Counted from the stretch's first letter, positions 1-64,000 are shown. The stretch is 64,000 nt of DNA from an uncultured Nitrospirota bacterium (GCA_913051775.1 CAJXCL010000005.1:5499-69498); one strand, 5' to 3'. Notes: generated by a model from the sequence alone, not told the origin. Numbers and translations: made by a program.

Positions 1-352
1 CCAATTCCACGAATGTTTCATGGGCCTTTTTTTCCATACCAATAGCGAGTTCCAAAACCGCTTTCATGTCTCCGTTTTGTAATATTTCCGTCTCATCCGC
101 TGAAATAATGCTTTGCGGAATATGCGATTCCAATAGTTTCACGTATCTCTCGGGATTAAATTCCTCCGGCCAAGGGGTACTTTTGGTTTTGTTGATAAGA
201 TGCCGGATGTGGCCTTCTTCCATATCAGCAAGTTCCAGAAAAAGCATACGGGATTCATCGTTTTTCGTAATTTCCGCTGCCTGGTTGAAAAAAACTTCGG
301 ACTTTACTTCATGCTCCAACGCTGATTTAAAAAGTTCAGCTGTTACCTGCAT
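1..352 (-). CDS. Ferritin-like/rubrerythrin-like diiron protein, 3' end outside window
   Basis: Reverse-strand translation from ATG (rc of 350-352) gives MQVTAELFKSALEHEV...LELADMEEGHIRH...LELAIGMEKKAHETF with ExxH-type diiron motifs. GGAGGAG Shine-Dalgarno sits 5 nt upstream. The listed + ORF 66..404 is Cys/Ser-rich and implausible. Confidence 0.55.
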   Translation of the reverse strand, partial: MQVTAELFKSALEHEVKSEVFFNQAAEITKNDESRMLFLELADMEEGHIRHLINKTKSTPWPEEFNPERYVKLLESHIPQSIISADETEILQNGDMKAVLELAIGMEKKAHETFVEL

Positions 353-484
353 AAACTCCTCCTTCAAATTTAAGTATAAGTTCTTTGAAATGAAGAATCA
401 ATAATTATTTGAAAAATAATTTATTAATATGAACAGCCAACTAAAAGGTCCCTTTATATTAATACGGATTTTTGGAGTATCATT

Positions 485-1072
485 ATGAATATGAAATTAG
501 TTTATTTATTGCGTCACAGCCAGACAGAGGATAATAACAACAGAATTATACAGGGACAAAGTGATTCCCCTTTAACTCCTGAGGGCATGAATTCTATAAA
601 AAAAAGAACTAAAAAACTCAACGATATAACTTTTAACGTAATCTACTGTAGTCCTTTAGGAAGAGCAAGGTCTTCTCTGGATATATTATTAAAAGAACTC
701 AAATAAAATACAAATGTCGCTTAGCTGGATGAATTAATGGAAATAGACTTTGGAAAATATACCAAAAAAAACATTAATGAAATCATAGATATCATTAAAG
801 TTCACAAAAAAAATACGTCAAAACCTTATCCCGATGGTGAAAGCGGGGATATGTTCAAGGAAAGAGTGATACGTTTTATGAGTAAGTTTATTCTAAAAAG
901 TGATGGAAAATGTTTTCTTGTAATGACACATTACGGGGTAATAGAAACAATACTACAACATTATAATAACCTTTCCTATGAAGAAATTCGTTCAAAGAAA
1001 GACGCCATTATACGTCTTTCTTTGAATCGGAATAATGCGGACGTTTCTTTTGAAGGAGATAAGGGGCTTTAA
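485..1072 (+). pseudogene. Histidine phosphatase (phosphoglycerate mutase family) gene interrupted by two in-frame stops (TAA 704-706, TAG 722-724)
   Basis: ORFs 485..706 (LLRHSQTEDN...SPLTPEG, the RHG-type N-terminal motif) and 737..1072 (VMTHYGVIETIL, C-terminal His motif) are in the same frame. Combined length of about 196 aa fits the family. Confidence 0.6.
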
Positions 1073-1083
1073 TGAGAGATCCC

Positions 1084-1740
1084 TTATAACACCCCTTTCG
1101 TGGAAGGAATATCTTTAATCCTTTTATCTATTCTGGTTCCCTGGTCCATTGCCTTTGCAAAAGCCTTGAAAATCGCTTCAACTATATGATGTAAATTGTT
1201 TCCTGAAATCATTCTAACATGAAGCGTAGCTCCGCAATTATTGGCAAAGGCCTGAAAAAAATCCTCAACCAATTCCACATCAAACTCACCGACTTTTTCT
1301 TTAGGAAGGTCCACATCATAAACAAAATAAGGCCTGCCGGCAATGTCCACTACTACTAACGCAAGTGCTTCATCAAGAGGGGTATAAGCAGAGCCAAATC
1401 TCCGAATTCCCTTTTTATCTTTCAGCGCTTTTTTGAAAGCCTCTCCCACTACAATGCCGACATCTTCCACCGTATGATGAAAATCAATCTCTACATCTCC
1501 TTTTGCCTTGATTTTCAGATCAAATAAACCGTGTTTAGCTAATTGAGCTAGCATGTGATCAAGAAAGGGGATATTAGTTGAAAGATCATATTTCCCCTCA
1601 CCATCAAGGTTTAAATCCATTTCAATTTCTGTCTCACTGGTTTTACGTTTTACAACAGCAGTTCTTTCCACAAAAATTTCCTTAAAATTTTCATAATTAG
1701 AAATTGAATCTCCCCGTGTTTCCGCACGGAGCTTCTTCAC
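1084..1740 (-). CDS. hisB: Imidazoleglycerol-phosphate dehydratase
   Basis: RKTSETEI...FLDHML...[16 protein letters not shown]...SGRPYF motifs typical of IGPD. Start may be downstream of the listed Met. Confidence 0.9.
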
Positions 1741-1777
1741 ACTTGGAAAATGAAAACCAATTTAATAATTTAAAAAC

Positions 1778-1800
1778 CGCAGGGGGCATACCCCTGCAAC
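1778..1800 (-). terminator. GC-rich hairpin GCAGGGG-gcata-CCCCTGC downstream of the cupin gene
   Basis: Perfect 7-bp stem in an AT-rich spacer between convergent/tandem minus-strand genes. The T-run is only partial. Confidence 0.3.
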
Positions 1801-1917
1801 CCCCACAAAAACTTTGCGCTCTCCACCCTTCCGTGAGGGGTATTCTGTCACAGTTTTTATAAAGATTAACACAAAGATAAGAAATTATAAAGTAAGAAGA
1901 TATTTTTAGATCCCAAA

Positions 1918-2244
1918 TTATTTCTTTGAAGCACAAAGGTAAACAACAGGCACGCGGCTTACTACTACGGCCCAATGCTCCGTATTAGCAGGCAGGTCCA
2001 AACGATCTCCAGGGTTCAATATAACTTCTTTATCGTTTCTCAGGCCCATTTTAATTGATCCTGAAATAATCCACCTGACTTCCAGATCAGGATGTGTATG
2101 CCACGGATATGAAACTCCCGGGTTGTCACTCCAGCGATAAAAATCAAGCCCCTCCTGCCTGAGAGAGTTCTCCAGTTCCTTAGCTGAAGGAGGAATATTT
2201 TTATCCCATCTTTGTAATTTCATAAAGCGTCCATGGGACCGCAA
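1918..2244 (-). CDS. Cupin domain protein
   Basis: WHTHPDLEVRWIISGSIKMG...LNPGDRLDLPANTEHW cupin two-motif pattern. Confidence 0.7.
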   Translation of the reverse strand: MRSHGRFMKLQRWDKNIPPSAKELENSLRQEGLDFYRWSDNPGVSYPWHTHPDLEVRWIISGSIKMGLRNDKEVILNPGDRLDLPANTEHWAVVVSRVPVVYLCASKK

Positions 2245-2366
2245 CTTATGACAACCCCATGTATCAGGGTGTCCGAAAACTAATTTAATAAAACGAGTGA
2301 AGTTTTAATCTGAGTTACTAGAACAGTACATAAAGAGGAAAACGTAAATATGATGTGGAACCCACC

Positions 2367-2522
2367 TTAGGAGATATTAAACAAAATATGGGATTTCGAA
2401 AGCTTCTCTTAAGGACAAAACCCAAGGTGAATATCGAAGTCGGTTTAGTAGCTATCGCTCACAATATTAAAAAGATAAAATCCTTCTTGCAGGTCAATCA
2501 GATGGCTTTCCAGTTAGCATAA
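2367..2522 (+). mobile_element. C-terminal remnant of an IS1182/IS5-like DDE transposase
   Basis: Translation GDIKQNMGFRKLLLRTKPKVNIEVGLVAIAHNIKKI resembles the conserved C-terminal tail of IS1182-type transposases (..NRGFRRFLLRGLEKV..EWGLVAIAHNLKK). It starts right after a stop, so it is a fragment. Confidence 0.5.
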
Positions 2523-2755
2523 TTGGAAAGATTAATAGATCCGAGCCGTTCCCAAAGGAAAATAACAAAAAAATAACCCTTTGTGCGTACCTTTTAGGGT
2601 TTTAGCCAATATAGAAATTTTTTTCGGACACCCTAGGACTCAGGGGGTGTTAATTTATTTTTGTTGCGGCTATCGATCGTTATGTCATTCCCGACTTGAT
2701 CTGGAATCCATGATTAAGGATACGAATTTCCGTTATGAAACAGTGCTTCTTTCTG

Positions 2756-3847
2756 TTAGCTTGTTAACGCACTCAAACTTTTAAGTATTATTTCATCCGG
2801 AATATCATCTCTGATTACGACAGATCCAGGCTGTTTCATTAAAACAAGTTTGATCTTATCATTTCTTACTTTTTTATCATAGTATAAAGCCGACAGGATT
2901 TTCTCCGGGCTGATATTTGGCAGTTGCGTGGCTAAATTAAAAGATTCTATAAGTTTCTTTACTCTTTCAACATCTTTTTTATCGCATAGTTCCGCTTCAT
3001 GAGAGATAAAAGCCGCAGCGATCATTCCAATAGCCACGGCCTCTCCATGCTTATACTTCTCATACCCGGTCAGACTTTCCAAGGCGTGACCGATAGTATG
3101 TCCGTAGTTTAAGACCGAGCGAAGCCCTTTTTCCCGCTCGTCTTTTGAAACAATGGAAGCCTTGATTTTGCACGAGGCTTCAATAATATACTGCAATGCA
3201 TTGAAGTCCAGGTTTTTAATATCCTCGACGCGGCTTTCTAAAAAGTTAAACAGCATTTCATCGGCAATTATCCCATATTTTATTATTTCCGCCATTCCAC
3301 AGCGAAATTCAATTTTTGGCAATGTTTTCAGGGCATTCAGGTCTACAAAAACCCCTGCAGGTTGATAAAAAGCGCCGATCATATTTTTCCCCAGGGGGTG
3401 ATTGACAGCGGTTTTCCCGCCGACGCTGCTGTCTACCTGGGCGAGCAAAGAAGTCGGTATCTGAATATAAGGGACTCCTCTTCTATATGTTGCCGCGACA
3501 AAACCCGTAAGGTCACCAAGAACTCCACCACCCATGGCTATTAAAGGTGAATATCGGTCATGTTTGCCGTCAAGCAGGCGGTCATAGATTTTTTCCGCTT
3601 CCCGCATATTTTTGTATTTTTCCCCGTCTGGGACTTCTATAACTTCCATCTCAAATCCATTCTTTTTTAGATTTAAAATGATTCTTTCACCATAAAGCTT
3701 TATGAGGTGTGAATTAGAAATAAGTACTGCTTTATGAGAAAAATGAAACTGTTGAATTCGCTCACCTATTGTGTTCAGTGTATTCAAGCCGATATGGATA
3801 TAATAGCTTCGTTCACCTAATTCTACTTTGACGACTTTTTCATTCAC
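2756..3847 (-). CDS. aroB: 3-dehydroquinate synthase
   Basis: GGGVLGDLTGFVAATYRRGVPYIQIPTSLLAQVDSSVGGKTAVNHPLGKNMIGAFYQP motifs. Confidence 0.9.
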   Translation of the reverse strand: MNEKVVKVELGERSYYIHIGLNTLNTIGERIQQFHFSHKAVLISNSHLIKLYGERIILNLKKNGFEMEVIEVPDGEKYKNMREAEKIYDRLLDGKHDRYSPLIAMGGGVLGDLTGFVAATYRRGVPYIQIPTSLLAQVDSSVGGKTAVNHPLGKNMIGAFYQPAGVFVDLNALKTLPKIEFRCGMAEIIKYGIIADEMLFNFLESRVEDIKNLDFNALQYIIEASCKIKASIVSKDEREKGLRSVLNYGHTIGHALESLTGYEKYKHGEAVAIGMIAAAFISHEAELCDKKDVERVKKLIESFNLATQLPNISPEKILSALYYDKKVRNDKIKLVLMKQPGSVVIRDDIPDEIILKSLSALTS

Positions 3848-4025
3848 ACTGGTTGCTCACTGTTCGTTTCTGGTTGTGACCTGCCCTACTATTTGTACCA
3901 CTCGTAGAGTCAGTCCTATTTCATCATTCCTTTATTTAATGCGTAGCATAATATGAAGGAATCAACTCAATAAATTCCGGTGCTGCTGGCCTATAACTTA
4001 AAGAGCTATGAGGTCGAAAAGTATT

Positions 4026-4226
4026 CTATCCTTTTCTCCACACCTCAATCAATACTTTTGCTTCCAATAAGGTTTCAAATATTTCACCATTAAGCAGTTC
4101 ATCCCTTAGTTTACCATTAAAACTTTTAATATAGCCGTTCTCCCAAGGACTTCCAGGTTCAATGTAAAGCGTCCTGACGCCAACACTACCTAACCAATCT
4201 CTAACTGCTGTCGCTGTATATTCTGC
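4026..4226 (-). mobile_element. Internal/C-terminal fragment of an IS3-family transposase (rve integrase core)
   Basis: Reverse-strand translation AEYTATAVRDWLGSVGVRTLYIEPGSPWENGYIKSFNGKLRDELLNGEIFETLLEAKVLIEVWRKG* matches the conserved SPWENGYIESFNGKLRDE motif of IS3 OrfB. It has no start codon and is preceded by a stop. Confidence 0.6.
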
Positions 4227-4255
4227 TTAGTTTTCTATAATCGAGCAGATTTAAT

Positions 4256-5338
4256 TTAGTCACTATCATCAAACCTTCTAATAGCAAGCCCTGTCGCTAT
4301 TGCTATCATGGGACTGATATAATCTATGTACTCCGGATCAAATATTTTTTTATTGACAGAAACTTTTTTCAAAGGATCAAGTGTTTCGACGCTAACCCCC
4401 AACTTTTCACTTAAAAGCTGGTTTATGCCTGATATCTTTGAACTGCCTCCGCTTAAAAATATTTTTTCAACATTACGGTTGGCTGCAGTACTGTAAAACT
4501 CAATAGATTTTTGAATTTCAGAAGCAATAACATCCGTATCCTCCATGATAATAGAAACGATTTTATCTTTATTATCTTCAGTAACATTCAACCCTAATTT
4601 CATTTTTTCGGCATCTTCGTAATCAACTTTCAACTGTTTTTGGATGGTTTCCGTAAATTTGTTTCCTCCCAGAAGAATGTCTCGGGTAAATCCCGCAGAA
4701 CCACCCTCGATAATACCAATATTGGTTACAGAAGCTCCTATGTTTACAATAGAAACCACCTCATCCATTTTCTCATCGTAATTAAGGCTGAAGTTGTTTT
4801 TTGCTGCGAAAACATCGAGGTCAAAAACCACCGGTTTTAAGCCGGCGTTTAAGAGAATGCTCTCTCGCTGTTCAATAATATCTTTTTTGGCTGCAACCAA
4901 CAAAACTTCCATTTGCTCATCTGTATCTTCGCTTTCCGCATCCGGTTCTTTTACTACTGTGCCTAAAATAGTAAAATCTATATTGACATCCTTGATGTCA
5001 AACGGAATATATTGCTCCGCTTCCATTTTGATGGATTCAGCTAATTCTTGTTCGCTCATTTTAGGTATATTAATTTTTTTTATGACCACTGATTCTCCGG
5101 AAATAGATATTACGGCAAATTTTGTTTTTATTTTTTCAGAGGAAATTAGCTGCTTTACAGCTTCTGAAACAAGGTTGGGATTTTTAGTCATTCCATCTTC
5201 AAATGTATTTTCAGGAAGAGGAACAAGCCCAGCATTCAAAAGTTCAAACTGTTTCTTTTTTTGAAGTAGCTGAACAATTTTAATGGAATGAGATCCAATA
5301 TCAATCCCTACTAATTGTGACTTTTTTGAGAGCCCCAT
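4256..5338 (-). CDS. pilM: Type IV pilus assembly protein PilM
   Basis: GIDIGSHSIKIVQL N-terminus and actin-like ATPase fold motifs. Confidence 0.85.
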   Translation of the reverse strand: MGLSKKSQLVGIDIGSHSIKIVQLLQKKKQFELLNAGLVPLPENTFEDGMTKNPNLVSEAVKQLISSEKIKTKFAVISISGESVVIKKINIPKMSEQELAESIKMEAEQYIPFDIKDVNIDFTILGTVVKEPDAESEDTDEQMEVLLVAAKKDIIEQRESILLNAGLKPVVFDLDVFAAKNNFSLNYDEKMDEVVSIVNIGASVTNIGIIEGGSAGFTRDILLGGNKFTETIQKQLKVDYEDAEKMKLGLNVTEDNKDKIVSIIMEDTDVIASEIQKSIEFYSTAANRNVEKIFLSGGSSKISGINQLLSEKLGVSVETLDPLKKVSVNKKIFDPEYIDYISPMIAIATGLAIRRFDDSD

Positions 5339-5339
5339 A

Positions 5340-5540
5340 TTAATCCTCAGGGAAAATTTTCTCTTTTTGATCCAGTTTATATCCCAAAGCTATAATTATT
5401 TTTCTTCGTGTATCCAGACGGCATTGATGTCCTTTTTCAATTCGGTCAATGGTTTGGACTGAAACATTTGCCTGACGTACCAGCTCAGCTTTACTCATCA
5501 TTCGTAACTCTCTAATTTTTTTTACATGGTTATCGAGCAT
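5340..5540 (-). CDS. XRE-family helix-turn-helix transcriptional regulator
   Basis: IRELRMMSKAELVRQANVSVQTIDRIEKG is an HTH_3 motif. Confidence 0.6.
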   Translation of the reverse strand: MLDNHVKKIRELRMMSKAELVRQANVSVQTIDRIEKGHQCRLDTRRKIIIALGYKLDQKEKIFPED

Positions 5541-5643
5541 AATTTCCTTCTAGTTAAAAAGTTAATTTATGCCAAATTAAACACTTTTTATGATCAAAGG
5601 GGTATAACTCTATAATAAATATAATATTAGTCAATACTGTTCT

Positions 5644-7206
5644 TTAGTTACATTTAATTAGATTAAATTTAGTATAATTATATTCTGTTTTTTTGGATGA
5701 ATTCCTCATGTTTTGAATAGCAGTTTGCATAGCTTTGGCTTTGTTAAAAGTTTCGTAAAACTCTAGTTCAGGTTCTGAATCTGCAACAATTCCCGCTCCA
5801 ACCTGAAAGTAGGTCTTGCCGTTATTTATCAATACGGTTCTGATAATTATATTTAAATCCATCTCTCCAGAAAAACCAATATAGCCTAAAGAACCCGTAT
5901 AAAGACCACGGCTAATATTCTCAATTTCGTTAATTATTTCCATGCTTCTAATTTTGGGGCAACCAGTAATGGTGCCTCCTGGAAAGCAGGCATTCAAAAT
6001 CGCTTTCAAATTAATATTATTTTTTAAAATGCCTTTAATATTAGAGACAATATGCCAGACATGGGAGTATCTTTCAAGAATCATAAATTCATTGACCTTC
6101 ACACTTCCATATTTACACAATCTGCCTAAATCATTTCTCTCTAAATCAACAAGCATAAGATGTTCGGCTTTCTCTTTTTCGCTTAAAAGCAGTTCATTGG
6201 AAAGTGATTTGTCCTGATTCAATGTAATTCCTCTTGGTCTGGTTCCAGCTATAGGTCTTGTTTCAATTCTGTTTTTATAAACTTTAACCAATCGTTCGGG
6301 AGAAGAACTCACGATAAAAAAATCATCCAATTTTAAAAAAGCTGAAAAAGGAGAAGGGTTTATATTTTGTAAGCATTTGAAAAGAATAAATGGGTCCCCA
6401 TCAAATTCTGCTTCAAACCGCTGGGATAAATTGGCCTGATAAATCTCCCCTTCTTTAAGATATGTTTTGACCTTTCTCACCATATCTTCGAATTCCTTTT
6501 TAGTAACATTAGACTGAAAAGCTTCCTTTGCTATTACTATTTTTTTCTTGTTGTTGAAGCTTTTTTCTTTAGAAGGGGATAAATGATACTGATTAATTCT
6601 ATCTGTCAGTCTAAGAATTAAATTGGAATAAATTTGATCGACTTGTTTTACATTGGTTTTGGCTAAACAAATGAATTTGATCTTTTTTTCAAGATGATCG
6701 ATAGCAACAATCTCATCGACAAAGATAAAATGGATATCCGGAAGATTGAGGCCGTCTTTTTTTATCCCAAAAGATGGTTCTAAGTAATGAACCAGGTCAT
6801 AACTGAAATAGCCGATACCACCGCCAAAAAAATGCGGTAAATAAGAAAAGTAAGAACTCTTGTATTCTTCAAGTATTGCTGTAAAGGATTTAATTGGATC
6901 TGATTTTTCTGAAAAGGTTTTTCCCTTTTTCCAGATTGTTGCATTTCCGTCCTGGTATTTAAAACGAAGAAAAGGATCTCCTCCTAAAAAAGAATACCTG
7001 GCGTTTATTTTTTTACCTTTGCCGCTATTTAATAAAAAAGCGTATTTGCATTGATAAAACAGGTCTTCAAAAATTCCGATAACGGATTTTCTTCCGTCTA
7101 ATGGAAGTTCTGCAACAACAGGAACCAAAGAATGATTTTGAGAAAGGTCAGCAAACTTATCTTCATCGGGATAAAAATTTGCCATAAGCTCTTTTAAATG
7201 TTTCAT
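5644..7206 (-). CDS. Chorismate-binding enzyme (aminodeoxychorismate/anthranilate synthase component I-like)
   Basis: SSSPERLVKV, PIAGTRPRG, AEHLMLVDLERNDLGR, YSHVWHIVSN, GGTITGCPKIRSMEII motifs. No adjacent glutamine amidotransferase. Confidence 0.8.
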   Translation of the reverse strand: MKHLKELMANFYPDEDKFADLSQNHSLVPVVAELPLDGRKSVIGIFEDLFYQCKYAFLLNSGKGKKINARYSFLGGDPFLRFKYQDGNATIWKKGKTFSEKSDPIKSFTAILEEYKSSYFSYLPHFFGGGIGYFSYDLVHYLEPSFGIKKDGLNLPDIHFIFVDEIVAIDHLEKKIKFICLAKTNVKQVDQIYSNLILRLTDRINQYHLSPSKEKSFNNKKKIVIAKEAFQSNVTKKEFEDMVRKVKTYLKEGEIYQANLSQRFEAEFDGDPFILFKCLQNINPSPFSAFLKLDDFFIVSSSPERLVKVYKNRIETRPIAGTRPRGITLNQDKSLSNELLLSEKEKAEHLMLVDLERNDLGRLCKYGSVKVNEFMILERYSHVWHIVSNIKGILKNNINLKAILNACFPGGTITGCPKIRSMEIINEIENISRGLYTGSLGYIGFSGEMDLNIIIRTVLINNGKTYFQVGAGIVADSEPELEFYETFNKAKAMQTAIQNMRNSSKKTEYNYTKFNLIKCN

Positions 7207-7325
7207 GGTTTATATTGTTACAGTTAAGGGCAAACGGACGGATGTAAAGCTGAAGCTTTACCCTGCAAATGATTTCTAATCAATTAGGTATGCAGGGCAA
7301 ACCTTTATGTTTGCTTTGACAAACA

Positions 7326-8486
7326 TTAAAACTCCTGCTTGATCACTTTGATGTTTTCGGGAGAAGAAAAAAGATCATAAACCGTCATCGCAAGGGCTTT
7401 TGCTCCGGAGACCATTCTTTCAATTCCTTTATCGGACCTGGCTGCTCTTGTAAATTCAGGGGAATGGGCCACTGTTTTTAAGCCGCATATTCCAATATCT
7501 ATGTGTATAGTAGGCAACATCTGGCTTAAATTTCCAATATCTGAAGACCCTTTCCCACCCTCTTTCTTTGTTGAATCCTCTTTAATTCCAAGGAGGGTTA
7601 AGTTTTTTCTAAACAGGTCTGCAAGGGAATAGTTAGGTTTAAAAGGGTGATATGCCAAATCTTTTTTTTCTTTAGTAAGAGTGCAGCCGGTTGATAGTGC
7701 AGCTCCCTCAGCGCATTTTATAACTTTTTCGATGACTTTCTTAAAATAAGGGATATCCAGGGCTCTAATATAGAAAATAGCTGATGCGTTATCCGGGATT
7801 ATATTCGGGGCTGTTCCGCCTTTGATAATAATGCCATGGACACGGGCATCATCCCTTAGCTGTTGACGCAGAGCATTAATGTTGTTGAATGTCTGAATAA
7901 CCCCGTCCAGAGCATTAATTCCTTCATAGGGAAATGCTGCTGCATGAGCCGATTTCCCATGAAAGGTAAACTTTATTTCCTGAAGGGCAAGCATCAAGGA
8001 TACACATCTGGTCTGATTGGAAGGATGCATCATCATAGCCACATCGACATTATTAAAAATTCCGTTTTTCATCATTGATATTTTTCCACCACCGCCCTCC
8101 TCTGCCGGAGTTCCGATAACCAGTAGTTGTCCATTCATTTTAAAATTTAAATGGTGCATTGCTGCAGCAGCTCCAATACTTGCCGCCCCGATTAAATTAT
8201 GCCCACAAGCATGGCCCAATTCCGGTAAAGCATCATATTCTGCCAAAAGCGCTACTGTTGGATGTCCACTATAATTGCTGGAAGAAGCTCTAAAAGAAGT
8301 GGGCAGCCCTGACAAACCTTTTTCAACGAACAAACCATTCTGAGCCAAAAAGGAGGTTAAGATTTCCATTGAACGGTATTCTTGAAAAGGCATCTCCGGA
8401 TTATCGTGCATTTCAAGAGCAATATCGGCCAGTGTTTGCTTAATCGTATCGATAAAATTTATAATTGCTTTTTTGTCTTTATCCAT
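7326..8486 (-). CDS. M20D-family amidohydrolase (AbgB/hippurate hydrolase-like)
   Basis: GHACGHNLIGAASIGAA, GTPAEEGGGGK motifs. It sits 8 nt after the upstream gene and 120 nt before the downstream gene, so an operon is probable. Confidence 0.85.
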   Translation of the reverse strand: MDKDKKAIINFIDTIKQTLADIALEMHDNPEMPFQEYRSMEILTSFLAQNGLFVEKGLSGLPTSFRASSSNYSGHPTVALLAEYDALPELGHACGHNLIGAASIGAAAAMHHLNFKMNGQLLVIGTPAEEGGGGKISMMKNGIFNNVDVAMMMHPSNQTRCVSLMLALQEIKFTFHGKSAHAAAFPYEGINALDGVIQTFNNINALRQQLRDDARVHGIIIKGGTAPNIIPDNASAIFYIRALDIPYFKKVIEKVIKCAEGAALSTGCTLTKEKKDLAYHPFKPNYSLADLFRKNLTLLGIKEDSTKKEGGKGSSDIGNLSQMLPTIHIDIGICGLKTVAHSPEFTRAARSDKGIERMVSGAKALAMTVYDLFSSPENIKVIKQEF

Positions 8487-8493
8487 GAACGTA

Positions 8494-9834
8494 TCAGACG
8501 CGGGGCATATTCCGAAGTATTCTAAGGTAGTTTAGTTTCTCAGGAATTTTATCATCTTCACAATAATTATTTTCCGCCAAAATTTTAAGATCGTCTAAAA
8601 CCTGCCTATCCCCCTCAAAAATTACTTTTTCATAACCTTTGTCCGAGATAAGACCTGCTGCCATCAAAAGATTGATCACTGATTTGGCATTAAAACGCTG
8701 ACTCTCCACAATCATCTCCACATCAGTTCCGTGTTCATTAACAATCAATGAAACGTAAGTTGAAGGTTTCGCGTGAAATCCCAGAGGTTTGGGAACAGGA
8801 AGTTCATACTGGACTTTTTCAACGTAGGCAGTCATGATGTCTTCTGCCAGTGCGTTTCCTTTTTGCATATAGTAATTGCTGTAATAAAAACAAAAATTTA
8901 TAATCTTGTCCAATACCTCTTTTCTATCAACTACCGCTGCTATCTTTTCAGAAGCGCTGTTAGGATTAGTATCGCTCTCATGGCGTTCATAAAAATGAGA
9001 TAGCCATCTCGCAGCTTCTAATAAGTGAAGGGGAATAGATGTAGCCCTTCTGAGGTCACTGAGTTTGGAATTTTCACGTTCCATAACCGTATTTTTTACA
9101 TAAGTATCGTAATCGGACTGTACGCCATGAATAATTGTTTTTAGTTTTCTTGCCTTTTTTTCATTTATCTTTAAAGGCACAAGTTCGAATAATTCCTCGG
9201 AAGAAAATTTACACCCCAGATTTTCTTCTCGACACATTTTAGCTACCTTCCTTACTTTCCGGGCTAACGATAATATCCTTTCTTTTTCTCCATCTACTTT
9301 TTTAAACTCAAAATCAACTGGAAGTGGTTGAGTAGCTTCAATATCACTATATTCTTTTTCAGGAGGGACAATTTCTTTTACAGGGATCCTGAGCTCTTTT
9401 GCTTCTTCAAGACAAGCGATGAAAAGCTTTTTTATAAACTCATTTACAAACTCCAATGTTTGGCCGGTATCCACAATAAAATCAGAAGAATCCTTTTCAA
9501 TTTCCTCAATTTTATAATGTTCATAGCGATAAAAGATGTGATGTAATAGGTAGGCTACAATTCCCAGGTTTCTCATGGACGCAATAAGTTCCGAAAAATA
9601 AAACCATTTTTTATTTAGCCGCGCACCATGGTCATCTAAAAAACTTTCAAAAGATTGAAGCTGTTGAATGAATATCCCGAATAATTTCTTGCTTGAACGA
9701 AAACATTCTCCAGTCCAGTAGTAATAAAGAGGGAATAAATCTTCACCTGCTATTCCCACTAATTCTGTAAAGTTGACGCTATTGTCCTGGTTATTATTTT
9801 TTTTTTTGGAATTCATAATAGTAAAAACTTGCAA
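8494..9834 (-). CDS. Hypothetical protein: uncharacterised ~350-aa N-terminal region fused to a C-terminal HPr-like (PTS phosphocarrier) domain
   Basis: C-terminal 85 aa, LGFHAKPSTYVSLIV...RFNAKSVINLLMAAGLISDKGYEKVIFEGDRQVLDDLKILAE, aligns with HPr: GLH(T/A)RPA with His15, AKS with Ser46, and EGEDE...L.KLMAE. I recognise no family for the N-terminal part. Confidence 0.7.
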   Translation of the reverse strand: MQVFTIMNSKKKNNNQDNSVNFTELVGIAGEDLFPLYYYWTGECFRSSKKLFGIFIQQLQSFESFLDDHGARLNKKWFYFSELIASMRNLGIVAYLLHHIFYRYEHYKIEEIEKDSSDFIVDTGQTLEFVNEFIKKLFIACLEEAKELRIPVKEIVPPEKEYSDIEATQPLPVDFEFKKVDGEKERILSLARKVRKVAKMCREENLGCKFSSEELFELVPLKINEKKARKLKTIIHGVQSDYDTYVKNTVMERENSKLSDLRRATSIPLHLLEAARWLSHFYERHESDTNPNSASEKIAAVVDRKEVLDKIINFCFYYSNYYMQKGNALAEDIMTAYVEKVQYELPVPKPLGFHAKPSTYVSLIVNEHGTDVEMIVESQRFNAKSVINLLMAAGLISDKGYEKVIFEGDRQVLDDLKILAENNYCEDDKIPEKLNYLRILRNMPRV

Positions 9835-10031
9835 CAGTTTACAGGAGACAGGTAGCGTGACAAATTATGCATTACGGATTACATATTTTTAATTTTTAAT
9901 CAGGCTAAACCCTAATCCCCTGGCATCTGAGGATTTACTTTCACTCTACCCAACTGAAATTACGTTGTCAAGACGCTGTATTTGAGCTAACCCACAGCAA
10001 GACATGTAGGAATCTTTGCAATTTGACATTA

Positions 10032-11267
10032 TTAGATGAGATTATCAGCAACTAACAAAAAGAAGAAAAGCGATTTTTTTAACCTAATATCGGAAATCAA
10101 AAAACGTTTTACGTAATAGTACGAATCTACGAATTTATCTAAAGCATATTGCCAATACTTGAATGGAAATTCATTAGCGGTTTTGTAAACCAGGTATCCT
10201 GCAATTATTATAACAACAAAATTGGGAAGCCACATCGCTAAAAAGGGATGTAGGTTCCCAGTATCGCCTAAACTCTCTCCGAATAATAACAATATGTAAT
10301 AAAACACTATTACAAACAGGCTGATTGTAAAACTTCCTGATTTTCCGGAGCGGCTGCACTTCACTCCTAAAGGCGCTCCAATTAAACCAAAGATCAAGGC
10401 GGCAAAGGGGATAGAAAATTTTTTATGGAGTTCAACTAACTCACTGTAAAAGGTGATGCCGTCTTTTTTATGTCTTTCAATTTTCTCTTTTAGTTTTGCA
10501 ATAGAGAGCTCTCTATTACCTCTTAACAGCTTGCCTCCGATTTCTTCAGGCTTGGGAATTTCCATTTCAAGGATATATCGTTCAAATTTCAATGTATGAT
10601 AATTATTTTTATCTTTCCCAAGTCGGTGAATTGTTCCATTCGTTAAATTCATTTGAACAACAAATGCATTTTTGTCGGAAATAAACGAGCCTTTTTCAGC
10701 GTTAATAATTCTGTATTCGTTGTCTTTCGTGGTCTCTGATATAAAAATTCCTTTCATCAGAGGACTGTTCTCATCTTTTTTGTCTACATAAATGACCATA
10801 TTTTTAAAATCATTATTGAATAGTTTAGATTTAATTTCATAATTTGCTTGTGTTCGTAAAATCCGAAACAGCAATTCTCGAAATGCCTGATTCCCATTTG
10901 GCATACCATAGATCATCATAAATTCTGTCAGGATAAAAGCTAAAAGCGATAAAGCCATAACAGGAACCAGGAGTTGGTATAAACTAATCCCCCCTGCTTT
11001 TAAGGCCGTCATTTCAGAATCAGCGGAAATGCGGCTGAAAGTCACAACAGACGCTATTAAAACTCCTATGGGAATAGTTAAAACTAAAAAAGCTGGAGCA
11101 ATATAAATCACCATTTTAGTTACATTATAAAATGAAACCCCTTTGTTAATTATTACCTCTGTTAAGTAAAGCAGCTTATCGAGAAAAAGAGCGCCTGTCG
11201 TTGCCAGTATTGCAATGACAAAAACAAGAAACAACTCATAAAAAATATATCTGTTAATTTTGTTCAT
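10032..11267 (-). CDS. LptF/LptG-family LPS export permease
   Basis: YjgP/YjgQ topology and motifs (IYIAPAFLVLTIPIGVLIASVVTFSRISADSEMTALKAGGIS). Confidence 0.8.
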   Translation of the reverse strand: MNKINRYIFYELFLVFVIAILATTGALFLDKLLYLTEVIINKGVSFYNVTKMVIYIAPAFLVLTIPIGVLIASVVTFSRISADSEMTALKAGGISLYQLLVPVMALSLLAFILTEFMMIYGMPNGNQAFRELLFRILRTQANYEIKSKLFNNDFKNMVIYVDKKDENSPLMKGIFISETTKDNEYRIINAEKGSFISDKNAFVVQMNLTNGTIHRLGKDKNNYHTLKFERYILEMEIPKPEEIGGKLLRGNRELSIAKLKEKIERHKKDGITFYSELVELHKKFSIPFAALIFGLIGAPLGVKCSRSGKSGSFTISLFVIVFYYILLLFGESLGDTGNLHPFLAMWLPNFVVIIIAGYLVYKTANEFPFKYWQYALDKFVDSYYYVKRFLISDIRLKKSLFFFLLVADNLI

Positions 11268-13417
11268 AAAATTTTAAGGTCGGCGTACTTGGATTTAAGT
11301 TTTTTCTTTCCTGCTCCTTTAAAAAATACACTAAGTATCTCCTCATCATTACTGCCATTTACGTCCAAAATAATCCCGTTCCCAAAGGTCGAATGAGCCA
11401 CCTTGGTTCCAATGGAAAACTTACTGCCATCTATTTGTTGTCTAATTTTCCGAGGAAAGCGGTTATAAGTTAAAGATGAATGGTTGTATTGAGAGGGTGA
11501 TATTGTTTCTATAAGTTCGGCAGGGATATCTTCAATAAACTCGGAAGGCGGATTTGTCAGTTCCATGCCATAAATTTTTCTCGTCACCGCGTTCAGAAAA
11601 AAAAGCCGGTTTTTAGTACGCGTCATCCCCACGTAACAAAGCCTCCTTTCCTCTTCCATTTCCTCTTCGCAGCTCATGGACCTGATGTGTGGAAATATCC
11701 TTTCTTCCATGCCGGTGATAAACACAACAGGAAATTCAAGCCCTTTTGAATTATGCAAAGTCATCAGGGCTACCGAACCATGTTTATCATCAAAGCTATC
11801 TATGTCTGATACCAGTGCCGCCTGATCAAGAAAATTGCTGACAGAAACCCCGTCATTATTTTCTTCAAAACTTTTGGCAGCTGTAATTAATTCCTTCAAA
11901 TTTTCGATTCTGTTTCTTGCTTCAAAAGAATTTTCGTTCATTAATTTATCAACATAACCTGTTTCCGCCTGTATATACTTGATTACCTCGGAAACGCTAT
12001 TTCCTCCGGCAAATTCCCTCAACCTGCCTAAAAGACTGCAAAACTTTTCAACCCTATTTTTAACAGCGCCTGCAAAGGCTTTCGATTGTACCATCTCTCT
12101 CATGCCCTGGAACCGGGTGAGCTTTCTTTCACCGGCAAAATTATTTATCTTGTTCAAAGTGACCTTCCCGATACCATGGTTATTCGTATTAAAAATCCTG
12201 TTAAGGCCTACCGAATCGTCAGGATTAACAATAACGCGGCAATAAGCAATAACATCCTTAATTTCTTTCCGATCATAAAACTTAAGTCCGCCGATAACTT
12301 GATAAGGAATGCCTGATTTTCTTAAAGACTCTTCAATGACCCGTGATTGAGCATTTGTTCTGTAAAACACCGCGATATCGCTAAAGTTCGCTTTCCCCTT
12401 TCTTTGAAATTCCAGAGTCGTTCGGCTGATATAATCCCCCTCTTCTATTTCATTAAAAGCCCGGTAGTACGTGATCTTCTCTCCTGCACCATTATTCGTA
12501 AAGAGAATTTTCCCTTTTCTCTTCCTGTTTTTGCTTATTACATAGTTGGATGCTTCTAAAATAATTTTTGTGGATCTATAGTTTTCTTCCAGTTTAATAA
12601 TTTTTGTATTTTTAAAATTTTTTTCAAAGCTCAGGATATTTTCAATATCGGCTCCCCGCCACCGGTAAATTGACTGGTCTTCATCCCCCACCACACAGAT
12701 ATTCTGGTATTTTTTGGCCAGGAGGGAAATAAACAAGTACTGCAAATAATTAGTATCCTGATATTCATCGACTAAAATATATTGAAAACGATCTTGATAA
12801 TCCTCCAGCACATCAGGTTCAGACTTGAACAGTTTTACGGTTTTCAACAAGAGGTCGTCAAAATCCAGAGCGTTGTTTGCCTTCAATTTTTTCTGATAAA
12901 GAGGGAAAATTTTCCGAATTACATCATCATAGTCACTGGTTTCATCAATGGAATTATTATTGTCAGGTTCTATTTTCTCATTTTTTATCAGGCTGATTTT
13001 GTTGGCAATCCCCATTGGGGAATACTTTTCATCGCTTAAACCGGTTTCTCCAAGGCATTCTTTGATCAAGGCATTCTGGTCAATAGAATCATAAATAATA
13101 AAATCCTTTGAATAACCTAACCGGTCAATTTCCGTTCTTAAAATACGCACGCATGCGGAATGGAAAGTGGAAACCCAGGCATCAAGACTCTTATTACCAA
13201 GCAGGGATTCCATCCGCTGTTTCATTTCAGAAGAGGCTTTGTTGGTAAAGGTTAGGGCAAGGATGTTATGAGGGCTGACTTCACCTTCATTAATCAACCT
13301 GGCAACCCGGTAGGTGATCACCCTAGTTTTTCCGGAACCTGCTCCGGCAATAACCAAAAGCGGACCATTTTTATGCATTACAGCTTTTTGCTGTACCGGA
13401 TTTAAATTTTCAAGCAT
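11264..13417 (-). CDS. uvrD: ATP-dependent DNA helicase UvrD/PcrA family
   Basis: Helicase motifs I GAGSGKTRV, TFTNKAS, ILVDEYQDTN, and C-terminal UvrD domain. Confidence 0.9.
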   Translation of the reverse strand: MLENLNPVQQKAVMHKNGPLLVIAGAGSGKTRVITYRVARLINEGEVSPHNILALTFTNKASSEMKQRMESLLGNKSLDAWVSTFHSACVRILRTEIDRLGYSKDFIIYDSIDQNALIKECLGETGLSDEKYSPMGIANKISLIKNEKIEPDNNNSIDETSDYDDVIRKIFPLYQKKLKANNALDFDDLLLKTVKLFKSEPDVLEDYQDRFQYILVDEYQDTNYLQYLFISLLAKKYQNICVVGDEDQSIYRWRGADIENILSFEKNFKNTKIIKLEENYRSTKIILEASNYVISKNRKRKGKILFTNNGAGEKITYYRAFNEIEEGDYISRTTLEFQRKGKANFSDIAVFYRTNAQSRVIEESLRKSGIPYQVIGGLKFYDRKEIKDVIAYCRVIVNPDDSVGLNRIFNTNNHGIGKVTLNKINNFAGERKLTRFQGMREMVQSKAFAGAVKNRVEKFCSLLGRLREFAGGNSVSEVIKYIQAETGYVDKLMNENSFEARNRIENLKELITAAKSFEENNDGVSVSNFLDQAALVSDIDSFDDKHGSVALMTLHNSKGLEFPVVFITGMEERIFPHIRSMSCEEEMEEERRLCYVGMTRTKNRLFFLNAVTRKIYGMELTNPPSEFIEDIPAELIETISPSQYNHSSLTYNRFPRKIRQQIDGSKFSIGTKVAHSTFGNGIILDVNGSNDEEILSVFFKGAGKKKLKSKYADLKIL

Positions 13418-13478
13418 GATAAAATAAGAAAAGCATTTAGCAGTCAGTTATCAGCCTTCAGTCTCTTTCTTTCCTATC

Positions 13479-14276
13479 TTAAAATATAATAGGAGCCGGG
13501 ATAAAAGTTACCACAAAAATAGCAATTGAGATCAATCCTACTTTTTTATCTTGGCTGGTCAACGGGATTGATTCGTCTATTAACGGGGGGTGTCGAAACC
13601 CAAACACAGCTACAATAGCTGCCCAAATAAACCACCCTGGCCAGCTGAAATAACCTAACGGTATTAAAATAATAAAGGTGATTTTAGAAATAATTTGATA
13701 GTTTTTTTCAAACAGGGCATAAATAATATGCCCACCGTCCAATTGTCCGATAGGAAGCAGGTTTAAGGCCGTAATAAATAAACCAAACCAGCCAGCCATA
13801 GCAATAGGGTGCAAAACAATGTGCGCATTCTCCGGTGAAACGCCCAATACCATTTTTGTTAGAAAAGAAAGTGCTATTGAAGAACCATATGAGAATCCAT
13901 GTAGAAAATTGGGTTCTCCTATCTTAGATAATGTCAAACCTATGATGAGAGCGGGGATGCAAACCACAAACCCTGCGATGGGGCCGGCAGCGCCTATCTC
14001 CAGTAAAACACGACGGTTTGGAATAGGAGATCTCATTTTAATAAATGCTCCAAAGGTTCCGGCAATAAACGGGGGAGGTGCGGGTATGAAATAAGGCAGC
14101 GTGGCAGACACACCCCATTTCCGGGTCATTAGATAATGTCCCATTTCATGGGCGCCTAAAATTAAAATAAGGGTTACGCCAAAGGCCAGGCCACCAGCCC
14201 AAAAAGTAGTGATCAGGGTGGCTATAAGTAAAAAGAAATGGAGCAGCAATTGACGGCGAGGTATATGGCTAAACAT
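13479..14276 (-). CDS. Site-2 protease (peptidase M50) family membrane metalloprotease
   Basis: HEMGHYL zinc motif within multiple TM helices. Confidence 0.8.
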   Translation of the reverse strand: MFSHIPRRQLLLHFFLLIATLITTFWAGGLAFGVTLILILGAHEMGHYLMTRKWGVSATLPYFIPAPPPFIAGTFGAFIKMRSPIPNRRVLLEIGAAGPIAGFVVCIPALIIGLTLSKIGEPNFLHGFSYGSSIALSFLTKMVLGVSPENAHIVLHPIAMAGWFGLFITALNLLPIGQLDGGHIIYALFEKNYQIISKITFIILIPLGYFSWPGWFIWAAIVAVFGFRHPPLIDESIPLTSQDKKVGLISIAIFVVTFIPAPIIF

Positions 14277-14598
14277 TTAGGGTAAATTTAAGAGTGGTAA
14301 AACTTAAGTTATAAAAATTTAAATTAAGAAGGCTAAGTAGAAACTTTGTCAATTAGTGCATTGATTTTATTAAGTAATTTTGGATTTAAAAAAAATATAA
14401 TTGCTATACACGACTTATGATAACTAGAATAAGCTCTTTAAAGCAAGAGAAAAAACAGATAACTTTTCACCTTTTTGCTGCCAGAGTAATTTTTAAATAG
14501 AAGTTCCAGTCTGTTCTTGATTTTATCAATATCTCTGCTATTTTATCATTAGCTTATTTCATTTCTTTTAAAAAATTGGTCGTCCAATCCGGTAATTT

Positions 14599-16176
14599 AT
14601 GAATGATAACGAGCATGTGGCCCGTGCGACAGGTGCTGTAGGGGGGGCAACTTTTATCAGCCGAATCCTTGGATTTGTACGGGATATGATCATTGCCAAC
14701 CTCTTTGGAACGAAAATGGCGGCTGATGCTTTTTTTGTTGCCTTTAGAATTCCCAATCTCCTCCGTAGACTTTTAGGTGAAGGATCCTTAGGCGCGGCTG
14801 TTGTCCCAGTCTTTACTGAATACCTGACTACAAAAGGCAAAGATGAGGCATGGAAGTTAGCAAATATTTTATTAAACACTTTTTTGTTAATTTTGTTTGT
14901 TACGATAATTTTAGGAATAATTTTATCTCCGGCCATCGTACGAGTTATTGCGCCCGGATTTCATGCTTCTGCTGAAAAGTTTAACCTGACAGTCAAACTT
15001 ACCCAACTCATGTTCCCTTATCTCTTGTTTGTAGGGATGGCGGCGTTAACAATGGGGATGCTGAATTCTCTCCGTGTTTTTTTTATTCCAGCAATTGGCC
15101 CTGTTTTTTTGAATATCAGCATGATTCTTGCCGCTATCTTCTTAGCTCCTCGCTTGGAACAACCCATTTTAGCCCTTACCGCTGGAGTTATCGCCGGAGG
15201 GTTACTGCAATTTTTTATCCAGGTACCCACGTTAATTAAAAAAGGGCTTCAATATAAGGCTACACTAAATTTTCATCACCCCGGACTTATAAAGATCGGA
15301 AAACTCATGCTTCCATCGCTTGTGGGATTGGCTGTTATGGAGATTAATATCTTTGTCGATACGCTGCTCGCATCGCTTCTGCCTGAAGGTTCTGTATCTT
15401 ATCTTTATTACGGCAACCGATTGGTCCAGTTTCCCCAGGGAATTTTTGCTGTAGCCTTGGGCGTGGCCATACTCCCGACCCTTTCACAGCAGGCAGCCCA
15501 AAATCAGATGGACAAGTTAAAAGATACCTTATCCTTTGGCATAAGGTTAGTGCTTTTCATAGCCATTCCGGCAACAGTTGGTTTAATTATTTTAAAAGAA
15601 TCCATTATCAATCTGCTTTTTGAGAGAGGAGAGTTTTCGCATCAATCCACTGTGGCTACAGCCCATGCTCTTTTTTATTATGCTGTAGGGTTGTGCGCTT
15701 TTTCAGGCGTTAAAGTAATTGTTCCTGCTTTCTATTCATTAAAAGACACCGTCACACCGGTTAAGGTAGCCGTCTATGCCATGATTACTAATATTCTCCT
15801 TAACCTCTTATTAATGGGTCCACTGCAACATGGTGGGTTAGCTCTGGCTACCTCTTTATCCTCTTTATTAAACGTTATGCTGCTGATTTTTATCCTTCGA
15901 AAAAAGATTGGTGGCATCAAGGGGAGAACAATACTCGTCTCCACAATCAAATTAGCCGTTACATCAATAATGATGGGTTTTATAATTTACTGGATTAATG
16001 CTGAATTTTATGACACGGGAGCGAATATTTTATTAAAGGCCGGAGTGCTTTTTGGAAACATTGTATTAGGAATGATTTTTTATTTTATCGTATCTTTTTT
16101 CTTAAAAGTAGAAGAAATGAAGTTTTTAATAAATCTTGTTAGAAATAGTTGCAATTCAAAGTCTCTCTCTTTATGA
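14599..16176 (+). CDS. murJ: Lipid II flippase MurJ
   Basis: SRILGFVRDMIIANLFG...AFRIPNLLRRL MurJ N-terminal signature; 525-aa polytopic protein. Confidence 0.9.
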   Translation: MNDNEHVARATGAVGGATFISRILGFVRDMIIANLFGTKMAADAFFVAFRIPNLLRRLLGEGSLGAAVVPVFTEYLTTKGKDEAWKLANILLNTFLLILFVTIILGIILSPAIVRVIAPGFHASAEKFNLTVKLTQLMFPYLLFVGMAALTMGMLNSLRVFFIPAIGPVFLNISMILAAIFLAPRLEQPILALTAGVIAGGLLQFFIQVPTLIKKGLQYKATLNFHHPGLIKIGKLMLPSLVGLAVMEINIFVDTLLASLLPEGSVSYLYYGNRLVQFPQGIFAVALGVAILPTLSQQAAQNQMDKLKDTLSFGIRLVLFIAIPATVGLIILKESIINLLFERGEFSHQSTVATAHALFYYAVGLCAFSGVKVIVPAFYSLKDTVTPVKVAVYAMITNILLNLLLMGPLQHGGLALATSLSSLLNVMLLIFILRKKIGGIKGRTILVSTIKLAVTSIMMGFIIYWINAEFYDTGANILLKAGVLFGNIVLGMIFYFIVSFFLKVEEMKFLINLVRNSCNSKSLSL

Positions 16177-16281
16177 TGGCTGAAAATGTTTTGTGAGCAC
16201 ATTCCCCATAGTTTGCTGCTGAGATTGCAAGTGAACTTAAAATAAAATTAAATTGAAATAATTTTCATCAAAGGAGAGAAC

Positions 16282-16710
16282 ATGTCGAAGGCAAAGGAAG
16301 GCGATAAAGTAAAGGTGCATTATAAAGGTTCTTTTAAGGATGGGAAAGTTTTTGACTCATCGGAAGGAAAGGACCCTCTTGAGTTCACTATTGGGCAGAA
16401 AATGGTTGTTCCGGGGTTTGAAAACGCAGTGGTTGGAATGGCTTCAGGAGAGAAAAAAAAAATCTCTATTCAGCCGAAAGAGGCTTATGGTGAATACAAG
16501 GAAGATCTTGTTGCGACTGTTGACAGGTCGGAAATACCAGACGATATAAAGCCGGAATTGGGTATGATGCTTAAAGTTAAGCCAGAACCGGGAAGACCAA
16601 CTGCTGTTACTGTAAAAGAACTTAATGAAAAAACCTTAACCCTTGACGGCAACCATCCGTTTGCCGGAAAAGAACTTACCTTTGAGCTTAATCTAGTATC
16701 CATAGGTTAA
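16282..16710 (+). CDS. FKBP-type peptidyl-prolyl cis-trans isomerase (SlyD/FkpB-like)
   Basis: KVKVHYKGSFKDGKVFDSS...PLEFTIGQ..VPGFENAVVGM motifs. AAAGGAGAG RBS upstream. Confidence 0.85.
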   Translation: MSKAKEGDKVKVHYKGSFKDGKVFDSSEGKDPLEFTIGQKMVVPGFENAVVGMASGEKKKISIQPKEAYGEYKEDLVATVDRSEIPDDIKPELGMMLKVKPEPGRPTAVTVKELNEKTLTLDGNHPFAGKELTFELNLVSIG

Positions 16711-16806
16711 AATAGCTTCAGCATTGTTTCTGCCTGCTTTTATGTCTTTCCTTCCGATGCGCGTAAAAGCATTTCAATTTCAGAGCGGCTGCCCATTTGA
16801 TTGTTA

Positions 16807-16903
16807 GCCATCCATGGCCTCAACCCTTCGGGCGGCTTTCCTTCGGAGATTGCTCATTTCGCTTTTCTTTGCCTAACCGTGGTTGCGGCCCTGCCGCGCT
16901 GCG
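16807..16903 (+). repeat. Dispersed structured repeat family 1, copy A
   Basis: GCCATCCATGGCCTCAACCCTTCGGGCGGCTTTCCTTCGGAG...GTGGTTGCGGCCCTGCCGCGCTGCG shares 70-85% identity, in blocks, with copies at 26237, 26650(rc), 29797(rc), 42510 and 46005(rc). Confidence 0.7.
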
Positions 16904-16920
16904 ATAAATAATTATCTGTT

Positions 16921-17244
16921 TTATCTTATTAAATAATATGGTTCTTTAATGGATTCACCTTTGCATAGGGGGCATTTCCCGGGTTTACTTATTCTTTCCC
17001 TCTTTTTGAAGATAAAGCTGCATTTCTTGCAAGTGGCAGGGTCAACGACCATCTTAAGATTATCCCTTAATATTGATTTCTTAATATGTTCGAGGTGCGC
17101 GGAAACTTCTTTCTCAGAAATCCGGACATAGCCGGATATTTCCTTCACGGTCAGAGTCTGTTCCTTGAGAAAGGAAACAATTTCCTTTCTTGCGGTCTCA
17201 TGCCTTTCCGGGGGAATAAACGGTTTTTTCGGTTTCTGATTCAT
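16921..17244 (-). CDS. Small transcriptional regulator with HTH and C-terminal CxxC..CxxC zinc ribbon (COG3357-like)
   Basis: TARKEIVSFLKEQTLTVKEISGYVRISEKEVSAHLEHI followed by CKKC...CPLC. Flanked by related 25-bp direct repeats (16880-16905 and 17321-17347). Confidence 0.6.
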   Translation of the reverse strand: MNQKPKKPFIPPERHETARKEIVSFLKEQTLTVKEISGYVRISEKEVSAHLEHIKKSILRDNLKMVVDPATCKKCSFIFKKRERISKPGKCPLCKGESIKEPYYLIR

Positions 17245-17320
17245 CCATCATCTATATTCGTTCTCTTTGTGACTTCAGAGTTTTCTGTAACACAAAACTG
17301 ATCGGAGCGATAGCTCCATT

Positions 17321-17347
17321 TGGTTGCGGCCCCTGACCACGCTGCTG
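17321..17347 (+). repeat. Partial copy of family-1 repeat terminus (GGTTGCGGCCCCTGACCACGCTGCTG)
   Basis: Matches the 3' end of copy A (GGTTGCGGCCCTGCCGCGCTGCG) on the other side of the regulator gene. Confidence 0.5.
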
Positions 17348-17403
17348 TTAAATAGAAGCCATTGAAAGATCACAAAAAATCTGATAGCTGAATGCTGTTT
17401 CCT

Positions 17404-17865
17404 TTACTTCTTTTCCTCAAGCCAAACTCTCCATTCATTAATCAATCTTTTATCAAAACCTTTTGATTCAGCTAAATTAAAGAGTTTTAATGCTTCTTCA
17501 AAATTTTTCAAAAGCGCAATGGAGCTAGCTAAATTATATATGATTTTCGGGTCATTTTTATTAAGTTGATGAGCAATCGAGAAATATTTATTTGCATTCA
17601 GATTATCCTGCTTATTAAAGTATGCCGTCCCCAATTCATTAAAAAAATAGGCGCTTTTATTTTTTTTATCTTCCACGTAAGGGTTTAGAAGGTCTATAAC
17701 CTGTTGATGTTTTTGTTGAGCATTTAAATTTTCCGCTTTCCATGACAGGGCATTATAATCCACATCTGAATTATCAGCATACACATTTTGAGGTACCCCG
17801 GCTATTATAAAAAATAATCCCGTTACAAGTATGACGGTAGATATAGTATTAAATTTCCATTGCAT
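17404..17865 (-). CDS. Secreted TPR-repeat protein
   Basis: N-terminal signal peptide plus TPR-like helices (ELGTAYFNKQDNLNANKYFSIAHQL). Confidence 0.5.
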   Translation of the reverse strand: MQWKFNTISTVILVTGLFFIIAGVPQNVYADNSDVDYNALSWKAENLNAQQKHQQVIDLLNPYVEDKKNKSAYFFNELGTAYFNKQDNLNANKYFSIAHQLNKNDPKIIYNLASSIALLKNFEEALKLFNLAESKGFDKRLINEWRVWLEEKK

Positions 17866-17884
17866 AGATTTTTATTCTTAGTTG

Positions 17885-18175
17885 TTAGCAGTTCTCGACA
17901 ACTGATTTTGTTCCCTTAATTTGCATCTTCTTTACCAGCGCTTCTTTTTCTGTTCTGCTTAACCCTTTTATTTTGTTCTCTCTCCTGGTTGCTTCTGACC
18001 GGGAGCACAGGGATTCCTGATAGACCAAGTTCACCGGGCATCGGGTTCGGGTATATCGTGCGCCGAGCAGACCACTGTTGTTATGTTCATCAATGCGCCG
18101 CTCAACATCATTGGTGATACCGGTGTAAAAACTTTGATCGGAACATCTGACAATGTAAACATACCAGTTACTCAT
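17885..18175 (-). CDS. GIY-YIG nuclease family protein (UPF0213)
   Basis: WYVYIVRCSDQSFYTGITNDVERRIDEHN...ARYT motif. Confidence 0.8.
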   Translation of the reverse strand: MSNWYVYIVRCSDQSFYTGITNDVERRIDEHNNSGLLGARYTRTRCPVNLVYQESLCSRSEATRRENKIKGLSRTEKEALVKKMQIKGTKSVVENC

Positions 18176-18366
18176 AGTTTCTCAAGACGCGAACCACGCA
18201 TTACGCTTCTCGTACTTTAACGATTTAAAGACTATAGCTAAGTTTAAATAATCAACAATAATTGTCAATTATAAACTGTCTATTACCCAAATCCAAAAAA
18301 TTTTTAGTTTTGACAGTGTTTTAATTTTATGTTAGAAATTGGACACACATTTGCGGAGAGGAATTA

Positions 18367-19491
18367 GTGGAATTTAAAATTGCACGTGAAGAATTTTTAA
18401 AAGGGCTTCAGAAAGTACAGGGCATTGTAGACACTAAAGGCGTAATGCCTATCCTGTCTAATATCTTAATTAAAACCCAACCAAGCGGCATTGATATCTT
18501 TGCTACAGATCTTGATATTGGCATTAGGGGGTCTTACGGGGCAAAGATAATCTCAAAGGGCAGCGCTACTGTTAATGGCCGGAAACTTCATGAAATTGTC
18601 AGGGAACTTCCTGATGAAGAAATTCACTTAAAGAGCGATAAAGAAAATAACTGGATAAACATAACATGTAAAAAATCGACTTTTAAAATTGCCTGCCTTC
18701 CGGCTGAGGAATACCCTGCATTTCCCGCTTACAAAGAGGAAAAAGACCTGTGTATTGAGATTAACCTTTTGAAAGAAATGCTCAGAAAAACTAATTTTTC
18801 CATTTCAACGGACGAAACCCGCTATACATTAAACGGTGTTTTGCTTGAGTCTGAAGGGAAAGACATTTCCATGGTAGGAACCGATGGACATCGCTTGGCT
18901 TGTATTAAAAAATCAAATGGGTTTGATAAAAAGGATAAGGTAGAAATAATTATTCCAAAAAAAGCGCAGGCGGAATTGTTAAAAATATTAGAGGCCGGCG
19001 ATTCTGATCAAGGTAACGGAAAAAAGACCATCAACATTTCTGTTGAAAAAAACCATGCGGCATTTAAAGTGGATAAAATGATTTTAGTAACCCGGCTGAT
19101 CGATGGTCGTTTCCCTAATTACCGCCAGGTAATTCCGGAGGATAATAACAACAATGTTGTTATTGATTCTGAACTTTTTCTTCATGCCCTGAGGCGAGTC
19201 GCGATTTTGGCGGATGAGAAATCCAGGATGGTAAAGTTTGGGGTGCAAAAAAACCTAATGACACTTGTTTCGGATAATTCAGAACTCGGAGAAGCCAGAG
19301 AAGAGATTGATGTTGAGTATAAAGGAAATGACATAACTATCGGCCTTAATGCCAAGTATGTCATGGATATTTTAAATGTCATTAACGTAGAAAAGATCGT
19401 CTTTAAATTAAAAGACGCTGATAGTTCATGCCTGATAACTCCCACCGATAATGAAAATTACAGATGTATCGTAATGCCAATGAGAATATGA
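18367..19491 (+). CDS. dnaN: DNA polymerase III beta sliding clamp
   Basis: Three-domain beta clamp, 374 aa, GTG start. No dnaA upstream. Confidence 0.9.
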   Translation: MEFKIAREEFLKGLQKVQGIVDTKGVMPILSNILIKTQPSGIDIFATDLDIGIRGSYGAKIISKGSATVNGRKLHEIVRELPDEEIHLKSDKENNWINITCKKSTFKIACLPAEEYPAFPAYKEEKDLCIEINLLKEMLRKTNFSISTDETRYTLNGVLLESEGKDISMVGTDGHRLACIKKSNGFDKKDKVEIIIPKKAQAELLKILEAGDSDQGNGKKTINISVEKNHAAFKVDKMILVTRLIDGRFPNYRQVIPEDNNNNVVIDSELFLHALRRVAILADEKSRMVKFGVQKNLMTLVSDNSELGEAREEIDVEYKGNDITIGLNAKYVMDILNVINVEKIVFKLKDADSSCLITPTDNENYRCIVMPMRI

Positions 19492-19539
19492 CATATTTGC
19501 GGCGTTTCCGAAAAAAGCGTCTCCACAAAAAAAGATAAC

Positions 19540-20393
19540 CGTTATTCTTCTTTATTTTCTCATCCTTCAAGCTTCTGTTTTCCTGTCTCAAACACAAATC
19601 GACAAAACAAGAACCCGTTACAGCAAAATTGAAGATATGAAGTATCTTCCATCCGGACAATTTTTAAAGGGAGCTGCTTTAGCATACGATGAACTTTTGC
19701 CGATTATTTATGGATCAAAGCAATAGTTTATTTTGGTGAGCATTTCAAGACCGATAAATCTTGCCGATGGTTTTATCATCTTCTGGATGTTGTTTCAACG
19801 CTGGATCCTTACTTTGAATCTGCTTATGAAATTGGAGGCGTGACCCTTGCCTATTGAGAAAAAGATGAAAACCTGAGCATTAAACTTCTTAAAAAAGGAA
19901 TGACCAATGTTCCTAAAACTCATGAACGTGATTGGAGAATTCTTTTTTTCTTGGCTATAATTACATGGATAATAAAAAAGATTTTGCCACTGCCACGTAT
20001 TACCTGGAAGAAGCCATCAAATAACCGGGATACCCGCGATATCTTCCGTTTCTGGTTGCTCGCCTTCATTCCAATACCAAAGATCCTGAAATTGCCATTA
20101 AATTCTTAAAGGAGATTTATCGTTCAACAAAAAATGAAGAAGCAAAGAAATATATAATAAAAAGAATCAATGAAATAGTAGTGGAGAGAGATATTCTCAT
20201 TCTCGAAGATATGCGGAATCAATATCACAAAAAAATCGGTTCATACCCATCGAATATTGGAGAGTTAATTTCAGCGGGATTCTTAAAAGAAATACCCCGA
20301 GAACCATTCGGAAAAAAATATTTTATCAAAGAAGATCATTCCATTCACAGTTCTGTTGTTAAAAAAAGAATGGAATTATTTATTGATTAAAAT
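19540..20393 (+). pseudogene. Degraded gene of unknown function (possibly TPR-like), with multiple frameshifts
   Basis: Protein-like reading segments switch between all three + frames: TRTRYSKIEDMKYLPSGQFLKGAALAYDELLPIIYGSKQ*, LDPYFESAYEIGGVTLAY*, GYNYMDNKKDFATATYYLEEAIK*, EIAIKFLKEIYRSTKNEEAKKYIIKRINEIVVERDILILEDMRNQ.... Confidence 0.4.
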
Positions 20394-20442
20394 CATAAAA
20401 GGGCAAGGAATATCTATCACTGCCAATAAACGGTGAACTTTT

Positions 20443-21126
20443 TAATCGCCTGTCGGAACAATGCTAAATTCGCGCACACAATCCATTTTATTCAAAGTTT
20501 CGGCCAGTTTCTGAAACTTATCTGTTTTTTTCGACCAGATAGTCATCTGGTATTGAAAGGATTTCCCTTTCCCCTCAAGATGATAGCTAAAATTGCTACA
20601 GGTAACATTGTGATTATTTATTACTTCATATAATTCTTATGCTGATATGGATTCATTACGCAAAAAGCGTATTGAGAGCCTTCCAAAGTAAAGAGATGGA
20701 ATCAAATCCTCAATCCATCGAAACAAAGACAGTATTCCTAATGTCATCAAAAAAGCTACTGCGGCCGGGAAGTAAAAACCTATTCCAATAATGATACCGA
20801 TTGAAGCTGTCATCCAAGTAGAAGCGGCAGTCGTCAAACCGCGTATAGCTAAATTTTCTTTTATTATCGCGCCGGCGCCAAGAAAACCAATACCTGCCAT
20901 AATGCCCTGCGCCATACGCGTCAGATCAATCCTTATTGTCTCCATGTGCTCATCAGTCACAAACTCCCATTGATTCACAGAAAATAACATCAAAAGGGTA
21001 GAAGAGACAAGTGTGTGTTCGAAAGCCGGCCGGACGCCCATGGTAGGAACGCTCAAGGCCAATAAGCCACCCGGCAAATAGAGCAAAAATCAGTCGAAGA
21101 ATCGTTTCTAAATATTCGGTTCCCAT
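20443..21126 (-). pseudogene. mgtC: MgtC/SapB-family membrane protein gene with at least 2 frameshifts
   Basis: The true N-terminus MGTEYLETILRLIFALFAGWLIGLERSYHGRPAGFRTH is in one frame. A 1-nt shift in an ACACACAC run leads to LVSSTLLM...GIGFLGAG (ORF 20637..21086). The C-terminal ACT-like part YHLEGKGKSFQYQMTIWSK...VREFSIVPTGD lies in a third frame. Confidence 0.6.
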
Positions 21127-21216
21127 GAAGATACAAGTTCCCTAAATTACCTATTGATGCTGAGGCACATTAATTACACCGGAAATGTAGATATCTACTA
21201 GTTATATCAGGATGGG

Positions 21217-22161
21217 CTAACGATTTCGAGGCTTTACACTATGAGTTGTGGATTCGTCAGCATTTCTGGCACATCGAAAACCAATGTTTGGAAGTTTCGT
21301 GTCTGGAGATAAAGGATGGCGAAATGTGGTTCGTGCATTTTCAAGGATATTTTTCCATGAGCCCCCGCGAAGAACTCTATATTGTTTTTGAAACCGAACA
21401 TCAAGGTCCAAATTGTTTTTATAAGGCAAATACAGGCTGTCGGTCCATTCCCAAACATTTCCCGCCATGTCAAAAACTCCAAAAACACTTGCCCCCTGTG
21501 GAAAACTTCCTACCGGAACAAGACCGGCAGGGTTCTCCGCATTTGATTGAGATTCTTCATTTTCAAGGATACTTGCCGCGTTTTTTCTTGAAGAATCGCC
21601 CCATGGCCATTTTACTGGCTGTGTACCCCGGGCGGCTTTTTCCCATTCAGTCTCTGTTGGAAGTCGTTTCCCTGCCCATTTACAGTATTTTTTTGCTTCT
21701 TGCCATGTAATGCCAGTAACAGGACAAAGATCGCACTCTGAGGCAGGATAGCTTTCATACTGATTGTCAAATAGTTTGTACTGAGCATTTGTTATTTCGT
21801 ATATATCAATAAAAAACGCCGGTACAAATACCCTTGCGGCAGGTCTTTCATTTTTTTCCCCGAGGTTATCACCCATAGTAAAATTACCGCCTTGCAAGTA
21901 AGCCATATCAGAACCATCTTTTTTATTAAAATAAGTTGGCAATATAGCTGGTAATCCGGGAATAATTTTTTTAACTTTTTTCTTTCTTGGTTCAGGTTCC
22001 TTGATGATTTCTTCTTTTGATGGTTTCTTTATTATTACTTTAGGGGGTTTTTTGCGCTTTTTTGTCGGAACTATTTTGGCGCAGGAGATTGGAAAAACTA
22101 ATATCATTATTAAAGCAAAATATTTAATATATTTTTTATTCATGAAGACTTCTCTAAACAA
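21217..22161 (-). CDS. Formylglycine-generating enzyme (FGE/SUMF1) family lipoprotein
   Basis: GNVWEWT, RGGSW, GFRCAR motifs. N-terminal lipoprotein signal (LVFPISCAK). Confidence 0.8.
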   Translation of the reverse strand: MFREVFMNKKYIKYFALIMILVFPISCAKIVPTKKRKKPPKVIIKKPSKEEIIKEPEPRKKKVKKIIPGLPAILPTYFNKKDGSDMAYLQGGNFTMGDNLGEKNERPAARVFVPAFFIDIYEITNAQYKLFDNQYESYPASECDLCPVTGITWQEAKKYCKWAGKRLPTETEWEKAARGTQPVKWPWGDSSRKNAASILENEESQSNAENPAGLVPVGSFPQGASVFGVFDMAGNVWEWTDSLYLPYKNNLDLDVRFQKQYRVLRGGSWKNILENARTTFRHPLSPDTKLPNIGFRCARNADESTTHSVKPRNR

Positions 22162-23008
22162 GAGTACAATCTATAATAGTTAATACCATCAAAAGAACAC
22201 TTATTTGTCCGTTAACGTTAAAAAATGCCACATTAATCTTTGATAAGTCATTGGGCCTTACAATTGAATGTTCATACAATAAAAGAGCAGAAACAATAAT
22301 TATACCCGATAAATACACCCAGCCAAGCTGTTTTGTAAGTAATAACAGCATCAGAAAAGTAACCATAATCAAATGAAATAAAGATGACAATTTTAATGCT
22401 TTTTCTACCCCAAATTTTTCAGGAATGGATAAAAGACCGGCTTGTTTATCAAACTCAATATCCTGGCACGCGTAAATAATATCAAAACCAGCCAACCAGA
22501 ATATTACTGCCGCACCTAATATTAGAGGCGTTATTGTTATGTCTTCCCTGACGGCAACCCACGCGCCAATAGGGGCAAGGCTTAATGCCAACCCCAAATA
22601 AAAATGGGAATACACAGTAAAACGCTTTGTCCATGAATAAAAGAACACAATGCTTAAAGCAACGGGTGATAGAAAAAAGGCAAGGCTGTTTAATTGATAA
22701 GCGGAAAAAACAAAAAGAGCTATAGAGCCTAATAAAAAAAACAGATAACTCTGACGGTTGATTTTTTTGGAAGGCAGAGCACGGTTTTTTGTTCTGGGAT
22801 TCAACGCGTCATATTTTGCGTCTACAATCCTGTTACAAGCCATGGCAGCGCTTCTTGCACCAACCATTGCCAGTAAAACCCAGATAATTTTATTCATTGA
22901 AGGGAGACCTTCTGAAGCAATGAACGCGCTCATTAAAGCAAATGGAAGCGCAAAAACAGTATGACTGAATTTTATATCTTCAAAGAGAATTTTAATTTTA
23001 GAAAACAT
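22154..23008 (-). CDS. UbiA-family aromatic prenyltransferase
   Basis: NRIVDAKYDALNPRTKNRALPS Asp-rich motif and 8-9 TM helices. Confidence 0.85.
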   Translation of the reverse strand: MFSKIKILFEDIKFSHTVFALPFALMSAFIASEGLPSMNKIIWVLLAMVGARSAAMACNRIVDAKYDALNPRTKNRALPSKKINRQSYLFFLLGSIALFVFSAYQLNSLAFFLSPVALSIVFFYSWTKRFTVYSHFYLGLALSLAPIGAWVAVREDITITPLILGAAVIFWLAGFDIIYACQDIEFDKQAGLLSIPEKFGVEKALKLSSLFHLIMVTFLMLLLLTKQLGWVYLSGIIIVSALLLYEHSIVRPNDLSKINVAFFNVNGQISVLLMVLTIIDCTLV

Positions 23009-23262
23009 GGGATGTGTTAAAAGTTCGTCTTAAAATATTTTAGCGGCTTTGGCTGCTCGACGAATTAATATATAACATAACGCAACGAAGCTGCAATAAA
23101 AGGATTTGCCTTTGAAATAAACTGAGGGGGAAGAGTGGCCAACGAAAACCCCGGGAGAGGTGAAACGCTAATAGCCAGGGGTATAAACCCCTGGGACAAA
23201 GGTTAAAAACAAATCATAGTCCTTAAAGGGCAAAGCAAATAGCTAACATCTAATCTAAAACC

Positions 23263-23295
23263 TATATTTTTCTTTTGCAGTCAAAAGGAGACCTG
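23263..23295 (+). terminator. Hairpin AAAGG-agacctga-CCTTT followed by T8
   Basis: Stem-loop plus T-run on the + strand in a 430-bp spacer with no annotated + gene upstream. A CCAGGGG-tataaa-CCCCTGG hairpin lies at 23192-23211. Confidence 0.3.
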
Positions 23296-23444
23296 ACCTT
23301 TTTTTTGGTGTCGTTTCTCGATTCCAAGTTGAAAATAATTTTTCGTGTCTTTCGTGATTTTCGTGGTTTGAAGGAACCACTGCGTTTGAAGCTCCCTTCA
23401 GCAAAGCTGAGCTTATCTCTGCAAGACCACAGGGAATGAGCTCA

Positions 23445-24260
23445 CTAAACACTCTGAAGATAATCTTTTATGGAAGTTTCGAGTACCTCAATGTTGATAT
23501 AGGTGTTTTTACACGGTCCTTCCGGGCGCTTATTGGGAATGGCAAGGACGGGAATTTTCGGAGCAACATCCTGTAAACCGATAACCAGGTCTCTTTCACA
23601 GGCTACGGCGATAATGGCCTGCGGCTTCATTTCTTTAATTTTCAGTCGAGCCGCGCTTCCCCCGGCTACGGTAAAAGAAATAAGTTTGTTTTTTTCCACT
23701 ATCTCTATAATGGTTTTTCTGTTCTCTTTCGAAAGACATCGGGGCAAAAGAACAAGGAGTCTGTTAGGATCAACCTTCCCATATTTGGGACGGCTCTTTG
23801 ATTTTGCATGAACAATAATATTGCTGACTTTGATTAAAGAATTCCCCATCCGATCACGGGAAACACCAAACCTTTTACCTAATCGAACGGCAACGGGAAC
23901 CAGGTAGGAAAAAAAGAAATTTTCTTTGATGCAGGAAAGCAGATAGCCTTTTTCCGTAAGAGCTGTAATCGCAACACTTCCCAACATTAGAAAGATCAGG
24001 ATTGCAAAAACAACAACCCCAATGCCGATTATTATTGTTAAAACCGGGGCGAACTGTTCCAAGCGGGGAATGATCATGTACCAGATAAATATAAGCCCTG
24101 TTACTATCAGGGCTGTACCAACGGAGGCGTATTTCAAAAAAGTAGATTTGCTTTCTTCTATCTCGCCTTTTTGCTCTTCAGTTTCTCCGCTCCAATCTGC
24201 CCACTCATCTCCCAATTTTCTGTCTTGTGCTGGTGCCACTTGATTTTTTACTTGGCTCAT
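23445..24260 (-). CDS. DUF116-family membrane protein
   Basis: LLVLLPRCL...FTVAGGSAARL...AIIAVACERDLVIGL...RPEGPCKNT conserved Cys pattern of DUF116, with N-terminal TM helices. Confidence 0.65.
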   Translation of the reverse strand: MSQVKNQVAPAQDRKLGDEWADWSGETEEQKGEIEESKSTFLKYASVGTALIVTGLIFIWYMIIPRLEQFAPVLTIIIGIGVVVFAILIFLMLGSVAITALTEKGYLLSCIKENFFFSYLVPVAVRLGKRFGVSRDRMGNSLIKVSNIIVHAKSKSRPKYGKVDPNRLLVLLPRCLSKENRKTIIEIVEKNKLISFTVAGGSAARLKIKEMKPQAIIAVACERDLVIGLQDVAPKIPVLAIPNKRPEGPCKNTYINIEVLETSIKDYLQSV

Positions 24261-24352
24261 AATTTAAAATAGGCGCTCAGGTGTCAGCTCTCAGCAGTCA
24301 TTTTTTAAATTTGCTAATCGCTGATAACTAACTGCTGAAAGCTTAAACATTA

Positions 24353-25450
24353 TTATACCCTGTAGAACAGTTCATTTTCCATGTTTTTATAATCGGGTAA
24401 ACCTGAAAACAACTCCCTCCACATATCCTGATCTTCCATACAGAAGTACAGGTTTAGGTTTTTATCATATTTTCTTAACCAGCCAATTATAAGCTCGTAC
24501 ATTTTTTTTCTCTGAGGACGAAAGTATCTTGCCTTGCCGTCTTCACAGGGAAGGAGCTCTCCAGTCATTAATTTGTTTGTTGGGAATCTTGTTTTTACGA
24601 TTGGTTTCATGGACGGGCGATAACGCAGTCCGCCAAGGCTGATCCACGGAATGTTTTCAGGAGAAATATGATGAAACAGCTTTTTGATTAATGCTTTGTA
24701 ATCCTTTTCCCATCCTTTATATAAAACTATCGGATCAAAATGAAAGGCTGTTTTAAATCCTTGTTGTTGGCATTGCGACGCAGCCTCTAATCTTTCTTTT
24801 AATGATGCTGAATAAAATTCTTCTTCATTTATGATGCTTTGCGGATTGAGCGACCAGGCAATAATTGTATTATTAATTCCGCGATATTTTAAAAGGTTCT
24901 CGATGCGATTGGTTTTAGTTTTTAACTCAAGAAAGAGATTTTTTTTTTCTTCAAAAAACGGGATAAGTATTTCTGAAAATCCTGTTATATGATCCAACGC
25001 AAGGCTGTCTGTTAATTCCCCTGTCCCTATTCTAATAAGAGCATTCTTGTTTTCCCGATAAATTTTTTCAACCTGCTTTAAAGCATCTTTTACATTGACA
25101 TATATTTTCAGAACCGGGTTGTTTTTAAGATATTCCTGAAGAATACAGTAAGTGCAATCCAGAGGGCAGTTCGTTGTCAGGTTTAAAACATAATAATTAC
25201 AGCAGATAAACCCTTTAGTCCCGGGACATTTTTTTAGAAAATCTCCTTTGAAACCAGATAAAACAAGGACTTTTTTCCCTTCTAGAAAAGGATCTACGTG
25301 TTTTTCAACAAGATCATTATAAATGGGGCTTGGAGCATTGAAGGTTTCAGCAGGGATACCTGGAAACCGGCCGAGTATAACTTTCGTCAGTCTTTTATTT
25401 CTTACTTCCTTGTCTATATAAATTTTTTTTATAATCAGATCTTGCATCAA
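24353..25450 (-). CDS. Spore-photoproduct-lyase-family radical SAM protein
   Basis: CPLDCTYCIL radical-SAM CxxxCxxC motif in an SplB-like scaffold. Confidence 0.7.
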   Translation of the reverse strand: MMQDLIIKKIYIDKEVRNKRLTKVILGRFPGIPAETFNAPSPIYNDLVEKHVDPFLEGKKVLVLSGFKGDFLKKCPGTKGFICCNYYVLNLTTNCPLDCTYCILQEYLKNNPVLKIYVNVKDALKQVEKIYRENKNALIRIGTGELTDSLALDHITGFSEILIPFFEEKKNLFLELKTKTNRIENLLKYRGINNTIIAWSLNPQSIINEEEFYSASLKERLEAASQCQQQGFKTAFHFDPIVLYKGWEKDYKALIKKLFHHISPENIPWISLGGLRYRPSMKPIVKTRFPTNKLMTGELLPCEDGKARYFRPQRKKMYELIIGWLRKYDKNLNLYFCMEDQDMWRELFSGLPDYKNMENELFYRV

Positions 25451-25537
25451 GGAGCTCTAAAGTCTTTAATTTTCGGTAGAATCATGCTATATTCAATAAT
25501 TTCAATATGTTATACGATTATTTGCTTGTTTGTTCAA

Positions 25538-25559
25538 TAAATGTTTCACGTGAAACATT
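25538..25559. terminator. Perfect 22-bp palindrome AAATGTTTCACGTGAAACATTT followed by T-run; bidirectional terminator or operator
   Basis: Perfect inverted repeat around a CACGTG core, immediately 3' of the uppP remnant. A second copy of the core palindrome is at 26519-26536. Confidence 0.45.
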
Positions 25560-26110
25560 TATTTTTTAACTCCACAAAATTAAGAGCAGCCCATCCGATG
25601 ATCCAGCAATAAGGCGCAAAAATGTGCAATTGTCCTTTTTTGACAATAAACAGAAGCAACTTCAAGGAGAAGTATCCTACTGCAAATGCTAAAACAGTGC
25701 CCATAATCGTTGCTGGAAAGAAAATCATCGGATCAGATAAATCTTTCAAAACAAGCATCTCGGCCCCAAAAATGGCCGAGATTGATAGCAGAAAAGAGTA
25801 GCGTGCTGCCATTTCACGGTTTAGTCCCAAAAATATTCCTCTACAGCAATGGTTGCGCCGGATTTTGATATTCCGGGCATAACAGCAAGTCCCTAACTAT
25901 TCCAATCAACAAAGCCTTTTTCATTGGGATATCAGTAGTTCCGTCTTTTTTGATCCGATGCGTGCTCACAGCAGCAGCCCGGTAATTAGCAGCATGGCAC
26001 CAATAATTGCAGATGAAAATATTTTGTCTGCTCCTTTACTCAACAGAAGCCCGATAATTGCGGTAGGAATCGACCCTATAACGATCATCTGAGCAATTTT
26101 TTTCGGCATT
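25546..26110 (-). pseudogene. uppP: Undecaprenyl-diphosphatase remnant: N-terminally truncated and with at least 3 frameshifts
   Basis: Reverse-strand segments IGSIPTAIIGLLL...AMLLITGLLL*, ALLIGIVQ, GLAVMPGISKSGATIA and GIFLGLNREMAARYSFLLSISAIFGAEML lie in different frames. The first ~80 aa are absent. Confidence 0.65.
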
Positions 26111-26236
26111 TACATAGATATTGGCAAAAGAGACCTCTTTTTTTGATAATGATTTGAAAAAGTGAAAAAGAGAGACGGTAATAGAGCGAATTTCCTTCTA
26201 AAAAAAATGACAACTGCCGCTAACGTTCCTATGTGA

Positions 26237-26352
26237 GCGCTGGAGTGGAAGCCCCTTTTGATTTCTGTCATCCCTGGACTCAACCCTTTGGGCAGCTCAT
26301 GCCTCGTTATCCAATTTGGTTTTCCTTACCAAATTGTGGTTGCGCAGCCTTT
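26237..26352 (+). repeat. Dispersed structured repeat family 1, copy B (left arm of an inverted pair)
   Basis: GCGCTGGAGTGGAAGCCCCTTTTGATTTCTGTCATCCCTGGACTCAACCCTTTGGGC...CCAATTTGGttttccttaCCAAATTG (internal hairpin)...GGTTGCGCAGCC. Confidence 0.7.
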
Positions 26353-26518
26353 CCGTTTTATGAGATTATAAGCTTTAGCAAATTTTTTATATTCAAACAT
26401 AGCAAACCTGATAAGTCAAATGAATTGCAAGTGCTTTGCTCTACCAAGGAACCCTTTTCAATCAAATAACATCCATAATATCATAGTATTAATTCAGGAT
26501 TAGTTGCTTTAATCATCG

Positions 26519-26536
26519 AATGTTTCACGTGAAACA
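26519..26536. promoter_or_regulatory. Second copy of the ATGTTTCACGTGAAACAT palindrome
   Basis: Identical 18-bp core to 25540-25557, with similar 5' flank (TTGCTT..), located between repeat copies B and C. Confidence 0.4.
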
Positions 26537-26649
26537 TCATTATAGAAATATCTATGCTTCTTTTATCTGCATTGTAAGAAATTAAGTTCTCAAAAAAATT
26601 GCAAAAAAATCTCTTGCAATAGCAAAATTTTTAGTATAATTTCATAGGA

Positions 26650-26775
26650 ACGACCGGCGGAGTTGGAACAACCATTCGGCGTGAAAAGCCGGATTGGAAG
26701 GATTCCGAAGGAAAGCCACCCAGAGTGTTGAGTCCAGGGATGACAGAAATCAAAGGGAGCTTCCGCTGCGGCTAG
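26650..26775 (-). repeat. Dispersed structured repeat family 1, copy C (right arm, inverted relative to B)
   Basis: The reverse complement reads GCCGCAGCGGAAGCTCCCTTTGATTTCTGTCATCCCTGGACTCAACACTCTGGGTGGCTTTCCTTCGGAATCC..CAATCCGGCttttcacGCCGAATGG.., collinear with copy B. Confidence 0.7.
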
Positions 26776-26859
26776 TAACAAAAAATCTTTCTGAAATGAG
26801 ACCCCCGTGAGGTATCCCACTGTGGAAAGAAGCTTTTGTAGTGTAAAAGTATAAAGATC

Positions 26860-27675
26860 ATGGGAAAGATAATTTGTATAGCTAACCAAAAAGGGGGCGT
26901 TGGGAAAACCACCACCGCCGTCAATCTTGCCGCTTCTCTTTCTATAGCAGATTTAAAGATATTGCTTGTTGATTCTGATCCACAGGGAAATGCCACCAGT
27001 GGAATGGGAATTTCAATCAATGGAAGCCCTACAATTTACAGCTCTTTAGTCGGCGATGAACCCCTTAGTAATATCATTATGGATACGGAACTGGACAATC
27101 TTTTTATCTGCCCGTCAAATATGGACTTAAGCGGGGCTGAAATTGAGCTGGTTGGAATGGAAAAAAGAGAATTCAGGCTAAAAAATTCCATTTCCTTTGT
27201 GAAGAATAATTATGATTTCATTATAATTGATTGTCCGCCTTCATTAGGTTTACTAACTTTAAATTCCCTGGTTGCGGCTGATTCTATAATCATTCCACTT
27301 CAAAGCGAATATTATGCGCTCGAAGGACTGGGGCACCTTTTAAAAACCGTTCAATTGGTGAAAAACAGTTTGAATCGTAATTTGTCTATAGAAGGGATTC
27401 TTTTGACTATGTTTGATTCCCGAACCGCTCTTTCATCAGATATATATGATGAAGCGAAAAAGCATTTTTGTAATATTTTGTTAAAGACTGTCATCCCTCG
27501 CAATGTCCGGCTCAGTGAAGCCCCAAGCTATGGTAAACCGATAATTTTTTATGACAATACCTCAAAAGGCGCTCATGCCTATTTAGATCTGGCAAAGGAA
27601 ATTATTTTCAATGCAAAGAAAAGCTTTAGGGAGAGGGCTGGAAGCGCTCATTCCCAAAACGAAAAATTTAACTGA
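26860..27675 (+). CDS. parA: Chromosome partitioning ATPase ParA/Soj
   Basis: KGGVGKTTTAVNLAASL deviant Walker A. Confidence 0.9.
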   Translation: MGKIICIANQKGGVGKTTTAVNLAASLSIADLKILLVDSDPQGNATSGMGISINGSPTIYSSLVGDEPLSNIIMDTELDNLFICPSNMDLSGAEIELVGMEKREFRLKNSISFVKNNYDFIIIDCPPSLGLLTLNSLVAADSIIIPLQSEYYALEGLGHLLKTVQLVKNSLNRNLSIEGILLTMFDSRTALSSDIYDEAKKHFCNILLKTVIPRNVRLSEAPSYGKPIIFYDNTSKGAHAYLDLAKEIIFNAKKSFRERAGSAHSQNEKFN

Positions 27676-28447
27676 TTCTTCAGGGATCATGCAGGTTCCT
27701 ATCGAAGACATTTTTCCGGGAAAAATGCAGCCCCGGAAAGACTTCGATGAAAAAAGCCTGAAAGATCTGGCTTCATCAATAAAAGAAAAGGGCATTTTAC
27801 AACCTCCAATTGTGCAGAGCAAAAATGACGGATATGAGCTGATAGCCGGGGAAAGGCGATGGAGAGCAGCGCAAATAGCCGGACTCAGTAAAATCCCTGT
27901 AATAATTAAAGATCTATCGGGTTCAGAAGCTCTGGAAGTAGCTTTAATAGAAAATATTCAGAGAAAAGATCTGAATCCCATAGAGGAGGCCTCGGTATAT
28001 AAAAGATTAATTGATGATTTTAATCTCACCCAGGAAACTCTTTCGAAAAGGGTTGGAAAAGACCGCTCATCTTTAGCCAACTACCTCCGTTTATTAAAGC
28101 TTCCTCGACTTATTAAGCAGGATTTAGTTAATGGTGCTCTTTCGATGGGACATGCAAGGGCTTTGCTGGCTCTATTCTTGCCCGGGAAACTCTTTGAGGT
28201 CAGAGATTCTGTGGTTAAAAAGGGGCTGTCTGTCCGTGCAACTGAAGCTTTAATAAAAAGAATGAATAATCCCCAAAAGAAACCTGACAAAAAATCAAAA
28301 AATGTTTTTATCGTGGATTTAGAAAATAAACTTCAGAAATCTTTTGGAACTCGTGTTAAAATAAAAACATCTAATAAAGGCGGAAAAATTGAAATTTCTT
28401 TTTTTTCCAATAATGACCTTAATAGAATTATAAAAATAATAAGCTAA
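27611..28447 (+). CDS. parB: Chromosome partitioning protein ParB/Spo0J
   Basis: ALGRGLEALIP, LIAGERRWRAAQIAG, HTH. Overlaps the parA 3' end by 65 nt. Confidence 0.9.
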   Translation: MQRKALGRGLEALIPKTKNLTDSSGIMQVPIEDIFPGKMQPRKDFDEKSLKDLASSIKEKGILQPPIVQSKNDGYELIAGERRWRAAQIAGLSKIPVIIKDLSGSEALEVALIENIQRKDLNPIEEASVYKRLIDDFNLTQETLSKRVGKDRSSLANYLRLLKLPRLIKQDLVNGALSMGHARALLALFLPGKLFEVRDSVVKKGLSVRATEALIKRMNNPQKKPDKKSKNVFIVDLENKLQKSFGTRVKIKTSNKGGKIEISFFSNNDLNRIIKIIS

Positions 28448-28472
28448 ATAACCCTGCTTGGGAGAGTAGATT

Positions 28473-28901
28473 ATGGGGAAAAGTGAGTTTGAAGGAAAAG
28501 AAGTAAAGGCTTTTTTAGGAGAAGGCACAAAATTTAAGGGAGTATTAAAATTTGACGGCACTGTCAGGTTAGATGGATTTCTCGAAGGTGAAATTATTAC
28601 GAATGATACTTTGATCATCGGTGAGAAGGCGCACATTCTCGCAGAATTATCCACCGGCACTATAATAATCCTGGGAAAAATTGAAGGGAATATCTCTGCG
28701 TCAAAAAAAATAGAAATCAGAGCAAAAAGTCAACTTATTGGAAATATAAAAACCCCTGTTCTTTTTATTGAGGAAGGCGCGTCTTTCGAAGGCCAGTGCG
28801 AGATGTTGGGCAAAGAAAATAAAAAAGTTATGAGTATTGCAAGTAAAGAACTTCCTGAACCTGAAGAAGATAACTTTCCCGAAGAAACTGTTACTGCCTG
28901 A
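28473..28901 (+). CDS. Bactofilin (CcmA/DUF583) cytoskeletal protein
   Basis: Beta-helical repeat pattern FKGVLKFDGTVRLDGFLEGEIITNDTLIIGEKAHILAEL...IEGNISAS. Confidence 0.8.
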   Translation: MGKSEFEGKEVKAFLGEGTKFKGVLKFDGTVRLDGFLEGEIITNDTLIIGEKAHILAELSTGTIIILGKIEGNISASKKIEIRAKSQLIGNIKTPVLFIEEGASFEGQCEMLGKENKKVMSIASKELPEPEEDNFPEETVTA

Positions 28902-29046
28902 CATTATCTTAAAGGTTTCAGATTATTACACAAGACAAATGCATATTCTGAATAATTTTTTTTAATATCTATTTTCCTTGCAAAATATAAGTCTTGATGC
29001 ATTTATAGCAAATAGACTAATCTCGCCTGCGTTCCAATCTATTCCC

Positions 29047-29784
29047 ATGGTTTCGTTTTTTTGGAATTTAACAAAAAGCTTGTTCAGCGTTTTTTTAAAT
29101 GTCCTTCCTATTCTTATCGTTGTTACTTTCTTTCAACTATTTGTAATCAAACAGCCCTTCCCTAACTTGACCGCGACTATTTCGGGATTGTTTTTTCTAC
29201 TAGCAGGGCTATTTCTTTTTATCCAGGGTTTGGAAATTGGCTTGTTTCCTCTCGGTGAAAAAATGGCTTTCCAATTTTCTGCTAAAGGAAATCTATGGGG
29301 GATTCTTATTTTTGGGTTTGCCATTGGATTTTCTACTACCATAGCTGAACCGGCATTAATCGCTATTGCAGCGAAAGCCGGAGAAATAGCAGCTCACGGA
29401 AGCGCCATTCCTAATTCTAAAGAATCAATTGAAAGTTTTACATTTGGGCTCCGAATAACTGTGGCTTTATCAGTGGGAATAGCTATTTCCGTTGGAGTTC
29501 TCCGTATAATCAAGGGCTGGCCGATTCACTGGTTTATTATTATCGGATATTTTTTCATTACCGTGATTACCGCTTACGCGCCAAAAGAAATTATTGGAAT
29601 AGCTTATGACTCAGGCGGCATCACAACATCAACTATCACCGTGCCTTTAGTAGCAACCTTGGGCGTTGGATTGGCTGCCAGCATAAGAGGAAGAAGTCCG
29701 ATAGCCGATGGGTTTGGACTGATTGCCCTTGCAAGCTTAACGCCCATACTTTTTGTAATGGTATACGGGATGATTATTTATTAG
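29047..29784 (+). CDS. DUF1538-family membrane protein (paralog 1)
   Basis: Aligns along its length with the paralog at 30070 (GLEIGLFPLGE, GFSTTIAEPALIAIA, AYDSGGITTSTITVPLV, GLIALASL). The listed TTG start at 28978 is probably too far upstream. Confidence 0.75.
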   Translation: MVSFFWNLTKSLFSVFLNVLPILIVVTFFQLFVIKQPFPNLTATISGLFFLLAGLFLFIQGLEIGLFPLGEKMAFQFSAKGNLWGILIFGFAIGFSTTIAEPALIAIAAKAGEIAAHGSAIPNSKESIESFTFGLRITVALSVGIAISVGVLRIIKGWPIHWFIIIGYFFITVITAYAPKEIIGIAYDSGGITTSTITVPLVATLGVGLAASIRGRSPIADGFGLIALASLTPILFVMVYGMIIY

Positions 29785-29796
29785 CCACATCATAAT

Positions 29797-29865
29797 GCAG
29801 CGTAGACGCAACCACAATTCGGTAAGGAAAGCCACCCGAAGGGTTGAGGCCATGGATGGCAGAGC
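29797..29865 (-). repeat. Dispersed structured repeat family 1, short copy D
   Basis: The reverse complement GCCATCCATGGCCTCAACCCTTCGGGTGGCTTTCCTTACCGAATTGTGGTTGCG is a short version lacking one hairpin arm. It lies between the two DUF1538 paralogs. Confidence 0.65.
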
Positions 29866-30069
29866 TAAGCTCAGCTTTACCGATAATCAAAAATGATTTG
29901 CTGAGCTAAACTTTGTCACTAAGACACAAAGAGAATGATGACAAAGGCGTTGATGAAATACTGTTTTTTCTTGATCCTTGATTCAGAAGTTAGCGGTTAA
30001 TAAACTAATAGATAGTTAAAAATTTTTTCTGAGAAACAACGATTTTACATAGTAATAATATATAAAAAA

Positions 30070-30873
30070 ATGGACCTAATTTATCATTCATCAAATGTAG
30101 TACTTAGTACAATAAAGGATATTTTACCGATTTTCGGTGTTGTTATTTTTTTTCAATTGCTGGTTATAAAGAAAAAAATTGAAAACCTGGGCAGGTTAAT
30201 ATATGGGTTTGTGCTGGTGATCATTGGTTTAGCTGTTTTTTTAGTCGGACTGGAAGAAGGGTTATTTCCTCTTGGAGAATCTATGTCTAAACAATTAACA
30301 AACTTTCATTTTTTAGCAAAAGGAAATGCGCTACTTATAGAACATATTGAAAAAAAAGGAATTATATATCCTTCTTTGTATTATTGGACATATATCTTTG
30401 CTTTTTTTATAGGCTTTTCTACCACGATAGCGGAGCCCGCCCTAATCGCAGTAGCGTTAAAAGCGAAAGAAGTCTCGACTGGAGCTATCTCATCCTGGGG
30501 GCTGCGCATTACTGTGGCTTTCGGGGTAGCAATCGGAATTTCTCTCGGCTGTTACAGAATAATTATTGGAGCTCCTCTTCACTGGTATATTGTTTTTGGA
30601 TATATTTTAGTCATTTGCCAGACATTCTATGCCCCAAAGATGATTATTCCTTTAGCTTATGATTCAGGAGGGGTCACTACGTCCACTGTTACTGTTCCAT
30701 TAGTTACCGCATTAGGAATAGGACTGGCATCCAATATACCGGGACGATCTGTTCTTATAGATGCTTTTGGTCTTATAGCATTTGCCTCTTTATTCCCTAT
30801 TATTACGGTACTTTTCTTTGGAACAGTGGCGGAATGGCTGGCAAAAAGGAGGAAAAGAGAAAAGGCATTATGA
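30070..30873 (+). CDS. DUF1538-family membrane protein (paralog 2)
   Basis: Same conserved blocks as paralog 1. Confidence 0.75.
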   Translation: MDLIYHSSNVVLSTIKDILPIFGVVIFFQLLVIKKKIENLGRLIYGFVLVIIGLAVFLVGLEEGLFPLGESMSKQLTNFHFLAKGNALLIEHIEKKGIIYPSLYYWTYIFAFFIGFSTTIAEPALIAVALKAKEVSTGAISSWGLRITVAFGVAIGISLGCYRIIIGAPLHWYIVFGYILVICQTFYAPKMIIPLAYDSGGVTTSTVTVPLVTALGIGLASNIPGRSVLIDAFGLIAFASLFPIITVLFFGTVAEWLAKRRKREKAL

Positions 30874-31172
30874 TTTAGTGAAGTTTTTATATCATTGTAA
30901 TTTATGCATGACGACATAAATAATTGCGAATATTTAAAAGGCTCTGAATGCTGTCATTTCCTCCAAAGGGAGAAAATCTTGTTTCGACGACAGGAGATAT
31001 CTTTAAGATTTCTCGCTTTGCTCTAAATGACATGGCAGTGATATTTTTTTTAATGCTTCGCTACATACGCAAATATATTTGACGTTGTACATATGTGGGC
31101 AAACATAAAAAAAGTCCATAATTTATTTTATGTTTGGTGTAAAATATTAATGTTTATTTTGGGAGGGGTTTT

Positions 31173-31520
31173 ATGCGATTTAAAGTAATAATAGCAATGG
31201 TAGAGGAAGACCACCAGGAAGATGTTATTGCAGCGGCAAAATCTGCTGGTGCTACCGGAGTTACAATCCTTAATGCCAGGGGAGAAGGCTTACATAAACA
31301 CAAATCTTTTTTTGGGTTACAGATGGAGCAACAGCGGGATGCTCTCCTGTTTATAGTAGAGGATTTTCACGCCAACGAGATCCTGGACGCCATTTATAAA
31401 GCAGGTGATTTTCATGAAAAAGGGCATGGCATAGCATTTTCATGGTCGGTCGATCGGGTTGTCGGCACAGAAAGCCAGATGAGGGTTCTAGAAGGAAAAG
31501 CTGAAAAAAAGTATATTTAA
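31173..31520 (+). CDS. P-II (GlnB)-like signal transduction protein
   Basis: 115 aa with beta-alpha-beta ferredoxin-like PII pattern (MRFKVIIAMVEEDHQEDVIAAAKSAGATGVTILNARGEG...). Confidence 0.7.
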   Translation: MRFKVIIAMVEEDHQEDVIAAAKSAGATGVTILNARGEGLHKHKSFFGLQMEQQRDALLFIVEDFHANEILDAIYKAGDFHEKGHGIAFSWSVDRVVGTESQMRVLEGKAEKKYI

Positions 31521-31559
31521 TTTAGCGGAGCGGAGCCGCAACTAAAAAATCCACCCGCC

Positions 31560-31616
31560 CTTTTTAATCATTCCTTCTTAGGAGTGATTAAAAAGGGTGG
31601 ATAAAGAACTTTAAAG
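31560..31616 (+). promoter_or_regulatory. Long imperfect inverted repeat between the PII-like and CBS genes
   Basis: TCCACCCGCCCTTTTTAATCATTCC-ttcttag-GGAGTGATTAAAAAGGGTGGA: ~21-bp arms. Intra-operon stem-loop, possibly an attenuator or protein-binding site. Confidence 0.3.
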
Positions 31617-31665
31617 AAGAAAGATTTTGCAAAGCGAGTATTTATTTTAGGAGGGGAAAAAAATT

Positions 31666-32052
31666 ATGCAACAAGTAAAAGATGTTATGCTGAGAGATAC
31701 CATTACGGTTCAAGGGCTTACTAAGGTATCAGAAATATTAGAAATTTTTAAAAAGCAAACCGAGCTTCAGACTGTTCTGGTAAAACCACGAAATGATGAA
31801 GATGTCTATGGCCTAGTAACATTAAGAGACATCGCACGAAAGGTTATCGCATTAGGCAAAAAATCGAATGAAGTCCATGCCTATGAAATTATGTCTAAAC
31901 CTGTCTTAACTGTTAACGCAAACATGTCTGTAATGTACGCCGCCCGTTTTCTCACAAACTTTGATATTTCCCGAGCAATAGTTATGGAAAATGATAAATT
32001 AGTCGGCATCATTTCCTTAAACCACATCGTTTTAAAATGCAAACTGGATTAA
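31666..32052 (+). CDS. CBS-domain pair protein
   Basis: Two CBS motifs (VMLRDTITV...; IMSKPVLTVNANMSV...LVGIISLNHIV). Confidence 0.75.
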   Translation: MQQVKDVMLRDTITVQGLTKVSEILEIFKKQTELQTVLVKPRNDEDVYGLVTLRDIARKVIALGKKSNEVHAYEIMSKPVLTVNANMSVMYAARFLTNFDISRAIVMENDKLVGIISLNHIVLKCKLD

Positions 32053-32165
32053 ACTCTTAAAAAGATTGGGTCGTTTACATAACTCTCTAAAAAACGCTTT
32101 ACTAGCTATCTTGACAAAGATACTATAAAAGTGATACAAAAAATCTTTTATAAGAAGGAATCTAA

Positions 32166-34244
32166 GTGAAACAATATGATATTGATCAATTAAGAAATGT
32201 CGGGTTAGTGGCTCACGGGGACGCAGGCAAAACCTCTCTGGCAGAAGCAATGCTCTATACATCCGGAGCCTCAGACAGGCTGGGAAAAGTGGGAGATGTG
32301 TCCTGCGTAATGGACTTTGACCCCGATGAAGTCAAGCGCGGCATTACTATTAATGCATCTCTTGCCTTTTGTGAGTGGGATAGTTATAAAATTAATATAG
32401 TCGATACACCGGGTTATGTAAATTTTATAGCAGAAACCCAGGGTTCTATGCGCGTTTTAGATACCGCTATCGTAGTAATTTCTGCTAATGAAGGAGTTCA
32501 AATCATTACTGAAAAAGTATGGAAATGGGCAGACGAAGAAACCCTTCCCCGTGCTATTTTTATAAATAAAATGGATCATGAGCGGGCCAACTTTGCAAAA
32601 GTAGTTGATGATGTTGAGAAAATTTTAAAAAAGAAACCTGTCAAATTCCAGATTCCTCTCGATACCGGCACAAATCTTAAAGGCGTAGTTGATTTAATAA
32701 AGATGAAAAGCTACTCATTTGCTAGTGACCAAAGCGGAAAAGTAACAGAAGGAGAAATTCCTTCAGATTTAAAGGATGAGGTGGACCAACATCGTGAAGA
32801 ACTTATAGAAGCTGCTGCTGAAGCAATTGACGAGTTGACGGAAAAATATCTGGAGGAAGGCAGCCTGACAGATGATGAGATAAAAAAGGGATTGAAAGCA
32901 GGTATAAATAATGCTTCTGTTATTCCGGTGCTGTGTGGATCAGCGCTTAATAATCAAGGTGTTTCTTTATTAATGGATACTATTGTTGAGTACTTCCCTT
33001 CGCCGGATACCAGGCCGCCAATCAAAGGGAAAGATAATTCACAAAAAGAGGTCGACCGGAAAAATTCTCCCGATGAACCTTTGTCCGCTCTGGTTTTCAA
33101 GACTATTGCTGATCCTTATGCAGGTCAATTGACTCTATTTAGAACTTATTCCGGAGTCTTAAAATCAGACAGTGTTGCTCTGAACAGCACAACAAAATCA
33201 AAAGAGAAATTGGGCAGTCTTTTTTGCATTCAGGGGAAAAAACAAACTTCGGTACCAGGTATTTCAGCCGGTGATTTTGGTGTCGTAGCGAAACTTAAAA
33301 AGACTATGACAGGAGATACTCTTTCAGATGATAAAAAAGTAATCATTTTTGAGCCTATCAAGTTCCCCCGTCCTGTTCTTTCTCTTTCGGTTGTCCCAAA
33401 AAAAAAGCAGGATGAAGAAAAACTGAGTTCTTCTTTGCAACGGCTTGCAGTTGAGGATCCTACTCTTCAAGTAAGCCGTGATCCCCAGACAAATGAATTA
33501 ATTATTTCCGGAATGGGACAACTCCATTTAGAGATTATTGTAACCAGGCTTCAAAGAAAATTTGGGGTTGAGGTAGAAGTCAAAACCCCTAAGGTTCCGT
33601 ACAAGGAAACAATTCGTGGAAAAACAAAAGTTCAGGGGAAGTACAAAAAACAATCGGGCGGCCGTGGACAATTTGGCGATACCTGGCTTGAACTGGCGCC
33701 ACTACCTCATGGTGATGGGTTTAAATTTATTAATAAAATCGTTGGAGGAGCTATTCCAAGGCAGTACATCCCCGCAGTTGAAAAAGGTATAATTGAAGCT
33801 ATGAATGGTGGCGTTTTAGCAGGCTATCCCATAGTTGATTTTCAGGCTACTCTTTACGACGGATCATTCCATGAAGTTGATTCATCTGAAATGGCTTTTA
33901 AAATCGCAGCTTCTATGGGATTCAAGAAGGGGGTTGCAGAATGTAAGCCGGTACTGTTGGAACCAATCGTGAGTATGGAAATAACTGTGCCGGGCGATAT
34001 GATGGGAGAGGTAATAGGCGACGTAAACTCCAGAAGAGGCAAAGTGCTGGGAGTGGACCCGGCTGGGAGCAATCAGGTAATCAAGGCAAACGTACCTACG
34101 GCAGAGGTCTTAAAATATGCTCCAGACCTGAGGGCTTTAACCGGAGGCAGAGGAAGTTTTTCGATGGAGTTCTCTCATTATGAAGAAGTGCCGAAGCATT
34201 TAACGGACAAAGTAATCGAACAATCCAAGAAAGAAAAAGAATAA
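32166..34244 (+). CDS. Elongation factor G family GTPase (EF-G paralog with deviant G1 motif AHGDAGKTS)
   Basis: G domain motifs (DTPGYVNF, NKMD), domains II-V conserved. GTG start. G1 reads AHGDAGKT rather than canonical AHIDAGKT. Confidence 0.85.
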   Translation: MKQYDIDQLRNVGLVAHGDAGKTSLAEAMLYTSGASDRLGKVGDVSCVMDFDPDEVKRGITINASLAFCEWDSYKINIVDTPGYVNFIAETQGSMRVLDTAIVVISANEGVQIITEKVWKWADEETLPRAIFINKMDHERANFAKVVDDVEKILKKKPVKFQIPLDTGTNLKGVVDLIKMKSYSFASDQSGKVTEGEIPSDLKDEVDQHREELIEAAAEAIDELTEKYLEEGSLTDDEIKKGLKAGINNASVIPVLCGSALNNQGVSLLMDTIVEYFPSPDTRPPIKGKDNSQKEVDRKNSPDEPLSALVFKTIADPYAGQLTLFRTYSGVLKSDSVALNSTTKSKEKLGSLFCIQGKKQTSVPGISAGDFGVVAKLKKTMTGDTLSDDKKVIIFEPIKFPRPVLSLSVVPKKKQDEEKLSSSLQRLAVEDPTLQVSRDPQTNELIISGMGQLHLEIIVTRLQRKFGVEVEVKTPKVPYKETIRGKTKVQGKYKKQSGGRGQFGDTWLELAPLPHGDGFKFINKIVGGAIPRQYIPAVEKGIIEAMNGGVLAGYPIVDFQATLYDGSFHEVDSSEMAFKIAASMGFKKGVAECKPVLLEPIVSMEITVPGDMMGEVIGDVNSRRGKVLGVDPAGSNQVIKANVPTAEVLKYAPDLRALTGGRGSFSMEFSHYEEVPKHLTDKVIEQSKKEKE

Positions 34245-34290
34245 TCAGTTGTTCCAATGACTATTGACTGGGACTACCTACTAATGATAT

Positions 34291-34772
34291 ATGATTGAAA
34301 TAAATTTATTGAAACAAGGGCATGGTATACTTTACAGACAAAAATATATTAGAACAAACGTTGCACATCGACGTACAAAGATTTTCTTGCTTTTGATTCT
34401 CTTGCTGTCATCCCTTGCCGTGTATTTTACGCCGGCAAAAATATCAAATATTAACAAATTTATAGCAGCCAAACTCAAAAAAGTGTTGATAGCGTACTAG
34501 GTGCAATTACTGCTCCTAATGCAGCCTGAGAAATACAAGTATCAGAAAATAAAGAAACTGAGCTTATTAGCCAATCATTTTTTTTCATGAAAAAGCTGAA
34601 CAAATAAAAAAACGGATTCTGAAAAAAGGTTTAAAAGGAAAGATAATTAAAAAAAATCACCAACTATATTTCATGAGGTTCGAGCTGGTAAATTTAAAGA
34701 TAGGGAGCATGCGATACATCTGCTAAACCAACTTCAAAAAGCAGGTATGGAGGGAACTATCGTAAGAAGATA
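34291..34772 (+). pseudogene. SPOR-domain membrane protein with frameshift in an A8 run
   Basis: ORF 34291..34500 gives an N-terminal TM segment. Downstream KAEQIKKRILKKGLKGKIIKK (one frame) joins IFHEVRAGKFKDREHAIHLLNQLQKAGMEGTIVRR* (another frame), together a SPOR fold. The break is at AAAAAAAA (approx. 34655-34662). Confidence 0.45.
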
Positions 34773-34856
34773 ATGAGCCTTTTATTTCTTGACATGAACA
34801 GCAGATTGTATGTAATAATTGCGCTACTGATTAGAATGACATTTTAATATTTCCAA

Positions 34857-35876
34857 ATGCAAACTTGCCAACCAACAATAAAATCAACTATAGCTTCAAT
34901 GACTTTTGATGAAATTTATGACCTTGTTCGCGAGGACATGAAAAAAGTGGAAGAGGGTCTCTATAGGAATTTTCAATCGGATGTTCCATTGATTCCTACA
35001 ATTACCAGTTACTTAAACGATGCAGGCGGCAAAAGACTCCGCCCCATGTTTCTTGTTTTAAGTTCTAAAATAAGCGGTTATTCCGATGGTAACCGTCATA
35101 TTCTAAACTCCTGTATAGTTGAATTAATTCATGCCGCTACTCTATTGCATGATGATGTTGTGGATGAAGCGTTTATACGTCGTGGAAATCCCTCTGCAAA
35201 CAGAAAATGGGGAAACGAAGCCTCTGTTCTTGTCGGTGATTTTCTTTTCTCAAAATCCTTTTTACTCTTAGCGTCAGAGGATGATTCAAAAATTAACAAA
35301 TCAGTATCCGCGGCTTCCAAGGAGGTGGCAGAGGGAGAAGTGTTAGGACTGGCTACCAAAGGTAATTTCGATATATCAGAAGATGAATACATGGATATTA
35401 TTTATAAAAAAACAGCGTCTCTTATTTCAGTAAGCTGCAGGATTGGCGCTATTATAGGGAATGCTTCACAGGAAAAAGAAAAAGCTCTTGCCGATTTTGG
35501 TTTAAAAGCTGGAATTGCCTTTCAATTAGTAGACGATATCCTGGACTATACCGGCAATCCAGAAAAATTCGGGAAAACCATAGGATTAGATTTCCAAAAA
35601 AAAAAAATGACCCTGCCTCTTATAAATCTTTTCCAAAAGGCTCCAGCAAAAGAAAAAAAGAAAATACAAGAGCTGGTTCGATCCAATGATAACTTGTCCT
35701 GCAGATTGAAAACTTTAGTGGGTATGATGAAACACTATGATTCCATTAACTATGCTTTAGATAAAGCTAGAAATTATGTAACAGAAGCTAAAAAAGAAAT
35801 TGTGGCTTTTGATGAATCTCCTTCCTTGACCGCCATTTTATCTCTGGCGGACTATGTTGTAAGCCGGGATATCTGA
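34857..35876 (+). CDS. ispB: Polyprenyl diphosphate synthase
   Basis: LLHDDVVDEAFIRRG (FARM) and DDILD (SARM) motifs. Confidence 0.85.
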   Translation: MQTCQPTIKSTIASMTFDEIYDLVREDMKKVEEGLYRNFQSDVPLIPTITSYLNDAGGKRLRPMFLVLSSKISGYSDGNRHILNSCIVELIHAATLLHDDVVDEAFIRRGNPSANRKWGNEASVLVGDFLFSKSFLLLASEDDSKINKSVSAASKEVAEGEVLGLATKGNFDISEDEYMDIIYKKTASLISVSCRIGAIIGNASQEKEKALADFGLKAGIAFQLVDDILDYTGNPEKFGKTIGLDFQKKKMTLPLINLFQKAPAKEKKKIQELVRSNDNLSCRLKTLVGMMKHYDSINYALDKARNYVTEAKKEIVAFDESPSLTAILSLADYVVSRDI

Positions 35877-35947
35877 AATTAAGATATTTGTTTGTCAATG
35901 GTCATTTGTTAACAGTAAATACAATATTCATTGAAAACCAATGACAA

Positions 35948-36466
35948 ATGTCTAATAATCCATTTATAAGATTAGCAAAGGAAACTATCCGGAGTTATCT
36001 GACTAATGGAGTTATACCTCAACCTCCCAAGGATTTAGCAGAAGAGTTTATGGAAAAAAGAGGGGTATTTGTTTCAATAAAAAAACATGGACAGCTAAGA
36101 GGCTGCATTGGAACGGTTGAACCGACAAAAAACAATGCAGCAGAAGAACTTATTCACAACGCAGTCAGTGCTTCCACACAGGATCCACGCTTTCCTTCTG
36201 TAACACTTGATGAGTTGGAAGATCTTACAATTTCTGTCGACCTGTTATCCCCTCTTGAAAAAGTAACCGATCCAAGTCAGTTGAATCCAAAAAAATATGG
36301 GATTTTAGTAAGCAGCAAATCTAAAAAAGGGGTATTGTTACCCGATCTTGAGGGAGTTGATACGATCGACGAACAACTCAGAATCTCTAAAAGCAAAGGA
36401 GGCATTGCTCACCGGGAGAAATTTGAAATACAACGGTTTGAGGTAAAACGTTTTTATGGCCAATAG
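35948..36466 (+). CDS. AMMECR1-domain protein
   Basis: GVFVSIKKHGQLRGCIGT motif. Confidence 0.8.
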   Translation: MSNNPFIRLAKETIRSYLTNGVIPQPPKDLAEEFMEKRGVFVSIKKHGQLRGCIGTVEPTKNNAAEELIHNAVSASTQDPRFPSVTLDELEDLTISVDLLSPLEKVTDPSQLNPKKYGILVSSKSKKGVLLPDLEGVDTIDEQLRISKSKGGIAHREKFEIQRFEVKRFYGQ

Positions 36467-36725
36467 TAAAATAATAAAAGAATTAAAAAAAGAAGTTAAA
36501 AAGATTGAAAAAATGATTCATGAGCTGAAAACTAAAATACAGAAAATAGAGAAGGAAGGATGTCTTTCAGATCAAGAATTAAATGAAAAAGATAAAAAAA
36601 TAGGCACAATTAACAACGAGATCATTTATCTCAATAAAGAAAAATTTTTTCTATCACAAAGTATAGTTAGCATAGAAGGAACAAAGTGGATAAAAAAAAG
36701 TAGCTTCAATAACAGACAAATATAA
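36456..36725 (+). CDS. Hypothetical coiled-coil protein
   Basis: Lys/Glu-rich heptad-like sequence. No homology recognised. Confidence 0.3.
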   Translation: MANSKIIKELKKEVKKIEKMIHELKTKIQKIEKEGCLSDQELNEKDKKIGTINNEIIYLNKEKFFLSQSIVSIEGTKWIKKSSFNNRQI

Positions 36726-36822
36726 AGAGTGGACCGTTTAAAGCAAAAAGACCTGTTTTCTTAATTCTTACTCCCTGTCTTATCGTTTTTCATTGAAAAA
36801 AATCCCCCATTGTTCCACGAGG

Positions 36823-37593
36823 TTAAAGACACAGGACGTTAACCATATCTCTGTGTATCCCTCTGTTACTGGCAAGGATATTATTTGAATATATAGAATA
36901 ACTTTCTCCTGCCATGTTGGTCACCCTTCCGCCTGCTTCCTGAATTAAAAGAACTCCGGCTGCAACATCCCATGGGTGGAGGTTGAATTCCCAGAATCCG
37001 TCAAACCGTCCTGCAGCAACATAGCATAAATCAATTGCCGCAGAACCGGGGCGACGAACAGCCCGGGCTTGTTTGAGAAAATTTTTAAAATTATTCACAT
37101 TATCCATATCCGTTTCATGGACGTCATAAGCAAAACCGGTAGCAAGCATACTTGTCTTTAACATATTGCATTTTGAAACTTGAATTTTTTTATCATTTAA
37201 AAAAGCTCCATTTCCCTTTTGTACGGCAAAAAGTTCATCCAAAACCGGAACATAAACTACTCCTATTTGTATAGTGCCTTTAATTTCAAGAGCAATAGAA
37301 GAACAATAAAAGGGGAAATCATGGGCAAAGTTAGTAGTACCGTCAATAGGATCAATAATCCATTTATAATCGGAATCTGTCGCGATCTCGCCTCTCTCCT
37401 CCGCAAGAATTGAATGATCAGGATAATTATTTTTTATAACTTCAATGATCTTTTTCTCGCACAGAAGATCGACTTCGGTAACGAGATTTATACGACCTTT
37501 ATAATCGATTTTTCCCGGATAGCCACGGCGTTTAAGCATAATCTGTCCAGCTTGTTTTGCCGCTATTACCGCTGTTTTTAAGAAATGATCCAT
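36823..37593 (-). CDS. suhB: Inositol monophosphatase family protein
   Basis: WIIDPIDGTTNFAHDFPFY, and metal-binding EERGE motifs. Confidence 0.85.
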   Translation of the reverse strand: MDHFLKTAVIAAKQAGQIMLKRRGYPGKIDYKGRINLVTEVDLLCEKKIIEVIKNNYPDHSILAEERGEIATDSDYKWIIDPIDGTTNFAHDFPFYCSSIALEIKGTIQIGVVYVPVLDELFAVQKGNGAFLNDKKIQVSKCNMLKTSMLATGFAYDVHETDMDNVNNFKNFLKQARAVRRPGSAAIDLCYVAAGRFDGFWEFNLHPWDVAAGVLLIQEAGGRVTNMAGESYSIYSNNILASNRGIHRDMVNVLCL

Positions 37594-38202
37594 TTAAAGG
37601 GGTTTTCTGGCATAGATGGTTTTTACAATATCCTGAAAGATATAATTGACTGATAATACCTCAAAACCTGAGTTATGGACATTTAATGTTGTTTTCCTGG
37701 TTAAATCCGGCCCGGGTAAAAAGTTCATTAATTTCAGGGTAAAATGAAAGAACGGATTTTTACTGTCCGTATGTTCAAACATGGCAAGGTTTCCTCCCGG
37801 CTTTAAAACCCTGAAAACCTCTTTTAACCCTTTTACCGGGTCAGGCACAGAGCAGAATACACACGAGGTAATTGCTGAATCAAAAACCTCATCTCCATAT
37901 GAAAGAGATTGCACATCCTCCAGTTTGAGTTCCAAGGGGGATGGAGAGTCATCGCGTTTGTTTTTTGCGATATCCAGCATTTTTTGTGAAAAATCTATAG
38001 CTGTTATTTTTACGTCAGAAGGAAAAAGCTTAAAATCATTCCCTGTACCGGCTCCGATCATAATGACATTGCCAGAAGCTTTTGAGAAAATCTCTCTTTT
38101 GAGCTCATGCCAACGCCATTCACTGTACCTGGTCAACAGGTTAAACTTGCCGGCAAAATCATCCCAGAACTTCGCACTTTTTTTATTATCTAATGTTTTC
38201 AT
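37594..38202 (-). CDS. Class I SAM-dependent methyltransferase
   Basis: VIMIGAGTGNDF motif I, LKPGGNLAMFE post-II. Confidence 0.75.
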   Translation of the reverse strand: MKTLDNKKSAKFWDDFAGKFNLLTRYSEWRWHELKREIFSKASGNVIMIGAGTGNDFKLFPSDVKITAIDFSQKMLDIAKNKRDDSPSPLELKLEDVQSLSYGDEVFDSAITSCVFCSVPDPVKGLKEVFRVLKPGGNLAMFEHTDSKNPFFHFTLKLMNFLPGPDLTRKTTLNVHNSGFEVLSVNYIFQDIVKTIYARKPL

Positions 38203-38309
38203 ACTTTCGAATTAAATAGAACGCTGATTTTCGCTGATACACGCAGATAGAAATTTTATTTATCCTTGAAAATCTGCGTTCATCTGCGTCCAAAATTCCA
38301 ACTCATATA

Positions 38310-38678
38310 CTATTCAGTCAATTCATACTTTACTTTGTTTGTAATCCGCAGATAATATTCATCTGATACAACTAAAACAAGCCATACAAAAAAGGTTAAA
38401 AATACCGATGTTGTATAACTTGCCTGTGAAAAAGCCATCATGCCTGAAAGCATTCCTATGGTCATCGTATGCATCATTAAATTAAACATTATATTTATAA
38501 GACTTAATATAAGACCACATATCATTCCAATGATTCCTCCTAACGTCATTCCCAGGGGCATTGAAAAATAAAAGGGAACCGTCTCAGGCAATATCAAAGG
38601 AGTGAGAAACGAAACTACAATAGCTGTCAGTAGAGTAGCGATGAGATCAAAAAGTCTTCCGAGTAACAATATTTTCAT
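38310..38678 (-). CDS. Small hypothetical membrane protein (4 TM)
   Basis: Hydrophobic segments only. No family recognised. Confidence 0.4.
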   Translation of the reverse strand: MKILLLGRLFDLIATLLTAIVVSFLTPLILPETVPFYFSMPLGMTLGGIIGMICGLILSLINIMFNLMMHTMTIGMLSGMMAFSQASYTTSVFLTFFVWLVLVVSDEYYLRITNKVKYELTE

Positions 38679-38754
38679 TGTTGATTAAATGATAAAAAAT
38701 TATTAGACAAGATTACAGGATAAACAAATCGTTTAGTTATTCAAATTGCTGACC

Positions 38755-39741
38755 TTAAGTTCTGATTATGCTTCTTTGATTGGAAACAATAGACTTTTCT
38801 ATTTTTGAGTTTTCTGTAATTGTAATATTATCCCACAGGATAGAATTATTTAATATACATCCGTTATGGATAATACAATTGTTGCCAATGGAAATATAAG
38901 GTCCAATGATCGAATCTTTACCTATTTTTACATTTTCTCCAATACTCACCGGCGGAACTACCCTGGAGCCACTAAATCCACTTTGAAGATTCGTGCCCTG
39001 TACATCTCGTACAGTATTTTGAAAAATCTTCTTTGATAATATTTCTTTTTGAAGAAAAAGATATTTTTGTGGGTTTCCCATATCTACCCAATATTTATTA
39101 GTAACGTACCCAAAGAGTGGCAAATCATCTGTTAAAAGCTTTGGGTAAATCTCTTTAGAAATATCACAATACCCTTTGTCAGGAAATTCCTTTAAAACAT
39201 CAGGGTCGAAAAGAGCAATACCGGAAAACATTGTTTTTTTAAGCGTTCCGGTCTGCAGTGTATCACAGAAATCCAGAAACCGCCTGACCCGGCATGATGA
39301 ATCTATTCCTATAACACCAAATTTTTCAACGTCTTTATCTTCTCTTACTACCATAGTTATTAAAGCATTATTTTTTTTGTGAAATTGAATAACATCAGCA
39401 AAATCCAGTTCAAAAGCTATATCGCTGTTTATCACGAAAAAAAGATCGCCCTTTAAAAACGATTCTGCCGCTTTTATTCCTCCTGCTGTCCCTAATATTT
39501 CCTTTTCTATGGAATAATTAATTCTTACACCAAAAGCTCTCCCATCCTTAAAATAATCTTTAATTATATTCGGACGATGATGCAGATTAATCACAAGTTC
39601 TTCAAATCCAGCCTGTTTCAAATAGTCTATGAGGTATTCTAGAAGCGGTTTGTTGGAAATCGGAACCATGGACTTGGGTATTAAATCGGTTAGCGGACGA
39701 AGACGAAGTCCAAGACCAGCAGCTAAAATCATTGCTTTCAT
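38755..39741 (-). CDS. Sugar-phosphate nucleotidyltransferase with C-terminal left-handed beta-helix
   Basis: MKAMILAAGLGLRLRPLTDLIPKSMVPI N-terminus, hexapeptide repeats at the C-terminus. Confidence 0.8.
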   Translation of the reverse strand: MKAMILAAGLGLRLRPLTDLIPKSMVPISNKPLLEYLIDYLKQAGFEELVINLHHRPNIIKDYFKDGRAFGVRINYSIEKEILGTAGGIKAAESFLKGDLFFVINSDIAFELDFADVIQFHKKNNALITMVVREDKDVEKFGVIGIDSSCRVRRFLDFCDTLQTGTLKKTMFSGIALFDPDVLKEFPDKGYCDISKEIYPKLLTDDLPLFGYVTNKYWVDMGNPQKYLFLQKEILSKKIFQNTVRDVQGTNLQSGFSGSRVVPPVSIGENVKIGKDSIIGPYISIGNNCIIHNGCILNNSILWDNITITENSKIEKSIVSNQRSIIRT

Positions 39742-39785
39742 TTGTGATAACTCCCAAGAAATTAGTTGAAATACGAAAAGATCAG

Positions 39786-39811
39786 GGACTCCATAATACT
39801 GTCCCCTGACA
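39786..39811 (-). terminator. Hairpin CAGGGAC-N11-GTCCCCTG downstream of the hydrolase gene
   Basis: GC-rich stem in an AT-rich spacer, followed (minus sense) by T-rich sequence. Confidence 0.3.
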
Positions 39812-39834
39812 CCCAGTCCCCTGCCCCTTGACCC

Positions 39835-40647
39835 CTATTTTTTCCTAAGAAATTGGTTGATAACTTTAAAATACTCGCTTCCGCCAATAATATAAGTATC
39901 ATTATGATCAGCACCGTCAACTTCATAAAACTCTTTAGGTTCCGGTGCCGCTTCAAACAGCTTTTTCCCCAGTTTAAAAGGGACAACATTATCTTTGTTC
40001 CCATGAATGAAAAGCTTGGGACAGGCTATATTCTTGATTTTTTCAATCGAATTAAACTTTGTCTTGATAAAATACTTCACCGGCAAAAAAGGGAACATTC
40101 TGCCTGCCATATCTTCCGCGGATGTAAAAACCGATTCTAAAATTAATGCTCTGCAACCAAGCTCTCTGGCCATCTCCACGGCAATTGCGCCACCCAGAGA
40201 CCTGCCGAAAAAAATGATTTTCCCCTTTGGTATTTTTTTTTGTTGAATTAAATATTCATACGCGGCTCTTGAATCAAGATAGATTGTTTTTTCCGATGGA
40301 AGTTTCCCTTCACTTCTTCCATAGCCACGGTAATCGAAAATAAAAACATTAATATTAAGTTCATGTAGTAATTTAATATTTTCAAGTCGATGAGAAAGAT
40401 TTCCCGCATTTCCATGAAACCATAACAGAGTAATTTTATTCTCATTAGAGGGCACAAACCACCCATGAAGCATCAGTCCATCGTCTGTTTTAAAATAGGC
40501 ATCTTCTGTAATTACTCCATAATCTCCCGGGTTCCAAATACCTTCAGGATATTTTTTCGGGAAGTATATCATTTTATCCTCTATCATAAGAAGGACCACG
40601 CAGAACAACAGGATAAAAATAATTATTAATATAATTGAAGACTTCAT
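39835..40647 (-). CDS. Alpha/beta hydrolase (S9/S33-like)
   Basis: HGNAGN and GRSLGG nucleophile-elbow motifs. Confidence 0.8.
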   Translation of the reverse strand: MKSSIILIIIFILLFCVVLLMIEDKMIYFPKKYPEGIWNPGDYGVITEDAYFKTDDGLMLHGWFVPSNENKITLLWFHGNAGNLSHRLENIKLLHELNINVFIFDYRGYGRSEGKLPSEKTIYLDSRAAYEYLIQQKKIPKGKIIFFGRSLGGAIAVEMARELGCRALILESVFTSAEDMAGRMFPFLPVKYFIKTKFNSIEKIKNIACPKLFIHGNKDNVVPFKLGKKLFEAAPEPKEFYEVDGADHNDTYIIGGSEYFKVINQFLRKK

Positions 40648-40730
40648 TTATCAAATAATTAATCTAACTTTCAGCGAAAATAGCATTTAGAGAATATGAA
40701 CAGATTAAAAGGATGAATATGGAAAATTGA

Positions 40731-42227
40731 TCAATCCATTAAGCTTTTTGTTGCCGGAAGGTATTGGCTAAAAGATTTTCGCCCTTTATCTTTTAGAAAG
40801 GATTCCAGAAATACCAGAGAAGCGCCGCCTCCTGTGGAAATAAAAAAATTTGTTACAAAATAGTTCACAAGCGTGTAAAGGTCATGATCAGAAAATTTAA
40901 TCTCAAAGAGTTTGTGATTAATATTGTTTCCTATTACTTTATTTAATTCTTTTAAGAACTCTTTCTCAATACTGGAAAGATTGAACTGTTGAACAATGGC
41001 GGCAGTATCCCCTCCCCCTATTACAACCAAAGAATCTTTGTCCCGTATGCATTTATTAAAAAGAGATTGGGCTATCCCAACAGAACCCTTCGCATACCCT
41101 TTATTGGTAGGATGATCAAAAGCTCCTAGAGGGCCGTTCCAGAAGATATTTTTTACATTATTATTAAGCAGGATTTCTGAAAATTTCTTTATGGAGTTTG
41201 GCCCGATATCTAATTGCAGCTCTTTGTTAAAATCAGGGGCCTCTGATATTGAAAACTTTGGAGAATCGAAATCCGATGAAACTTTATAGTCCACAGGGAA
41301 GATGATCTCAACTCCCTTATCCTCGGCCATTTTAATGATTTTACCGGCCAGCATGACCTCTTCATGGATGTTATTCTCCTTCCCCGCTTTTGCTTTCAAC
41401 TTAGCCGGGATTTTTATTTGATCTTTTTTCAAGTCCCTGTCTAAAAGAAAGGCATTCACCATTTTTCCACCAAGTATAATACGGCCAATACCGGATTGAA
41501 CAAACTGCTTTATTATACTTATTTTATCTGACACTTTTGCTCCGCCGACTATAAAAACGGTATGTTCAGGTTCTTTAATAATCCTTTGCGCCAGTTCACC
41601 AAGTCGTAAAATCTCTTCGTTTAGGAGCATGCCCGCTACAGCAAGCTTGTTCCTTTTTTTCATAAGATTGGGAAGCTTTATGATGCTCCTGGTCTCTCTA
41701 TGGCTGGTTCCAAAAGCACAGTTAATATATACATCACATATATTGGCCAAATCCTTTATAAATTCATCCCTGTATGAAGTTTCTCTTTTCAGAAGATAAC
41801 GCAAGTTCGGCAGGAACTTAATTCCGCCAAGAGGCAACTGGTTCTTTTTAACCATCTCGATTGAATGCTTCAATTGGGAATCCATAGATTCCGGAGGGAA
41901 AACGATATAAGAATCCTCATATTCTTTTTTTAAAAGGGTTTCGAAATGAGAGCAAACAAACTGCAGATTAAATATTCCGTCCCAACTGTTATCACTCAGA
42001 TGTTTATGAGGTCTGCCAAGGTGAGATCCGATAATGATCCTACAGTTTCCCTGTGTGAGTTCATGTATTCTTTTAAAGCATCTATCCAAAAACCTCCTGA
42101 TGCGCTCATCGTCCGTGACCAGAAATCTACCCGGTGTATCTTTTTTGAGCGGTACATTGAAATCCGTGCGTATAAATATGGTTTTGTGTAAAAGGTCTTT
42201 GGCTTTTAACTTTTCAAGCAGCTTCAT
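40731..42227 (-). CDS. pgk: Phosphoglycerate kinase (long form, 498 aa with insertions)
   Basis: RTDFNVPL, IIGSHLGRP, WNGPLGAFD, GGGDTAAIV, STGGGASLVFLE. Confidence 0.85.
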   Translation of the reverse strand: MKLLEKLKAKDLLHKTIFIRTDFNVPLKKDTPGRFLVTDDERIRRFLDRCFKRIHELTQGNCRIIIGSHLGRPHKHLSDNSWDGIFNLQFVCSHFETLLKKEYEDSYIVFPPESMDSQLKHSIEMVKKNQLPLGGIKFLPNLRYLLKRETSYRDEFIKDLANICDVYINCAFGTSHRETRSIIKLPNLMKKRNKLAVAGMLLNEEILRLGELAQRIIKEPEHTVFIVGGAKVSDKISIIKQFVQSGIGRIILGGKMVNAFLLDRDLKKDQIKIPAKLKAKAGKENNIHEEVMLAGKIIKMAEDKGVEIIFPVDYKVSSDFDSPKFSISEAPDFNKELQLDIGPNSIKKFSEILLNNNVKNIFWNGPLGAFDHPTNKGYAKGSVGIAQSLFNKCIRDKDSLVVIGGGDTAAIVQQFNLSSIEKEFLKELNKVIGNNINHKLFEIKFSDHDLYTLVNYFVTNFFISTGGGASLVFLESFLKDKGRKSFSQYLPATKSLMD

Positions 42228-42407
42228 TGTTATTTTTTGTGAATTTTATGCAATATTATTAATACCCTTTTGCTAGATAGATTAGCCCTCGCTATTATAT
42301 TAAAGCATTATGCTTTTGTAAAATATTTAACCGATAATTTGAAGTTTCCCGTAGCAAAGCTGAGGCTCAAAGCCAAGCTTAACTTCGTAGCTTTGCAAAG
42401 TTTTTGA

Positions 42408-42492
42408 CACACACTCCATCCCAAATAGAAACCCCTCTTGTCAGAAGGGAATTCTCTCCCTAAACTCCCCCTTAAAAAAGGGGGATGCAGGG
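42408..42492 (-). repeat. Dispersed repeat family 2 (contains CCCCCTTAAAAAAGGGGG hairpin)
   Basis: The reverse complement TGCATCCCCCTTTTTTTAAGGGGGAGTTTAGGGAGAGAATTCCCTTCTGACAAGAGGGG matches 63826-63925 at about 80% (CCCCCTTTTTTAAGGGGGAGTTTGGAGTGAGTATTTCCCTCTATCAAGAAGGGTG). Confidence 0.6.
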
Positions 42493-42509
42493 GGTTGTAA
42501 TTGGTTTTT

Positions 42510-42605
42510 GTCCATCCCTGGACCCAACCCTTCGAGCGGTCTTCCTTCTGGATTCGTCCAATTCGGCTTTCCATGCCGAATTGTGATTGCGGCAACTTGC
42601 CGCTT
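42510..42605 (+). repeat. Dispersed structured repeat family 1, copy E
   Basis: GTCCATCCCTGGACCCAACCCTTCGAGCGGTCTTCCTTCTGGATTCGTCCAATTCGGCtttccatGCCGAATTGTGATTGCGGCAACTTGCCGC; ~85% identical to the reverse complement of copy F. Confidence 0.75.
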
Positions 42606-42614
42606 TATGTTCTA

Positions 42615-44168
42615 ATGATAAAAAAAATGGAAATCCTTACTGCAAAAGAAATGAGAGAAGTCGACAGGAAATCCATAGAGGACTACGGCATCCCCGGGCC
42701 TGTCCTTATGGAAAACGCAGGAATTCAGACGGTTATTGCCCTTGAAGATAAGTTTAATAGCTTAACTCAAAAGAATGTCTCTGTTTTCGCCGGCAAGGGA
42801 AATAATGGTGGAGACGGGGCTGTAGTTGCAAGACATCTTTTTAATAAAAAAGTAAAGGTTGAAATATTTCTTTTTGCTAAAAAAGATGACACATCCCATG
42901 ATGCAAAAATCAATTTAGATTTAGCCCAGAAGATGGGGATTCCTATTCATGAAGTCGAGAGCCTCGACAAACTTAAAACCTTTAAAAGCCACCTGGCTCA
43001 TGCCCATATTTTTATCGACGCCCTCTTGGGAACCGGGATAACCCCGCCGGTAAAAGGAGTTTTGCAGTCTGTTATTTCATTTTTAAATGATCTCAATAAA
43101 TTTACTTTAGCAATCGACATTCCGTCCGGTTTGAGTTCTGATCATGGAAATGTGGAAGGAAAGACTTTTAAGGCTGATATGACTGTCACATTCTGCCGTC
43201 CTAAAAGATGCCATTTCTTGTATCCTGCGGCAGATCTGGTTGGCGAATTAAAAGTCGTTGATATCAGCATTCCCGATAAAATTGTTAGAAATGAAAAGAT
43301 AAAAGTTCATACGATCGATCGAAATGATATTTGTTTTTTATTTCAAGAAAGAAAACGGTCTTCCCATAAGGGTACATACGGTCACTTGCTCGTTATTGGC
43401 GGATCTGCTGGGAAGGGGGGGGCAGCGGCCATAGCAGGTCTATCCGCTTTGAGGATAGGAACAGGTTTGGTCACCTTAGCGGTTCCGCAATCAGTCAATT
43501 CGTCCATTGAAATGAGCCCCATTGAAGTAATGAGCATCCCTCTTCCTGAGACCCAAGAGGGAAGTATTGATATTGCGGCAAAAGATAAACTTCTTGAGTC
43601 AATAAATGGCAAATCATCCGTATTAATAGGGCCTGGATTATCTACTCAACAGGAAACCATTGAGCTATTGCTTATGATTATTCCTGAAATTAAAGTACCG
43701 CTTTTAATAGACGCGGATGGCTTGAACTGTTTAGCAGATCATTTAGAAATTTTAAAAAAAGTAAAAGGCCAGGTCATTATTACTCCCCATCCGGGAGAAA
43801 TGTCGAGGCTGACACGAAAAACGGTCAAAGACGTGCAGGCAGATAGAATCGGAATAGCTCAAAAATTTGCAGTGGATTATAACCTTATTGTTGTTTTAAA
43901 AGGAGCCGGTACAATTATCGCTTTACCTGATGGCAGCACTTTTATAAATACAACAGGAAATCCGGGTATGGCTTCAGCAGGAACAGGGGATGTCCTGGCG
44001 GGCATGGCAGCAGGGTTATTAGCTCAAAATATTACTCCTGCCGACGCATCAACAAAAGCAGCGGTCTATCTTCATGGCTTTGCCGGCGACAGGATTTCAC
44101 AAGAGAAAGGCCAGGTTTCCCTTATTGCAAGCGATCTGATTGAAGTTATTCCTTCAATTTTGAAATAG
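42615..44168 (+). CDS. nnr: Bifunctional NAD(P)H-hydrate repair enzyme (epimerase + ADP-dependent dehydratase)
   Basis: YjeF-N (GKGNNGGDG) and YjeF-C (GPGL, GTGDVLAG) domains. The listed ORF start at 42501 lies inside the repeat. The first plausible ATG is at 42615. Confidence 0.85.
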   Translation: MIKKMEILTAKEMREVDRKSIEDYGIPGPVLMENAGIQTVIALEDKFNSLTQKNVSVFAGKGNNGGDGAVVARHLFNKKVKVEIFLFAKKDDTSHDAKINLDLAQKMGIPIHEVESLDKLKTFKSHLAHAHIFIDALLGTGITPPVKGVLQSVISFLNDLNKFTLAIDIPSGLSSDHGNVEGKTFKADMTVTFCRPKRCHFLYPAADLVGELKVVDISIPDKIVRNEKIKVHTIDRNDICFLFQERKRSSHKGTYGHLLVIGGSAGKGGAAAIAGLSALRIGTGLVTLAVPQSVNSSIEMSPIEVMSIPLPETQEGSIDIAAKDKLLESINGKSSVLIGPGLSTQQETIELLLMIIPEIKVPLLIDADGLNCLADHLEILKKVKGQVIITPHPGEMSRLTRKTVKDVQADRIGIAQKFAVDYNLIVVLKGAGTIIALPDGSTFINTTGNPGMASAGTGDVLAGMAAGLLAQNITPADASTKAAVYLHGFAGDRISQEKGQVSLIASDLIEVIPSILK

Positions 44169-44289
44169 AAACTATCGTTTCTCCGAAGAGGACACTGGGA
44201 AAATAACTCCCGGAGAAAGAACTTAAATCTGCTCCTTAACGGTGAAAAAGGACTGGTGTATTTCTCTCACCTTGCGAGTTTGGCGAGCA

Positions 44290-44520
44290 TAATCATTTAG
44301 AAAACCTTCCCTGTTTTTTTCCCATCTTCACTTGAGTGCCCCATTCTGAATGCCAGTTTGGACAATTTCTCGTTCGTCTCCGGGAGTTTGCTTTCAGAAC
44401 GTTCGTGTACAATTCTGATACCATTAATTACACGGCGTAAAAAATCATAGGATTCTTTGAGTTTGTTATAGCGTTCCAGAGATAGAAGACCGATACGTAC
44501 TGCTTCTTTATTGATAGACG
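44290..44520 (-). pseudogene. Orphan C-terminal fragment of a GlnE/GlnD-like nucleotidyltransferase
   Basis: Reverse-strand SDTSINKEAVRIGLLSLERYNKLKESYDFLRRVINGIRIVHERSESKLPETNEKLSKLAFRMG resembles the Y.FLRRVENRLR..H.LP..LA.RLG motif of GlnE/GlnD regulatory domains. There is no start; a stop precedes it. Confidence 0.35.
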
Positions 44521-44730
44521 TATCTGATTAACTGGATTTATATCATGTTAATCCTGTAATCCTGTCTAATATTTTTTAATGGGTTACAAAAACTTTGCTC
44601 AAAAAATATTCCGCAGATTAGTAATACAACACAACGAAGGCGCAGTCCCAAAACGACCATAAAAGTACAAAGGTCACCAAGAAAAATCTTTGAATATTCC
44701 AAGAAATATGATAGTTTCTAAGATTTGTTC

Positions 44731-44759
44731 TTGACAATTGCATGGTGTCAGTTATAAAT
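44731..44759 (+). promoter_or_regulatory. Sigma70-like promoter upstream of pntAA
   Basis: TTGACA (44731-44736), 17-bp spacer, TATAAA (44754-44759), 90 nt upstream of the start. Confidence 0.4.
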
Positions 44760-44848
44760 TGCTTTTTCCTTCTTTCTTTAGAACTAACAGTATTAGTGTA
44801 TTTAGCATAGGGTTTCTAATCTGAAACAATTATTAGGATAGCAAAGTT

Positions 44849-46000
44849 ATGATTGTTGGTGTACCAAAAGAAACATTTCCAGGCGAGCAGCGAGTTGCCT
44901 TAATTCCACAAAACATATCAAATCTCACAAAGACCGGTTTCGAGGTTTTAGTAGAATCAAAAGCAGGAGGAAGTTCTGGTTTTAGCGACTCTGAATACAC
45001 CGATAAGGGCGCAAAGATTACAGGGAACAGAAAAGAACTTTTTTCTAAAGCTGATGTAATCCTGCAGGTTCGTGGGTTCGGCACTAATCCCGATAAAGGA
45101 AAATCCGATCTTGTACTGATGAAAGCTGGTCAAATTGTCGTTGGTCTTCATGAACCACTTGCCGCGATTGATGCCATAAAAATATTAGCAAATCGCAAAG
45201 TTACCGCGTTTGCTATGGAACTTATACCGCGAATTACTCGTGCCCAGAGCATGGATGTCCTTTCTTCTATGGCTACAATAGCAGGTTATAAATCTGTTAT
45301 GATAGCCGCGGAATCACTCCCCAAGATGTTCCCCATGTTAATGACTGCTGCCGGAACAACAGCGCCTGCCCAGGTGTTTGTGGTCGGGGCTGGAGTTGCG
45401 GGACTTCAGGCGATTGCAACAGCGAAACGTCTTGGATCTGTGGTGAAAGCCTACGATGTGCGCCCTGCGGTTAAAGAACAGATTGAAAGCCTGGGCGCCA
45501 AGTTCGTGGAACTGCCTGTTGACGCCAAGGAATCTGAAGACAGCGGGGGATACGCGATAGAAATGGATGAATCCTTTTATAAACGGCAGCGCGAGATGAT
45601 GACCAAAATCGTAGAGGAAAGCGATGTTGTGATCACTACCGCCATGATACCGGGCAAAAAAGCTCCGGTATTAATTGCAGCAGGTATGGTCAAAAAAATG
45701 CATCATGGTTCGATAATAGTAGATCTTGCAGCCGAATCGGGAGGAAATTGTGAACTAACAAAATCAGGAAAAACAGTGGTGACAACCGGGGTAACTATTA
45801 TTGGTCCCGTAAATATTGCTTCTACCATACCGTATCATGCAAGCCAGATGTATTCAAAAAACATTACAACGTTCCTTCTACACATTATAAAAGAGGGAAA
45901 GTTGAGTGATGATGCTGATGATGAAATCTTAACTAATACGATGGTGACAAAAGACGGAACAATCGTGAATAAACTTGTAAAAGAACTTGCCGGCGCTTGA
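44849..46000 (+). CDS. pntA: NAD(P) transhydrogenase subunit alpha part 1 (dI)
   Basis: Alanine dehydrogenase/PNT fold, GAGVAGLQAI NAD-binding motif. Confidence 0.9.
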   Translation: MIVGVPKETFPGEQRVALIPQNISNLTKTGFEVLVESKAGGSSGFSDSEYTDKGAKITGNRKELFSKADVILQVRGFGTNPDKGKSDLVLMKAGQIVVGLHEPLAAIDAIKILANRKVTAFAMELIPRITRAQSMDVLSSMATIAGYKSVMIAAESLPKMFPMLMTAAGTTAPAQVFVVGAGVAGLQAIATAKRLGSVVKAYDVRPAVKEQIESLGAKFVELPVDAKESEDSGGYAIEMDESFYKRQREMMTKIVEESDVVITTAMIPGKKAPVLIAAGMVKKMHHGSIIVDLAAESGGNCELTKSGKTVVTTGVTIIGPVNIASTIPYHASQMYSKNITTFLLHIIKEGKLSDDADDEILTNTMVTKDGTIVNKLVKELAGA

Positions 46001-46004
46001 TATT

Positions 46005-46112
46005 TAACCGTAGAGCGGCAGGGCCACATCCACAATTCGGCAGGAAAGCCGAATTGGACGGATTCCAAAGGAAGGCCGTCCGAAGGGTTGAGGCCGGGGA
46101 TGGCCGAAATCG
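46005..46112 (-). repeat. Dispersed structured repeat family 1, copy F, inside the pntAA-pntAB spacer
   Basis: The reverse complement reads CGATTTCGGCCATCCCCGGCCTCAACCCTTCGGACGGCCTTCCTTTGGAATCCGTCCAATTCGGCtttcctGCCGAATTGTGGATGTGGCCCTGCCGCTCTAC. Confidence 0.75.
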
Positions 46113-46253
46113 AATGGAGCTACCGCCCTGATGCTGCTAAAAAAAAATTGTGCTAAAATAACACAATTTTATAAATTTGCAGTGCAGAGAAAGGACTCGC
46201 CACGAAAACACAAAATTAAAGAATATTTTTTTCTTTGTGACATTGTGTCTTAA

Positions 46254-46562
46254 GTGGCTAAAACTGAAGGGGAAAAACAAATGACAATTTTTGTAACAGC
46301 ATTAACGATTTTTATATTAGCAGTCTTTGTTGGGTTTGAGATCATTACAAAGATCCCTCCGACTCTTCACACACCCCTTATGTCTGGTTCCAACGCAATT
46401 TCGGGAATCACGCTTGTTGGAGCAATATTATCTGCCGGTTCTCAACATACTGTTTTTACAACTGTTCTAGGCTTTATCGCTTTGGTTTTGGCTACTATTA
46501 ACGTGGTTGGCGGGTTTCTTGTAACAAACCGTATGCTGGCAATGTTTAAGAAAAAGAAATAA
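46254..46562 (+). CDS. pntA: NAD(P) transhydrogenase subunit alpha part 2 (membrane dII-a)
   Basis: Three TM helices, typical of split PntAB. Confidence 0.85.
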   Translation: MAKTEGEKQMTIFVTALTIFILAVFVGFEIITKIPPTLHTPLMSGSNAISGITLVGAILSAGSQHTVFTTVLGFIALVLATINVVGGFLVTNRMLAMFKKKK

Positions 46563-46580
46563 CATTACACGAGAGAGGTT

Positions 46581-47972
46581 ATGCAACAAGCTACAATTAT
46601 AAACTTATCTTATCTTATAGCGTCAGTTCTTTTTATTTTCGGATTGAAAGGTCTTACCCACCCCCGAACCGCGGTAAAAGGCAACCTTACAGCGGCAATT
46701 GCTATGCTGATTGCTGTAGTCGTAACACTGCTAGATCAAAATATTGTCGGCTTTGGAGTTATCATAGCCGGCATTATCATAGGCGGCGCGATAGGCATGC
46801 TCCTGGCTATAAAAATTAAGATGACAGACATACCGCAGCTAGTGGCGCTTTTTAACGGTTTTGGCGGCGGAGCTTCAGTTTTTGTCGCGGGCGCCGCGCT
46901 TATCGAAGTAAGCGTAAAGACAAAAAACCCTGAGCTGCATTTAACAGTTGCTACGGTAGTATCGGGTCTGGTAGGCGCGGTAACTTTCTGGGGAAGTCTT
47001 ATCGCCTTCGGAAAATTGCAGGGACTTAAGTTCGCTAATGATGTAAGGTTCCCGGGCCAGCAGCTTGTCAACTCCTTATGCGCACTTAGTGCAATCGGAG
47101 CGGGTATTCTTGTAGTTTTAAATCCTACGAGCATAATTTTTTACTGGCTGTTGGTAATTGTGGCGTCTGTCCTTGGAGTCCTTACTGTAATTCCTATTGG
47201 CGGGGCGGATATGCCGGTAGTTATCGCTCTTTTAAACTCCTATTCAGGGCTTGCAGCAGCCGCAACCGGATTTGTCTTAGGTAATAATATATTAATTATT
47301 GCCGGTTCACTGGTAGGCGCGTCCGGAATGATTTTATCATCTATTATGTGTAAGGCCATGAACCGGTCTCTCGGAAATGTTCTGTTCGGTGTGCTTGAGC
47401 CCACAGCAGATACGGCATCTGCCGATGAGGTATATGCCGGAAAAGTAAAATCCACTTCCGCGGATGAAGCTGCCATGCTTTTTGACGACGCAAGACGCGT
47501 TGTTTTTGTGCCTGGTTATGGAATGGCGGTTGCGCAGGCACAGCACGCAGTAAGAGACCTGGCAACCCTCCTTGAATCAAAAGATGTTGAAGTAGATTTT
47601 GCTATTCATCCGGTAGCAGGGCGAATGCCGGGACACATGAACGTGCTCTTAGCAGAAGCGGATATATCTTATGACAAGTTAAAAGAAATGGATGATGTCA
47701 ATCCTACTTTTCAACAGACAGATGTTGCAATTGTGTTAGGAGCTAATGATGTGGTCAATCCGGTAGCGCGTACTGATCCAAAAAGTGCTATTGCCGGCAT
47801 GCCGATTCTGGATGTTGATAAATCCCGCACAGTTATTGTAATTAAAAGGAGTTTAAGCCCCGGATTCGCCGGAATTCCCAATCCTCTTTTTGCCATGGAT
47901 AATACCCTGATGTTATTTGGTGACGCCAAAAAGGCAATCCTCGATCTGATTACAGCAATCAAAGAATCATAA
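46581..47972 (+). CDS. pntB: NAD(P) transhydrogenase subunit beta
   Basis: dII TM domain plus dIII NADP(H)-binding domain (GYGMAVAQAQH). Confidence 0.9.
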   Translation: MQQATIINLSYLIASVLFIFGLKGLTHPRTAVKGNLTAAIAMLIAVVVTLLDQNIVGFGVIIAGIIIGGAIGMLLAIKIKMTDIPQLVALFNGFGGGASVFVAGAALIEVSVKTKNPELHLTVATVVSGLVGAVTFWGSLIAFGKLQGLKFANDVRFPGQQLVNSLCALSAIGAGILVVLNPTSIIFYWLLVIVASVLGVLTVIPIGGADMPVVIALLNSYSGLAAAATGFVLGNNILIIAGSLVGASGMILSSIMCKAMNRSLGNVLFGVLEPTADTASADEVYAGKVKSTSADEAAMLFDDARRVVFVPGYGMAVAQAQHAVRDLATLLESKDVEVDFAIHPVAGRMPGHMNVLLAEADISYDKLKEMDDVNPTFQQTDVAIVLGANDVVNPVARTDPKSAIAGMPILDVDKSRTVIVIKRSLSPGFAGIPNPLFAMDNTLMLFGDAKKAILDLITAIKES

Positions 47973-48340
47973 AAAAATCGTTTCATTTTTTGGTTCAACC
48001 AGCAGAGCCTTCTTATATTCAACAATCGCCTTCACCCACTTCTTTTGCCTTCTAAGAGCAATACCCATGCGGTTATACACATGAACGTCCTCTTTTTGGG
48101 CCAATGACGTACGGAAAAACATTTCAGCCTCTTCGACCTTATCATTTTTCAAATATATTTCTGCAATGCCTTCGCCCAACCACCAGTTTCAAAAATATGG
48201 TTTTCTTCAATCCCTATATGTTTAAGCATTTTTTTTATGGCTCTTCTCATATTCGGCATATCATCGACAATAAAAACATTTCTTTCTTTAAAATACTCAA
48301 GAAGAGATTTTTTTCTGTATTTCCATTGTTATCAGAAGTT
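47967..48340 (-). pseudogene. Degraded gene: receiver-domain-like N-terminus (IVDDMPNMRRAIKKMLKHIGIEE) and TPR-like C-terminus in different frames
   Basis: Reverse-strand segments KKSLLEYFKERNVFIVDDMPNMRRAIKKMLKHIGIEENHIFETGG and WLGEGIAEIYLKNDKVEEAEMFFRTSLAQKED... (ORF 47967..48179) are in different frames. Confidence 0.3.
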
Positions 48341-48614
48341 CTTCGTTCATATATTTCATAAACCATTATGAAGGGTTAATCTTTTGTTTTACATATAGAT
48401 AGCTTATTCTATAATATTAACTTTAAAGTGATTAAATCAGCAAAAAGATTTTATTTAATAGTACACCTAAAATTCTGACATAAATAAATTGGAAACCGAA
48501 AGAAACAGATATATTTAAAAATTTTTTATCTTGTTGGTTCTTTCATAATTGCTTTATATGTTAAAATAGAATTTATTTTAAAAATATCTATACGGTAGAT
48601 ATTGGGATTTTATT

Positions 48615-51260
48615 ATGGCGTCTAAAGAAAAAACCCCCATGATGAAGCAGTATTTAGATGTTAAGTCCAAACATCCAGATTCTATTCTCTTTTTCCGGAT
48701 GGGGGATTTTTATGAGATGTTCTATGAGGACGCAAAAAAAGCCTCCCGGATTTTAGATATTGCCCTGACATCGAGGAATAAAAACGCCGCAGACCCTGTG
48801 CCTATGTGTGGAATTCCCTATCACGCTGCCGACAATTATATCGCCCGTATTATAAAAGAAGGACTTAAAGTAGCAATTTGCGAACAGGTGGAAGACCCGA
48901 AGTTAGCATCAGGAGTTGTCCGCAGGGAAGTTATCAGAATTGTGACTCCGGGAACAGTTATCGACTCATCCCTCCTTGACTCCAAAAGAAACAATTATTT
49001 AGGAGCGGTTTATCCTTTTAAAAATGCTTACGGCCTTGCTGTATTGGACATCTCCACAGGTGAATTCAAAATTACGGAATTTGCAGGTACTAACGCCTTT
49101 GAAGCCCTCTCTAATGAAATTGATACCCTTGACTTGGAAGAAATACTTTTCCCGGGAAATACCGCTGAAAAGGATTCTGGTTTAAATAGCATAAAAGCGC
49201 TAAATAATAAAATATATAACTCTTATGAAGAATGGGTCTTTGAATATGATATTGCGTATAGTGCACTTAAAAATCAGTTCCATACTATTTCTCTCGACGG
49301 ATTTGGATGTGAAGGATTGAAGTTGGCTATTCCAGCAGCCGGCGCAATTATCCATTATATAAATGAAACTCAAAAGTCCGTTCTGGAGCACATCAACCGC
49401 CTTTCTTACTATGACAAAAAGAATTATTTGGGACTTGATAGTTCCACAATCCAGAGTTTAGACCTGACTCACGAAAAAGGAAATATCAAAAAAGATTCTC
49501 TTTTGAGCCTCTTTGATAAAACAATTACTCCCATGGGAGCAAGAAAGCTAAAAGGTTGGATTTTAAAGCCTTTGATTGATTTAGAGCAGATAACTCTCCG
49601 CCAGAAGGTCGTAGAAGAGTTTGTAAAAAACATCTTTCTCAGGAGCGACATCAGGGACCTGTTAAAGGAAATCCATGATTTGGAACGGATTATCGGTCGA
49701 ATATCCTTCTCCCTATTTGGAGCAAGAGATATGATCGCATTAAAAAAGTCAGCCCTGATTTTGCCTAAGCTCTGGAGAAAATTAGAAGAGACATCATCAC
49801 ACCTCATACAGAAAATACTAATGGATTGGGACAACCTACTTGACTTGATCGATCTAATTGACAAAGCTGTTGTGGAAAATCCTCCCGCTGTAATGAAAGA
49901 CGGCGGGGTAATAAAAGATGGATTTAATAAAGAACTGGATGAACTGAGATCCATTCTGCGGGATGGAAAATCATGGATTAGCCGGCTGGAAGAACAGGAA
50001 AAGAAAAAGACAGGTATTACCACCTTGAAAGTTCGTTATAACAAGATTTACGGCTACTACATTGAAGTAACTAAGAAAAATCTGGATGCTGTACCGGAAA
50101 ATTACATCCGGAAACAATCGTTGGTTAATTGCGAGCGGTTTGTATCACAGGAATTGAAGAAATATGAAGAAAAAATCATGGGGGCGGAAGAAAAAATAAT
50201 CGCTCTGGAGAACAAAATCCTACAAATATTACGAGAAAAGGTAGCGAAAGAAGGAAAAAGAGTACAAAAAATGGCAGCTAAAATAGCGGAGATCGATGTT
50301 CTGCTGACCTTCTCGGAAGTTTCCTCAAAATATAATTACTCAAAACCGGAAATGAATAATGGGTTTGAACTAGTAATTACTGACGGCAGGCATCCTATTA
50401 TGGAAAGGATGGATCTGGAAACCAGGTTTATTCCTAATGATACTAATATGGATTGTGATCAAAACCGGATTATGATTATCACGGGTCCGAATATGGCAGG
50501 GAAGTCTACTTACCTGAGACAGGTAGCGCTGATTGTGCTAATGGCTCAGATGGGCTGCTTTGTGCCGGTAAAAGAAGCAAAGATAGGGATAGTGGACAAG
50601 ATATTCAGCAGAGTGGGAGCACAGGATAATATCCTGAAAGGACAGAGCACTTTTATGGTGGAGATGAATGAAACTGCTAATATCCTGAACAACGCCACTA
50701 ACAGAAGTCTTATTATTCTGGATGAAATCGGAAGGGGCACTTCTACCTTCGACGGGATTAGTATTGCCTGGTCTGTTGTCGAATACCTGCATGATAAATC
50801 AAAAGCAGGAGCAAAAACCCTTTTTGCGACTCATTACCATGAACTGACGGAATTATCTATGATTTTAGATGGGGTGAAAAATTATAACGTCCTGGTTCGT
50901 GAATGGAATGATAAAATCATTTTTCTCAGAAAAATCACGGAAGGGGGATCGGATAAAAGTTATGGAATTCAGGTAGCTCGGTTAGCGGGACTGCCGGACG
51001 AGGTTTTAAGCAGGGCTAAAGAGGTATTATCCAACTTAGAAAAAAAAGAATTCAATGAAGTAGGTATCCCAACACTTGGACAAAAGCAGGAATCCCCAGA
51101 TAATGAAGAGAAACAACCAGATCAACTCCAACTTTTCAGGGAAAAGCAAAATGATTTACTACTACAGGAATTAGAAAAAATTGACATTAACAGCACGTCA
51201 CCCATCAAAGCATTGAATATGTTGAATGAGCTGAAGAAGAAAATAAAGCAGGAGGAATAG
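48615..51260 (+). CDS. mutS: DNA mismatch repair protein MutS
   Basis: 881 aa, Walker A GPNMAGKST, intact across many homopolymer runs. TAG stop. Confidence 0.9.
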   Translation: MASKEKTPMMKQYLDVKSKHPDSILFFRMGDFYEMFYEDAKKASRILDIALTSRNKNAADPVPMCGIPYHAADNYIARIIKEGLKVAICEQVEDPKLASGVVRREVIRIVTPGTVIDSSLLDSKRNNYLGAVYPFKNAYGLAVLDISTGEFKITEFAGTNAFEALSNEIDTLDLEEILFPGNTAEKDSGLNSIKALNNKIYNSYEEWVFEYDIAYSALKNQFHTISLDGFGCEGLKLAIPAAGAIIHYINETQKSVLEHINRLSYYDKKNYLGLDSSTIQSLDLTHEKGNIKKDSLLSLFDKTITPMGARKLKGWILKPLIDLEQITLRQKVVEEFVKNIFLRSDIRDLLKEIHDLERIIGRISFSLFGARDMIALKKSALILPKLWRKLEETSSHLIQKILMDWDNLLDLIDLIDKAVVENPPAVMKDGGVIKDGFNKELDELRSILRDGKSWISRLEEQEKKKTGITTLKVRYNKIYGYYIEVTKKNLDAVPENYIRKQSLVNCERFVSQELKKYEEKIMGAEEKIIALENKILQILREKVAKEGKRVQKMAAKIAEIDVLLTFSEVSSKYNYSKPEMNNGFELVITDGRHPIMERMDLETRFIPNDTNMDCDQNRIMIITGPNMAGKSTYLRQVALIVLMAQMGCFVPVKEAKIGIVDKIFSRVGAQDNILKGQSTFMVEMNETANILNNATNRSLIILDEIGRGTSTFDGISIAWSVVEYLHDKSKAGAKTLFATHYHELTELSMILDGVKNYNVLVREWNDKIIFLRKITEGGSDKSYGIQVARLAGLPDEVLSRAKEVLSNLEKKEFNEVGIPTLGQKQESPDNEEKQPDQLQLFREKQNDLLLQELEKIDINSTSPIKALNMLNELKKKIKQEE

Positions 51261-51529
51261 AACGCAGATGACTTATATCGCAAGTTATTATAACAATGTT
51301 TTTTAGGGTCAAAGCTGAACTTTTTCCTGCCAACGGACCTTCATACATCAAGCCTCCTTTAGCAATAGTGAATATAGCAACACCATTATCATAGCCTGCG
51401 TCAGCGGAAACTCCAGAAATCAGTAACCGATTGCTGAAGGGTTTCTTTACGTCTTTTACGGTTTAACGATTTAAAAATGTCCTTCCTTATATCTTGGTGG
51501 TTAAACCTCCGGTGTGATAACATTTTAAT

Positions 51530-52201
51530 GTGAAATCGCAAGGCCAAAAAAGATTATTAAAGATATATAATCGGCTTTTTAAGCATTTTGGTCCACAGTC
51601 CTGGTGGCCGGGTGAGACTCAGTTGGAAATCTGCGTAGGGGCGATTTTGACTCAAAATACCGCCTGGTCTAATGTGGAAAAAGCGATCTCAAACCTGAAA
51701 AAAGAAAATTGTATGGAGCTGGGCCGATTAAAAGAGATAAAAATCAAAAAGCTCGCTTCTCTTATCAAATCTTCCGGTTATTTTAATGTTAAAGCAGAGC
51801 GATTAAAGTCGTTTATCGATTATTTTGCTAACCACCACAGGGGAAATTTTAAAAATCTCTTTAAAGAGAAACCTGAGGATGTCCGTCACTCCTTGTTATC
51901 CGTCAAAGGAATCGGACCGGAAACAGCCGATTCAATTCTTCTTTACGCGGGAGGAGTTCCAATCTTTGTTGTGGATACCTATACAAAAAGGATATTTTAC
52001 CGGCTAAGCTTAATCGTCAAAACCGCAACTTATGATGAAGTACAGTCTTTTTTTATGAAAAACCTGCCGCGTAAGACCAACCTATACAATGAATATCATG
52101 CGTTAATAGTGATGCTTGGCAAACATTACTGCAAACCAAACCCTGTTTGCAGCCCATGCCCTTTAAAAAAATGTCCGGCAAGAAAGAACAAAAAATTTTA
52201 G
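51530..52201 (+). CDS. HhH-GPD base-excision DNA glycosylase (endonuclease III-related) with 4Fe-4S loop
   Basis: ILTQNTAWSNV, GIGPETAD (HhH-GPD), CKPNPVCSPCPLKKC cluster. Confidence 0.75.
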   Translation: MKSQGQKRLLKIYNRLFKHFGPQSWWPGETQLEICVGAILTQNTAWSNVEKAISNLKKENCMELGRLKEIKIKKLASLIKSSGYFNVKAERLKSFIDYFANHHRGNFKNLFKEKPEDVRHSLLSVKGIGPETADSILLYAGGVPIFVVDTYTKRIFYRLSLIVKTATYDEVQSFFMKNLPRKTNLYNEYHALIVMLGKHYCKPNPVCSPCPLKKCPARKNKKF

Positions 52202-52698
52202 CAGACCCGTCGCTCGGAAGACTGTCCAAATGGCTCCGGATACTTGGTTTTGATACTGTTTATTTTTCCAACCCTTTAGATGAGCAGCAGTTTTTTGAAA
52301 AAGCAAGATATGAAAACCGTCTGATTCTTACCCGTAGTGGGAAAATAATAAGGCAGCTTAATAAAATAAATATTGAAACTGCCCAACCATCAGAAAGTTC
52401 CGATCTGTTAATAAATTATTATTTTATTACTCACAATCATATTTATGAACAATTAGAAGATCTAATAGGCAAAGAACTTATTCTTCAGCCAAAACATTTG
52501 TTTGCCCGCTGTTCGGAATGTAATGAAATTTTAAAGGAGATTAACAGGGAAGAAGTCCACGGTAAAGTTCCCGATTACATTCGGGAGACACAAGAGAGTT
52601 TTCGGCAATGCCCTCATTGCAAAAAAATCTTCTGGGAGGGGACACATTGTAAGAGAATGAAAGAGAAAATAAATAGATTGTATGGCAAAGAAATATAA
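52171..52698 (+). CDS. Mut7-C RNase domain (DUF82) protein
   Basis: LGRLSKWLRILGFDTVY...LILTRS...CSECN...CPHCKKIFWEGTHCKRM. The first Met may be 52147 or 52171. Confidence 0.7.
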   Translation: MSGKKEQKILADPSLGRLSKWLRILGFDTVYFSNPLDEQQFFEKARYENRLILTRSGKIIRQLNKINIETAQPSESSDLLINYYFITHNHIYEQLEDLIGKELILQPKHLFARCSECNEILKEINREEVHGKVPDYIRETQESFRQCPHCKKIFWEGTHCKRMKEKINRLYGKEI

Positions 52699-53193
52699 TC
52701 CTGAAACACATCATCGACGCTCCATTCGTCTTAAAGGATATGATTACCGACAGGCTGGGGTATATTTTATAACAATTTGTTCATGGGACAGGCAATGTAT
52801 GTTTGGCAATATTTTAAATAAAAAAATGCCGTTGAATAAATTCGGGCAGATTGTGGAAAAGGAATGGTTGCAAACAGGTGTCGTCCGGACGAATATAAAA
52901 TTGGATGTATTTATTGTAATGCCCAATCATATCCATGACATTACAATGTGATCAATAATGTTGTAGGAGCGATTATCGGACAATTTAAATCTATCGTTAC
53001 AAAACGAATCAATAAAATGCGTAACACCCGTGGTATTCCTGTCTGGCAACGCAATTATTATGGACATATTATCCGCAATAATGACAAACTGGATCGTATG
53101 CGTGAATACATCATTAATAACCCTGCAAAATGGGCAGAAGATGAAAATAATCCATTAATATTTGAGAAAACAGGAAAAGACATGCCAGGTTAA
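52682..53193 (+). mobile_element. REP-associated tyrosine transposase (RAYT)/IS200-like Y1 transposase, split by a 1-nt frameshift near 52945
   Basis: HRRSIRLKGYDYRQAGVYFITICS..R...FG...LNKFGQIVEKEW...LDVFIVMPNHIHDI (frame 2) then VGAIIGQFKSIVTKRINKMR...VWQRNYYGHIIRNNDKLDRMREYIINNP (frame 1). Confidence 0.65.
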
Positions 53194-53203
53194 CCATCAT
53201 TAA

Positions 53204-55153
53204 TTACAGAAACTGCTCATTAATGGTAATATTCGCGTTTTTTCTTAAATTTTCCAGCCATGCTGACAGCACTTCGTTCTGCTTATTCTCAAGAAAAGAT
53301 TTTAAAAAATCATCCCTTTCTTTTTTGTACATCTCCTCGTCAAATCCAGATCTTTCAATCATCAAAATGACGTAGTATTTCCCTGAAACAGGGACCACAG
53401 CAGATTCTTTCACCTTTAACTTAAAGGCAGCGTCTAACAAAGACCTGTTCATCCCGAACTTATTAATTGCTTGCTCCCGGTCAAAATAGAGCGTGTGTGA
53501 TACTTCAACCTCTGCCTGCGCTGCCAAAGCGTCTATAGGCTTACCTTCATCAAGTTCTTTCTTAAGACGATACGCTTCCTCTTTTGCAATTTTTTCTCTC
53601 TCAAACTGTGATAAAGATTTTTTTACCTCATCTTTAACTTCATCCAGTTCAGGTATATAAGACGCTTTTTTCTCTTTAAGCATGAGTAAATAGTATCCTT
53701 TTGCCGTTTCCACAAGGCGGCTAAGCTCATTATCCTTCAATAAAAAAGCTTCTGACTTGAATTGAGAAGATGTTCCGATCGTAGGAATTTCATGATCTTG
53801 CATACTAAAAAAATCTGTAGAATTTTTAATTAAAGAATCCTGAGAACCGGATTTTTTAAACTCATTAACAGGACTCGGATTTTTCAAAATTTGTAATAGG
53901 GATCGTTTCGAAAGTTTTTTGCTTTTTCTATCAATTAATTTCCCCTTGATTTCATCTTCCACATCACTTAGTGGCTTTGTGCCGGCCTCTTTTTTATCAG
54001 TTATTTTTATAATATGGTACCCGTGCTTTGATTCCACAACATCGCTTATTTCACCAACGTTAAGTGAAAAGGCAACATCTTCAAATTCTTTGATCATTCC
54101 CCCTCTGGAGAAATAGCCAAGATCTCCCCCTATACCCGCGTTCGAATGATCTTCTGAGTATTTTTTTGCCAATTCTTCAAAGTTTCCATTTTCCTTTACC
54201 TCTGTTAATATATCTTCCGCTTTTTTTCTTGCTTCCTCTTTTTGTTTCTCAAGATCCTCTTCAATTTTCTTTTTCATTTTTTCACTGTCTTCTAAATCAA
54301 CATTTACCGGTAAATTTTTAGTCAAAATATGACTGGCGCGCACTGACTCAGCAACAATAAACTCGTCCATGTGATCCGTGTAATAATTTTCAATACTCTG
54401 CTTACCTATTTTTATCTCTTTTCCAAATAAAACAGGATCAGCGAAAAGATATTCGACTTTAATCTGATCCGATTTTTTAAAACTTTCTTTTTCTTTTTTA
54501 AAATATTCGGAAACTTTTTCATCTGTTATTTTTTCTTTGCCCATAAAAAGATCGGGCGAAAGCACAAGATAATCCATATTTATTTTTTCATGCTTCCACT
54601 CATAGGCTTCTCGCATCTCCAGTTCTGAGACTTTAACGCTATTCCTTATTAAGCTTTCTGTTTTTTCCGTAAGCATAGCTGTTCGTTGATTGTTTTCAAA
54701 ATTTTTCGCTCCAATTCGATTATATTGCAGAAAATTATGGTAATAGCTTTTATCAAACTTCCCATCATTTTGAAACGCAGGTATACTTTTGATTCTTTCA
54801 ATCACTTCCTCATTGGATACTTCTATACCCATTTTTTTTGCTTCATTTAAAAGCAACTTCCTCTGGATTACAGAATTGAGCGCCGCTTTTTTCAATTGTG
54901 ACTGGGGTATTACATCTTCCACATTTCTGTCTTTCATAGCGTTTCTATAAATATTATATAAATTGTCAAGGGCCTCCCTGTATTCATCATAAGAAATTTT
55001 CTCATCAAGGACTTCCGCAACCATTCCCTGTCGCTCGGCAACCCGCCCCATACCCCACGAATAAAATATTGTCCCGACAAAAGCCGCCACAACCAACCAC
55101 AAAACCGATTTTATCAGCCAGGAGTGGGCATGTTCTCTCATTAACTTAAGCAT
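53204..55153 (-). CDS. ppiD: Periplasmic chaperone PpiD-like (SurA-N + parvulin PPIase domain)
   Basis: N-terminal TM anchor. VRASHIL parvulin motif. Confidence 0.8.
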   Translation of the reverse strand: MLKLMREHAHSWLIKSVLWLVVAAFVGTIFYSWGMGRVAERQGMVAEVLDEKISYDEYREALDNLYNIYRNAMKDRNVEDVIPQSQLKKAALNSVIQRKLLLNEAKKMGIEVSNEEVIERIKSIPAFQNDGKFDKSYYHNFLQYNRIGAKNFENNQRTAMLTEKTESLIRNSVKVSELEMREAYEWKHEKINMDYLVLSPDLFMGKEKITDEKVSEYFKKEKESFKKSDQIKVEYLFADPVLFGKEIKIGKQSIENYYTDHMDEFIVAESVRASHILTKNLPVNVDLEDSEKMKKKIEEDLEKQKEEARKKAEDILTEVKENGNFEELAKKYSEDHSNAGIGGDLGYFSRGGMIKEFEDVAFSLNVGEISDVVESKHGYHIIKITDKKEAGTKPLSDVEDEIKGKLIDRKSKKLSKRSLLQILKNPSPVNEFKKSGSQDSLIKNSTDFFSMQDHEIPTIGTSSQFKSEAFLLKDNELSRLVETAKGYYLLMLKEKKASYIPELDEVKDEVKKSLSQFEREKIAKEEAYRLKKELDEGKPIDALAAQAEVEVSHTLYFDREQAINKFGMNRSLLDAAFKLKVKESAVVPVSGKYYVILMIERSGFDEEMYKKERDDFLKSFLENKQNEVLSAWLENLRKNANITINEQFL

Positions 55154-55320
55154 AAAAAAATTCTCCTAAAAAAAATCCCAAACATATACAAAACAACCAC
55201 AAATTATATTTTACCTAATTAGTTAAATTAGCACTATTTATGGTCGCAGAGATTGATAAAACTATTCCAAAACATTAGCAAAACTCATGTAGAAAATCAA
55301 AAAAATTCCGGCTCATTCCA

Positions 55321-55976
55321 CTAAAGACAATAAAACAAGGTTATATATGCAACGATCTCATCGCTGATATCCACGTTAGGCATTTTCGAATCTTTTTTAA
55401 ATGCTGAGGAATCTTTGATTACTTTAAAAATTTCCTGTGGCTTCATTTTAAATTTTATATTGTCCAGTTGTGGTCTTGATTGATCACCAAGCATATATTT
55501 TTTTGTGACAGCTATTGCAACTGTATTTTTTGAAATAATTTTTCCCAATTTTGATTTCTCTTTCCTCTTTCGGAATTTCTATCTCTACTTCTTTTAAGCA
55601 GAGTAGTCTATCGGCTCTCCCTCGTTAGGGTGAAGGGTTCGCACATAACCGGCTAACACTCCAGCTTCATACTCAGAAAGGGTCTTTCTTCCCCACGAAG
55701 GCATAGCAATCGCTTTGTCCATCCCAGCGCCTCCTTTTGTAATAACGTTACCAATGCTTGATTGGATAATTTTGCCAAATATCTTTCTTCACTGTCATTC
55801 AAATCTCTCGGTTTGGGATTAAGGAATTCCGAGTTGACCCCATCACCCTTTCCTTTCTAACCATGACACTGAGTACAAAAATGAATAAAGAGTTTCTTTC
55901 CAATATCTTGCGGTTCTTCTATACCAGCGGAAACAAATGGGAAAAGTATAGATTGGCTCAACAGGCATATCAGCAA
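55321..55976 (-). pseudogene. Diheme cytochrome c4-like gene carrying an in-frame TAG and at least 3 frameshifts
   Basis: Domain 1: signal-like LLICLLSQSILFPFVSAG, then GKKLFIHFCTQCHG*KGKGDGVNSEFLNPKPRDLNDSEERYLAK, then a -1 shift in an A-run to IIQSSIGNVITKGGAGMDKAIAMPSWGRKTLSEYEAGVLAGYVRTL. Domain 2: IGKNYFKKYSCNSCHKK, then a shift in an A7 run to YMLGDQSRPQL...KMPNVDISDEIVAYITLF. Two CxxCH motifs. Confidence 0.5.
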
Positions 55977-56049
55977 AGCATCGCAAAGAAGCCGCTAACT
56001 ATTTGCAGTGAACCGTGGAAAGGACACTGAAGAAAATGAATTCATGGGG

Positions 56050-56895
56050 TCAATTGCCCATAGCACTATGAGCCAGGCGAAATCCGATGGAGTAGGATTG
56101 ATCACGCGGGGCATATTCGAGGCGCATGGTTGACCGGAGATGTTTCGGCAAATCCCCCCAGGAACCGCCCCGCAACACACGGTAAGACCCTTTCAAAGAT
56201 CCTTGAGGATTATCACGAGGACTTTTTTCATAATATTTTCTCCCATACCAATCAGATACCCATTCCCAAACATTACCCGACATATCATACAAACCAAGAG
56301 AATTCGGTTTTTTTGTTTTTACAGCATGGGTTTTCATTCCTGAATTATGCTCATGCCAGGCATGATCTTCCAATTCCTTAAAAATGCTTGTCCCTGACCA
56401 TACTACCCTTTTCCCTCTTCCCCGTGCCGAATATTCCCATTCCGCTTCTGTGGGAAGTCTATAATTCATACCGGTATTGCTGTTTAGCTTTTTAATAAAC
56501 TTCTCAATATCATTCCAGGATACTTTCTCAACGGGGCAGTCTTTCCCGCATTTATTAAAATTAGATGGATTATTTCCCATTATTTCCTGCCATTTCTCCT
56601 GTGTTACCTCATGCTCTCCAAGATAAAAATTACCCACACATACCTTATGGACAGGTCTTTCATCCGAATTTCCAACCTCATATGTGTCTCCCATATTAAA
56701 ACAATCTCCTTTGATAAAAATCATTCCTTCAATGGGCCTGTCATTGTTATGGGAAACGCCACTTACTTCAGGATCTGTCTTAATGACTTGAGAGTCTTCG
56801 GCAAAGGCACGCGATAAAGGCGCATGAATTAACAACATAACATTCATGTAAAAAATTATTCTAAATATGATTTTATTTATTATAAATCTTCGCAA
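56050..56895 (-). CDS. Formylglycine-generating enzyme (FGE/SUMF1) family protein, second copy
   Basis: GNVWEWVSDWY, RGGSWG, GFRLAH. N-terminal signal sequence. Confidence 0.8.
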   Translation of the reverse strand: MRRFIINKIIFRIIFYMNVMLLIHAPLSRAFAEDSQVIKTDPEVSGVSHNNDRPIEGMIFIKGDCFNMGDTYEVGNSDERPVHKVCVGNFYLGEHEVTQEKWQEIMGNNPSNFNKCGKDCPVEKVSWNDIEKFIKKLNSNTGMNYRLPTEAEWEYSARGRGKRVVWSGTSIFKELEDHAWHEHNSGMKTHAVKTKKPNSLGLYDMSGNVWEWVSDWYGRKYYEKSPRDNPQGSLKGSYRVLRGGSWGDLPKHLRSTMRLEYAPRDQSYSIGFRLAHSAMGN

Positions 56896-57032
56896 GAGAA
56901 CTTCCTATTTTCACATTCTCAATAAAAAAACATACAAACATCTCTCAGATATTGCAAATAAAAGTTTCAATAAATGGTTGAAAGAATAATTTTTCTATGA
57001 TAGACTTTAGCTCTTTTTTTTTGTTGAATTAA

Positions 57033-57072
57033 TTACTCTTAATTATATTAATTATATTAATTATATTAATTT
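57033..57072. repeat. Short AT-only tandem repeat (ATTATATTAATT x3)
   Basis: aattatattaattatattaattatattaatt in the spacer upstream of the small Zn-ribbon gene. Confidence 0.4.
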
Positions 57073-57148
57073 TTTTGTCAACTTTCCACTTCGAAACAGT
57101 GAGAAAGATGAGTTTTATAATTTAGTAAACTTTTTTTAAGGAATCCAA

Positions 57149-57340
57149 ATGGGTAATAATGAAAAAACTAATAGATATGACATTGAGCAAATAAATGAAG
57201 CCAGGCGTTTGTCTGGTTTAAAAGAAATACGAACAAAAGGTCGCAGTTGCCTTCGCTGTGGCAGAAAATTTGTTTCAGAAGGGGATCACAATCGTTTGTG
57301 CGATACCTGCCGCAAAGTCAGCGTAAGTGAATTTGTATGA
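57149..57340 (+). CDS. Small zinc-ribbon protein (CxxC...CxxC)
   Basis: 63 aa with CLRCG...CDTC. AAGGAA RBS 8 nt upstream. Confidence 0.4.
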   Translation: MGNNEKTNRYDIEQINEARRLSGLKEIRTKGRSCLRCGRKFVSEGDHNRLCDTCRKVSVSEFV

Positions 57341-57358
57341 TACCTATAGAAGGTTTTC

Positions 57359-58066
57359 TTAACCTCTTGATTCACTTGCATCTTTCACAAAACTTTTACT
57401 ACCATTCCCCTGATAGACATATTGCATAGTGTAGCAACTGCTTATTCTTTTTTCCTCTTTCTTGCAATAAAAATTTATAACCTGCATTTTGGCGTAATTT
57501 CCCTCAGCAGTTTTTATTATAAAAACATTTTTATGTGACTTAAGGTAATGGTCCCAGAAACTATATTTATACCATTTTTCTAAGTTAGCATTATTAGAAT
57601 CTGGTACAGGGGGAGGACTAATATTTTTTATAAATTTCGAATCTTCAGGAACTTGAGTTAAAGAATCAAAATCTGTGGTTCCCAGTTTTGCGACTGAAAC
57701 CTGCCCCTTTTTACTTTTATCTCCCCAATTAGATGCAATATTCGCGCGGCTAAATGCCAGATCCCAACTCTCTGGTGCCGACTGATTTGTAACACCTGGG
57801 ATAACACTTCCCCTGGAAAAATCAAAAAATACCCAATTATCTATATCAGTTGCTTCAAAAGTATATATTACTGTGTCTGTTAATTTTTTGCCTACCTTTA
57901 TTGGATCAATAGATGATACGGTGTATAACTTTTCTGGCTTTTCCTTTAAAAGATCGGGCATTTGAATATTCATTTGACCCATCATAATTCTATAACCGAT
58001 CTCAATTGAAAGAAGCATAAGAAATATATAAACAATATTAGGAAGATATTTCAATAATCTTTTCAT
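57359..58066 (-). CDS. Hypothetical secreted/membrane-anchored protein (possibly HmuY-like)
   Basis: N-terminal TM/signal segment. Weak resemblance to the HmuY-like beta fold. Confidence 0.35.
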   Translation of the reverse strand: MKRLLKYLPNIVYIFLMLLSIEIGYRIMMGQMNIQMPDLLKEKPEKLYTVSSIDPIKVGKKLTDTVIYTFEATDIDNWVFFDFSRGSVIPGVTNQSAPESWDLAFSRANIASNWGDKSKKGQVSVAKLGTTDFDSLTQVPEDSKFIKNISPPPVPDSNNANLEKWYKYSFWDHYLKSHKNVFIIKTAEGNYAKMQVINFYCKKEEKRISSCYTMQYVYQGNGSKSFVKDASESRG

Positions 58067-58197
58067 ATGACTAAAGTTAAGGTATTTAGTAATTCTTGCA
58101 ATCAGTGAGTATAATAATTAAACTACCTTGCATAAGCTATGAAATTTCCGAGACGTGAACATTATTTTGGCTCTATTCTTAATAGTGTAAAATATAT

Positions 58198-58656
58198 ATG
58201 ATTCTATTAAAATATTTTAGCTACTTTAAAAACAATTTTTTTTTAAACTATTTAAGATCTATCGCAATGGTCTTAATTATTTTATTAGTTTTTTTGGAAA
58301 ATAACGTTAGTGGACAGAAAAAGACATTCACCGCAAAAATAAATAAAGATGGTGTTCAAGTAATTGAGATGAAAGCAGGTGACTACTACTTTTCTCCTAA
58401 TTTTATTACTGTAAAAGTTAATGTACCGGTAGAAATTAAGCTTATCAGAAAATCAGAATTCACACCACATAACATAATGCTAAAAGCGCCTGAGGCAGGT
58501 ATTAATATTTCTACGTCTATAATGCGAGAGCCTAAGGTTATAAAATTTACACCTGTCAAAACCGGGAAATATCTTTTTATTTGTGATAGAAAAGTATTCT
58601 TCTTTATAAAACACAAATCAAAAGGCATGCAAGGCATACTTAAAGTAATCGAATAA
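58198..58656 (+). CDS. Cupredoxin-like (type-1 copper) domain protein
   Basis: Signal peptide, then YYFSPNFITVKVNVPVEIKLI...TPHNIM...GKYLFICD...HKSKGMQGILKV, with His, Cys, His, Met ligand spacing as in cupredoxin_1-type proteins. Confidence 0.65.
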   Translation: MILLKYFSYFKNNFFLNYLRSIAMVLIILLVFLENNVSGQKKTFTAKINKDGVQVIEMKAGDYYFSPNFITVKVNVPVEIKLIRKSEFTPHNIMLKAPEAGINISTSIMREPKVIKFTPVKTGKYLFICDRKVFFFIKHKSKGMQGILKVIE

Positions 58657-58679
58657 ATTTTTTAGAAGTTTTTTCCGCA

Positions 58680-59387
58680 TTGTCCGAGATTTTGTCATCC
58701 TTATCCCCTGTAGTGTTTATGGTGCATATGGAAAAACACCAAAAATCTAAAATAAGTTCTTTTGCTTTTTCCAAAACTGACGACCCTTCCACAAAAAAAT
58801 ACTTTTTCATAATCATTTCCGTACTGGTTGTGATATCCATTATATCTTTTACGGCATGGAATAAGGCGAGGGTTGAGCTAACTGAGATACATATTTCTTC
58901 GGAAGATAAACAGAGATTGGGAGAGCTTGTCCTTAAAGTTGCAAGCAATCCCAGAGACCTAAAGAAGGTTTATAATGGTTTTTGGAATGTTTTGGATAAA
59001 TACAACTCATTATCCGCGTATCAGCTCTCTCATTTGAAAGAAAATATGAGAGAGTTATTTTATTTACCAAAACTATTTTTGGAGGATGCCGGGAATACTG
59101 TAAAAAACCAGAGTCCCTTTAAAAGCATTGAGAGAGATAGACTCGAAAAATATTTTCTACAGGAAGGCTTTTTAACTGAACAACAGGTTGAAGATGATAA
59201 AGAGACCATGAAACTTATCGCGCTAAAGAAACCCTTAAAAGCGTCTCATGGTTTGGAAATAATTATTGAAGAAAAGCGTATCGGTGAAATGCTGCAAAAT
59301 TGGAATGATAAAGAGATTGAAAAAATTATAGACAGGCTCTTTACTCCTTTAAAAGATTCCCCTACCGCGGAGGCAGGGGGGAAATAA
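58680..59387 (+). CDS. Hypothetical membrane-anchored protein
   Basis: One TM helix then a charged helical region. No family recognised. Confidence 0.4.
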   Translation: MSEILSSLSPVVFMVHMEKHQKSKISSFAFSKTDDPSTKKYFFIIISVLVVISIISFTAWNKARVELTEIHISSEDKQRLGELVLKVASNPRDLKKVYNGFWNVLDKYNSLSAYQLSHLKENMRELFYLPKLFLEDAGNTVKNQSPFKSIERDRLEKYFLQEGFLTEQQVEDDKETMKLIALKKPLKASHGLEIIIEEKRIGEMLQNWNDKEIEKIIDRLFTPLKDSPTAEAGGK

Positions 59388-59565
59388 ATTTTTGTCACTT
59401 TTATATGGTGTTTACTTGCGGATTGTAATATTCAGCTGACCAATAATTTAACAACCCCCTATATCTCCATTTTCTAAGGGGGGACACCATTGCTTAATTT
59501 ACCCTATTTAATATAGCGCAACTAGGATATAAATGCCATAAAGACATTTGGTTTCTCGTGCCTTT

Positions 59566-60594
59566 TTATCCCCACAAGTCTTCTATTGACTGTAACGGCA
59601 GTGGTGCAGCAAGCTTTTGATTTTCCGGCTTTTTATGAAACTGGCTATCGTAAGTAAGAGCAAGCCAGATGGCCAGAGCGGGATAGTCATCTATCCAGGG
59701 CATCATTGGGGTCTCTTCCACTCCTTCCGAGACGCTTTTGAACCAGTCCGCATGGGTCCAGTCTTTCATTGGTCTGTCGTGGTTTCTTGATTTAGACAGT
59801 GGGTTTCTCAAGTCGCGTGCCCCTTCCATAAGCACAACACCGTCTTTCCCATGGCAAACAGAGCAGTTTAGATCTTCATAAATTTCTCCTTCGAAGACCT
59901 TTTGGCCAAGGGCAACCATTTCAGGATCTTCATCCCATGGGACAAGATTTTTTACATTTCCCCGCACAGGCATCTTTTCACGATTCCAGAGTGTTCCGAG
60001 ATATGCTAATAATGCGTCCATTTCCGGTGGGGAAATTTCTTCCCCGAAATAAGTCGGCATGGCTTTCTTTGATTTCTCATCTTCAAATCCCATTGCCTGC
60101 TTTTTCTTTGGATCCAAAATATGCTCTTTTAAATATTCCGGTGTCTGAAGCCCTATTTGCCATAAATCAAAATCAGGTCCTCTATCGGAAGAACCTTCAC
60201 CGGAAGCTTTATGGCAATTAATACATTTATTGGCAAGAAACACTTCTTTTCCTGCCGCTATGAGTTTCGGGCCGGGTTCAACTCTTACAAAAGGTGGCTT
60301 ATTAATTTTTGCAATCTCAAATTGTGGATCAAACTGGGGTAAAGCAAAGCCAACAACGGTGTAAATAAGCCCGCCTAACAAGAACGTCCCAAGTAACAGA
60401 GCCAATCGTCCGCCAGTACTTTCCGGATTTTTCAAGGGCGGCAAGTCAAGAAGGATGTAAAGTAGAAAGCCGGCAAATACGAAGATATTAAATACAAAAA
60501 CGAAAGGATATGTAAAACCCACATAGCTGGTGCCAACAGAAACAACTACCGCACTAATAACATACCCAATTACATTTTTAAGCCAAATATTCAT
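59566..60594 (-). CDS. Membrane-anchored diheme c-type cytochrome
   Basis: Two CxxCH (CINCH, CSVCH) with downstream Met ligands (MPTYF, MMPW). N-terminal two TM helices. Confidence 0.8.
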   Translation of the reverse strand: MNIWLKNVIGYVISAVVVSVGTSYVGFTYPFVFVFNIFVFAGFLLYILLDLPPLKNPESTGGRLALLLGTFLLGGLIYTVVGFALPQFDPQFEIAKINKPPFVRVEPGPKLIAAGKEVFLANKCINCHKASGEGSSDRGPDFDLWQIGLQTPEYLKEHILDPKKKQAMGFEDEKSKKAMPTYFGEEISPPEMDALLAYLGTLWNREKMPVRGNVKNLVPWDEDPEMVALGQKVFEGEIYEDLNCSVCHGKDGVVLMEGARDLRNPLSKSRNHDRPMKDWTHADWFKSVSEGVEETPMMPWIDDYPALAIWLALTYDSQFHKKPENQKLAAPLPLQSIEDLWG

Positions 60595-60712
60595 TTTTCC
60601 TCCTAGAAGTATAAAACGGAGAGGCTCCGCAACCGAATGGGGCTACCGCTCCAGTAAGCAAATAAAAAAAAATTTCAAAAAGCAAGCTTTTACAGAGTAG
60701 TAATCTAATGGA

Positions 60713-62533
60713 CTAATGTTCACTGCCTGTTTTACCTGCCTTTAATTGGAGCCAGATAACTCCGCTTAGAATCAGAAAATATACCAGAGTTATCTCGGTT
60801 ATTAATAATGATGAGTCTTTTAAAGCAGGCGTATAGGCATCAGGCGTCATATCCTTAAAAACCCTGTAAACATGGAAGTTTCTACGCGCCAGGGACCTGA
60901 TAGCACCCATTAAACTCATCAGCCATATTCCGGAAAATGCTAAAAAGATTAATCCCACTTGGGAGATAGGGTTAATTTTCCCCCATACGACTGTTCCTTT
61001 TCTCATGGCTACCCTGTATAAAACAAAATTGACAAAGGTAATAAAGACCAGACCAAAAGAAGCCTTAATTTTTATTCCCATGACACCCATAAAGGCCAGA
61101 TCACCGGATAATTCCATGATACGCATATACTCGCTTTTTTCCATACCCTCAGGGATCATGCCCGGCTCCGGTACCATGGTGGCAAAGACATGCCTGGGGC
61201 AAAACCAGAGAGCGGCGCAAACAAACATAATCGCAAAGTTTATTTTTACCCATCTTAAATATTTTGGATCCCCTTTAATACGTTGCATACTCACATATAT
61301 ATAATAACTGCTGCCGATAAATAAAAAGCCAACCAGCACCGCCTGAAGTTCCATATACATGGAAAGGCGATCCGACATAATATACATACCGATATTCGGA
61401 TCGTAGGCATATAATTCCCTGGCCAGATAGTATCCCATCAGCGGGAGCGGAAGTAAAAAACCAACACCTAAAGTATTTCCAGTATATCCCTGCCAATCGT
61501 AAAAAGCCCTTTCTTCGTCGTTTTTCGCGAAAAGATACATAATCGCGGCGATCACACCTACAAGATAACCTCCAAAGGTAAGGTTTCCAACCAGCCTGTG
61601 GTAATTGAGGGGCCACCATGAATAATTATTAATCCAGGCCCATTCTCCAAATGTGGCTATCTCCTTAATGGAGCCCTCAACTTTGGGGGGGGTTGTCATC
61701 ATAGCGGCCGGGCCGTCCATAAGCAGAAGGAGCGAAATCCCCGCCACATTTAATAAAATCCCGATAAGAATATGTACGCCCTTTCTGTTGGCTTTGTTGA
61801 GAGGATCCCAAGTATAATAATAAAGATACATAAAACCAGTTTCTACAAGAAACAACATGGGGTACCAGAAGGTTATCAGGTCATTAAAACCTCGAAAGAA
61901 CCAGGTAGTAAAGGTCGGATAATAAACAATGAGGCATAAAGCAAAAAACCCACCGGTTAGGGCAGTAAAGCTGTAACACATTACAAACACTTTTGTTACT
62001 TCATAGGCCAGTCTTTCATATCTTTCATCCCTAGTTTTCAAAAATAGACATTCCGCGATAACAGTATATAGCGGAACGCCAAGAATAAATGACGCGAACA
62101 GGATATGGAGCTGAGCGATAACCCAGATCAGGTTCCGATTTGAAAGGCCGAAATTGAACTTGTTGACCGGAAGATCGTTATAATCTTCTCTCTTAACCAT
62201 ATCTCTGTTTGGGTTGTCCGGATTGGTTTTAAACTCCGGAAACGGCTCAGTACCCATTGGGATTTCTACAGGCTGTATTTCTCCTTCTGCTGTTTCTTCT
62301 TCCTCAGCTTCTTCTTCCTCTTCCTCATCTTCGAGAAACTCGCCCTCAGCTTCTTCTCCCTCAGCTTCTTCTGGCTCCGAGACTTCCTCAGCAGCAGAAA
62401 CTGCCTCAGCTATGGCTATAAAAGGGGATGATGGGGAAATTATATGAGCTCCCATATAACAAAAGGACAAGAAAAATAAAGCGATAAAAATTAGGGTTAA
62501 TTTTTTGTACAAAAAGATTGTTTTAATATTCAC
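60713..62533 (-). CDS. Cytochrome bd ubiquinol oxidase subunit I-like (CydA-like, bd-like) membrane protein with acidic Glu-rich N-terminal extension
   Basis: VIAQLHILFASFILGVPLYTVIAECLFLKTRDERYERLAYEVTKV resembles the CydA N-terminal helices. ~14 predicted TM segments, 606 aa. N-terminal EEEEEEEAEEEE stretch after a signal/TM segment. Confidence 0.75.
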   Translation of the reverse strand: MNIKTIFLYKKLTLIFIALFFLSFCYMGAHIISPSSPFIAIAEAVSAAEEVSEPEEAEGEEAEGEFLEDEEEEEEAEEEETAEGEIQPVEIPMGTEPFPEFKTNPDNPNRDMVKREDYNDLPVNKFNFGLSNRNLIWVIAQLHILFASFILGVPLYTVIAECLFLKTRDERYERLAYEVTKVFVMCYSFTALTGGFFALCLIVYYPTFTTWFFRGFNDLITFWYPMLFLVETGFMYLYYYTWDPLNKANRKGVHILIGILLNVAGISLLLLMDGPAAMMTTPPKVEGSIKEIATFGEWAWINNYSWWPLNYHRLVGNLTFGGYLVGVIAAIMYLFAKNDEERAFYDWQGYTGNTLGVGFLLPLPLMGYYLARELYAYDPNIGMYIMSDRLSMYMELQAVLVGFLFIGSSYYIYVSMQRIKGDPKYLRWVKINFAIMFVCAALWFCPRHVFATMVPEPGMIPEGMEKSEYMRIMELSGDLAFMGVMGIKIKASFGLVFITFVNFVLYRVAMRKGTVVWGKINPISQVGLIFLAFSGIWLMSLMGAIRSLARRNFHVYRVFKDMTPDAYTPALKDSSLLITEITLVYFLILSGVIWLQLKAGKTGSEH

Positions 62534-62652
62534 TAAAAAATACCTCCTTATAATAAGTAAAACTTTTCCCCTGTCAAAGCGCCATGCAGCTACGCCAAAT
62601 AGAAAACAAATTAAAATATAAGACTTTATTAAAATCTGTTAAGGTAAAACTC

Positions 62653-62802
62653 CTATTTCTTCAACCCGATCATTAGTATAAAACCAATAGCAAAAAAACC
62701 GATTACTCCCACATACCAGTCAATAAACAAAATTAAAACTGAGGTAACAAGGCCAATGATGCCAATATACCAGTCAATATGCTTATCAATTAACTCTCTC
62801 AT
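62653..62802 (-). CDS. Small 2-TM membrane protein (49 aa) immediately upstream of the CydA-like gene
   Basis: MRELIDKHIDWYIGIIGLVTSVLILFIDWYVGVIGFFAIGFILMIGLKK, internally repeated (DWYIG/DWYVG). It is below the ORF-track length cutoff. Confidence 0.35.
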   Translation of the reverse strand: MRELIDKHIDWYIGIIGLVTSVLILFIDWYVGVIGFFAIGFILMIGLKK

Positions 62803-62953
62803 CGATTTCACCCCTCAAGTATAAAGTTATATGCATTTTTAAGGTAATAACTTTAACGTAAATAATGAATCGCGATTTTAACTTTATAAAAACTTTGAGT
62901 CAAGGTTTTTACATAGGTACAACAAATCTGTATAATCTAAATTTAAAAAACTG

Positions 62954-63784
62954 TTGCAAAAAAGAACGGTTTTAATTAACGATCATATGGCAAAAAAATC
63001 TTTAATTACTTTAACTTCTGATTTTGGATACCGCGATCCTTTTGTCGGAATCATGCAGGGGGTAATGTTAGGGATAAACCCCTCTCTGCAGTTTATCCAC
63101 TTGACTCATAATATAGAAGCTCATAACATTTTGCAGGCAACTTATGTTTTTGAAACCGCATATTCCTATTTCCCTGCTGGTACTATTCATTTGGTCGTGG
63201 TAGACCCGGGGGTTGGAAGTAAGAGGAAATCTCTTCTCGTAAAATCGGAGAAATATTGTTTTATTGGCCCTGACAACGGTGTTTTATCCGCTGTTTTCCA
63301 GAAAGAAAAGGGACTGGAAGTTTATCAAATAGACCCGGAAAAATTTATTTCTGGAAAAATAAGCTTTACCTTTCATGGAAGGGACGTCTTCGCACCGGCA
63401 GCCGGTTTATTTTCTTTAAACCATGATCCTGCAAAGTTAGCTCATAGAGTGGAGAGTTGTAAAAAAATTGCCCTGCCGTATCCCCAAAAAATTGATACAC
63501 ATAGTTTTTCAGGAGAGGTTATATATATCGACCGCTTCGGTAACCTGATAACCAATTTTTCCGAACGGTTCATGTGTCAACATATTGACCGGAAGCCGAT
63601 AAAAATAAAAATCGGTTCCTGCGTGATCACAGGTTTGAAATCGCACTATTCGGAGGCTAATCCCCGGGAGGTATCCGCTTTGATTAATAGCTGGAATAAT
63701 ATAGAAATATTCCTTTCTTCTGCAAACGCGGCAGATTTTCTAAAAACTCGAGTGGGAGACGTGGTAGAAATAGAGACCGGTTAA
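62954..63784 (+). CDS. SAM hydroxide adenosyltransferase/SAM hydrolase (DUF62) family
   Basis: LTSDFGYRDPFVGIMQGV, FHGRDVFAPAAG motifs. Probable start at Met 62990 (MAKKSLITL). Confidence 0.8.
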   Translation: MQKRTVLINDHMAKKSLITLTSDFGYRDPFVGIMQGVMLGINPSLQFIHLTHNIEAHNILQATYVFETAYSYFPAGTIHLVVVDPGVGSKRKSLLVKSEKYCFIGPDNGVLSAVFQKEKGLEVYQIDPEKFISGKISFTFHGRDVFAPAAGLFSLNHDPAKLAHRVESCKKIALPYPQKIDTHSFSGEVIYIDRFGNLITNFSERFMCQHIDRKPIKIKIGSCVITGLKSHYSEANPREVSALINSWNNIEIFLSSANAADFLKTRVGDVVEIETG

Positions 63785-63825
63785 GGTTAGGCATCGCATC
63801 GAAGCCGCACTGCCAAATGAATTAC

Positions 63826-63925
63826 TATTCCCTCACCCCCTTTTTTAAGGGGGAGTTTGGAGTGAGTATTTCCCTCTATCAAGAAGGGTGTCCCTCCGGG
63901 ACAGGGTGTGTTAAAAAAGTTGCTA
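63826..63925 (+). repeat. Dispersed repeat family 2, second copy
   Basis: CTCACCCCCTTTTTTAAGGGGGAGTTTGGAGTGAGTATTTCCCTCTATCAAGAAGGGTGTCCCTCCGGGACAGGGTG matches the reverse complement of 42408-42492. Followed at 63938-63962 by the family-3 motif GTAGGGTATCTCACTGTGGAAG. Confidence 0.6.
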
Positions 63926-64000
63926 AAATGGGACACCACGTAGGGTATCTCACTGTGGAAGCAACGTATTGCAGATTAGCAATACCAAGAAAAAAATTAT

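Follow-up and report, generated by a model that had tools for sequence, protein, structure and literature searches.

A compact three-gene module assigned to the OR-N (bd-like oxidase) branch of the cytochrome bd superfamily in a marine Nitrospinota lineage

We analysed a stretch of 64,000 nucleotides (the window) and assign, with high confidence, a three-gene locus in it to the OR-N or "bd-like oxidase" branch of the cytochrome bd superfamily. The module belongs to a marine Nitrospinota lineage and consists of a two-subunit core, a CydA-like protein and a dihaem cytochrome c, together with a lineage-specific small protein. Reduction of O2 is the most likely of its putative functions. The initial annotation had presented the module as a candidate novel one, but the family was described long ago, as bd-like oxidases (Lücker 2010, 2013; Mundinger 2019) and as OR-N (Murali, Gennis and Hemp 2021), and a CydA-like protein of identical sequence is already found in many public MAG assemblies, GCA_036013005.1 among them. 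In the literature, including Mundinger 2019, OR-N is taken to be the probable terminal oxidase of Nitrospira and to be conserved throughout Nitrospinota. The same annotation had called the function biochemically unestablished, and this agrees with our literature search, which found no purified, assayed or solved member; the PDB copy searched held no closer structure.

Results

ORF calling between positions 59566 and 62802 of the window confirmed that the small TM protein, the CydA-like protein and the membrane dihaem cytochrome c are all real reading frames, each with a Shine-Dalgarno-like site and all on the minus strand (Table 1). They had been described as tightly spaced, but the intergenic gaps amount to 119 and 118 nt. 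One site resembling a promoter, with 11 of 12 matches, is found between the 49-aa ORF and the CydA-like gene. Across the region, however, promoter-like and terminator hits did not exceed the frequency in shuffles and are therefore uninformative on co-transcription.

Table 1. Features of the module and its neighbourhood (positions in the window)
Feature	Position	Strand	Basis or remark
Cupredoxin-like protein, 152 aa	58198..58656	+	Pfam Cupredoxin_1, 35.4 bits
Cytochrome c, 342 aa	59566-60594	-	Pfam PF00034 and PF13442; CxxCH positions; hydropathy
Cytochrome c, CxxCH at residues 244-248	59851-59865	-	
Cytochrome c, CxxCH at residues 124-128	60211-60225	-	
CydA-like protein, 606 aa	60713-62533	-	GTG start
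CydA-like residues 126-606, membrane core, 11-12 TM helices	60713..62158	-	model and hydropathy
CydA-like residues 45-125, Glu-rich periplasmic tail	62159..62401	-	composition, pLDDT
CydA-like residues 1-44, N-terminal signal peptide/anchor ending A-E-A	62402..62533	-	hydropathy and model
Small protein, 49 aa	62653..62802	-	ATG at 62802; two hydrophobic segments

The Pfam profile Cyt_bd_oxida_I matched the 606-aa protein with 58.6 bits (cut-off 26.2), over profile positions 8-242 of 418 only. This significant match and the CydA fold place the protein with subunit I of the cytochrome bd superfamily (CydA, PF01654) and, with the conserved haem-ligand positions described below, bear out its earlier description as CydA-like. 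Sequence similarity to CydA stopped after TM6 in both Pfam and hhalign, and the C-terminal half could not be aligned by sequence. Past residue 131 the model contained 12 long helices, two of which (residues 339-386) were not flagged by hydropathy; the topology of residues 339-390 was ambiguous. Instead of the about 14 TM segments counted at first, we thus obtained the core given in Table 1 plus an N-terminal signal/anchor helix.

This N-terminal hydrophobic segment spans residues 3-34 (helix 3-32 in the model). In homologues an acidic run follows immediately upon an AxA-type site, and we infer that the N-terminus would be cleaved as a signal peptide. The highly acidic, Glu-rich extension noted before is indeed present: residues 45-125 comprise 32 Asp/Glu against 5 Lys/Arg (pI 4.05). 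The extension is predicted to be disordered (pLDDT under 50 for most of residues 38-121), and a conserved PEF...NP(D/E)NPNRDM motif comes after it. It can hardly be called unusual, since an acidic run, taken as at least 15 Asp/Glu per 30 residues, occurred in 42 of 87 loci of the family, including all 687-795-aa forms, nearly all of which are labelled Nitrospinota.

Residue conservation was scored over 120 homologues. H143, E231, H254 and H312 align with His19, Glu107, His126 and His186 and were conserved to 98-100%. H143, which aligns with H21 of Geobacillus and H19 of E. coli, was kept in 118 of the homologues; H312, equivalent to H186 in the profile and the hhalign alignments alike, was invariant. 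Of the haem ligands singled out by the initial annotation, His19 and His186 are thus retained, whereas the position of Glu99 is taken by a tyrosine (Y224) in all 120 homologues. The Q-loop, to which attention had also been drawn, is missing: ahead of the next clear TM helix (residues 391-416) there is only a short stretch and no long hydrophilic loop. The alignments ended before Met393 and Glu445, for which M386, M392, M453 and E456 are invariant candidates. The family has only four conserved histidines, H143, H254, H312 and the invariant, family-specific H554, three of them at canonical bd positions. The 606-aa protein contains no CxxCH motif.

The haem c domains are found on the 342-aa protein, which matched Cytochrom_C and Cytochrome_CBB3 in Pfam and combines three N-terminal hydrophobic (TM) segments with two periplasmic c-type haem domains. 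Models of CcoP and FixO matched it weakly; its best solved relative was the dihaem protein Kustd1711 (7zs0, E 1.5e-9). The co-encoding of a membrane dihaem cytochrome c, as first proposed, proved to be a firm trait: in all 80 evaluable loci the gene immediately downstream of the CydA-like one encoded a homologue. The cytochrome c of 19 loci, labelled Nitrospirota or Nitrospira with a single exception, was split into two monohaem genes, one on each side of the CydA-like gene; this arrangement speaks for both haem domains being part of the complex.

The 49-aa protein carries a repeated DWY(I/V)G(I/V)IG motif. A GAGGGG site lies 8 nt 5' of its ATG. A relative locus (L001) does not conserve the sequence ahead of this ATG, which makes a 52-aa version starting at GTG unlikely. 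The gene is under purifying selection (dN/dS of 0.11-0.17 in comparisons with relatives, close to the values of adjacent genes) and keeps its place directly upstream of the CydA-like gene across three differing upstream contexts. In a database of 5.8 billion sequences just seven proteins were found, six with identities of 90% or more and the seventh a fragment of 31 aa with 57%. A family-wide subunit was considered and rejected, the protein being undetected beyond the ~90%-identical lineage; it is possibly a lineage-specific small subunit. It has two TM segments and, judged by the absence of any Pfam match, no detectable similarity to CydX.

That no CydB is encoded nearby, as the initial annotation had it, was upheld. 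A Pfam scan of window ORFs of at least 110 aa, which omitted six short ORFs (111-156 aa, three of them inside larger annotated genes), gave no CydB-like (PF02322-type) protein, and cydB was likewise missing from the gene tables of the 10 kb past the window end, upstream of the module, and from eight related contexts whose gene tables carry Pfam annotation. An hhalign comparison of the family with E. coli CydB returned a probability of 0.1%. Neither the window nor the ~10 kb past the module contains a second CydA-like gene of the kind that makes up a CydAA' pair. Genes for a quinol-oxidising complex are absent within 10 kb of the module in this genome, no NXR, pet or ACIII genes adjoin it, and an ebdC-like gene was not observed.

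Among species-representative genomes the census reached at least 575 related loci. Three kinds of upstream modules were encountered. Relatives of ~90% identity have Rieske, cytochrome b and multihaem cytochrome genes directly upstream, those of 56% identity a full ActABCDEF-like operon, and in Nitrospira lenta Rieske and cytochrome b genes come after the pair. A position immediately behind Rieske/cytochrome b or alternative complex III genes fits an electron sink fed by c-type haems. In close relatives a rubrerythrin gene was observed 8-9 kb upstream of the module.

The cupredoxin-like protein has a signal/anchor segment and a basic mature part (pI ~10; 21 Lys/Arg against 9 Asp/Glu), and is a candidate periplasmic electron donor to the module. 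Its gene is kept beside the module in relative loci L001 and L095-L097 but not in L089-L091. A tblastn search, which divergent cupredoxins would escape, detected homologues near acidic-tailed CydA-like proteins only among the closest relatives, and so gave no support to a family-wide link between cupredoxin and tail. Pairing of the tail with the module's own cytochrome c was unsupported as well, since the tail is found with partners that are acidic themselves (mean periplasmic net charge -7.9 with the tail versus -5.4 without it; Mann-Whitney, p = 0.05, on phylogenetically non-independent loci).

Discussion

Like OR-N, the window protein has the CydA-like N-terminal four-helix part, has neither a Q-loop nor a CydB partner, and carries no haem c motif of its own. 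When its residues were set against the rows of Table S6 in Murali et al. 2021, the H19, H126 and H186 positions were kept as in OR-N; tyrosine stands at E99 in the OR-N1, OR-N2 and OR-N3b rows, as does Y224 here, and glutamate at E107 in the OR-N2 row, as does E231. Operons of this family encode alternative electron donors, and the adjacent dihaem cytochrome c corresponds to the flanking c-type cytochromes of OR-N; pet or ACIII genes are found near the modules of relatives. The cupredoxin and the Zn-finger protein listed for nxr clusters occur in the neighbourhood of the module, too.

Placement within the branch gave mixed signals. Homologues from Nitrospira were 43-44% identical over residues 132-606; for the two Nitrospira lenta paralogues the values were 43% (the pet-adjacent one) and 36%. 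Murali et al. 2021 describe petABD as the context of OR-N1 and an ebdC-like protein as that of OR-N2. The pet-adjacent nearest paralogue would match the former, whereas the Tyr/Glu signature matches the OR-N2 row; both Nitrospira lenta paralogues have Tyr and Glu, where Table S6 gives Gly for OR-N1. OR-N1 and OR-N2 are quoted with 14 TM helices, unlike the smaller core found here. The missing helices correspond to lineage-specific inserts, namely the glycine-rich hydrophobic insert of ~113 aa in the long Nitrospinota-labelled forms and the two-helix insert of a Nitrospira paralogue, neither of which is present in the window protein.

Comparison with other systems delimits the assignment. OR-C proteins, with CxxCH in the CydA-like protein and 8 TM helices, were ruled out because the CydA-like protein has no such motif here; the haem c domains reside on a separate protein. 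With only four conserved histidines, the CuB-like site proposed for the NIDE0901-type bd-like oxidase was discarded as well. Canonical CydAB with CydX or CydS, as in E. coli and Geobacillus, has the Q-loop and quinol site, CydB and Glu99 that are all absent here, as well as Met393 and Glu445, to which no counterpart could be placed by sequence; its donor is a quinol, whereas that of the module would be a cytochrome c. In ACIII-caa3 and bc-cbb3 arrangements the oxidase has its own membrane-anchored cytochrome c, for example CcoP, which the dihaem subunit matches weakly, and relatives likewise put the module right after Act or Rieske/cytochrome b genes. The catalytic subunit of caa3 and cbb3 belongs to the haem-copper superfamily, however, and that of the module to the bd superfamily, without a CuB-type histidine set. 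Kustd1711, encoded in the nxr cluster of Kuenenia stuttgartiensis together with blue copper proteins, has a strongly negative surface and haems at about +350 mV (Akram et al. 2024). Like the 342-aa subunit it contains two c-type haem domains, but it aligned well over the first of these only; moreover, it is a soluble protein that carries a signal peptide and an additional "nose" domain. The 342-aa protein, by contrast, lacks a nose and has three TM segments at its N-terminus.

For an OR-N-type O2 reductase the following scheme may be proposed. The membrane-anchored dihaem cytochrome c would take up periplasmic electrons, from soluble or complex-bound c-type haems or from a cupredoxin, and pass them to a low-spin haem b on H312, whose second ligand is probably a methionine of the invariant Y-I-M-S-D-R-x-S-M block located in place of the Q-loop. 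From there, they would reach the haem at H143, the putative site of O2 reduction. Protons would be supplied from the cytoplasm along a conserved Y224/E231/H254 path, so that a proton-motive force would be generated by charge separation. The extra C-terminal helices probably stand in for CydB, and no quinol site would be needed. With the poly-Glu tail and the acidic dihaem domain, the periplasmic face of the complex would be strongly negative and may draw a basic donor. We put the chances of this scheme in its entirety at about even. Homology, fold, conserved residues, the gene pairing and the gene contexts were observed; from them we infer the haem content, O2 as substrate, the direction of flow and the role of the tail.

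O2 reduction is favoured by CydA homology and fold, by the ligand residues, by the pairing with cytochrome c in every evaluable locus and by the quinol-oxidising modules upstream in relatives, an arrangement expected of a terminal electron sink. The missing Q-loop, the haem potentials of Kustd1711 and the view taken in the literature point the same way. Counting against it are the homologues of anammox bacteria, the exchange of Glu99 for tyrosine, the lack of a quinol-oxidising complex within 10 kb, the Met393 and Glu445 ligands that sequence does not place, and the ambiguous topology of residues 339-390. The anammox homologues, from strict anaerobes and adjoining a molybdoenzyme and an FeS protein, would agree with a cytochrome c:quinone (or quinol:cytochrome c) oxidoreductase resembling alternative complex III and serving, for example, reverse electron transport, a role proposed for the bd-like proteins of nxr clusters (Lücker 2013; Mundinger 2019). 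We consider it unlikely, since the Q-loop and the region of CydA's quinol site are missing and a second quinone-reactive module would be redundant beside the complete quinol-oxidising complexes of relatives. Occurrence in anaerobes could also point to a reductase or scavenger of another small oxidant (NO, H2O2 or, for protection, trace O2) that does not conserve energy; canonical bd oxidases have known detoxifying roles in the literature, and the rubrerythrin gene of close relatives would suit it. The strict conservation of the putative proton-path residues, the location in operons with complex III-type modules and the very high expression in nitrite-grown Nitrospira (Mundinger 2019) make a scavenger no more probable to us than the oxidoreductase.

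Two further readings have very little in their favour. The Pfam match above threshold and the label "cytochrome ubiquinol oxidase subunit I" carried by homologues would suggest an ordinary quinol-oxidising cytochrome bd with its cydB elsewhere in the genome. The missing Q-loop, the tyrosine at Glu99, a C-terminal half that cannot be aligned to CydA, the cytochrome c gene as invariable neighbour and the absence of cydB from the window, the ~10 kb beyond and the eight related gene tables render this very improbable; a canonical cydAB at this locus was ruled out on the Q-loop and cydB results. That similarity to CydA is confined to the N-terminal half would also be compatible with a membrane protein, for instance a transporter, that has the CydA fold but no redox function. 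Such a protein is scarcely conceivable given the (nearly) invariant H143 and H312, the constant linkage to a c-type cytochrome gene and the respiratory operon context.

The initial annotation had suggested that the acidic extension could be a docking surface for a basic cytochrome or cupredoxin. The basic nature of the adjacent cupredoxin speaks for such a role, its detection near acidic-tailed homologues only among the closest relatives against it. Within the O2-reductase reading, a more specific idea concerns the poly-Glu tail, which together with the acidic dihaem subunit might form a tethered device for electrostatic capture of the basic cupredoxin. The module would then be a minimal working form of OR-N, a bd-type O2 reductase of 11-12 helices that oxidises a copper protein, has its own 49-aa subunit and dispenses with CydB and CydA'. 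This idea assumes that ~60-80 residues of disordered poly-Glu tail remain after N-terminal cleavage, and we regard it as decidedly doubtful.

Conclusion

Nitrospira, for which OR-N is regarded as probably the main terminal oxidase, and Nitrospinota play key parts in nitrogen cycling, both in the sea and in engineered systems. The present locus leaves the picture of OR-N unchanged. It does offer a compact version of the system, made up of a single CydA-like protein with one dihaem cytochrome c and the small protein and free of lineage-specific inserts, which could suit heterologous expression or structure work. The census in turn sharpens the probable minimal complex of the family, in which the dihaem partner is always adjacent and, in Nitrospira-type loci, split.

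Results

Three co-directional minus-strand ORFs lie where the initial annotation had placed a terminal-oxidase module, and its description of the genes was accurate. For the small ORF, ATG 62802 is the most likely start: it follows a GAGGGG site, and conservation with the closest relative does not extend to the three codons in front of it. This agrees with the size of 49 aa given originally. AAGGAGG and AGGAGG sites precede the 606-aa and 342-aa genes. With intergenic gaps of 119 and 118 nt, calling the genes tightly spaced was an overstatement. A promoter-like site (11/12 matches) was found in the first gap, between the 49-aa and CydA-like genes. Promoter-like and terminator-like matches across the module region were no more frequent than in shuffled sequence, so these scans do not bear on co-transcription of the three genes.

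Coordinates of the module genes and of neighbouring genes in the window
Feature	Position	Strand	Remarks
Small ORF	62653-62811 (longest frame)	minus	49 aa from the likely start
CydA-like gene	60713-62533	minus	606-aa ORF, GTG start
Dihaem cytochrome c gene	59566-60594	minus	342-aa ORF
Cupredoxin-like protein	58198-58656	plus	900 nt from module, other strand; mature part pI about 10, net charge +12
HmuY-like protein	57359-58066	minus	beside module
Zn-ribbon protein	57149-57340	plus	beside module
FGE-sulfatase-like protein	56050-56895	minus	beside module

The 606-aa protein scored 58.6 bits against the Pfam model of cytochrome bd subunit I (threshold 26.2), covering profile positions 8-242 of 418 only. 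The solved chain of Geobacillus CydA was matched at E 7.7e-9 by the single sequence and at 2.4e-13 by the family profile; hhalign placed residues 138-375 on residues 14-246 of E. coli CydA with a probability of 87%. Alignment to CydA thus sustained both the CydA-like identity and the haem-ligand positions, H143 corresponding to His19 and H312 to His186. In the alignments to solved CydA chains, Y224 occupies the Glu99 position and E231 corresponds to Glu107. H254 stands at the spacing given to His126 in Murali's table, and hhalign itself aligns E. coli His126 with R250, which lies four residues before H254. Among 120 homologues, H143, Y224, E231, H254 and H312 are conserved at 98-100%, and H554 is the sole further invariant histidine. 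Sequence similarity to CydA ends past TM6, and no long hydrophilic Q-loop follows TM6 in this protein.

The AlphaFold model, built with 85 homologues (mean pLDDT 78, pTM 0.77), comprises an N-terminal helix (residues 3-32), disorder with pLDDT below 50 over most of 38-121, and 12 long helices within 132-605. Hydropathy did not flag residues 339-386 as membrane-spanning, which leaves two topology readings, with 11 or 12 core helices. The second, with 12, would put the C-terminus outside. On functional grounds we prefer 11 core helices with the C-terminus inside. The haems of bd oxidases sit on the periplasmic side, and the 11-helix reading would have the invariant block 375-392 (Y-x-Y-D...G-x-Y-x-M-S-D-R-x-S-M) and the loop carrying R546, R550 and H554 face the periplasm.

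The reported absence of a CydB-like subunit II nearby was confirmed. A Pfam scan of the 64-kb window, covering every ORF of at least 110 aa except six (111-156 aa, three of them inside larger annotated genes), detected no CydB, second CydA-like gene, Rieske protein, cytochrome b, alternative complex III (ACIII) or NXR; the rest of the window holds housekeeping genes. The identical 606-aa protein is recorded in 53 blocks of a public collection, including two NCBI MAG assemblies, and gene tables of contigs carrying it showed only housekeeping genes upstream of the module as far as 10 kb past the window end (PlsY-like, sigma factor, radical-SAM/DUF3463 and divergent SAM_HAT genes). Finally, hhalign found no resemblance between the family profile and E. 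coli CydB (probability 0.1%).

Among 8000 candidates scored, 427 were relatives of the 606-aa protein at E <= 1e-5, and species-representative genomes hold at least 575 related loci. By source these are mostly Nitrospinota (identity 46-52%), Nitrospirota, with Nitrospira lenta among them (43-44%), Methylomirabilia, Chloroflexota, "Deltaproteobacteria" MAGs (54-56%) and an anammox MAG (52%).

The 342-aa protein starts with three hydrophobic segments and carries two CxxCH motifs, at residues 124 and 244. We fetched 87 related loci, 80 of which extend at least 900 nt past the CydA-like gene. In 72 of these 80 a homologue of the partner is the next same-strand ORF, and in the other eight tblastn found one at the same place. 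A single dihaem gene is present in 53 loci. In 19, of which only one is labelled neither Nitrospirota nor Nitrospira, the partner is split: the CydA-like gene is flanked directly upstream by a gene for a monohaem protein matching residues 220-319 and directly downstream by one for a TM-anchored monohaem protein matching residues 1-204. That adjacency is kept on both sides after fission argues well, on genomic grounds, for a single complex that contains both haem domains and the CydA-like protein. The best solved relative of the partner is Kustd1711 (7zs0, E 1.5e-9), the dihaem cytochrome of the Kuenenia nxr cluster, which is strongly acidic and whose bound Ca2+ holds the haems at about +350 mV. 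In the Nitrospirales loci (L061-L087, e.g. L081 of Nitrospira lenta, 8228-11434), the split partner flanks the CydA-like gene, followed by Rieske and cytochrome b genes and then by a second CydA-like paralogue with its own cytochrome c.

Another dihaem cytochrome c gene in the window (55333-55994, minus strand) is frameshifted, its intact 260-aa homologue in the relative locus L001 aligning in two frames. It is a real pseudogene and no assembly error, since the same 42-aa and 75-aa fragments recur in three independent assemblies carrying the identical CydA-like protein.

The 49-aa protein, with its two hydrophobic segments and an internal repeat, had only seven matches in a database of 5.8 billion sequences: six with identities of 90% or more, and a fragment of 31 aa at 57%. 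Its dN/dS against three relatives (0.11-0.17) falls in the range of the two large genes (0.11-0.20), and its place immediately before the CydA-like gene is kept in relatives about 90% identical despite wholly different DNA further upstream; on both counts the ORF is a real gene. By analogy with CydX, its product is plausibly a small subunit specific to this lineage. The unlike DNA before it (window 62812-64000, L001 1-4095, L089 4398-9698, with CydA-like proteins about 90% identical) holds divergent SAM_HAT and radical-SAM/DUF3463 genes in the window, C554-like multihaem and cytochrome c genes in L001, and Rieske, split cytochrome b and two multihaem cytochrome genes (717 and 357 aa) in L089-L091. 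The head of the module thus marks a rearrangement breakpoint. Nitrospira lenta (L081 5828-6844) and the window lineage (L095 7622-8530) share the presence of a radical-SAM/DUF3463 gene upstream of the bd-like cluster, which may be a coincidence.

Residues 45-125 of the CydA-like protein contain 32 Asp/Glu versus 5 Lys/Arg. In homologues, the acidic run begins directly after an AxA-type site closing the N-terminal hydrophobic segment; cleavage there would leave the tail as the free N-terminus of the mature protein, in the periplasm. The extension had been called unusual. Acidic runs (at least 15 Asp/Glu per 30 residues) occur in 42 of the 87 loci, including every 687-795-aa form (nearly all labelled Nitrospinota), and are absent there from Nitrospira, anammox-like and ACIII-linked forms; this is a recurrent family trait and no peculiarity of the window locus. 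Pairing of the tail with its own cytochrome c was rejected, since in loci with the tail the periplasmic part of the partner is acidic as well (net -9 in the window, mean -7.9). Docking of a basic partner, for which the cupredoxin-like protein is a candidate, is consistent with the data and lacks comparative support: this gene lies beside the module in L001 and in the window lineage (L095-L097), is missing from L089-L091, and had no homologue detectable by tblastn near more distant CydA-like homologues. The spacing of its putative Cys and His copper ligands, 10 residues, is unusually long.

The EF-G of the window recurs as a 100% identical protein on 18 contigs, is 93% identical to a Tara Oceans protein, and has its best named relatives in Nitrospinota at 64-65%. 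Together with one cluster of the 49-aa protein labelled Nitrospinota and a G+C content of about 38%, these identities place the window in a widespread marine Nitrospinota lineage, distant from the named Nitrospinota entries. Elsewhere in the window, a second FGE-like gene (21217-22161) adjoins a UbiA prenyltransferase gene; a 446-aa ORF without Pfam match (8494-9834, minus strand) lies between M20 peptidase and LptF/G genes; and the phosphoglycerate kinase ORF (40731-42227, minus strand; 498 aa) exceeds the Pfam model span by some 100 aa, suggesting an insertion or an over-extended start.

Discussion

A "cytochrome bd-like oxidase" has been known from Nitrospira since 2010, and descriptions for Nitrospina and Kuenenia followed in 2011-2013. 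Its N-terminal part aligns with CydA and keeps the haem b ligands, the protein lacks the Q-loop and the quinol residues, and mono- and dihaem cytochromes c, cupredoxins and a zinc-finger protein are encoded in the same gene clusters (Lücker 2013); a conserved accessory set including a Zn-finger protein and cupredoxins is reported for nxr clusters. The name OR-N comes from Murali, Gennis and Hemp (2021), whose Table S6 gives Tyr at E99 and His at H19, H126 and H186 for OR-N1 and OR-N2, and Glu at E107 for OR-N2. The window protein shows exactly these residues, including the Glu of OR-N2, and very probably belongs to OR-N. The nearest Nitrospira paralogue (43% identity), followed by Rieske and cytochrome b genes, matches the OR-N1 description; the second paralogue of that cluster is 36% identical to the window protein, and both carry the Tyr and Glu pair. 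OR-N1 and OR-N2 are quoted with 14 helices, a number which the window protein does not reach. It also lacks the glycine-rich hydrophobic insert of about 113 aa found after residue 161 in 72 of 119 homologues (687-795-aa forms, nearly all labelled Nitrospinota), as well as the two-helix insert before the W-x-x-P-R motif of the Nitrospira paralogue. The proposed novelty of the module was not borne out, the family having been defined by genomics over a decade ago and the identical sequence being already in public assemblies: the window locus is a compact, insert-free member of the known OR-N family.

Later genome papers describe OR-N as conserved throughout Nitrospinota and as occurring in most Nitrospirales genomes, and consider it a likely, putative, cytochrome c-oxidising terminal oxidase. 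No purified enzyme, assay or structure of any OR-N member was found in the PDB copy or the papers searched. In relatives the CydA-like and cytochrome c pair directly follows a complete quinol-oxidising module, either ActABCDEF-like genes with a trihaem C554-like protein or Rieske, cytochrome b and multihaem cytochrome genes; in Nitrospira lenta the order is reversed, the pair preceding the Rieske and cytochrome b genes. Such gene order is as expected if electrons reached the module, as a terminal sink, via c-type haems. The complex would then be a cytochrome c (or cupredoxin):O2 oxidoreductase conserving energy by charge separation. Quinol-module adjacency, the kept His19, His186 and Glu107 positions and the high-potential Kustd1711-type haems favour this function, to which we give about even chances.

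There are two main rival readings. A connection of cytochrome c to the quinone pool has been proposed in the literature for nxr-cluster proteins; next to complete quinol-oxidising modules, however, a second quinone-reactive module would be redundant. Reduction of another oxidant, or mere scavenging of O2, would fit the occurrence in anammox bacteria. In the Anammoxibacter MAG (L007 756-10766), the pair lies between a molybdopterin enzyme, an FeS protein and several C554-like multihaem cytochromes, a context that suits a non-oxygen role better in that organism. The point of interest left is the function of the whole OR-N family, a question which the window locus illustrates rather than advances.
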